Positions 1-32,000 are shown, numbered from the stretch's first letter. The stretch: DNA of 32,000 bases from Planctopirus limnophila DSM 3776 (GCF_000092105.1 NC_014148.1:360001-392000), one strand, 5' to 3'. The notes: a model not told the origin generated them from the sequence alone. A program made the numbers and translations.

Positions 1-773
1 TCGCGAACGCTCGTAAAGTACTCATCGAGTTTGCGGCGGTCAGTCTTGCCCAGCTTCTGCTGAAGCTGGTCGGCATCTGCCTGAACCATATCGAGAATGC
101 TCTGGCGGTAATGATCTCGCTTTTTACGATTCTTGATTTCATCAACGCCACCGCCAAACAAACGTTCAAAGACGAGTTTGGGCCGGATTTCTTTCGCCAT
201 CGGTGTCGTGGGGGATTTCCACGAAATCGTATTTGAGTAAGCGCAGCTATAGCCTGAGTCGCACTGGCCGGCATTGCGGCCCCCTTCGAGCCCCAGTTCG
301 AGCGATGGAAGTTTGGTGGCAGCACCAATCTGTGCGGCAGCCACCTGATCGACGGAAACACCGGCTTGAATATCGGCCCCGGCGGTTTTGCGAGGATGCA
401 CACCTGTGAGGAATGTTGCTGCCGAGCGTGCATGATCACCCGGCCCGTCGCCTAAAGCCCGTGCATTGTTCTGCGCCAGGTGGGACATGACGTTGAGCTT
501 TTCCTTGACCTTGGCAAGTGGTTCCAGTGATGGCGGGAGTGAGAAGCCGGCACCTTCTTTGACAGGCTGCCAGGAATCCATGACCACACCGTTGGGCACA
601 AAGACAAAAGCCATGCGGTTCAGAGCTGTCGATGCCATCGCCGCTTCAGCGGTCGCCAAGTGAGCGGGAAGCATCGCTTCCAACACCGGGAGAGACATCG
701 TCACACCCAGCCCTTTGAGCATCGTGCGGCGATCTACAGCTGATTGCCAGCGGGAGAGTTTATTGATGTTCAT
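1..773 (-). CDS. DUF1501 domain protein (sulfatase-like, Tat-signal), 5' part only; C-terminus lies beyond window start
   Basis: The minus frame is open from the window edge to the ATG at 773-771. Translation MNINKLSRWQSAVDRRTMLKGLGVTMSLPVLEAMLP... has a twin-arginine-like signal. Further in it reads ...ALGDGPGDHARSAATFLTG..., typical of planctomycete DUF1501. The start overlaps the upstream stop as ATGA (770-773), the usual PSD/DUF1501 pair arrangement. Confidence 0.85.
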   Translation of the reverse strand, partial: MNINKLSRWQSAVDRRTMLKGLGVTMSLPVLEAMLPAHLATAEAAMASTALNRMAFVFVPNGVVMDSWQPVKEGAGFSLPPSLEPLAKVKEKLNVMSHLAQNNARALGDGPGDHARSAATFLTGVHPRKTAGADIQAGVSVDQVAAAQIGAATKLPSLELGLEGGRNAGQCDSGYSCAYSNTISWKSPTTPMAKEIRPKLVFERLFGGGVDEIKNRKKRDHYRQSILDMVQADADQLQQKLGKTDRRKLDEYFTSVR

Positions 774-3529
774 AGTGTTGACCCTTCACCACGACGAAGC
801 CGGAATGGTTCGCTCTTGACGATCTCTTTGACCAATACTGAGAAACGGAAATTCTGGGCACTTAGCTCACTATTAATACGATTCACCGAGCAGCGATCAT
901 AATATTCCAGCCCCCGGCCCAGTGCATACGTTAGAAGCTTCTCAGTTAAACACTCGGTGAACGCTTTTTGTTTCTTGGTCTTCAGAATATTGACCATTTC
1001 GACTGGCCCGCTGAACGAATCGCCACTGGGCAATGTTCCTGAGGTATCGACTGGTTTGCCACCATCATCTTTACGATACCGGCCGATAGCATCGAAGTTT
1101 TCCAGGCCGAAGCCCAGAGTGTCCATCGTCTTATGGCACGAGGCACAAGCCGGATTTGACCGGTGTTGTTCCATCTGCTGGCGAAGTGAAAGGCCGGCGG
1201 ATTGCTCCTTTTTGTCTTCCAATTCAGGGACATTGGGGGGTGGCGCAGGAGGTGGAGAATCGAGAATCGTTTCCATAATCCATTTGCCGCGCTTCACGGG
1301 GGAAGTGCGCGTGGGGTTGGAAGTAATGGTGAGCACACTGGCCTGTGTCAGCACGCCGGCTCGATTTGTCCCGGCCAGGCTCACCTGGCGGAATTCATTC
1401 CCCTTAACATCCGGGAGGCCGTAGTGTGCGGCCAGTCGTTCATTCACAAATGTGTAGTCTCCCACGAGCAGGTCCAGAACGCTGCGGTCTTCCTGTACAA
1501 TGGCGCGGATGAACTGCCGGGTCTCTTCCTTCATGTCACGGCGCAGATCGTCATTGAACTGCGGGAAGGCTTTTGGATCAGGGGTGACTTCGTCAAGAAT
1601 GCGCAATTGCAGCCATTGTTCGGCAAAGTTCTCAACAAGCGCTGAGGATCTGGGATCCTGAAGCATGCGGCGGACCTGGGCATCGAGAATCAATTCGTTG
1701 CCGAGATCGCCCACCCGGGCATGTTCAAACAGTTCGTCATCGGGCATCGTGCTCCACAAGAAGTACGACAGCCGTGACGCCAGTTCGTACGAGTTGATGA
1801 TGTGGGCACTCTTGGGATTTTCCGGCTCTTTGTCGGATTCAATACGGAAGAGGAAATGTGGCGAAACCAGCACTGCTTGAACGGCGACCTGCATCCCGAA
1901 TTCAAAGGTTTCACCGGCTGCGGTGGCTTGCTCGACCAGACCGACAAACTTCGATAGTTCCTCGTCTTGTGGCGGACGACGGAATGCTCGCGTGACAAAC
2001 GGAGTAAGGTTCTCCCGGGCTGCTTCGCTGATCGTTTTGCCGGGTGCTCCATTTTCACCACTGGCCGAGGGAACAGCTTTCACCAGCCGGGTATGCGAAG
2101 CGGGATAGCTATTGGGCAAAACCTTCGATGGCCCGGTAAGGGAGGCTGACAGGATGACGAGATTGCGATCCCGCCGCTTCGGATCCTTGGCCTTCTCATC
2201 ATAAAAATCGTTCAGGAAGGCGAGCGAAATGTTTCGCTTCCCCTGCAGGAGAGTGACCGGAAGCGAATATGTTTCAGGTTTACGATCAGTAGCCGAGACT
2301 TCAAAAACTTTGAGTTCCTGACCATCGAGGCGAACTGCCATCTTCGCGCGGTCAGTTCCTGCGGGTGTTTCGGCAGCGACGACTTTGAGGACGTATTCAC
2401 CAGAAAGTGCGACATCCACGGGAATGGTGGCATCCCCTGTGGAGACGAGAATGATGCTGGGATCGTCTTCGCCTCCATGATTGTGGGCCACTTTGCTTCG
2501 CTGAAGTTCACGACCTTTCCATTTTTTGACGGGAAGATCATTGGGATCGATGGAAACAATGGCAGCCTGAGCCAGCTTATCTGCCGCATCGAGATACTTT
2601 TCCATGAGAAGTGGCGGGAGTGACAGGACATCACCGATGTTGTCAAAACCGTAACCCACGTCATCGGAAGGAAAGCTGTCAGCCGGTCGGAGATCGACGC
2701 CCAGCAGGTCGCGGACGGTGTTGTTGTATTCTGTGCGATTGAGCCGGCGAACCGTCACACGGCCAGGATCGGGATTGGTCGCACAATCGACGTAATACAC
2801 AGTCGAATCGAGGAAGCTGACGAGCTTCGCCCGTTCTTCTTCGGTGGGTTGAGGGCTGTCATCGGGTGGCATGATCTGCCCCTCGACGATCTGCATGATA
2901 CGCTCCCACTGCTTGCGATCTTTCAGGATTGAAGCGGTGTCGGAGTATTTGTCGAAAGCGATACCGGCTTCGGCATCAGGCCCCTGATGGCAGTCAATGC
3001 AGTACTTCTGCATGAAGGGGGCTGCATTTTCGGCATACGAGGGGAGGCGGTGTTCAGCCGCCTGTGCCACACCGGCAGTCGACGGTGACGCGTCGCCACT
3101 GGGTGAGCGTGGCCACAGAAATGCAACGATTCCCCCCAGTAGACCCAGGAAAGCTACGCCACCGACAATGATGCCGACGACGGGTTGTGATGATGAGGAT
3201 TTCCCTCGTGAAGTGCGATTGCCTGAACCTTTTCGGCGCGAGGCAGGAAGTGGAGCGCTTCGAGAGGGTTTGGAACTATCGCCAGTCGAGCGGCCAGCTT
3301 TCCCTTTTCCCTTGAGAGGAGGAGGTGCAGCAGCAGGGGCTTCTTCGTAATCTTCGAGATCATCACTGGAGAAGCCGAACTCCTCGAGCTCTTCCTCTGG
3401 AGCGGAAGCCACAGGAATCCGGAGCACCTGCCGACAATCAGTGTTAGGACAGTATGCCTTTTTGCCTGCAAACTTAGCATCCACCTTAAAGGCATGATCG
3501 CAGGCAGGACATGTCACACGAATGCGCAT
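770..3529 (-). CDS. Planctomycete PSD-family protein (PSCyt3/DUF1587-DUF1592-DUF1595-DUF1588-DUF1585 type) with N-terminal zinc ribbon and TM anchor
   Basis: 919-aa ORF with an ATG start. The heme-binding CIDCH motif (MQKYCIDCHQGPDAEAGIAFDKY) is followed by long PSD-type regions. A C-terminal ACASCHKTMDTLGFGLENFDAIGRYR block is characteristic of DUF1588/DUF1585. The N-terminus, MRIRVTCPACDHAFKVDAKFAGKKAYCPNTDCRQVLRIPV, is a CxxC...CxxxxC ribbon. A hydrophobic segment VVGIIVGGVAFLGLLGGIVAFLW follows. Confidence 0.85.
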   Translation of the reverse strand: MRIRVTCPACDHAFKVDAKFAGKKAYCPNTDCRQVLRIPVASAPEEELEEFGFSSDDLEDYEEAPAAAPPPLKGKGKAGRSTGDSSKPSRSAPLPASRRKGSGNRTSRGKSSSSQPVVGIIVGGVAFLGLLGGIVAFLWPRSPSGDASPSTAGVAQAAEHRLPSYAENAAPFMQKYCIDCHQGPDAEAGIAFDKYSDTASILKDRKQWERIMQIVEGQIMPPDDSPQPTEEERAKLVSFLDSTVYYVDCATNPDPGRVTVRRLNRTEYNNTVRDLLGVDLRPADSFPSDDVGYGFDNIGDVLSLPPLLMEKYLDAADKLAQAAIVSIDPNDLPVKKWKGRELQRSKVAHNHGGEDDPSIILVSTGDATIPVDVALSGEYVLKVVAAETPAGTDRAKMAVRLDGQELKVFEVSATDRKPETYSLPVTLLQGKRNISLAFLNDFYDEKAKDPKRRDRNLVILSASLTGPSKVLPNSYPASHTRLVKAVPSASGENGAPGKTISEAARENLTPFVTRAFRRPPQDEELSKFVGLVEQATAAGETFEFGMQVAVQAVLVSPHFLFRIESDKEPENPKSAHIINSYELASRLSYFLWSTMPDDELFEHARVGDLGNELILDAQVRRMLQDPRSSALVENFAEQWLQLRILDEVTPDPKAFPQFNDDLRRDMKEETRQFIRAIVQEDRSVLDLLVGDYTFVNERLAAHYGLPDVKGNEFRQVSLAGTNRAGVLTQASVLTITSNPTRTSPVKRGKWIMETILDSPPPAPPPNVPELEDKKEQSAGLSLRQQMEQHRSNPACASCHKTMDTLGFGLENFDAIGRYRKDDGGKPVDTSGTLPSGDSFSGPVEMVNILKTKKQKAFTECLTEKLLTYALGRGLEYYDRCSVNRINSELSAQNFRFSVLVKEIVKSEPFRLRRGEGSTL

Positions 3530-3896
3530 GGCAGGCGAAACTTCCGGGGCAGGAGGCGACAGGCGGGATGTGTGAATTCAGTTTGGACGAACGCATCCAA
3601 ATTCACTGTTGTAAGTATAGCGCGCGATTCAAGCAAAAGTCCACCACAAGAAAGAGGGTTTTACGCATTCCCTAATTATTGCACTAACAATGGATTACGA
3701 CAAAAACTCTGAATCTGTTGGCGCTCTGGTGTCGCCAGAATGTGCAATGCGTCAAGAATTCAGGCAACACGTCGAATCTGCGAGTTATTTGATCGATCTT
3801 CAGTAGGCACCACGGGTTAATGATCAACCTCGACGGCGAGTTTTCGTGGACTGCTTCTCAAAAAGTCCGTCAATCTAAGCAATTGAGCCGCAAAGA

Positions 3897-6428
3897 ATGC
3901 TACATCAAGAACTTACATCGATGCTCTCGGGCCTTCCTGAGCATCTTCAAGAGCGGACACGGATACTCTCTTCGCCATTGAGTTTGTCGACGGCCGCAAA
4001 TGATCCGGATCAAGCCACAACCCATGGTGACTTTGTCCTGTACTGGATGCACCATTCACTCCGGGGCCACGAAAACCCGGCACTTGATGTCGCCATTCAT
4101 TTGGCACATTGGCTCGAGAAGCCACTGCTGGTTTATCAGGGGCTCTCGGAAGATCACCCCTATGCCAATGATCGCAGGCATACGTTCATTCTCCAGGGAG
4201 CACGCGATGTTCATGCGGAACTGGCCGAGCAGAAGATTTCCTCGGTGCTCCATGTCGCGCGGGCCGAAGATCGCGGGCCTCACCTCAAGACACTGGCTGC
4301 TCACGCGGCGGTTCTCGTGACAGATGATGTCCCGACCGCTCCGACGATTCACTGGCGCAATCGACTGGCTGCCTCCATCAAGACGCCGATTGTGTGTGTC
4401 AATGGTGCGTGCATTGTGCCGCCCCAATTGGTCAAGCGGGCCTTTGATCGCGCCTTTGCCTATCGAGAAGCAACGGCATGGCTCTACAAAACCCGCAATA
4501 CCCGCCCGTGGCCAGTGCTTCGTTATGCAGGGAAGCCGTTTCCACTTGATCAGCGACCCTTCCAATCAGTCGATCTGCAGCAGACGTCGATTGCCGATCT
4601 GCTGGCAATCAGCCAGATCGATCACTCGGTTGGTCCTGTTCAACATACCGTGGGAGGTTCTCAGGCAGGTTATACCCGCTGGGAAAACTTCAAAAAGCAG
4701 GGATTGAGACGCTATGCCGATCAGCGGAACGATGCCCTCAAGGATGGCGTCAGCCGGATGTCGGCCTATCTGCATTACGGCATGGTTTCCCCCTTCACAC
4801 TGGTGCGAGATTGTTTTGAAGTCGGTGGCGCCAGTGCCGAGAAATATCTCGATGAACTCCTCATCTGGCGTGAACTCGCCTGGTGCTTTTGCCACTACCG
4901 CACAGATCACGAGGCTCTTTCAGCACTCCCCACCTGGGCTCGACAGGCTTTGAAGGCTGGAGAAGCCGATACCAGGCCTGCTTTGTACGATGAAGAAACG
5001 CTGGCTCGTGCGCAGACGCATGATCCCCTCTGGAATGCGGCTCAAATGTCACTCCTTCGCCAGGGAGAACTCCATAACAATGTGCGGATGACCTGGGGCA
5101 AAGCCATTCCTCTCTGGACACGCACGACCGAAGAGGCCTTGCGACTGCTGTTCGATCTTAATCATCGATACGCCCTCGATGGCTGCGATCCGGCATCGTA
5201 TGGCGGTCTGTTGTGGTGTCTGGGACAGTTCGACAGGCCATTTACTCCCGAAGAACCCATCTTGCGGAGTATTCGAGGACGTTCGACGGCCGAGCATGCC
5301 CGCCGGTTGAACCCCGAGAAGTATCTGGCGAAAACCTCCCGTCGCCTGACAGCGGAACCTGTCAAAGTGGCTGTGATTGGTGCCGGCATCACGGGACTGA
5401 TGGCAGCCCGCACGCTGTCCGATCATGGCTTCGAAGTGGAGGTCTTTGAAAAGAGCCGTGGGCTGGGCGGACGCATGGCCACTCGTCGCCTTCCCGAAGG
5501 TGGTCAGTTCGATCATGGCTGCCAGTACATCACGGCGAAGTCGCCTCAATTTGAGAGATCCTTACGCTCATGGGAGAGCCAGGGGCTGATCACACCCTGG
5601 CAAGGGCTCTTGGCAGCACAGCGGACCGATGGTTCGTGGAAAGAACTCGCAGCGAACGGGCCTCGCTATGTGGGGCTTCCCGGCATGACCTCGATGGCCC
5701 GGCATTTAAGTCAGGGTCTGAAAGTTCATCAGGAGGTGCAGATTCAAAAAGTCGAGCGGATCGCCAACCAGTGGCAACTGCAGAGCACACAGGGAACTGT
5801 TGCAGGACCTTTCGATCAACTCATTCTGGCAATACCCGCCGGACAGGCTGCGCGACTTGTGGGTGAACATCCTTTGGCGGAAACTCTGGCCAGAATTCCC
5901 ATGGATCCCTGCTGGACCGTGATGGCCACTTTATCTGATCGACTCAATCTTCCCTTTGATGGTTACCTGAGCCACGCGGCATTGGCACCGGCTGTGGGGT
6001 GGGCAGCGCGAGATACATCCAAACCCAAACGGCCGACAGATGCCGAACGCTGGGTGTTGCAGGCGACACCGGCATGGACGAGGAGTCACCTCGACCTTTC
6101 CGCAGATCAGGTGGCCACCGAACTCTGGCACCACTGGTGTGAGCAGATCAGCCTTCAGTCCCACAGCCTTCAGGTCCACAGGACGCCCGAGCTTGTAGCA
6201 CACCGCTGGATGTTTTCCACGCTGGATCCCACGAAGGTTCCTGCGGAGATTTACCAGAAGCTGTCGATCGAGCGCGCCTTGCATGATCCCGAGCATGGCC
6301 TGACTGTTTGCGGAGACTGGACGAGCGAAAGTCGAGTCGAAGCGGCCTATCTTTCTGGCATCGCCGCCGCCGGTTTTGTCCTCAGGCAACACCTGATTGC
6401 GAAGCCGGCAGCTCAGTTGCTCTTTTGA
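3897..6428 (+). CDS. Fusion protein: class II CPD photolyase (aa 1-~480) + renalase-like NAD(P)/FAD-dependent oxidoreductase (aa ~488-843)
   Basis: The N-terminal half matches class II photolyase blocks: FVLYWMHHSLRGHENPAL, RMSAYLHYGMVSP, YLDELLIWRELAWCFCHY, THDPLWNAAQMSLLRQGELHNNVRMTWGKAIPLW, RYALDGCDPASYGGLLWCLGQFDRPF. The C-terminal half has a Rossmann motif VAVIGAGITGLMAARTLSDHGFEVEVFEKSRGLGGR, then FDHGCQYI, MDPCWTV and VCGDWTSESRVEAAYLSG, as in bacterial renalase/COG3380 proteins. It is a single uninterrupted ORF. Confidence 0.8.
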   Translation: MLHQELTSMLSGLPEHLQERTRILSSPLSLSTAANDPDQATTHGDFVLYWMHHSLRGHENPALDVAIHLAHWLEKPLLVYQGLSEDHPYANDRRHTFILQGARDVHAELAEQKISSVLHVARAEDRGPHLKTLAAHAAVLVTDDVPTAPTIHWRNRLAASIKTPIVCVNGACIVPPQLVKRAFDRAFAYREATAWLYKTRNTRPWPVLRYAGKPFPLDQRPFQSVDLQQTSIADLLAISQIDHSVGPVQHTVGGSQAGYTRWENFKKQGLRRYADQRNDALKDGVSRMSAYLHYGMVSPFTLVRDCFEVGGASAEKYLDELLIWRELAWCFCHYRTDHEALSALPTWARQALKAGEADTRPALYDEETLARAQTHDPLWNAAQMSLLRQGELHNNVRMTWGKAIPLWTRTTEEALRLLFDLNHRYALDGCDPASYGGLLWCLGQFDRPFTPEEPILRSIRGRSTAEHARRLNPEKYLAKTSRRLTAEPVKVAVIGAGITGLMAARTLSDHGFEVEVFEKSRGLGGRMATRRLPEGGQFDHGCQYITAKSPQFERSLRSWESQGLITPWQGLLAAQRTDGSWKELAANGPRYVGLPGMTSMARHLSQGLKVHQEVQIQKVERIANQWQLQSTQGTVAGPFDQLILAIPAGQAARLVGEHPLAETLARIPMDPCWTVMATLSDRLNLPFDGYLSHAALAPAVGWAARDTSKPKRPTDAERWVLQATPAWTRSHLDLSADQVATELWHHWCEQISLQSHSLQVHRTPELVAHRWMFSTLDPTKVPAEIYQKLSIERALHDPEHGLTVCGDWTSESRVEAAYLSGIAAAGFVLRQHLIAKPAAQLLF

Positions 6429-6653
6429 GCCGGGGTTTTGGTCAGGGGCTGATTCAAAAGATGATGGTTACGGAACGAGTCCTTGCCTTTCCTCGCGAGA
6501 AGACGCAGTTTGTCCTACTCATGGATTGATCAATGTTCATTCATGCGATATGCCATGACGGGGTAAGCCACATTCTCTGAGGTAGCCTTCATGAGTGATT
6601 CTCTGCTTTCTCAAGATCGAACGGTTTTAGTCATCCGTCGCACGGCTGGAGCG

Positions 6654-7667
6654 ATGACGAAATTCGCTATTCTTCTCACGGTAGCAATCTTCGCTTTCAA
6701 ATGGCCTATACAGCAACTGCGGGGCGAAACGGGATTGGCTGCACAAGTTGTTGTCAATCCCGCAGCAGTTGTCGGTCGTCCAGAGATTGTCGAACGAACT
6801 CCGGGACTGGTCGCCTTCTGGAAGTTTGGCGAAGAGCCGGGCCAGCCGCGGCTTTCGACCGGTACTCCAGAAAAGCATCCTTTGGTTGAAGTTGGCGGGC
6901 CGATTGGACGAGTGGCGGGAGGGCCATTTTCGGGCTATTCCATCGACTTCAATGGTCAGCAGTACCTGATGGCGAAGCATGCGGAACTGGGCGACCTGGA
7001 TATTCATGGTCCCGAGGCGCAGGTCAGTATGTTTGCAGTCGTCAAACTCACCGAAATGAAACGAGGCGTGACAATTGCCGGGATCTGGAGTGAAGGCAAA
7101 GGTGCTCACGACGATACCGGTGCCCGGCAATATGCCATGCTGCTGAACATGCCGACTTATGGTGGCCCGCGGCAATTGACACCCCATGTATCGAGTGAAG
7201 GCGGTGTGACCCGTCGGGCGGATGGTAGCCCGTTTCCCTGGTGTGCCGACTATGCCGCGTCTAAATCGGTTGTTCCCGAGGGGAAATGGGTGACTCTCGC
7301 TTTTACCTACGATGCAAAGTATCTCAAAGCTTACTTCAATGGTCTGCTTGAGCCCCGAGCGATAGAGCCCAAGACCGACAAGCGGGACGACCCTTACTTT
7401 ATGACAGAAGGGCCTGGCGGATCGCCACGAGGCATTAATCCTTATTATCACGGTCGAGGGATCTTTCACTTCCAGCCAGAACTGCACGCGCAGTCAAAAC
7501 CAGGTGGCCCGGCCGACTTTACAGTGGCGGCACGTTATGCAGTCGGCAGCATGCTGGGTGAAGCTATGAAAGGCCAACTGGGCGGGCTGGCTGTGTTCAA
7601 TCGCGCTTTGAGCGATGATGAAGTTCTTTCGCTTCACAAAGCCAGTGCCATCGACAAACTTCCCTGA
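6654..7667 (+). CDS. Secreted LamG-like (concanavalin A-type jellyroll) domain protein
   Basis: The ORF is 6591-7667. I prefer the ATG at 6654, which is preceded by GGAG (6647-6650) and gives the signal-like MTKFAILLTVAIFAFKWP. The C-terminal GQLGGLAVFNRALSDDEVLSLH resembles the Laminin_G_3 terminal motif (...NRALS..E...L). The assignment is by motif only. Confidence 0.6.
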   Translation: MTKFAILLTVAIFAFKWPIQQLRGETGLAAQVVVNPAAVVGRPEIVERTPGLVAFWKFGEEPGQPRLSTGTPEKHPLVEVGGPIGRVAGGPFSGYSIDFNGQQYLMAKHAELGDLDIHGPEAQVSMFAVVKLTEMKRGVTIAGIWSEGKGAHDDTGARQYAMLLNMPTYGGPRQLTPHVSSEGGVTRRADGSPFPWCADYAASKSVVPEGKWVTLAFTYDAKYLKAYFNGLLEPRAIEPKTDKRDDPYFMTEGPGGSPRGINPYYHGRGIFHFQPELHAQSKPGGPADFTVAARYAVGSMLGEAMKGQLGGLAVFNRALSDDEVLSLHKASAIDKLP

Positions 7668-7709
7668 GTCCGCGGACTTGAAAATTCGAGTTTGTTTTTC
7701 AATCGGATG

Positions 7710-8645
7710 TTACTGGCTCGATGATTTTGATTTCGCAATGAGTGCCAGCATTTCAAAAGCGAGATTGGCACCCAATACCGAGGTAATGGCTGAAGGATCG
7801 TAAGGGGGGCTGACTTCGACGACATCTCCGCCAACAATTCTCAGGCCTGCCAGCCCACGCAGAATTCCAGTGGCTTCACGACTGGTTAACCCACCAATTT
7901 CGGGAGTCCCCGTCCCCGGTGCAAATGCCGGGTCGAGGGCATCGACGTCGAAGGAAAGATAGACCGGCTGATTACCCACCTGCTGGCGGATTTCGTCCAC
8001 AATCGAGCGCACGCCGCGCTCTCCCACGTCATCGGCAGAGATAATGCGTGCTCCTAAAGCCCGGGCATCGAGGTAATCGCTGGCCGAATAGGTCGGCCCG
8101 CGAATACCAATCTGAAAGTAGCGCTGAGTATCAATCGCACCCGCTTCAATGGCTCGAATAAAAGGTGTGCCATGGCTGAGTGGATAGCCCGGATACTCTT
8201 CCGTCCAGGTGTCGCCGTGTGCATCGAAATGCACGACGGCGAGCGGCCCATGTTTTGCGGCGGCCGCTTTCAGCAAGGGTAATGCGACGGAATGTTCGCC
8301 GCCCAGTCCCAGGACCATTGTGCCTTGATCAATCCAGGCTCTGGCCGCTTGTTCGATCAATGCGTGTGTACGGGCAATATCGACCGGGATGACATCCACA
8401 TCGCCGGCATCGACCACCTTGAGGACATCGAACGGGGCGATGTTCAGAGCGTTGTGATACCCCCAGAGCATCATCGACTGTTCCCGTATCGCCCGCGGAC
8501 CAAACCTCGTTCCCGAGCGATAGCTGACCGAAGAGTCAAAAGGGCACCCCAGCACCGCAACATCAACATTCCGGCCCGCAACAGGTGCCAGACAAATCTC
8601 CTGCCGCCCAAAAGAAGCAATCCCGCAGAATGGTGAGTTGGACAT
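7710..8645 (-). CDS. speB: Agmatinase / ureohydrolase family (arginase fold)
   Basis: Mn-binding and family motifs are present: GGEHSVALP, VVHFDAHGDTW, YLSFDVDALDPAFAPGTGTPEIGGLTSREA, VGGDVVEVSPPYD. The maximal ORF runs to 8822. The internal ATG at 8645 (MSNSPFCGIASF...) gives a family-typical length. Substrate (agmatine versus another guanidino compound) cannot be decided from sequence. Confidence 0.8.
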   Translation of the reverse strand: MSNSPFCGIASFGRQEICLAPVAGRNVDVAVLGCPFDSSVSYRSGTRFGPRAIREQSMMLWGYHNALNIAPFDVLKVVDAGDVDVIPVDIARTHALIEQAARAWIDQGTMVLGLGGEHSVALPLLKAAAAKHGPLAVVHFDAHGDTWTEEYPGYPLSHGTPFIRAIEAGAIDTQRYFQIGIRGPTYSASDYLDARALGARIISADDVGERGVRSIVDEIRQQVGNQPVYLSFDVDALDPAFAPGTGTPEIGGLTSREATGILRGLAGLRIVGGDVVEVSPPYDPSAITSVLGANLAFEMLALIAKSKSSSQ

Positions 8646-9047
8646 AGTGTCTCTTATCCAGCTGAGCGAGGAGATTTTCGAATCATTTGAAATCGTCGCG
8701 CGCACCGACATTGCATAGGGTGGAAAGTACTGATTCCATCGTCGTGCATAATGTCCTTTTTTCCGACACAAACTTCCAGCAGAATAAATCCCATCGAAAC
8801 ACTGTAGAAAACTTCTCGCCAAATTCTCTTCTGAGACGCAGTTTTTGTTCCCGTTTTGATTCGAGTTTGCAGCGTCTCTCTATTGCCTTATGGTGTTGAC
8901 GTAATCGAAGTTATCCCGCAGATAAAGCAGGTTTGCCTATGGGTGAACCTCTTCTCGCTGCCGGGTAGGATCATGTAAAACGGTCGTCGGGGAGTCTGTA
9001 CACAAGTCATCGTATTCGAGAGCAGTCACGCACTGAGGGCATAGACC

Positions 9048-11231
9048 ATGAACAAGCTGAGCATTGAGCTGACCAACTGCTATGGGATCAAGCACCTTAA
9101 GACGGAGTTCGACTTCGCTTCGAGTAAGTCGTCACGACCGAACGTCTTTGCGATCTACGCCCCCAACGGCGCGATGAAGTCGTCCTTCGCACAGACCTTC
9201 AAGGACATCGCGGACGGTAAAGCATCCAAGGACAGAATCTTCCCAGAAAGGGTCTGTGAAAGAACTGTCCGCGACGAAAACGGCATGGATCTGCTACCAG
9301 AAACAGTGGTTGTCGTGTCCCCATATGACAGGGACTGTGCCCACGCAGAGAAGACATCAACCCTGCTCGTAGACCATAAGCTTCGAACAGAGTACGAGCA
9401 ATTGCACTTGGAGGTGGATCGTGCAGAGACAGCATTCTTGGACGCCATGAAGGCGCAGTCGCGATCAAAAAAGGACATAAAGCGAGAAATCTCTTCCACC
9501 TTCACGAGTGATTCAAATTCCTTCCACCTCGCCCTTAGTCGAGTCAAGGATGAAGTGGTAGAGATGGCGAGTTCTCCATGGGCGGAGATTCTCTATGACG
9601 TTCTGTTTACCGACCAGGTGCTAACTCTCTTTGAGCAAGAGGCCGTTAGGAAAGACTTGCACACCTACGTCGCCAAGTACAACGACCTGCTGGCAAAGTC
9701 CACATACTTCAAGCATGGCATCTTCAACTATTACAACGCCGGACAGATTGCGAAGAGTCTGGCGGACAACGGATTCTTCAATGCAAACCACACGGTGTCG
9801 CTGAACGCCCAAGAATGCAAAGTGATTTCTAGCCAGAAGGAACTTGAAGAAGTTGTCACCAAGGAGAAGGAGGCAATCACCAACGACAAAGCTCTGAAGT
9901 CGGTATACGCCAAGATCGAGAAGGCTCTTGAAAAGAATGCTGCATGTCGCGAGTTTCAGCAGTACATCAGCGACAGGCCGGAGATTCTGCCTCGGCTTGA
10001 AAACCCCAAAAGCCTTAAGGAAGAAATCTGGAAGTCATATTTTAAAGCGAACTCAGCGCTGTACCTCGATTTGATCGAGAAGATTCAGAAGGTTGCAAAA
10101 CGCAAGAAGGAGATCCAAGAGAAGGCGAGGACTCAGCGAAGCCAATGGGAAGAGGTGATCGGCATCTTCAATAGCCGGTTCTCGGTTCCGTTTACGCTGA
10201 TTGCAGAGAACCGCGTTGAGGTCTGTCTGGGACAAGAGGGCATCCTTAAACTGGGGTTTCAGTTCAAGGACGGGGTTGACAGCGCGTCTGTTGAACGCAA
10301 CACACTGCTGGAGGTGCTTAGCACGGGTGAACGCAAGGCGTTTTACATCCTTAACATCATCTTCGAGGTGGAGGTAAGGCGAAAGGCTGGCGTTGAAACT
10401 CTATTCGTGTTTGACGACATCGCGGATTCGTTCGACTACAAGAACAAGTACGCGATCATCCAGTACATGCAAGACATCACGGATGTTCCCAGCTTCCGCC
10501 AAATTATCCTTACCCATAATTTCGACTTCTTTCGCACCCTGGAAAGCCGGTTCGTTCCCTACGCCCAATGCCGCATGGCTTTCAAGACAAGCACTGGACT
10601 TATCTTTAAGAAGGCAGAAGGCATTCAGAACGTGTTCCTCAACGACTGGAAGAAAAACTTCTTCACTGATCAAATGAAGAAGATTGGCTCCATTCCTTTC
10701 ATGCGAAACATCCTTGAGTACACGAAGGGTGACGGAGACCCGGAGTACCTGAAGTTGACTTCTCTTCTGCATTGGAAGTCAGACACCCCATCAATCACAG
10801 AGGCAGACCTTGACACCATCTTCATTACAATGTTTGCCGTTGGCATGGGAGCTTGCGGAGGTAGCACGACTCCAGTTGTTGACCTGCTGGCGTCAGAGGC
10901 CACTAAGTGTCTGTCTGCTAGCGATGGAATCAACTTCGCAAACAAGATCGTCCTTGCAATTGCCATTAGGCTCACTGCTGAAAAGTACATGATCGACAAG
11001 ATCGCTGACCAAGCATTTGTTTCATCGATCACCAAGAATCAGACACAAGCACTGGTATCAAAATTCAAGAAAACATTCCCAAATGATGTCACAACTAACG
11101 AAGTTCTGCATCGTGTATGCTTGATGACGCCGGAGAATATTCACCTGAATTCATTCATGTATGAGCCAATTCTCGATATGTCAGACGAACATCTTCGGAC
11201 GCTGTACCAAGATGTTGTCGCGCTAATTTAG
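9048..11231 (+). CDS. Orphan ABC-type/AAA_13-like ATPase with long coiled-coil insert and C-terminal effector-like domain (PrrC/RloC-like architecture)
   Basis: ATG with a GAGGG Shine-Dalgarno 8 nt upstream. There is an N-terminal P-loop-like IYAPNGAMKSSFAQTF (aa 36-51), then a ~370-aa Lys/Glu-rich helical region. The ABC signature LSTGERKAF (aa 424-432), Walker B LFVFDDIADSFD (aa 452-463) and H-loop ILTHNFDFF (aa 487-495) follow. A ~230-aa C-terminal domain ends the protein. My hand-counted G+C was 48-50%, versus 55-57% in the neighbours. Confidence 0.75.
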   Translation: MNKLSIELTNCYGIKHLKTEFDFASSKSSRPNVFAIYAPNGAMKSSFAQTFKDIADGKASKDRIFPERVCERTVRDENGMDLLPETVVVVSPYDRDCAHAEKTSTLLVDHKLRTEYEQLHLEVDRAETAFLDAMKAQSRSKKDIKREISSTFTSDSNSFHLALSRVKDEVVEMASSPWAEILYDVLFTDQVLTLFEQEAVRKDLHTYVAKYNDLLAKSTYFKHGIFNYYNAGQIAKSLADNGFFNANHTVSLNAQECKVISSQKELEEVVTKEKEAITNDKALKSVYAKIEKALEKNAACREFQQYISDRPEILPRLENPKSLKEEIWKSYFKANSALYLDLIEKIQKVAKRKKEIQEKARTQRSQWEEVIGIFNSRFSVPFTLIAENRVEVCLGQEGILKLGFQFKDGVDSASVERNTLLEVLSTGERKAFYILNIIFEVEVRRKAGVETLFVFDDIADSFDYKNKYAIIQYMQDITDVPSFRQIILTHNFDFFRTLESRFVPYAQCRMAFKTSTGLIFKKAEGIQNVFLNDWKKNFFTDQMKKIGSIPFMRNILEYTKGDGDPEYLKLTSLLHWKSDTPSITEADLDTIFITMFAVGMGACGGSTTPVVDLLASEATKCLSASDGINFANKIVLAIAIRLTAEKYMIDKIADQAFVSSITKNQTQALVSKFKKTFPNDVTTNEVLHRVCLMTPENIHLNSFMYEPILDMSDEHLRTLYQDVVALI

Positions 11232-11415
11232 CGGTGGGTGAGTTGGGCTTTACCGAATTCTTTTACATCAATTTCAGGCTGCTTTGTCAGCGGGATGATT
11301 GCAAAATGTTTCACTTCCGCGTTTGTCACCGCCACGATTGAAGGAATGCCTTCCAATTGGAGACAATCATCCGATCTCAAGACTTGGAGTCGGCAATCTC
11401 TCAGGAACATTGATC

Positions 11416-12744
11416 ATGTCGCGGCGAATTAGAATTTCGGGGGCGGAGTGTGTGTTGCCTTCTGGATTGTGGAAGGGGGATGTGTTGATTGAGGGGGGGA
11501 GGATTCTGGATCTGGATCCGCCAGCCTCTGCAAGGGCCGATGATGTGATTCAGGCCGCCGGACTCCATCTGATCCCGGGCGTGATTGATGATCAGGTGCA
11601 CTTTCGTGAGCCGGGATTAACGCATAAGGAAGATCTCGCCACCGCTTCAGCAGCCTGTGCCAAGGGGGGAGTCACCACCTTCTTTGAAATGCCGAACACC
11701 AAGCCCACAACCACCACTGTCGAGAGGCTGCACGAAAAGCTGGCCTTGGCAGCCACCAAATCGGTCGTGAACTATGCGTTCTACATCGGTGCAACGCCGA
11801 CCAATGTCGAAGAACTCAAATTGGCCCGGCGAACGCCCGGCATCAAAATCTTCATCGGTTCCAGCACTGGCGATCTGCTGGTGGATGAGCAGGCCGCCCT
11901 CGAACAGATTTTTGCCGAAACCACACTTCCCATTTGTGCCCATTGCGAAGATGAGGCGACTGTCCGTGCGAATGCCGCTCGTTTGAATGGTGGCTCGAAG
12001 GTGCAGGACCATTCGCTGATTCGTGATCACAAGGCGGCGGAGATCGCCACTCGCAGGGCACTCGATCTGGCATATCGGCACAAGCACCGCTTCCATGTGC
12101 TGCATGTTTCGACTGCGATTGAAACCGAGATTGTGGCTGATCATCGCGGGCTGATCACAGCCGAGGCCTGCCCGCATCATCTGTTCTTTAACGTGGACGA
12201 CTACGACCGTCTGGGCACGCTGATCCAGATGAACCCATCGATCAAGACGCAGGACGACGTGACGGCCCTGTGGAAGGCGCTGCGTGACGGGCGGATTCAG
12301 GTCATCGCGACAGATCATGCACCGCATACACTGGAGGAAAAGCGGCAACCGTATCCGAAGTCGCCTTCTGGTTTGCCAGCCGTCGAAAATTCGCTGGCAC
12401 TCATGCTCGATGCGGCTCATCGCGGGTTCTGCACTATCGAAGAAGTGGTGAGCTGGATGTGTGACGCCCCAGCCCGTGTGTGGGATCTCGTGGGAAAAGG
12501 ACGGATTCAGCCGGGTTATGATGCCGATCTGGTGCTGGTCGATCTCAATAAGTCACAGACCATCCGCAACGAGGACCAACTGACCAAATGCGGCTGGAGC
12601 CCCTGGGCCGGGACAACTCTGACGGGCTGGCCAGTGGTGACGCTGGTGCATGGGGAAGTCGTCTTCGCTGATGGCAAGGTGGATACCGGCCATCGAGGCA
12701 AAGAGGCGATCTTCGATCATTCGCGGGGCGGGTTTTGGGGTTAG
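11416..12744 (+). CDS. pyrC: Dihydroorotase (amidohydrolase superfamily, ~440-aa type)
   Basis: Motifs are [20 protein letters not shown] (HxH metal site), [23 protein letters not shown] and YDADLVLVD. The ORF track start at 11299 adds 39 non-conserved residues. The ATG at 11416 ([17 protein letters not shown]) fits the family N-terminus. Confidence 0.85.
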
Positions 12745-12804
12745 GAGAGGAGAAACGGAAGGAGAAAAGGCAAGAAGGAGGGAAGGAAAGAAGCCGGAGG
12801 GAGG
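12743..12804. repeat. 62-nt polypurine (GA) tract, 58/62 purines on the + strand, with 9 GGA motifs
   Basis: Read directly: aggagaggagaaacggaaggagaaaaggcaagaaggagggaaggaaagaagccggagggagg. It starts inside the pyrC stop codon. Only 4 C residues interrupt it. Confidence 0.9.
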
Positions 12805-13088
12805 TTTGGTCTGGTGGGTGCCGGTGATGGAACAGTCGGAGCACTGCTGGCGAGCCAGCAGTGGCACACGGGGAATCGTTGGCAAAAGTCTGCGTTCGCA
12901 GTTGCAACGAAGAAGAGTTCGGTCAGGTTTTCTCTGGTGTTTCTCCGCGGTAAGAGCGTCAATTTTGTAGCCACAAGGCTGATGTTTTTGGTGAGATCCA
13001 TGCATAGGATAAACCATCGAGGAGAGTTCGCCGATGGTCGCCGCGAGGCTGGCCGGCCTCTGTTAATGATCTGGATAAGGGACGTGGC

Positions 13089-13793
13089 ATGACCGCAGAA
13101 GAAATCGTGGCACAACTCCAAAAGCTGGGAAGCGAAGGGACGGCCAAGGTTCTCCGTAAACATGGTGCTCATGATCCTTGTCTTGGGGTTAAAATCGGCG
13201 ATATGAAGCCCCTGCAGAAGCAGATCAAAAAAAACTATGGGTTATCGCTGGAGCTCTACGATACCGGCATTTACGACGCTATGTATCTTGCCGGATTGAT
13301 TGCAGAGCCAGAACTGATGACCAAGAAAGACCTGACGCAATGGGTCAAGACAGCGTCCAGGCCGATCGCCAATTTCGTCGTCGGCCCGACAGCGGCTGGC
13401 AGTCCAGCGGGTTGGAACATCGCGCTGGCCTGGATCAAGTCCAGGAAGGAAATTGAGAATATCGCCGGTTGGGCCACTCTTTCTGCGATGGCCAGTATTG
13501 ACCCCGACGAAAAACTTGATCTCACGGAGTATCAACGATTGCTGGCCGAGGTCGAAAGCAAAATTCATGCGGCGAAGGATGCCGTACAGTATCAGATGAA
13601 CTCTTTTGTCATCTCGGTGGGAAGTTATCTTCGCCCCTTAACCGAAGTGGCGATCGAAACTGGAAATCGAATCGGCCGGTTGAAAGTCGACATGGGCGAC
13701 ACCGACTGCAATGTCCCGTTCGCGCCTGAATATATCCAAAAAGTGAAGGATCGCGGCAACCTGGGAAAGAAGCGCAAGTCTGCCATGTGTTGA
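13089..13793 (+). CDS. DNA alkylation repair protein (AlkD-like HEAT-repeat family, PF08713-type)
   Basis: The 234-aa sequence follows the family pattern end to end: MTAEEIVAQLQKLGSEGTAKVLRKHGA...FGVKIGDMKPL...LELYDTGIYDAMYLAGLIAEP...MNSFVISVGSY...VDMGDTDCNVP...GKKRKSAMC. Confidence 0.8.
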   Translation: MTAEEIVAQLQKLGSEGTAKVLRKHGAHDPCLGVKIGDMKPLQKQIKKNYGLSLELYDTGIYDAMYLAGLIAEPELMTKKDLTQWVKTASRPIANFVVGPTAAGSPAGWNIALAWIKSRKEIENIAGWATLSAMASIDPDEKLDLTEYQRLLAEVESKIHAAKDAVQYQMNSFVISVGSYLRPLTEVAIETGNRIGRLKVDMGDTDCNVPFAPEYIQKVKDRGNLGKKRKSAMC

Positions 13794-14002
13794 TCTCCCG
13801 GCACTTTCGGTGGGGGTTACCTATCGAGATCATCAACCTCGCCCAGCTCGCCCCTAACATCCAAGAAGCGATCCTCGACCTCGAACCAACCACCGACCAC
13901 GTCCCCCGCTTCCGCGAACGCGAAGTGCGCACCATCGCGATCGTCCCAAACTGGGAGAAGCAACGGGTGCTTTGGAAACGGCTCGTCAAGCGAACTAGCT
14001 AG
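13787..14002 (+). pseudogene. Remnant or short version of a small 'LAPxIQExIL' protein of the kind found next to recombinases in mobile elements
   Basis: The GTG-started 71-aa ORF overlaps the alkD-like stop. The sequence ...IINLAQLAPNIQEAILDLEPTTDHVPRFREREVRTIAIVPNWEKQRVLWKRL matches, from memory, the C-terminal half of small HTH proteins (LNLAPDIQE.IL.L.....I.ER.LR.I....W..QR..W). The N-terminal HTH part appears to be missing. Confidence 0.4.
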
Positions 14003-14250
14003 ACCAGTCTGTACAGTAATGAAGCTAACTGCCAGTTGACGGTCGAAGCTGGGGATTTTGAAAATCCCTCGCAATTGAAGGCATCGAAAACGCTCTATAT
14101 CGCGTGTTTCACGTTAGATCGATCCTGACCCGAGTTGGTAATTTTGGAGACAATATCCTCACTACGAGTCCGATCCGTCCAGCCGCGACCTACTGCCCCC
14201 CACGCACGCACGTCCGGTGAATTGTTTCATCAAAGAGGCGACTGACGCAT

Positions 14251-15015
14251 TTACTTGACCTTAACGGCGTTACTCGCATCCGGCTCGACCTGCCAAACTT
14301 CCTGCAAAACCTTTACCATCGCCGGGTCGTGTTGTTGCAGTTCCGCGCGATCAAAGGGGAAGAAATCATTGCGGCCAAAGTAGGCTTCCGTGGATTCCGC
14401 AAAATACTCTTGCGGGTTGGTGAGCGCGTAGGCCTTTTCTTTATTTCCGTCTTTCCGCAGCACCACTTCGTAACTGCCGCTATTACGTGCCCGCTCGAAC
14501 GCGGTTTTGATCAGGGCGTTATCGAACCCGAGCACTTGGTAGTGGTACGCGTGGGCGAGTTCATGCAGCACGATAACCGGCATCCGCTCAATCTCACGCT
14601 CGAAAATCGCCGTGGTGGTGAATTCGACGCATTGATAAAGCTCCTTCAAGCGACCTTGTTTTTCGAGCCACTCTTTGTCGGAATGATACTCAGCCTTCGG
14701 ACGAACGCCGGCGTAAGGTGGCGAGAACCAAATCGGCACCGTGCGAACGAACGCCAACGGCTCCGCAGGCAAAACGCGGATCACGATGCGAAGTTGCTCG
14801 GCGAGCAACTCCAACGCTCGCTTTGTTTTCTCAGGTTGTTCCTGTGACAATCGCTCGCTGACCCGCACGACCCAGCCCTCCACCTCGTGCGTTGTATATC
14901 CGGCAATCGGTGCGGGCAACGCGGCCCGCTCGTCGGCAACACAGCATCGCATCGACGACGCGGTTACCGATACAAATATGAGAACGGCGAGCATCCAAGG
15001 GTGATGTGAATTCAT
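14251..15015 (-). CDS. Secreted HExxH zinc metallopeptidase (MtfA / lethal-factor-like clan)
   Basis: It has a signal peptide MNSHHPWMLAVLIFVSVTASS and the motif VIVLHELAHAYHYQ (HExxH). A downstream NPQEYFAESTEAYF is the E-x-F-A-E type third-ligand region seen in the MtfA/ATLF-like gluzincins. Confidence 0.65.
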   Translation of the reverse strand: MNSHHPWMLAVLIFVSVTASSMRCCVADERAALPAPIAGYTTHEVEGWVVRVSERLSQEQPEKTKRALELLAEQLRIVIRVLPAEPLAFVRTVPIWFSPPYAGVRPKAEYHSDKEWLEKQGRLKELYQCVEFTTTAIFEREIERMPVIVLHELAHAYHYQVLGFDNALIKTAFERARNSGSYEVVLRKDGNKEKAYALTNPQEYFAESTEAYFGRNDFFPFDRAELQQHDPAMVKVLQEVWQVEPDASNAVKVK

Positions 15016-15270
15016 GATGATACCTGATGTTCAAGCAAAGAAGTGATCTGCCTCCTTATAATAATGCAGCGATCAAAACACTGCGAGGATTCGCCTCGCT
15101 TGTTGGGTTTTGTCCGTTAACGAGGCCGGCCGCCTCGGGCTTGCCGATTGCAAGCAGTATTTTCAGACGAGTTATATGGCCAACGGGTTAGGGCGTTACG
15201 AAGCCAGAGAACACAGAGAGCACAGGGTAATGCAACCGGTACCTCTGTGTGCCTCTGAGACGGGGAACGA

Positions 15271-16287
15271 CTACAAGAGTCGGCCTTTCATCCAAGGTGC
15301 TGAATTCAGAAAGTTGGCAATCGCGCTGCCGGGAGGGACGACTTGATCGCACTCACAGCGCATCGCCTCGCTCAAACTCATCTTCATGACGGGTAGAACA
15401 TCCTCTAGCTGGGCTAAAGTTCGGGGGCCGCAAAGTGGAGCCGTGACGCCAGGCTGATCTTTGACCCATAGCAATGCCAAGTGGGCAGGACTGATATCGA
15501 AGTCTCGCGCCACCCTCACAAACTGCTGGCCGGCGTCGGCCGCTCGATGAGTGATCCGCTCAGCATAAATCCCGCCGCGTCCGAATCGTGGCGTGTCAAA
15601 CGACTCCGGTTTGCTGCTGTCGTAGCGGCCTGTTAGCAGTCCCATCGCCAAAGGAGACCAAACAAATACCGCCAGTCCTGCGGCGCTCGCGGCCGGAAGG
15701 ATTTCATTTTCAACACGTCGGTCCAGCAGATTGTAAGGCAACTGCTCAGAAACCATGCGAATCAGACCTCGGTAATCGGCAAGCATGGAAGATTCAGTGA
15801 TCTTCCATGACGGAGACGTTGTGGAGCCGGCATAGCGGATCTTGCCTTGGCGCTGTAAATCCGTCAGCGCGCCAAGTGTCTCTTCCAAGGGCGTTTGCAT
15901 ACAAACGCGGTGCGTTTGATATAGGTCGATGTAATCGGTTTGCAGACGACGTAGTGAATCTTCACAAGCCTTGATGAGGTGCTTTCGGGAATTGCCTCGA
16001 TCGTTGATTCCTTTGTTACCGACTGGGTAGTACGCCTTGGTCGCAAGAATCACATCGTCTCGTCGGCCGTTTTCCTTCAAACAACGACCGATGATTTCTT
16101 CGCTCTGACCGTTGGCATATCCATTGGCGGTATCGATCAGATTGATGCCATTATCAATCGCACAGTTGATGATGCTGGACGACTCTTCAGCCGATGTCGG
16201 ATTCGCAAAATTGTCGCATCCCAAACAAATCGGTGAAACGTACAGTCCCGTGCGTCCCAAGGGACGGTAAAAACTATGGTCTAGCAT
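15271..16287 (-). CDS. Aldo/keto reductase family oxidoreductase
   Basis: Family-typical sequence: YRPLGRTGLYVSPICLGCDNF...INLIDTANGYANGQSEEIIGRCL...DYIDLYQTHR...GKIRYAGSTT...QLPYNLLDR. The ATG overlaps the upstream SDR stop (ATGCTAG, 16281-16287). Confidence 0.9.
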   Translation of the reverse strand: MLDHSFYRPLGRTGLYVSPICLGCDNFANPTSAEESSSIINCAIDNGINLIDTANGYANGQSEEIIGRCLKENGRRDDVILATKAYYPVGNKGINDRGNSRKHLIKACEDSLRRLQTDYIDLYQTHRVCMQTPLEETLGALTDLQRQGKIRYAGSTTSPSWKITESSMLADYRGLIRMVSEQLPYNLLDRRVENEILPAASAAGLAVFVWSPLAMGLLTGRYDSSKPESFDTPRFGRGGIYAERITHRAADAGQQFVRVARDFDISPAHLALLWVKDQPGVTAPLCGPRTLAQLEDVLPVMKMSLSEAMRCECDQVVPPGSAIANFLNSAPWMKGRLL

Positions 16288-17036
16288 GCCGTGTAACCTC
16301 CATCGACGGTAATAGAGCTTCCCTGCATGTAGCTTGAAGCATCGGAGAGAAGGAAGAGTGCGGCCGCTACGATCTCATGCGGATCGGCAAGACGTTTCTC
16401 CGGGATGGTGGCAGCGATCTGCTTGAGCTTTTCGTCGATTTCCTGCTGCGTCAGCGAACGGCCTCGCTCCGAGGCGAGCATGGGCGTATTGGTTTCGCCC
16501 GGGCGAATTTCATTCACGCGAACGCCACTGCCAGCCAAGTCGAGCGCTGCGCTGCGTGTAATTTGGCTGACGGCCCCTTTCGAGGCACAGTAGGCCAACA
16601 CGCCGGCAGCACCAACGTCACTCCAAATCGAGCTGACGTTCACAATCGAGCCGAACCCCTGCTTCTTCATCACACGAGCGGCGGCGCGGCAAAGATAGAA
16701 GCAACCCTTGACGTTGACATTCATGACGAAGTCGAACTCCTCATCCGTGCAGTCAACAATTCCGGTGCGTTTGAGGACCCCAGCGAAATTAACGATTCCG
16801 TCAAGTCTTCCCCGCTCCTGAACAACGCGTGTCACCAGCGCATCGCACTCGCTCGAACAACTGATGTCGATCACACTTGGACAAGCGCCGGTCGTCTCGC
16901 AGGCCTGTTCCAAAGTCTCTTGTTGCCGGTCAGCGGCGTACACCACCGCGCCTTCATTGCACAACATCTCAGTCGCCGCGCGTCCCATGCCAGAAGCGGC
17001 TCCGGTAATGATGATGATCTTGTCTTTTAGGGTCAT
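16281..17036 (-). CDS. Short-chain dehydrogenase/reductase (classical SDR)
   Basis: It has the TGAASGMG cofactor motif (IIITGAASGMGRA), NFAG, the catalytic S...YxxxK (NVSS...YCASKGAV) and a PGETNTPM loop. Confidence 0.9.
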   Translation of the reverse strand: MTLKDKIIIITGAASGMGRAATEMLCNEGAVVYAADRQQETLEQACETTGACPSVIDISCSSECDALVTRVVQERGRLDGIVNFAGVLKRTGIVDCTDEEFDFVMNVNVKGCFYLCRAAARVMKKQGFGSIVNVSSIWSDVGAAGVLAYCASKGAVSQITRSAALDLAGSGVRVNEIRPGETNTPMLASERGRSLTQQEIDEKLKQIAATIPEKRLADPHEIVAAALFLLSDASSYMQGSSITVDGGYTAC

Positions 17037-17313
17037 AGCGATTTTGGCTCAGCTTGATGTTAGTGATGATTGATGTCGCGAACAATTTGACGGTTCTGGC
17101 AGATTGTATACGGAGCACTATAAAGCAACATACCAACAGCTTCATTGGTTACTTAGCTTGGCAACGGATAGGCAGATGTACGACACAGTTTCCGGCAACA
17201 CCCGGATATCGGCACTGTTGGAGCTGAGTGAATTTCTTTAGCTGTGCGGACCGAAGCTCTTCATCTGCTTGGGCGCAAACCGTGAAGTAAACAGTTTGCT
17301 GCAGACGCCTGGC

Positions 17314-17580
17314 TCATTGCAGGGGCAAGCCTCCGTTCTGGCTGGCTCGAATGCGAGCCTTGACCAATCTCATGAGCAGCTCTGCCTGTTCGAACTGATC
17401 CAGTTCGCGGCGTGATGCCTCGTCGAGCGAGTTGGCACGATTCAACTCAAGCAACTGTTTGGCTCGCTCGATGGTTGCTTGTGATGGGCGGAACTCGAGG
17501 ATACTGTTTTGCGACGGCGCAGAAGCAAACAGAGTTGCTACTTCGTCGAACAAGGACGATGCGGATGGTGTGGTCGACAT
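17314..17580 (-). CDS. Small hypothetical protein (88 aa), helical, antitoxin-like C-terminus
   Basis: ATG-started ORF. The C-terminal ...LDEASRRELDQFEQAELLMRLVKARIRAS resembles small helical proteins common in cyanobacteria and planctomycetes. No recognisable partner toxin ORF lies downstream. Confidence 0.45.
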   Translation of the reverse strand: MSTTPSASSLFDEVATLFASAPSQNSILEFRPSQATIERAKQLLELNRANSLDEASRRELDQFEQAELLMRLVKARIRASQNGGLPLQ

Positions 17581-17846
17581 GATGACTTCCTCGGTAGGCC
17601 AAGCGACATTTTACCCACCCAAAAGGGACATATCTCAAACTCTCTGTTTGCAGCCGCCGGCAGTACTCTCTAAAGCCCCAATTCTGTTAACCCGTTTGTC
17701 CCCGTTAACCGAGAGAGTCTGAGAGATTTCGCTATCCTGGACGGGGTGGGGATCAGGAAACGAGCGATCCTGGACGCTGACTTGGCAGGAAGAGACGAAC
17801 GGTTCGAGGCAGCGGTTAACAAGAAAGCCGCAAAACCCTAGGGTTT

Positions 17847-17895
17847 AGTTAACGCAAAAAAGCCGAGGTAGAGACCCCGTCTTTCTGCGTTAACT
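17847..17895 (-). terminator. Imperfect inverted repeat (about 14-bp stem, 18-nt loop) about 34 nt downstream of tRNA-Asn; possible terminator
   Basis: The arms are agttaacgcaaaaaag (17847-17862) and ctttctgcgttaact (17881-17895), with one mismatch and one bulge. On the minus strand the 3' arm contains a cuuuuuug run. There is no clean trailing U-tract. Confidence 0.35.
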
Positions 17896-17928
17896 AAACG
17901 AGAACAGTTTCGACACTTTTCTGAAAGG

Positions 17929-18001
17929 CTCCCCGACTTGGATTCGAACCAAGAACCTACGGATTAACAGTCCGGCGCTCTACCGGTTGAGCTATCGGGG
18001 A
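17929..18001 (-). tRNA. tRNA-Asn (anticodon GTT), CCA not encoded
   Basis: The reverse complement folds as a cloverleaf: TCCCCGA-TA-GCTC-AACCGGTA-GAGC-G-CCGGA-CTGTTAA-TCCGT-AGGTT-CTTGG-TTCGAAT-CCAAG-TCGGGGA-G. It has a 7-bp acceptor stem, a T-loop TTCGAAT, an anticodon loop CT-GTT-AA and discriminator G. Confidence 0.9.
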
Positions 18002-18011
18002 ATCTGCAAGT

Positions 18012-18039
18012 ATCTTAGTGGATGGTGGAAATGATGCAA
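18012..18039 (-). promoter_or_regulatory. Candidate sigma70-type promoter for tRNA-Asn (TTGCAT-N16-TAAGAT on the minus strand)
   Basis: The -35 is the complement of 18034-18039 and the -10 the complement of 18012-18017. The -10 ends about 10 nt before the mature tRNA 5' end. This is a sequence match only. Confidence 0.25.
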
Positions 18040-18242
18040 GTCAAACTGGTTCCCGAGAGTCAAGTGGCTTGTCAGGTGTTGCAACTTGAAGTGATGCAAG
18101 ACGTTAAGGGCCTGCAGTCGCTTGATCACCAGATGCCAGATTTCAAGCAGGTGGCCTGCTCTCAGCCAGGCTCGCAAGTTCTGGGAGGCGGTTTACGACA
18201 GATTTCCTGCGGGTGCAGATTCCAAAGAAAGCGAGGCAGAAG

Positions 18243-18695
18243 TTATTTGGACAGCCCTGGCAGGACGGTCAACTTCTCCGGCCAGTCGGCCCCCTGCTTG
18301 ATCCACTGCTTCAAGTCGGCTTTCTGCTGATCGGAGAGGCGGTTGCCATCGGGTGGCATGATGACATCGGCATCGGTTCCCTGCACCAGATGCATCAGGC
18401 GGCTTTCCTCCGGTTGCTGGGGAACGACTACAGGACCGTTGTCGCCACCATTGAGAAAGTCATCCCGCCGGTCTAAACGAAATCCAGATTCCTGTTTTTC
18501 CGGCCCATGGCACTTCACACAATGCTTCACAAAGATGGGTGCGATTTTCTGTTCAAAAACCGTCTTTTCAGTCGGCTCGGCACCGGATGTCGCTGGCAAG
18601 TTCGAGGTGAACCAGAGGCTGAAGCTCAGTGACAAAACCCACAAACGCCACCTTCGCTGGGATGGCCGATCGCGGTTGAACAACATCTGTCTCAT
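18243..18695 (-). CDS. Small secreted protein consisting of a single PSCyt1 (planctomycete cytochrome c) domain
   Basis: A signal-like N-terminus is followed by FEQKIAPIFVKHCVKCHGPEKQESGFRLD...GGDNGPVVVPQQPEESRLMHLV...MPPDGNRLSDQQKADLKQWIKQGADWP. This is the PSCyt1 pattern, with a CxxCH heme site. Confidence 0.75.
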   Translation of the reverse strand: MRQMLFNRDRPSQRRWRLWVLSLSFSLWFTSNLPATSGAEPTEKTVFEQKIAPIFVKHCVKCHGPEKQESGFRLDRRDDFLNGGDNGPVVVPQQPEESRLMHLVQGTDADVIMPPDGNRLSDQQKADLKQWIKQGADWPEKLTVLPGLSK

Positions 18696-18837
18696 GTTAA
18701 GTGCAACACTCAGGAGTGGCAGCGAACTGGACGTTTATCGATATCGAGAGGGATAACGCTCTGGAACGAAAATGCCCATACTCGAACTTGTTCGTCGTAT
18801 GGGCATTTCATAGACACAACTGAAAATGTTCAAGCTT

Positions 18838-19785
18838 CTACTGTGCTTCAGTGGCTGAACGGATTGTTCCCTGACCCTTGGTGGCGGGCGATGGATTCTT
18901 TTCAGCCTTTTCCTTGGCGGCAGCCAGCAGACTCTGTGCCTGGAAAAGATCCTGGGCAGTGAAGAGTGGCTGACCGTTGGGGCTGATCAGTGAGCGATTT
19001 TGCTCGGCAGCCAGTTGGGCAAAGGTCATCTTGTTGGTCAGATGCCAGGCAGCAGCCTGAGCAGCCTGTGGATTGACCCGCGGATCATTGACGTATGTCA
19101 GAAGTTCACGAAGCAGAGGATCTGTCGAAAATCTCTCGACTGGAACGAGGGTGTATTTGCTTTTGGGTGATGGTTCGGGCTTGCCGTGCTCGAGGCAGAC
19201 GCTTTTCATAGGGATCGAGGCAATTTTCTCAGCAGGGATCGAGAAGATGCCGGGCTGCTGTCCACCGCCAAACCCCTGTCCCCCGCCAATGCCACCCTGC
19301 TGGCCACCAAGACCACCACCACCAGCCTGTTGGCCACCCCCACCGCCCTGCTGACCTCCCAAGCCACCTTGTTGCCCACCGCCGAAACCAGCACCACCAC
19401 CAAACTGGGCATGAATACTGACCATGACGACGGCATTCGGGACTTTGACGTTCAATGGTTCGTTTGTTTTGTTCTCAATGAGCACGTTCGCACCCATGGC
19501 ATTCATGGGAATGACTCGCACTCCCACTTCTCCACGCTCCATGGCCTCAAAGAGTTCCACTTCTTTAGCGGATGGATCGTATGTCAATTTCGTCAATGGA
19601 CGCTGATTGACCTTCTTGACGGGCTTGGCCGGAGCTTTGACTTCCGATTCGTCAGCAGCAGGAACAGAACCTGCCATAACGGTGAAGGCCAGGCATGTTG
19701 AGAAAAGAGCTTTTGAACCCTGTGCCAGCATGAGTTTGGAAAGGGATCTGAGCATGGTTGAATTCCAGCTGAATGAATTGAACAT
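18838..19785 (-). CDS. Secreted protein of unknown function with a central 50-residue Gly/Gln low-complexity tract
   Basis: 315-aa ORF. The alternative ATG at 19755 gives MLRSLSKLMLAQGSKALFSTCLAFTVMAGSVPA, a signal peptide. The tract FGGGAGFGGGQQGGLGGQQGGGGGQQAGGGGLGGQQGGIGGGQGFGGGQQ (nt 19255-19404) separates two ordinary-composition regions. The second of these contains CLEHGKPEP. Confidence 0.65.
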   Translation of the reverse strand: MFNSFSWNSTMLRSLSKLMLAQGSKALFSTCLAFTVMAGSVPAADESEVKAPAKPVKKVNQRPLTKLTYDPSAKEVELFEAMERGEVGVRVIPMNAMGANVLIENKTNEPLNVKVPNAVVMVSIHAQFGGGAGFGGGQQGGLGGQQGGGGGQQAGGGGLGGQQGGIGGGQGFGGGQQPGIFSIPAEKIASIPMKSVCLEHGKPEPSPKSKYTLVPVERFSTDPLLRELLTYVNDPRVNPQAAQAAAWHLTNKMTFAQLAAEQNRSLISPNGQPLFTAQDLFQAQSLLAAAKEKAEKNPSPATKGQGTIRSATEAQ

Positions 19786-20359
19786 TGAAGAAAACCTTCG
19801 TGATGGCGGTTTTCATCGATTGGGAGTTTGCTACCTTCAGGCTAATTATGTCACGCGGCAGTTCGCAACAAAAACTTGCGAATCCGCTTAAAAATTCCGT
19901 CCAGCACAGGTTGTGGTACGCGAGATCGCCACAATTGATTCTCTGGACAGATTCAATCGCCCGATTCCTGAATCGTCATCGGCGGCCCCCCATGTGTCGG
20001 GCGAGGTTCATCATTTACTGAAATTGGTTTTCGAGCGACTTTTGCAACAAGGCCACGGCAACTGATGAATTCGTTAAGGCTTGAAACGCTTCATCGTCTG
20101 CAGAGTGCAGGGAAAGCTCGCGGGATTCCTCCAATCGATATCTCCGGATTGATCGACCGGAAGGACTTGCAGGTTTTGACGGCTTCCAGCTGTTTCGACT
20201 CCGACAATCGATACATTCGGAAAAGTCTTCCGGACAGTTGGCTTCGGAATGCTGTTCTCCCGCCATTTTCGAACAGAAATCCGCCGATTTTCTAAGATGC
20301 GGTGTTAGTGATGTCTTGAAATCGATGTGAAATCCAAGTGTGGAAAGGGGAGTGATCTC

Positions 20360-21256
20360 ATGAGACTCATGGCCTCCCGGCAATATTCCCCATTACTGGC
20401 AGTTGTCGCCGGTCTGATGATGGCCTGGTCGAACAGTCTCTGTGGCTGCGCGATGCTTCGATCATCCTCGGGTGTGCCACAAGAAAAGGTCACTCAAACG
20501 ACAGCGTCTGAAGATAGTTCAGTCACGCGATCGACGTCGAACCTTGAGTCCGAAGAGAAAACCACCAAGTCGACATCGTTTTCGTCTTCCAAGAGAGTGG
20601 CACTGACTTATGTGGCCCACATGCCCGAAGGGGGAGTCTTTATCAGTAATTCTGCCATTCAGCAGGCCGGTGGCAACGACGAAACCACTGCAGATCTCGT
20701 CGGGCAGCAGTGGGCCATGGCTGAACTGCGGATTGACTTGCCACATCCGGATGGACGCACGGATGTTGGCAGGGCGACTGTTGAGCTCAAGCCTCTTTCG
20801 TGCGGAGAACGCTGCGATTCGAAATCGCTTTCGGAGGTTCGAAGCGATCGGCAAAGTGAGCGGCAATCCAGATACTCGATGTGGGTGAATCGCTGGTTGT
20901 GGCGGGCGAAACCACAAGGGGTGGAACTTCCGCCCAATGCAGTGGCGACACTCGACCTTCCCCGAAGTGAAATTGAACAAATCCTGAGTCATCTGGAAAA
21001 AGAGGGGCACTTTCGCAGGAATGCTGAAAATCAGGGCCCTGCTCGATTGGATGTCTTGTTCAATCAGCGGAAGATCACTCATGCCTGCGGGTATGACGAA
21101 GTTCTAGATAAGCTTGTCTGCGAAGTCTGGGCTCGTGGACATCAGGAACTGGCCACGAGACGGCGTGAGCAGCAGGAATTGCAACTGACGGGCTACGAAG
21201 TGGAGAAACCCGCAAGAACTGCGACCGGATCGAACGATTCTCGGTTCCAAAGATAA
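20360..21256 (+). CDS. Putative lipoprotein, unknown function
   Basis: The track ORF starts with GTG at 20327. The ATG at 20360 is preceded by GGGGAG (20347-20352) and gives MRLMASRQYSPLLAVVAGLMMAWSNSLCGC, with a lipobox-like L-C-G-C. I recognise no family. Confidence 0.55.
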   Translation: MRLMASRQYSPLLAVVAGLMMAWSNSLCGCAMLRSSSGVPQEKVTQTTASEDSSVTRSTSNLESEEKTTKSTSFSSSKRVALTYVAHMPEGGVFISNSAIQQAGGNDETTADLVGQQWAMAELRIDLPHPDGRTDVGRATVELKPLSCGERCDSKSLSEVRSDRQSERQSRYSMWVNRWLWRAKPQGVELPPNAVATLDLPRSEIEQILSHLEKEGHFRRNAENQGPARLDVLFNQRKITHACGYDEVLDKLVCEVWARGHQELATRRREQQELQLTGYEVEKPARTATGSNDSRFQR

Positions 21257-21571
21257 CAGCTGTTACGAAGTTTCCTGTTGTAGCGACTGATGGCCCGCCG
21301 ATATCTCGTGTGCTAACGGTTCGTTGGCTGTTCAATGCCAGAATGTCTAACGACATGGCCTGTGAACAGAAAGTTTCGAGCTGGAATTCAGAAACCAACC
21401 ATGTTGAGGGGACAGGTGGGCTATCGAAGGCTGTGGGGACATGCCGCCGATTGCACTGAATTCGATCATCAGACTCTCGAACCAGATTATTTCACATTTC
21501 GATGGATACAGCCGACGAGGTTGCGACAGCAACGAGATGCTTCGTTTCGGCAGCCAAACTGGAGTACGATC

Positions 21572-21862
21572 ATGCTGCGTTCGTGGATGATGTCCGGCTT
21601 GTTTGTTGCGTGCCTCGCCGCATGCCTGACAACCGAAGCCAAGGCCGCTGGGGAAGGTCAACCCACCGACTGGAACCGTTTTTACTATTACCCATATGTG
21701 TATTATCCCCACAACTTCCAGGCACCGGTGGAATACAATCACATGTATTACCGGTACCCACAGGAACGGCAGATTCCCGTGTACCGGAAGGATTGGCACA
21801 ACTTTTATCCGTCACCACGTCCTTACCACATGGGTCACCACTTTGTGCTGGATGTGTTCTAA
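21572..21862 (+). CDS. Small secreted Tyr/His/Pro-rich protein (96 aa)
   Basis: The ATG at 21572 is preceded by GGAG (21561-21564). The signal peptide is MLRSWMMSGLFVACLAACLTTEAKA. The mature part, WNRFYYYPYVYYPHNFQAPVEYNHMYYRYPQERQIPVYRKDWHNFYPSPRPYHMGHHFVLDVF, has 13 Tyr in about 72 residues. A terminator follows. Confidence 0.55.
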   Translation: MLRSWMMSGLFVACLAACLTTEAKAAGEGQPTDWNRFYYYPYVYYPHNFQAPVEYNHMYYRYPQERQIPVYRKDWHNFYPSPRPYHMGHHFVLDVF

Positions 21863-21916
21863 GCTGCTGCTGCTTGAGGGCTAGCGGTTGATCGTTCGAA
21901 GAAATTCAGTTTGCTG

Positions 21917-21960
21917 AAACGGATTCACGCAGAGAATTGCGCTGGATCCGTTTTGTTTTT
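21917..21960 (+). terminator. Rho-independent terminator after the Tyr-rich protein gene
   Basis: The stem pairs aaacggat (21917-21924) with atccgttt (21946-21953), with partial internal pairing. It is followed by ttttgttttt. Confidence 0.6.
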
Positions 21961-22165
21961 GAGCAGGTGTCTGGTGATCGCTTGGCTTCCAGGTCGAAAG
22001 TCCTGAAACTCGATTATTGGGGCCAGAAAGCTGATGACTGCCAATTGTTTGACAAAGGGCAACAAACGAGTCACCACGAGCTGTGTCTTTCCAGAGATTT
22101 GATACATCACTGTGATTCAGAAGCACCAAGTGCCGAACTGATCACGGGTAAACCAGCCGGAACGG

Positions 22166-22194
22166 TTGACCCTTCGATCGGGCAAGATTAAAGT
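22166..22194 (+). promoter_or_regulatory. Candidate sigma70-type promoter for tRNA-Arg (TTGACC-N17-TAAAGT)
   Basis: TTGACC lies at 22166-22171 and TAAAGT at 22189-22194, with a 17-nt spacer. The tRNA starts 31 nt after the -10. Confidence 0.4.
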
Positions 22195-22224
22195 CCTGTG
22201 GAGGGAAGAGATTTCTGCCCTTAT

Positions 22225-22298
<74 letters not shown>

Positions 22299-22834
22299 TT
22301 TTTCCTAAGTCCTGCCGAATGCTGTGGTTAGAGTGTCAACTACTCTTTGTCCTAGGTTGTAAGTCCAACTGGCAGTGCGGCTTGAAGGCTCTTCGAATTC
22401 AGTGTGGGTCGATCCCATATTTGAAGTTGCGAAGATCTTTCCTTCTTCAAACTCTTCCTCAGACAGGATCAGTTCTCACTCTGAGGTTAGCTCTCCCGGG
22501 TGACCTTGAGCTCTTGATGAGCAGACAAATTGTTGATTCTGGTTATGCTGCCGGAATCCAGTTTGGCACCCCGATGTGGCGAGTTCAGTCCTCGATCTCT
22601 TTTCTGTTGAAGGCATCTGCCACACAGATTCCGGCGATCAGCTCTGAAGTTGTGAGTGGTGAGCAGAATCGTTTTCGCTTCTCCACGACTGTATGGGACT
22701 GATTCCACGCATGGATCCCTGGTATCGAAACCAAAAACCACTGTGCATAGCGGAATTTGTGGAGCATGCTTGCTTGGAGCCGTACGCCCGGCACAACTCT
22801 TGTCAAAATCTGGGACTTGTCTTTCAACGGGCGC

Positions 22835-22875
22835 AAAAAAGAGGGTGATCAGCTGTTGAATGCTGATCACCCTCT
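22835..22875 (-). terminator. Rho-independent terminator for the DUF1559 gene
   Basis: A perfect 14-bp stem pairs agagggtgatcagc (22840-22853) with gctgatcaccctct (22862-22875), with an 8-nt loop. On the minus strand it is followed by uuuuuu (the A-run at 22835-22840). It lies 70 nt past the stop at 22946. Confidence 0.75.
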
Positions 22876-22945
22876 GTGTGTTCATCAAGTTTCCGCTGCG
22901 AATTTCAGCAATTGAATCTCGCGGAGGGACTCGACTTAAGGCCGA

Positions 22946-24079
22946 TTAGAAGTCGCTGCTGTTGAGAGTCGTTTCGCCGTACTGCTGGCCGTTTGAGGTG
23001 AGCAGCTTCAGGTAGACTCGCTGGTCAATGGTATCGGCAATCGATCGACCGGCACCGCTAACCATAACTACGTTAACACTGCCGCCATGATTGGAGCTGG
23101 GTCGGGGAGCTTTGCGTGTGTTGTCAACAACGGGAGCCCCTGGTCTTGAATCACCGACTGGTGAACTGGTTGAAGCGGCCATATTTCCGACGCCAAATGG
23201 AGCAGATCCCTGGGTGAAGGCGGGCGATGTTGCAGGAGCCCAACCGGTGCTGCCCACCTTAGCGGCGAAAGCCAGATCCCATGTATTTCCCGAGGCCCAG
23301 TTATCCGAGTTGAGGTTTTCGGCAATCATCATAGTGTTTTCAGTTCCATCGCCAGTGCCCACAAAATCGAGTGTCATATCGGTATCACGCCAGATCACCC
23401 CTGTTGACTTGCCCATATTGCGATCATTCGTGCTGGCGGTCGTGAGAGTCGCATCTGCCCAACTGATCGAAGCGGAACTGTGTCCACCGGCTGGATCATT
23501 GGTGTTATCGGTAACCTGACCCCAGTTCTCATCAGAGGCAATGCCGGAGTTCACCACATACGAGAGGCCCAGTGCCTTGCGATGATTGACGAGGTCATCG
23601 GGGCAGGTAAAGAACGGCAACCAGGTGCGTTCATTGGTGCTAAGAACAGCATAAGGCCCGCCGGAACCTGTGAACTTCGCTGAGCGACTCTGAATGGAGC
23701 GATAGAGAGCAGCGTTGTCGAGGACAGGCAGGAGTTGCATGGTCCAACCCACTCGTAACGTGTGCTGCTCAGATGGAGTCAGTGCTGAGAATGTGGACTG
23801 GTCAGCTGTTGTGAATGTGGTCGTGACCGTCTGATCTTCTGCCAGACGTGGGAGTTTGCCACCGCGGCCTGAGGCGAAGTTGTGCATCGCGATGCCGAGG
23901 TTCTTCATGTTGTTGAGGCATTCCAGCTTGCGGGCTGCGCGGCGGGCACCTTGAACGGCCGGGGCGATCAGCGAGATCAGAGTGGTGATGATGGCAATCA
24001 CCACCAGGAGTTCAATCAGCGTAAATCCGGGGCGAGCGGCGCCACCAGAACGAAAACAGGTGGGGCGAAGGGCTTTCAT
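22946..24079 (-). CDS. DUF1559 'H-X9-DG' protein with prepilin-type N-terminal cleavage/methylation domain
   Basis: The N-terminus is ...[53 protein letters not shown], the canonical planctomycete DUF1559 start. The C-terminal [14 protein letters not shown] corresponds to the H-X9-DG block (SG variant here). Confidence 0.9.
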
Positions 24080-24969
24080 TGACGGGTCTCCACTTTCTGA
24101 TCTGCAAGAACTGGGTGATGGTTCGGGTTGATAGGCTTTTGATGGACCGAGGCTTTCTAGGTTCTTCCAAAGTTTTGGTCTGCATGCCTGAGAGTGGAAT
24201 CATCCGCTACCAATGGCTTGCCGTGGATACTTTGGTGGGACCTCTGGAAAATCTCTGAATCATGACGACAGGTGAGTTTCAAGACATTCTGCACGATCGT
24301 GCCAGAATGCCTCGGACTTCTCAACAAATTATGTGGTTTCCTCGATCGGGTGTCGATCTGAAAAGGCTTGCCTTAGAAGATTTTAAACCGACTTTCTCGC
24401 CATCGCTGCAACTTGCTGCAAACTGTTCGGGAAAGCCGCATCACCTGTTGAAGTTCGCCACAATCTGTCCGTTCCTGTCTCACTTTCCCACTGAATTGCA
24501 GGTTGTGTGCCAATCTCCGGGCAAATTCTTGAGCGAACGACCATCCGACGATCACCCTCATTTCCGCTGGCACAATCGTTTCAACCGGTAGAATCCTCTT
24601 GAAAACTGCGATGTGGCAATCCATCGAGTGCTGACGAACGGAGAGACTCTGGGTTGCTTCGTAACTCATCGAGACACGGTTTACGGAGTGAATCGTGAAG
24701 ATTGTGACCTGTGGATAAGTGCTTCCAGAGACATTGAAGACACTTAATTCGAATACGGCGCCCTACAAGAATTGATTCGACGGGGAAGACAGCATCCAAA
24801 CCTCGTCCCTCAGCAGTTCTTCCGTCTCCAACGAGGACTCAAATCCCTTCGCCCACAGCGATCTTTGGCAAAATGATCTGAAATTGCGTACATGCCCTTG
24901 CCGATGGATGGATCGTGCGTACACTATACTGTTCAAGCGTGGACTTCATAAGCCGGCGAAGGGTGGAGC

Positions 24970-26175
24970 ATGAACTGGCTGATGACTGACATGGATTCCT
25001 TCTTTGCATCTGTCGAACAGCATCTGCGGCCCGAACTCCGTGGGTTACCTGTGGGGATTGTGCCGCTGGAATCGGATCACACCTGTCTCATTGCTGCCAG
25101 TTACGAAGCGAAAAAACATGGCGCGAAAACGGGCACAAAAGTGCGCGATGCCAGAGAGATCTGCCCCGGTCTTGTTCTGATCAAGGCTCGGCCCGCGACC
25201 TACGTTGAAGTTCATCGAGCGATTCTCCGCAGTATCGACAAAGTTGCTCCCGTCGAGAAGGTCTATTCCATCGACGAATGGACCATCAAGTTAACAGCCG
25301 AATACAAGCACCCTGATGAAGCATGTCGTCTGGCACTTCGTCTGAAGCAGCAACTCGCCCATGATTTCAGTCCGTTTCTCACATGTTCGATCGGGATTGC
25401 TCCTTCCCGGTTGCTGGCCAAAATTGCCTGCGGGCTCGAAAAACCCGATGGTCTGACCATTCTCTCGGCAGCCGATCCTCCTGGCCGGCTCGAACATTTA
25501 CCTCTATCGAAATTAACCGGGATCGGCAAAGGGATGCTGGCTCGGCTGGAGCTGCACAACATTCACTCAGTGCGGGATTTGTGGAACATCAGCCGGGATG
25601 AAGCCATTCGGATCTGGGGTTCCGTCACCGGGGCGCGCTGGTGGGCCGGTTTTCATGGCGAAGATGAACCCGAGCAACTGACCCGGCGTCGCATGATGAG
25701 TCATGGCAACGTGCTCGATCCCGCCTTTAGAACCGAAGCCGGGGCTCACGGTATTCTCCAGCGGCTGGTCTGCAAACTGGGCCAGAGACTGAGGCAGAGC
25801 GGCTACATTGCCAATGCCTTGCATCTGAGGGTGAAGGATACGCGCAGCCGAGAGACGAGGCTGGAAGTTGGCTTGCCCGGCGTGGATGACACTCACACGC
25901 TGATGAGAGCTTTTGAAGATCTCTGGCAGACCCGCCAACCGGGAGGTGCGCCACCCAAACAAGTGGAAGTTTCGGTTTCTGGACTCGTTCTGGCAACACA
26001 GATTTCGAGGCCATTATTCGACGAAGTCCAGAAGCGACAGCGGGTTTCGCAAGCCATGGATCGCATCAATCTGCAATGGGGCCCCTCGAAAGTTTATGTC
26101 GGCTCAGTCCACAACTACCGGCAGCATATGGAGAACAAAATTGCCTTCGGTCGCATCCCTCGCGATACGGATTAG
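24970..26175 (+). CDS. Y-family DNA polymerase (translesion synthesis), catalytic residues present
   Basis: MTDMDSFFASVEQ (catalytic Asp motif), AASYEAKKHGAKTG, YSIDEWTI (SIDE motif) and the helix-hairpin-helix LSKLTGIGKGMLARL are present. A GGTGGAG Shine-Dalgarno precedes the ATG. Confidence 0.85.
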   Translation: MNWLMTDMDSFFASVEQHLRPELRGLPVGIVPLESDHTCLIAASYEAKKHGAKTGTKVRDAREICPGLVLIKARPATYVEVHRAILRSIDKVAPVEKVYSIDEWTIKLTAEYKHPDEACRLALRLKQQLAHDFSPFLTCSIGIAPSRLLAKIACGLEKPDGLTILSAADPPGRLEHLPLSKLTGIGKGMLARLELHNIHSVRDLWNISRDEAIRIWGSVTGARWWAGFHGEDEPEQLTRRRMMSHGNVLDPAFRTEAGAHGILQRLVCKLGQRLRQSGYIANALHLRVKDTRSRETRLEVGLPGVDDTHTLMRAFEDLWQTRQPGGAPPKQVEVSVSGLVLATQISRPLFDEVQKRQRVSQAMDRINLQWGPSKVYVGSVHNYRQHMENKIAFGRIPRDTD

Positions 26176-26227
26176 GCGACGATTCCTCGCGATTGAAAGT
26201 CACGAAATTGACAGTGATGTCATCCGA

Positions 26228-28711
26228 TTAAGGTGCTGGATTGGCCAGTTCGGGAGGTAAGGGAACTTCCTGTGACAGGGCATGAATCACGAGATTGATT
26301 GCCAGCTTGACGGCATCTTCGGGAACATACCCTTCGCAACTGACGGTCGATTGTCGTTCCAAGGCGCAGCTGATGTCGTACTTGCTGTAAATTACAGCCA
26401 GTCGTCCATCAATCTCGATCGCTTCGAGGTACGGCTCACCTTCAAGCACTTGCGACTTCACTGCCTGACCGGGCAGGGAAGAGTTAACCCGCCGACGTAT
26501 GCGCGTGACATCCTGACCAGATTTCGCTGAGAAGACTTCGTGAGTGACAGGAATGCGCGTGAGAGGTGTCGCCGGGAAGGCTTTTTTCATCGCTGCACGG
26601 AACGATTCATCGAAGCCCTTGGCTCCGCAGCAGGCATCCGCCAGAAGGACACCACCGCGAGAAAGATACGTTCGCAGTCCTTCAATTTCCGCAGAGGAAA
26701 GTTCGAAGGTCGAACGTCCGTGCATGTACACCAGCGGATAGCGATACAGATTGGTATCGGAAAGTGGCAAATGACGGATCTTGGGATTGGTGCCGATCCC
26801 TGCCGATTGATCGAGTGCCGTCAGCAGGTTTCGCACAGCCGCCGGGGCTGCATCCCACTGTCCCGAATGTTGAATGCGGGCAATCTGCAGGAAGGAACGC
26901 TCAATGCGATCTGTTTTCGAGCTGAGATTCGCCAGTTCCTGCGAATCCAGCTTATTCGGCGGTTCACGACCTGTGGCGTAGGCGATGATGTTCGTACCAA
27001 TCTGCGTCGCACGAATTACTTTGGCTCGCAGATTCGGATTTCGGTTTGCCGATTCCAGCCGGCTCCAGTAATGCCACAAACAGCCGATATCCTCTGGGCA
27101 AAAGATCACTGGCGTGCGGCAGCCAGCATCAACGCCCCAGAGTTCCAAGCCTTCGGGATCGAGCAGAAACTCGCTGCGAAAGACCGGATGATCAAAGGAA
27201 AGTTTTTTGAGCACACCTTCGCCGGGCGGGAACAATCGCGGCGTCAACTCGCGAAAACTTTCTTCAAATCGTGCACTCTGGCAACCGGCCACTCCCAGAA
27301 TAAAGCCTCCCTGTTCGACATACTCTTTGAGCAGGGCAATTTCCGCATCTGTCAAATCGAGAGCATCCTGGCCGGTGATGTATAAAACGGGAGCCTGTGC
27401 AAGAGATGCCACGGATTTGGCAGCGACAGCTTTTGAAAGATCGACTTCCTGCGCGGTGAGCAACTTGGGCCATAACGGCCGACCACTCAGATACTCCGTG
27501 AGATTGCGGGCATCGCGTGGATGCCGATTCCAATCGTCGGTTAAGGTATGTCCGGGTCGATTCGGGTTGGGTGGCCCATACTTGAGCTTGTTCACCAAGA
27601 CGGGTGCCAGACCTTTGGATAGGAACAGCAGTGCAAAAGCCGAGGCCACTGTTGGTTCCGATTCATACAAGCCCACGCCAACCCAGGCTCCTGTCCTTTG
27701 GTTCTGCACCTTGAGCAGCACTTCGGCACCTTCGCGGTACCAGTCATGCTGGCCAAAAAAACGTTGTCCACTCAACCGGCCAGCACGTTCAACGCCATAA
27801 AGATAGTAGAGCAACCATGTTCCCGATCCGGGATTTTGAAGCGGTGTAAATCGATTGGCCAGCCACCTTAACCCTCGATCCAGAGCTTCGTTGGGCTCTG
27901 CCGGTTCACAGCAAGGTGGCGAACCATCGGGCCCAATTTTTCGATCTTCCACCAGCATCTGTTCCACAATCGATAGCGTGGCCACACCAGCGACAGTCAT
28001 ACTCCCAGTGCTCTGGCCATCAGAGGAGTAATTCCAGCCACCATCCGGGTTCTGCTGGCTCGTCCAATGGGTACGAATGCGTTCCCAGGTTTTGCGATCA
28101 ATCTCGACGCCCGCTTCGGCAGCTTCGCGCAAGCCCAACACTGCATACTGGGCGTTACTGCGGTCTCCGCCCAGATTGATCCCGCCACCAGGCGAACTGT
28201 AAGTCCACGACCCGCTGTTCCCTTCGCGGATCTGCCAGCTTTCTAATCGACTGGCCAGCCGGGCGATCCGGGGGAGATCGTTGGTGCTGGAATCTTTCGC
28301 AGCGACCAATGCCATAATCACCAGCGAGATATCGTAAGTCTGGGAGATTTCGTCTTCCGGAAGACGCCTGAGATACTGGAGAGCTTTACGAATTTGTGGC
28401 TGGTTGGCTTCCATCCCGCTGTTCAGCAAGGCGAGAGTGCACAAGGCGGAAACACCCGAGCGATGCCCGAGGTTGTTCCCCGCATCAAACGAACCGTCCT
28501 GCTTTTGCCGGGTCAAAAGAAATTCACGACCTGCATCAATCGATTCGAGGACGCGAGCAGCCGTTAACTCGGCACCACTTGTCACTGTGGCACAGGGGAT
28601 TGCTCCCGCAAACAGGCCGATAATTGATACGATCAGCCGCATGGCCCATGGGGAAAATTCGCGGCGAACTCTCCGGAAAGCTCGATGGTTCAATGAGACC
28701 TGTGGGTGCAT
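26228..28711 (-). CDS. Prenyltransferase/squalene-cyclase-like repeat region fused to two DUF4159 domains
   Basis: The N-terminal half has alpha/alpha-toroid style repeats: QKQDGSFDAG, NSGSWTYS, QNPDGGWNYS, QRTGAW. The C-terminal half has two DUF4159-like blocks. These are PVLYITGQDALDLTDAEIALLKEYVEQGGFILGVAGC...FDHPVF and PLVYMHGRSTFELSSAEIEGLRTYLSRGGVLLADACCGAKGFDESFR. A signal/TM sits near the N-terminus. Confidence 0.75.
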   Translation of the reverse strand: MHPQVSLNHRAFRRVRREFSPWAMRLIVSIIGLFAGAIPCATVTSGAELTAARVLESIDAGREFLLTRQKQDGSFDAGNNLGHRSGVSALCTLALLNSGMEANQPQIRKALQYLRRLPEDEISQTYDISLVIMALVAAKDSSTNDLPRIARLASRLESWQIREGNSGSWTYSSPGGGINLGGDRSNAQYAVLGLREAAEAGVEIDRKTWERIRTHWTSQQNPDGGWNYSSDGQSTGSMTVAGVATLSIVEQMLVEDRKIGPDGSPPCCEPAEPNEALDRGLRWLANRFTPLQNPGSGTWLLYYLYGVERAGRLSGQRFFGQHDWYREGAEVLLKVQNQRTGAWVGVGLYESEPTVASAFALLFLSKGLAPVLVNKLKYGPPNPNRPGHTLTDDWNRHPRDARNLTEYLSGRPLWPKLLTAQEVDLSKAVAAKSVASLAQAPVLYITGQDALDLTDAEIALLKEYVEQGGFILGVAGCQSARFEESFRELTPRLFPPGEGVLKKLSFDHPVFRSEFLLDPEGLELWGVDAGCRTPVIFCPEDIGCLWHYWSRLESANRNPNLRAKVIRATQIGTNIIAYATGREPPNKLDSQELANLSSKTDRIERSFLQIARIQHSGQWDAAPAAVRNLLTALDQSAGIGTNPKIRHLPLSDTNLYRYPLVYMHGRSTFELSSAEIEGLRTYLSRGGVLLADACCGAKGFDESFRAAMKKAFPATPLTRIPVTHEVFSAKSGQDVTRIRRRVNSSLPGQAVKSQVLEGEPYLEAIEIDGRLAVIYSKYDISCALERQSTVSCEGYVPEDAVKLAINLVIHALSQEVPLPPELANPAP

Positions 28712-28774
28712 GAGCTATCCGTCAATTACCTGGTTCCCGCCTTCTCCAAGCGAGCTATCACAAAGTTTCGCCGC

Positions 28775-29113
28775 TCAATGATCAGTCGCTTCGTGAGCAG
28801 GGGCAGGGCTGGCTGCATTGTCGAACAAGTGATAATAGCCCGCTTCTTCCAATTGCAGGCATTCGTATTTGTGCAATCGGTAAAGTACGAAAATGACGGT
28901 TCCGCAAACAGCACCGATCATTCCCAGCATGAAGAAGACACTGAGCATGTACGCACGCGGCTGTTCACTCTGCTGGTCTGCCAGAAGCTTGCACGAAGGA
29001 CATGCCCAAACCGATGACGAACAGAATACTTCACAGAACGCCACCAGCAGTAGCGCTTTCCAACGCGAACTGCGTACACCAACCGATGATGAAACCTGAG
29101 GCCTCAGTCGCAT
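28775..29113 (-). CDS. Small membrane protein (signal peptide, CPSC motif, C-terminal TM helix)
   Basis: The maximal ORF reaches 29248, which would leave only 20 nt before the divergent apgM start. The internal ATG at 29113 gives MRLRPQVSSSVGVRSSRWKALLLVAFCEVFCSSSVWA-CPSCKLL...YMLSVFFMLGMIGAVCGTVIFVLY. I recognise no family, and the start is uncertain. Confidence 0.4.
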   Translation of the reverse strand: MRLRPQVSSSVGVRSSRWKALLLVAFCEVFCSSSVWACPSCKLLADQQSEQPRAYMLSVFFMLGMIGAVCGTVIFVLYRLHKYECLQLEEAGYYHLFDNAASPAPAHEATDH

Positions 29114-29268
29114 ACATTTCCTCTCTTCGGCTACACTGCACCGAATTATAGCCACCAAAAGTGCTGCCGCGAAGAGACTCCCGGAGTTCTCTGGCCGAAT
29201 TCGACCAATCACAGCACCGACTGGCTGTGATTTTCTGCATTTCGACATGATTCCACGAAAGCGATCCT

Positions 29269-30477
29269 ATGAAACTGGTGCTGGTGATTCCCGATGGCTG
29301 TGCCGATGAACCCCAGCCAATCCTCAAGGGAAAAACCCCTCTCGAAGCGGCCCACATCCCACATATGGATGCTGTCGCCGCGATAGGAATGGTAGGAGAA
29401 GCCGATCATGTCCCGCTTCCTATGCCCTCGGGGAGTGATGTCGGCACTATGAGCCTCTTTGGGTATGACCCACTGCTTTTTCATACCGGTCGTGCCCCGC
29501 TCGAAGCGGCTGCTCAAGGGATTACGCTCGGGCCGGAGGATTGGGCCGTCCGCTGCAATCTCGTCACGACGCATGATGGCTTGATGAAAAGCTTTACAGC
29601 CGGGCAGATTCCCAGTGATGTGGCAGCTTCACTTTTAAAAGAGATGCAGGCGGCACTTCCCGCAGATTCCCCCTGGGAGTTTTTTCCAGGAGTGAGCTAC
29701 CGCAATCTGCTGATCTTCCGTGGTGCAGGCCGAACGGCACCTTTCGATAAAGCGACATCGACCACTCCGCCGCACGATGTCACTGATCAGCCATTTGCGC
29801 CTCACCTGCCGCAAGGCCAGGGTGCCGATGAGCTGCTCAAACTGATGGAGTGGAGTCGCGACTTCTGTGCGAAGCACCCTGCCAATCAGGCTCGCGGCGA
29901 CAATGCCGCTACGCAGATCTGGTTGTGGGGACAAGGCCAGAGGCCTGCGCTTGAAGCTTTCTCCAGTAAGTATGGCCCTCAAGGGGCCGTCATCACCGCT
30001 GTCGATCTTTTAAGAGGCATTGGCCGATTGATTGGCTGGAAAGTCATCGAGGTACCAGGGGCTACGGGTTATCTGGATACCGATTATGCAGCGAAAGGCC
30101 GGTACGCGATTGACGCTTTGAAAAACGGCGTCGAGTTGATGGTCGTGCATGTCGAAGCGACCGACGAAGCTTCTCATGAGGGCCACGCCTTCGAAAAGGT
30201 GAAAGCCCTCGAAGAAATCGACCGGCACATTGTCGGCCCTGTGCATGAATATCTGAAATCACAGGGCGAGTACCGCTTGCTCGTCTGCCCCGATCACCCC
30301 ACGTTTCTGCGGACAAAAACGCACAGCCACGGCTATTCGCCCTTCGCGCTCTGTGGCACGAATGTTCCTCAGGACAATGCCACCCACTACAGCGAACCCG
30401 AAGCCACCCGCGCCGGCACCCGCCTGACGCGAGGCTGCGACCTGATGAACCTGCTGGTGAATGGTGTGAAGGGCTAG
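29269..30477 (+). CDS. apgM: Cofactor-independent phosphoglycerate mutase, archaeal ApgM type (family also annotated 'proposed homoserine kinase')
   Basis: MKLVLVIPDGCADEP..., GSDVGTMSLFGYDP, HVEATDEASHEG and LVCPDHPT are alkaline-phosphatase-superfamily metal-site motifs in the order typical of the ApgM family. Confidence 0.8.
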   Translation: MKLVLVIPDGCADEPQPILKGKTPLEAAHIPHMDAVAAIGMVGEADHVPLPMPSGSDVGTMSLFGYDPLLFHTGRAPLEAAAQGITLGPEDWAVRCNLVTTHDGLMKSFTAGQIPSDVAASLLKEMQAALPADSPWEFFPGVSYRNLLIFRGAGRTAPFDKATSTTPPHDVTDQPFAPHLPQGQGADELLKLMEWSRDFCAKHPANQARGDNAATQIWLWGQGQRPALEAFSSKYGPQGAVITAVDLLRGIGRLIGWKVIEVPGATGYLDTDYAAKGRYAIDALKNGVELMVVHVEATDEASHEGHAFEKVKALEEIDRHIVGPVHEYLKSQGEYRLLVCPDHPTFLRTKTHSHGYSPFALCGTNVPQDNATHYSEPEATRAGTRLTRGCDLMNLLVNGVKG

Positions 30478-30540
30478 TTTTTGGTGCCTTGATTAATGTT
30501 TTCAGGCAGTGATCCCCGACGGAAATTATGATTTCGCACT

Positions 30541-32000
30541 CTACGGCAACAAAATTGCCCGGAAGAGTAAAGGAAACGTTCCTTGCGACCAGGCGCGGTA
30601 ATGGGGGCGGAAGGCGAAGAGGTGGATTTTCCCCGCATCGACTTTAGCTTCGACCCAGGCTCCCTTCTGGGCCAGAACTTCTGGCCTTGCAATGAAACCC
30701 GCCAGCAGCAGATTGTTTTCCGGATAGCTCGCTAAAGTCTTCAACTGCGATTTATTCGCTTTACCAGATTTCCCTTCATTCAGTTGCCACGCTGCAGAAC
30801 CAGAAAACATCATGGGGATGGAATCGGGCAAACCGGCAGTTAATGGATCGTCTGCAGGCGTCACACGCAGCACACTGCCGGGACAGGAAAATCCTTCCGC
30901 ATCCTTCGAAGTGACCACATTCTCGATGGGCAAACTGAACTGGGAAATCGCCCAGGCAGCTGATCCTTCCGTGGTGATCAACTTGCCACCCTGCTTCACG
31001 AACTGATCAATCGCCAGAATTCCCTCCGGCCCCAGCCCACCGGCGTAGCGTTCCTCAATCGTTCCTGGTGCCCGCCCTTCATTGATGGTTTTCGATGTCA
31101 CATCGGGGAGGATGAGGACATCGAGAAACTCCTGCAGTTCTCCCGCTTTAAGCATCTCGTTACGAACTGTGACAAAGGGGATTCCCGCATCATCCAGCAC
31201 CCAGCGCAGCCAACCTTCATCCATGCTCGCTGTCCATGGTGCATAAAGTCCAATTCTGGGCAGACGGGAAATCGTCACCTTCTCTGTGGCTTCATCCATA
31301 CCAAATGGAGAGTTGGCAGGACGCATTAAGCCGGTCAGTTTTCCCTGGGTGGCCACCTCCCACGCATCACCACGACCCAGGCTGGCTGTAAGTGCTTTCC
31401 ATGAGCCTGAATCTCTGGTGGACAATGTCTGCCGGTCGCCAGCGGCAATACGCGCATCAATGGTCATGCCGCGGATTGCTTCATCAGCCGTGGCGACAGG
31501 CTGCAGATCGTCAGGCAGATCTCCCAGCACCTCCACGCGGCGCAGTCCAAAAAGATGGGCCAACGCCCAGCCAGAGACATCGTAAGGTTTTTCCCCGGCA
31601 GGAAATCCCTTAAGCTCGAGCAGATCTTTCGCATGGCGACCATAGGGTTGATCACGACGTATCACGATCGATCCTGCAGGATAACTCCGGCCATCGATCA
31701 GCAGGGGCTTGGTGGCCACATGCAGCTCGATTCCCGAAAGCAGCAGAATATCGGCAAACCGACGAATGGCGTGGCGATCCACCTGTTGAGCCGGAATGAT
31801 CCAGCCCCGCACGCCATTTCCATGGCCATCGCTGATGGCTCGACTGGCGGCGGCGTGTGTCGTTTCCAGCCAGAATCGAGGCTCCCGGCTGACACTGCTC
31901 AACATCGACTTTGCAAAGGCGAGTTCGTAGTTGACGATATCCTGCAGTCGCCACCAACCTCCCGGCCATGGATGAATAAACTGGTTGGAGGGGAGATATT
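30541..32000 (-). CDS. C-terminal ~485 residues of a large M14-peptidase-associated protein; N-terminus beyond window end
   Basis: The minus frame stays open from the ATG listed at 31905 to position 32000 (...YLPSNQFIHPWPGGWWRLQDIVNYELAFAKSMLSS...). The block RIGLYAPWTASMDEGWLRWVLDDAGIPFVTVRNEMLKAGELQEFLDVLILPD matches, from memory, the C-terminal module of long M14 carboxypeptidase-like proteins. The catalytic domain itself is not in the window. Confidence 0.5.
   Translation of the reverse strand, partial: YLPSNQFIHPWPGGWWRLQDIVNYELAFAKSMLSSVSREPRFWLETTHAAASRAISDGHGNGVRGWIIPAQQVDRHAIRRFADILLLSGIELHVATKPLLIDGRSYPAGSIVIRRDQPYGRHAKDLLELKGFPAGEKPYDVSGWALAHLFGLRRVEVLGDLPDDLQPVATADEAIRGMTIDARIAAGDRQTLSTRDSGSWKALTASLGRGDAWEVATQGKLTGLMRPANSPFGMDEATEKVTISRLPRIGLYAPWTASMDEGWLRWVLDDAGIPFVTVRNEMLKAGELQEFLDVLILPDVTSKTINEGRAPGTIEERYAGGLGPEGILAIDQFVKQGGKLITTEGSAAWAISQFSLPIENVVTSKDAEGFSCPGSVLRVTPADDPLTAGLPDSIPMMFSGSAAWQLNEGKSGKANKSQLKTLASYPENNLLLAGFIARPEVLAQKGAWVEAKVDAGKIHLFAFRPHYRAWSQGTFPLLFRAILLP

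Follow-up and report, generated by a model that had tools for sequence, protein, structure and literature searches.

What is a large ATPase gene doing alone between two housekeeping genes of Planctopirus limnophila DSM 3776, and could it be a single-gene defence module, as a sequence-only reading of this DNA had proposed? In the 32,000-nucleotide stretch analysed here (the window), the complete gene occupies positions 9048..11231 of the plus strand, as indicated by the ORF listing and by full-length matches to PADLOC PDC-S46 and phrog_38705. It begins with ATG, encodes 727 aa and ends with a stop codon at 11229-11231, exactly as the sequence-only reading had it. On its left lies a core, speB-like gene of the arginase/agmatinase family (7710..8639, minus strand; Pfam Arginase, E 3e-96), whose true start is the ATG at 8639, a mechanical TTG call at 8822 having been discarded; on its right lies a core amidohydrolase gene of the dihydroorotase type, pyrC (11416..12744, plus strand; Pfam Amidohydro_1). 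The ATPase gene is alone between them, separated by 408 bp from speB and by 184 bp from pyrC, and this isolated position had also been described correctly. Moreover, a scan of 19 further genes of the window revealed no R-M or hsd domain, in agreement with the earlier claim that such a partner is missing, and the window copy is an orphan, not a back-up to an R-M system.

Comparative analysis supports well the view that the gene is accessory and was horizontally acquired. The closest sequenced relative (L085) aligns to window positions 1-8647 (93%) and 11423-13804 (90% nucleotide identity), and in this genome speB and pyrC are 153 bp apart with no ATPase gene between them, which is the outcome of the synteny comparison that had been suggested for this interval. 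The flanking genes are clearly shared, with 97.4% amino-acid identity for speB (tblastn, residues 1-309) and 95.7% for pyrC (residues 1-442); identity stays even along the flanks as far as the two junctions, and homology ends sharply at 8647. The gene was likewise absent from the best 80 of at least 594 planctomycete-type pyrC loci (at least 600 candidate stretches, 594 encoding relatives, the best 80 being taken as loci). As a two-genome comparison, the window and L085 fit both a gain in this lineage and a loss in L085.

The upstream spacer (8648..9047, unstranded), absent from L085 as judged by the sharp end of homology, appears to have arrived with the gene and must carry the promoters of both the ATPase gene and the divergent speB. 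No significant similarity to the L085 spacer or to the flanks of homologous loci was detected in it, nor any supported small ORF, sigma-70-like site or Rfam match. The downstream spacer, from the ATPase stop to the pyrC start (11232..11415, unstranded), is largely non-homologous to L085 by alignment: positions 11247-11415 showed only marginal global similarity to the 145-bp spacer of L085 (z = 2.45), whereas a spacer that is truly orthologous scored z = 27. Near both ends of the interval lies a 10-nt direct repeat, GGTGAGTTGG, the left copy (8632..8641, plus strand) inside speB codons 2-5 and 6 nt from the left breakpoint, and the right copy (11237..11246, plus strand) 6 nt after the ATPase stop codon. 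The 10-mer occurs twice on the plus strand of the window with no reverse-strand match, and we estimate the chance of a second copy in the 2.8-kb interval at about 0.005; the repeat may represent recombination microhomology. Neither a clean target-site duplication nor an integrase was found at the insertion, which counts against the reading preferred below.

Base composition had been put forward as a further sign of foreign origin. The G+C content of the gene is indeed low (0.490, against 0.51-0.58 in the other 18 genes and 0.540 in the window), and in this the earlier figures stand; the deficit, though, is confined to codon positions 1 and 2 (0.50 and 0.34), while GC3, at 0.63, is at the high end of host genes, so that the low value is due to amino-acid composition and not to mutational bias or foreign base composition. 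The protein is in fact enriched in Lys, Asn, Ile and Phe, as had been noticed. Similarly, the count of AGA/AGG codons (9 of 32 Arg codons) was accurate, but host genes reach a share of 0.30 and the Arg-codon share alone is therefore not discriminating. In a codon test controlled for length and amino-acid composition, the ATPase gene deviated more than any other of the 19 genes (z = -6.8; second and third, -3.7 and -3.4), and this result, with the empty site in the about 90-93%-identical L085 and the absence from the best 80 related loci, upholds the proposed horizontal acquisition.

As modelled by AF2 (full protein, mean pLDDT 80), the product is an ABC ATPase of the SMC/Rad50 type, with a head split by a helical region at about aa 100-380 and followed by a unique all-helical domain (aa 524-727). 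All of its features lie on the plus strand. The N-terminal half of the head (aa 1-100; 9048..9347), made of beta strands and the P-loop helix in the model, contains a deviant Walker A, YAPNGAMKSS (aa 37-46; 9156-9185), delimited by column conservation. The insert (aa 101-380; 9348..10187) consists of many short helices and a small beta hairpin according to DSSP, its longest helix having 27 residues. The C-terminal half of the head (aa 381-523; 10188..10616), recognised from motif columns and weak SMC_N/RecF matches, carries the signature LSTGE (aa 424-428; 10317-10331), the Walker B and D-loop FVFDD-IADSFD (10401-10436; aa 453-457 and 460-463, respectively) and the H-loop THN (aa 489-491; 10512-10520), each located by motif columns. 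Walker A, signature, Walker B, D-loop and H-loop are thus in canonical order on the two sides of the insert. The P-loop, LSTGE, FVFDD and THN were found where the sequence-only reading had placed them; its helical insert splitting the head was also recovered, at about 280 aa in the AF2 model instead of the roughly 370 residues proposed. As it had stated, no CxxC or zinc hook is present anywhere in the protein; furthermore, the model contains no long coiled coil or hinge, and the insert, presumed to be a dimerisation/sensor module, matched no Pfam or NCBIfam family.

Conservation across 147 sequences was high at the nucleotide-binding motifs (N40, 146/147; G41, 142/147; M43, 145/147; K44, 146/147; S46, 143/147), with Met43 replacing the Gly of canonical P-loops family-wide. 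Walker B is DD, not DE (D456 and D457, each 146/147), and F462, D463, H490, N491, D493 and F494 were each conserved in 147/147. In Foldseek searches with the full model (E 1e-6 to 1e-3, with prob 1.0 for the top 8), the matches included an Smc head (5xei, E 1e-6), a retron Ec83 chain (9e8z_C, 8e-5) and the Septu PtuA (8eea_D, 9e-4), and the neighbours of the head also included Rad50, RecF and AriA (8v45_A, E 1e-2). Sequence identity was 8-17% across the listed matches and about 9-13% for the PtuA, retron and AriA chains, whose TM-scores were low (0.22-0.38) because the model is multi-domain. At the profile level, the N-terminal head segment gave weak PADLOC matches to LmuB and AbiLi heads, and the C-terminal head half matched PDC-S06 heads (E 7e-10).

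By profile comparison, the protein is an intact, divergent new member of PDC-S46, a catalogued and uncharacterised candidate family. The PADLOC match (E 6e-267, 886 bits) pairs residues 1-726 with profile positions 1-718 of 719, the phrog_38705 match (PHROG 38705) is also full-length (E 7e-181), and each of four sub-domains searched separately matched only or best PDC-S46. The suggestion that this might be an undescribed variant has accordingly to be withdrawn, since the family is already catalogued under both names. PDC-S46 is the PADLOC model PDLC05023, one of 145 untested "guilt-by-embedding" candidates, the PDC systems being defined by their embedding in defence loci (Payne et al., 2024, bioRxiv 10.1101/2024.01.29.577857); an independent study reported protection by 4 of the 8 PADLOC candidates that it examined. 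No PDC-S46 experiment, phenotype or mechanism was found in the literature searched.

The family is large, with more than 7,500 homologue clusters at 90% identity and 1,943 at 50% identity (E <= 1e-3), and almost every one of the top 150 representatives is about 720 aa long and aligns end to end. The window copy is about 60% identical to its nearest homologues, which are about 75% identical to each other, and it retains all residues conserved in at least 90% of the family but one, a conservative M474 for L. Members from seven phyla are 72-86% identical to each other, and among close homologues the insert is as conserved as the head (0.78 identity). In this context, the window copy shares with PDC-S46 its length, domain order, invariant residues and single-gene unit, whereas it differs in belonging to a divergent lineage and in lying as an orphan between housekeeping genes, not embedded in a defence system.

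Elsewhere, the family is carried by plasmids and genomic islands, often inside R-M, BREX, MADS or DISARM-like loci. Homologues were detected on 29 plasmids, 11 of them conjugative. Among the other contexts, one homologue (L168) has an SNF2 helicase with DUF2130 on one side and, on the other, a methyltransferase with ResIII; another (L171) adjoins GmrSD, HD-CE and an AAA_16 ATPase. In L169 the neighbours are integrases and HEPN, DUF3800 and SLFN genes, in L002 a Bub-like ubiquitin system, and the Dehalococcoides homologue (L001) has in its vicinity a PLD-SNF2 helicase, an MmeI-type methyltransferase and a gene of the DpnII-MboI family. In E. coli, a homologue is found within a MADS/BREX-like locus (mads1...DEAD helicase...pglX; L173); the gene is intact in 6 of 5,426 E. 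coli genomes, and about 40 retain 5' fragments only, some of them IS-cut. Neighbours differ in every context examined, most of which are rich in defence or mobility genes, and no conserved partner, neighbour, flank or small ORF was found across the chromosomal and plasmid contexts. These contexts, the lack of a conserved partner and the end-to-end PDC-S46 match strengthen the earlier proposal of a candidate single-gene defence or abortive-infection module.

The same proposal had assigned the protein the layout of AAA_13 proteins such as PrrC and RloC, and here our searches disagree. AAA_13 (PF13166) gave no match to the window protein even at E <= 1. Some relatives reach the profile (P0120, 45; P0260, 40; P0265, 38.6; P0123, 38 bits; gathering threshold 36), with matches spanning positions of about 277-615 of 713, that is, the insert and second head half, and the C-terminal part of the profile was never aligned by the family members reaching threshold. 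In PADLOC, which presumably includes a PrrC model, no PrrC or RloC match was obtained with the whole protein (E <= 1) or with separate domains (E <= 10), the former search returning PDC-S46 alone and the latter PDC-S46, PDC-S06, LmuB and AbiLi only. Membership of AAA_13, PrrC or RloC was rejected on these negative matches and on the lack of a CxxC hook, an Rx4-6H motif and an R-M partner.

RloC, which is assigned to Pfam AAA_13 and combines a Rad50-like ABC ATPase with a HEPN anticodon nuclease at its C-terminus, is nevertheless similar: in both cases one polypeptide carries an ABC head that a helical insert interrupts and ends in an all-helical domain, and neither has an R-M tie. It differs from the present protein, in which the insert is a short-helix bundle without the CxxC hook, the C-terminal domain is without Rx4-6H, and both Walker motifs deviate, A by Met for Gly and B by its DD. 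PrrC is an anticodon nuclease of about 400 aa with no large insert, embedded in the type Ic R-M locus EcoprrI. By analogy, an ABC-type NTPase domain could control a presumed toxic C-terminal domain here as well, and PDC-S46 members resemble PrrC in lying often within R-M/BREX-type loci and in combining sporadic distribution with highly conserved sequence; unlike PrrC, the protein studied here is encoded without an hsd partner in the window, and neither a PrrC profile match nor the catalytic motif was found for it. Among solved structures, those of PtuA (Septu; type I-A retrons Ec78/Eco7 and Ec83) and PARIS AriA are some of the nearest to the head and insert. These defence ABC ATPases serve as sensor scaffolds and work with separate nuclease partners (PtuB HNH, AriB TOPRIM), whereas in PDC-S46 the presumed effector is fused and no partner is conserved.

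The all-alpha C-terminal domain (aa 524-727, 204 aa; 10617..11228, plus strand) is the putative effector, as suggested by a dedicated AF2 model (pLDDT 88, pTM 0.87) and an enzyme-like set of invariant residues (R553, H575, K633, R641, E645, H699, N701, E706 and D710). By column conservation, the most conserved stretch of the family is aa 690-716 (VxLMTPENIHLNSFMYEPILDMSDEHL; 11115..11195, plus strand), with 76-88% nucleotide identity across phyla and with H699, N701, F703, E706, P707 and D710 each conserved in 147/147; it is partly a loop that AF2 fails to place (pLDDT <50 in both models, at aa 700-704 of the full one and at the corresponding residues of the domain one). The invariant E645 is in a long helix and the invariant H699 in the loop before the last helix, while R553-N554 and H575 are carried by an extra N-terminal helical sub-domain.

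Except for PDC-S46, no significant match to this domain was found in Pfam, NCBIfam, PADLOC, PDB sequences or Foldseek PDB/BFVD. Its sole compact structural neighbour is the HEPN bundle 2q00 (Foldseek E 1.5, prob 0.87, TMt 0.59), a likeness at fold level (117 aligned columns, RMSD 4.1 Å); no other HEPN structure was within the Foldseek top 50, no Pfam HEPN family matched, and Rx4-6H was absent from the set conserved in the 147 sequences. Lying 10 residues upstream of H699, where the preceding helix ends, position 689 is R or K in only 58% of members. The structure 2q00 is a HEPN-T/PaREP1 protein (PMC3710099), from a family in which the His of the HEPN motif is kept and the Arg is not, and ABC-HEPN fusions are a recognised defence architecture. 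In the placing of E645 and H699 the domain resembles motif-deviant HEPN families, but it does not have the defining HEPN motif. Like the PaREP1/8 branch, it has a conserved His without the Rx4-6H Arg and other conserved basic residues elsewhere; it differs in its length of about 200 aa and its extra sub-domain. Of the nuclease or effector similarity on which the sequence-only reading had made its proposal depend, almost nothing was recovered, the weak HEPN-like superposition being what remains.

Considered jointly with the mechanism that follows, we regard it as somewhat probable that the gene product is a self-contained immunity protein spread by horizontal transfer, most likely anti-phage, perhaps also directed against other invading DNA, in which an ABC-ATPase sensor is fused to an effector. 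The protein would dimerise through head and insert, by analogy with its structural neighbours PtuA, Rad50 and AriA, and the head would behave as a slow nucleotide-dependent switch and not as a motor, because Walker A has an invariant Met for Gly and the DD Walker B is without the usual catalytic Glu. The C-terminal domain would be freed by a cue that stems from the phage, whether a protein, a DNA end or a disturbed nucleotide pool, and would then harm a conserved cellular target and abort the infection. For this effector a metal-independent RNase fits best, possibly, because of the invariant His/Arg/Lys/Glu/Asn/Asp cluster and the weakly HEPN-like four-helix topology. Attack on tRNA has precedents in PrrC, RloC, PARIS and retron-Eco7/PtuAB, and retron-Eco7 and PARIS act through tRNA degradation. 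Against the immunity reading count the lack of any neighbouring defence or mobility gene in the window and the conservation of the whole protein, presumed sensor insert included, which is unusual for a defence gene; against the proposed mechanism also count the missing Rx4-6H motif and the lack of significant similarity between the C-terminal domain and any nuclease or effector.

A tentative extension, which we hold to be rather doubtful, is that PDC-S46 constitutes an unrecognised single-protein abortive-infection class, in which a hydrolysis-poor ABC switch gates a new effector fold attacking a universally conserved cellular RNA. The fold would be either a motif-less HEPN derivative or a new catalytic domain built around the H-x-N-x-F-M-Y-E-P-x-x-D loop, and an effector of this kind would explain the 72-86% whole-protein identity across seven phyla.

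Immunity could also operate through another type of effector, such as a metal-dependent hydrolase (DNase, NTPase or NADase, with H575, H699, E706 and D710 as ligands) or a non-catalytic sensor/adaptor, in which case the ATPase itself could arrest the cell by DNA clamping or ATP depletion. We consider this unlikely, although the invariant His, Glu and Asp residues would be no less typical of a metal site than of an acid-base RNase, neither an Rx4-6H motif nor a significant HEPN match is available to favour an RNase, the most conserved segment is a flexible loop, and SMC, Rad50 and RecF, structural neighbours of the head, are DNA-binding clamps. Neither profile searches nor Foldseek detected an HD, HNH, PD-(D/E)xK or TOPRIM signature or fold, the only compact neighbour of the domain is of the HEPN type, and the deviant Walker A and DD Walker B speak against a fast ATP-burning motor. 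SMC, Rad50 and RecF heads, as the best structural matches, could equally be invoked for a housekeeping or MGE-maintenance ATPase of the SMC/RecF/RecN type, acting in DNA repair or segregation and variably present by chance, and to this may be added one homologue adjoining recBCD, some plasmid copies close to rep/par genes, and matches to SMC_N (E 9.5e-4, 19 bits) and RecF (E 1.7e-4, 20.8 bits). These scores nevertheless fall far short of the curated thresholds of 40 and 172 bits, respectively, the protein is without a long coiled coil, hinge or hook, and a gene that is missing from L085 and from the best 80 related pyrC loci, rarely intact in E. coli, and sporadic across phyla while 72-86% identical between them hardly behaves as housekeeping; such membership was rejected, and we regard this explanation as very improbable.

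The mobile contexts raise a further alternative, an anti-defence or establishment factor with which mobile elements neutralise or evade recipient R-M, BREX or MADS on entry; this role would also explain a location inside or beside such loci. The homologue of an F-like Providencia plasmid belongs to the leading region, where it is flanked by an orphan type I M-subunit fragment on one side and an antirestriction gene on the other, with traM a short way downstream; such a position fits anti-defence or establishment equally well. In addition, a copy on an A. baumannii conjugative plasmid directly follows T4SS genes, an E. coli island with a homologue also has an antirestriction gene, and umuDC-like genes, which are common leading-region cargo, are near the homologue in L169 and L172. 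Most chromosomal copies, however, are inside defence operons and in the same orientation, not on incoming elements, genuine defence systems are also plasmid-borne, and the window copy is chromosomal, between housekeeping genes, with no mobile-element genes nearby. A large ABC-ATPase-plus-effector architecture is typical of defence, and we know of no anti-defence protein built in this way; taken together, these points make an anti-defence role improbable.

In brief, for the window itself our result is mostly a clean annotation, that of an accessory copy of a catalogued candidate defence gene. The family as a whole, spread across many phyla, plasmids and islands, ends in a confidently predicted fold that matches nothing known, and its C-terminal function, once shown, would extend the ABC-ATPase defence repertoire by a new type of effector; the same demonstration would test whether the Met-for-Gly P-loop and DD Walker B mark a switch and not a motor. 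The intact E. coli copies in a MADS/BREX-like locus offer an immediately tractable experimental system. Finally, the empty site in L085 suggests that such genes are able to land between core genes, outside defence islands, in positions missed by island-based discovery methods, and this pair of planctomycetes would provide a natural gain/loss comparison at a single site.

The ABC ATPase gene (positions 9048-11231, plus strand, ATG start) encodes a 727-aa protein carrying a Walker A motif at aa 37-46 (Y37-A-P-N-G-A-M-K-S-S46), an ABC signature at aa 424-428 (L424-S-T-G-E428), a Walker B motif at aa 453-457 (F453-V-F-D-D457) followed by the D-loop S461-F-D463, and an H-loop at aa 489-491 (T489-H-N491), all as the sequence-only reading had placed them. 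The protein was matched over its full length by the PADLOC model PDC-S46 (E 6e-267) and by phrog_38705, a PHROGs family of unknown function. Thus, what had been regarded as a possible undescribed variant is a new, divergent and orphan member of an already catalogued, uncharacterised candidate family, and it would be picked up by PADLOC in routine use. Payne et al. (10.1101/2024.01.29.577857) drew the PDC set from genes lying within BREX, DISARM, R-M and Hma loci, and its 145 systems are untested candidates. PDC-S46 was neither mentioned nor tested in the literature searched; in an independent study, four of eight other PADLOC candidates protected.

At E <= 1e-3, the family comprises more than 7,500 clusters at 90% identity and 1,943 clusters at 50% identity, the top 150 of the latter being nearly all of about 720 aa and aligned end to end. 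Named members from Chloroflexota, Acidobacteriota, Nitrospirota, Omnitrophota, Desulfobacterota, Verrucomicrobiota and Pseudomonadota share 72-86% mutual identity, and the window protein is an outlier, about 60% identical to all of them, in which all but one of the family residues conserved at >=90% are present. At the nucleotide level, the last ~100 nt of the gene (11124-11224) are 76-88% identical to the homologue loci L004, L165, L166, L167 and L170, which span different phyla, and the rest about 64-67%, which roughly fits a near-invariant peptide encoded at this 3' end.

The gene is clearly accessory. It lies between an arginase/agmatinase-family gene (speB, 7710-8639, minus strand; Pfam E 3e-96) and an amidohydrolase gene of the dihydroorotase type (pyrC; Pfam), whose start at 11416 was taken from comparison with a close relative. 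Comparison of this interval across related genomes had been proposed as a check on horizontal acquisition, and scanning metagenomes with speB yielded a single close relative, contig VFQR01000761.1 (L085), in which speB is 97% identical and the site is empty. L085 aligns with window positions 1-8647 (92.7% nt identity) and 11423-13804 (89.7%), and between its divergent speB and pyrC it has 153 bp, whereas the window has 2,776 bp holding the ATPase gene. Homology with L085 also sets the true speB start at ATG 8639; the mechanical ORF start (TTG 8822) is 61 codons too long and runs into the inserted spacer. With the starts fixed in this way, the spacers beside the ATPase gene measure 408 bp (speB side) and 184 bp (pyrC side), in agreement with the lengths of about 400 and 184 bp first estimated. 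In a pyrC scan of GTDB species representatives, the best 80 (59-74% identity) of at least 594 relatives were used as loci, and none had the ATPase gene or shared any window neighbour; because synteny is not conserved at this identity, these loci bear only on the ATPase gene not being a conserved pyrC neighbour, and not on recent gain or loss.

Regarding the mode of exchange, flank identity between the window and L085 was flat (about 0.92-0.95) up to both junctions, and allelic replacement via the flanking genes was rejected for this reason. No significant similarity was found between the window's two spacers and the L085 speB-pyrC spacer, the 169 bp nearest pyrC being only marginally similar (z = 2.45 vs 27 for a truly orthologous control spacer). 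Within the window, the 10-mer GGTGAGTTGG has just two copies, at 8632-8641 and 11237-11246, which bracket the inserted gene; one is 6 nt inside the left breakpoint, the other 6 nt past the ATPase stop codon, and the pair may represent recombination microhomology. A simple insertion with target-site duplication is not claimed, because past the right copy the sequence has hardly any similarity to the L085 spacer. Inverted or direct repeats of >=12 nt were not found flanking the insertion, both tRNA genes of the window are remote from the locus (about 7 and 11 kb), and no integrase was found among the window genes scanned with Pfam.

Further along, window-L085 synteny (L085 contig 1-7416) stops right after a DNA-alkylation-repair gene (13089-13793), and the anthrax lethal factor (ATLF)-like, aldo-keto reductase and SDR genes from 13805 on had no tblastn match in L085; this second variable junction is just 2.5 kb away from the first. 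Purine- and GGA-rich (GC skew 0.27), the spacer that separates pyrC from the DNA-alkylation-repair gene (12745-13088) is far more diverged from L085 than its surroundings (0.68 identity, indel-rich), with extra GTGGCACA-type tandem copies in the L085 counterpart. Window positions 12820-12870 match a second L085 site (4235-4285) at 96% and may be a small dispersed repeat.

Acquisition here, as the sequence-only reading had proposed, rather than loss in L085, is favoured by deviant codons and by a nearest database homologue only 62% identical, with a polarity that is not formally fixed because two genomes are compared. Part of the compositional argument for this proposal has to be dropped. The ATPase gene does have a G+C content of 0.490, vs 0.51-0.58 in other window genes, and AGR triplets do account for 9 of its 32 Arg codons, as counted earlier; however, the G+C deficit is confined to codon positions 1 (0.50) and 2 (0.34), which are low because the protein is rich in Lys, Asn, Ile and Phe, whereas GC3 (0.63) is at the upper end of the host range, and bulk G+C is therefore no evidence of foreign origin. 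When synonymous codons were scored by their likelihood given the gene's amino-acid content and the codon usage of the 18 other genes, the ATPase gene was the clearest codon outlier among window genes (z = -6.8), the next genes reaching -3.7 and -3.4. It favours GAC, AAG, AAC, TAC and TTC, whereas the host favours GAT, AAA, AAT and TAT.

The Pfam scan of the 19 other window genes revealed planctomycete-specific domains (PSD, PSCyt, DUF1559) and ordinary metabolism, and no R-M, other recognisable defence or mobility domains, confirming that the gene has no hsd/R-M partner in the window. The 408-bp spacer revealed no small partner ORF or RNA: its ORFs were of chance size and not conserved, Rfam gave no match, and sigma-70 and terminator scans of it were at or below shuffle expectation. 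Among the other genes, an 843-aa ORF (3897-6428, plus strand) has an N-terminal domain that is DNA-photolyase-like and, as its C-terminal half, an amine-oxidase/NAD_binding_8 flavoprotein; it is 92% conserved in L085 and looks like an unusual fusion. A 254-aa protein (14251-15015, minus strand) has a hydrophobic N-terminus and matches the ATLF metalloprotease domain barely over the Pfam threshold (27.6 bits vs 27.4).

Across homologue loci, the gene is distributed as a single-gene unit that is mobile and associated with defence: it lacks a conserved partner, and the surroundings are rich in defence and mobility genes. These include a PLD-SNF2 helicase, an MmeI-type methyltransferase and a DpnII-MboI-family gene in Dehalococcoides (L001); an M78/HTH pair and a Bub-like ubiquitin system in Bryobacteraceae (L002/L003); SLFN, DUF3800 and HEPN genes with two integrases (L169); and HD-CE, GmrSD and an AAA_16 ATPase (L171). 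In L168 the homologue is enclosed by an SNF2 helicase with DUF2130 on one side and a methyltransferase with ResIII on the other, and L004 is mostly housekeeping, with an Eco57I-type enzyme 3.7 kb off. In L170 the family member abuts recBCD, and a second, different ABC ATPase of 730 aa (L170:11723-13915; SMC_N, AAA_23, weak AAA_13) lies 1.5 kb from it. Of the 29 plasmids that carry the family gene, 11 are conjugative, and the set spans at least five phyla; viruses rarely carry it (one GenBank phage contig and two IMG/VR contigs). Among 5,426 complete E. coli genomes, six have an intact copy, the one examined being part of a mads1...DEAD helicase...pglX locus that sits on an island with an integrase. 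The E. coli homologues include WP_096983205.1 (strain 2017.11.01CC). About 40 more have 5' fragments only, comprising the first 85-369 nt of a family member and sometimes beside IS elements; in the one such locus examined, APEC O2-211 (L174, 7001-7378), the gene is IS1-truncated in the same MADS-like locus as the intact copy. These fragments reflect repeated decay of the family gene. Together with the full-length PDC-S46 match, such contexts uphold the single-gene defence candidate first proposed.

The window protein consists of an ABC head, an insert and a unique C-terminal domain. In its AlphaFold2 model (54 input sequences, mean pLDDT 80), head strands occupy aa 1-~95 and ~380-523; between the head halves are many short helices, the longest of 27 residues, and a small β-hairpin, and ~524 to 727 form an all-helical region. 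Filing the protein with AAA_13, PrrC and RloC was not borne out. Pfam gave SMC_N alone, below threshold (19 bits vs a cut-off of 40), and no AAA_13 match. Several relatives score just above the AAA_13 gathering score (38-45 bits vs 36), over profile positions ~277-615 of 713 only, which correspond to the insert and the second half of the head, and the C-terminal part of the profile was never matched. Searches with four sub-domains against PADLOC (E <= 10) returned PDC-S46 and weaker head matches to PDC-S06, LmuB and AbiLi, and whole-model Foldseek returned the heads of Smc, Rad50, PtuA (Septu, type I-A retrons), RecF and AriA (E 1e-6 to 1e-2). Therefore, the head belongs to an SMC/Rad50-like ABC clade peripheral to AAA_13. 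PrrC identity fails on hsd linkage and nuclease motif, both absent here, and on size, PrrC differing in this from the 727-aa protein; RloC identity fails on its long coiled coil with zinc hook, neither of which is present, and no CxxC occurs anywhere in the window protein, as had been noted for the coiled coil. Both distinctions are drawn on these features.

The C-terminal domain gave no significant match in Pfam or NCBIfam (E <= 10), in a PDB profile search (E <= 10) or with Foldseek against PDB and BFVD, and in PADLOC (E <= 10) it matched nothing except PDC-S46 itself; NCBIfam has no model for this family or its C-terminus. A dedicated model of aa 524-727 was confident (pLDDT 88, pTM 0.87). 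Across 147 diverse members, the conserved polar set is R553-N554, H575, K633, R641-x3-E645, T694, H699, N701, E706 and D710, with R553, H699, N701, F703, E706, P707 and D710 identical in all 147. Conservation is highest in T-P-E-N-I-H-L-N-S-F-M-Y-E-P-I-L-D, part of which falls in a loop left unplaced by AlphaFold2.

We propose that the head would act as a nucleotide-dependent switch, since the position occupied by Gly in P-loops is an invariant Met43, and Walker B, with its invariant DD, lacks the catalytic Glu. By analogy with PtuA, AriA and Rad50, the insert may serve oligomerisation and trigger sensing, and the C-terminal domain would be the effector, most likely a metal-independent RNase of HEPN-like topology, cutting a conserved RNA and leading to abortive infection. 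A defence function of some kind is probable, and the core idea of a horizontally acquired single-gene defence candidate stands; the assignment of the effector to RNases specifically is tentative. The sole compact Foldseek superposition was with 2q00 (117 columns, RMSD 4.1 Å, TMt 0.59, prob 0.87, E 1.5), classified as a HEPN-T/PaREP1 domain by Anantharaman et al. (PMC3710099); in this branch the His of the Rx4-6H motif is retained and the Arg is not. By secondary structure, aa ~610-727 could form a HEPN-like bundle, a tentative mapping that would put E645 on its second helix and H699 in the loop leading into the final one. The canonical Rx4-6H motif is absent, and the end of the helix preceding H699 has R or K in only 58% of members. 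An effector with other chemistry, or with no catalysis, is a rival almost as likely as the RNase.

Two roles outside defence were also weighed. One context hints at an anti-defence or establishment role, namely the Providencia plasmid pPROV188-1 (L172, 3812-11715), where the family gene lies in an F-like leading region upstream of traM, with an orphan type I M-subunit fragment on one side and an antirestriction gene on the other; this context keeps such a role in play, though it is unlikely. NCBIfam gave a weak RecF tail and nothing else for the window protein, and a housekeeping SMC/RecF-like role is very improbable.

The interest of these data lies at the level of the family, a very widespread and unusually conserved protein with deviant ATPase motifs that ends in an effector-like domain with no significant structural match. 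The window and L085 offer a clean natural comparison of presence with absence, and the family is made testable by its intact copies in E. coli.
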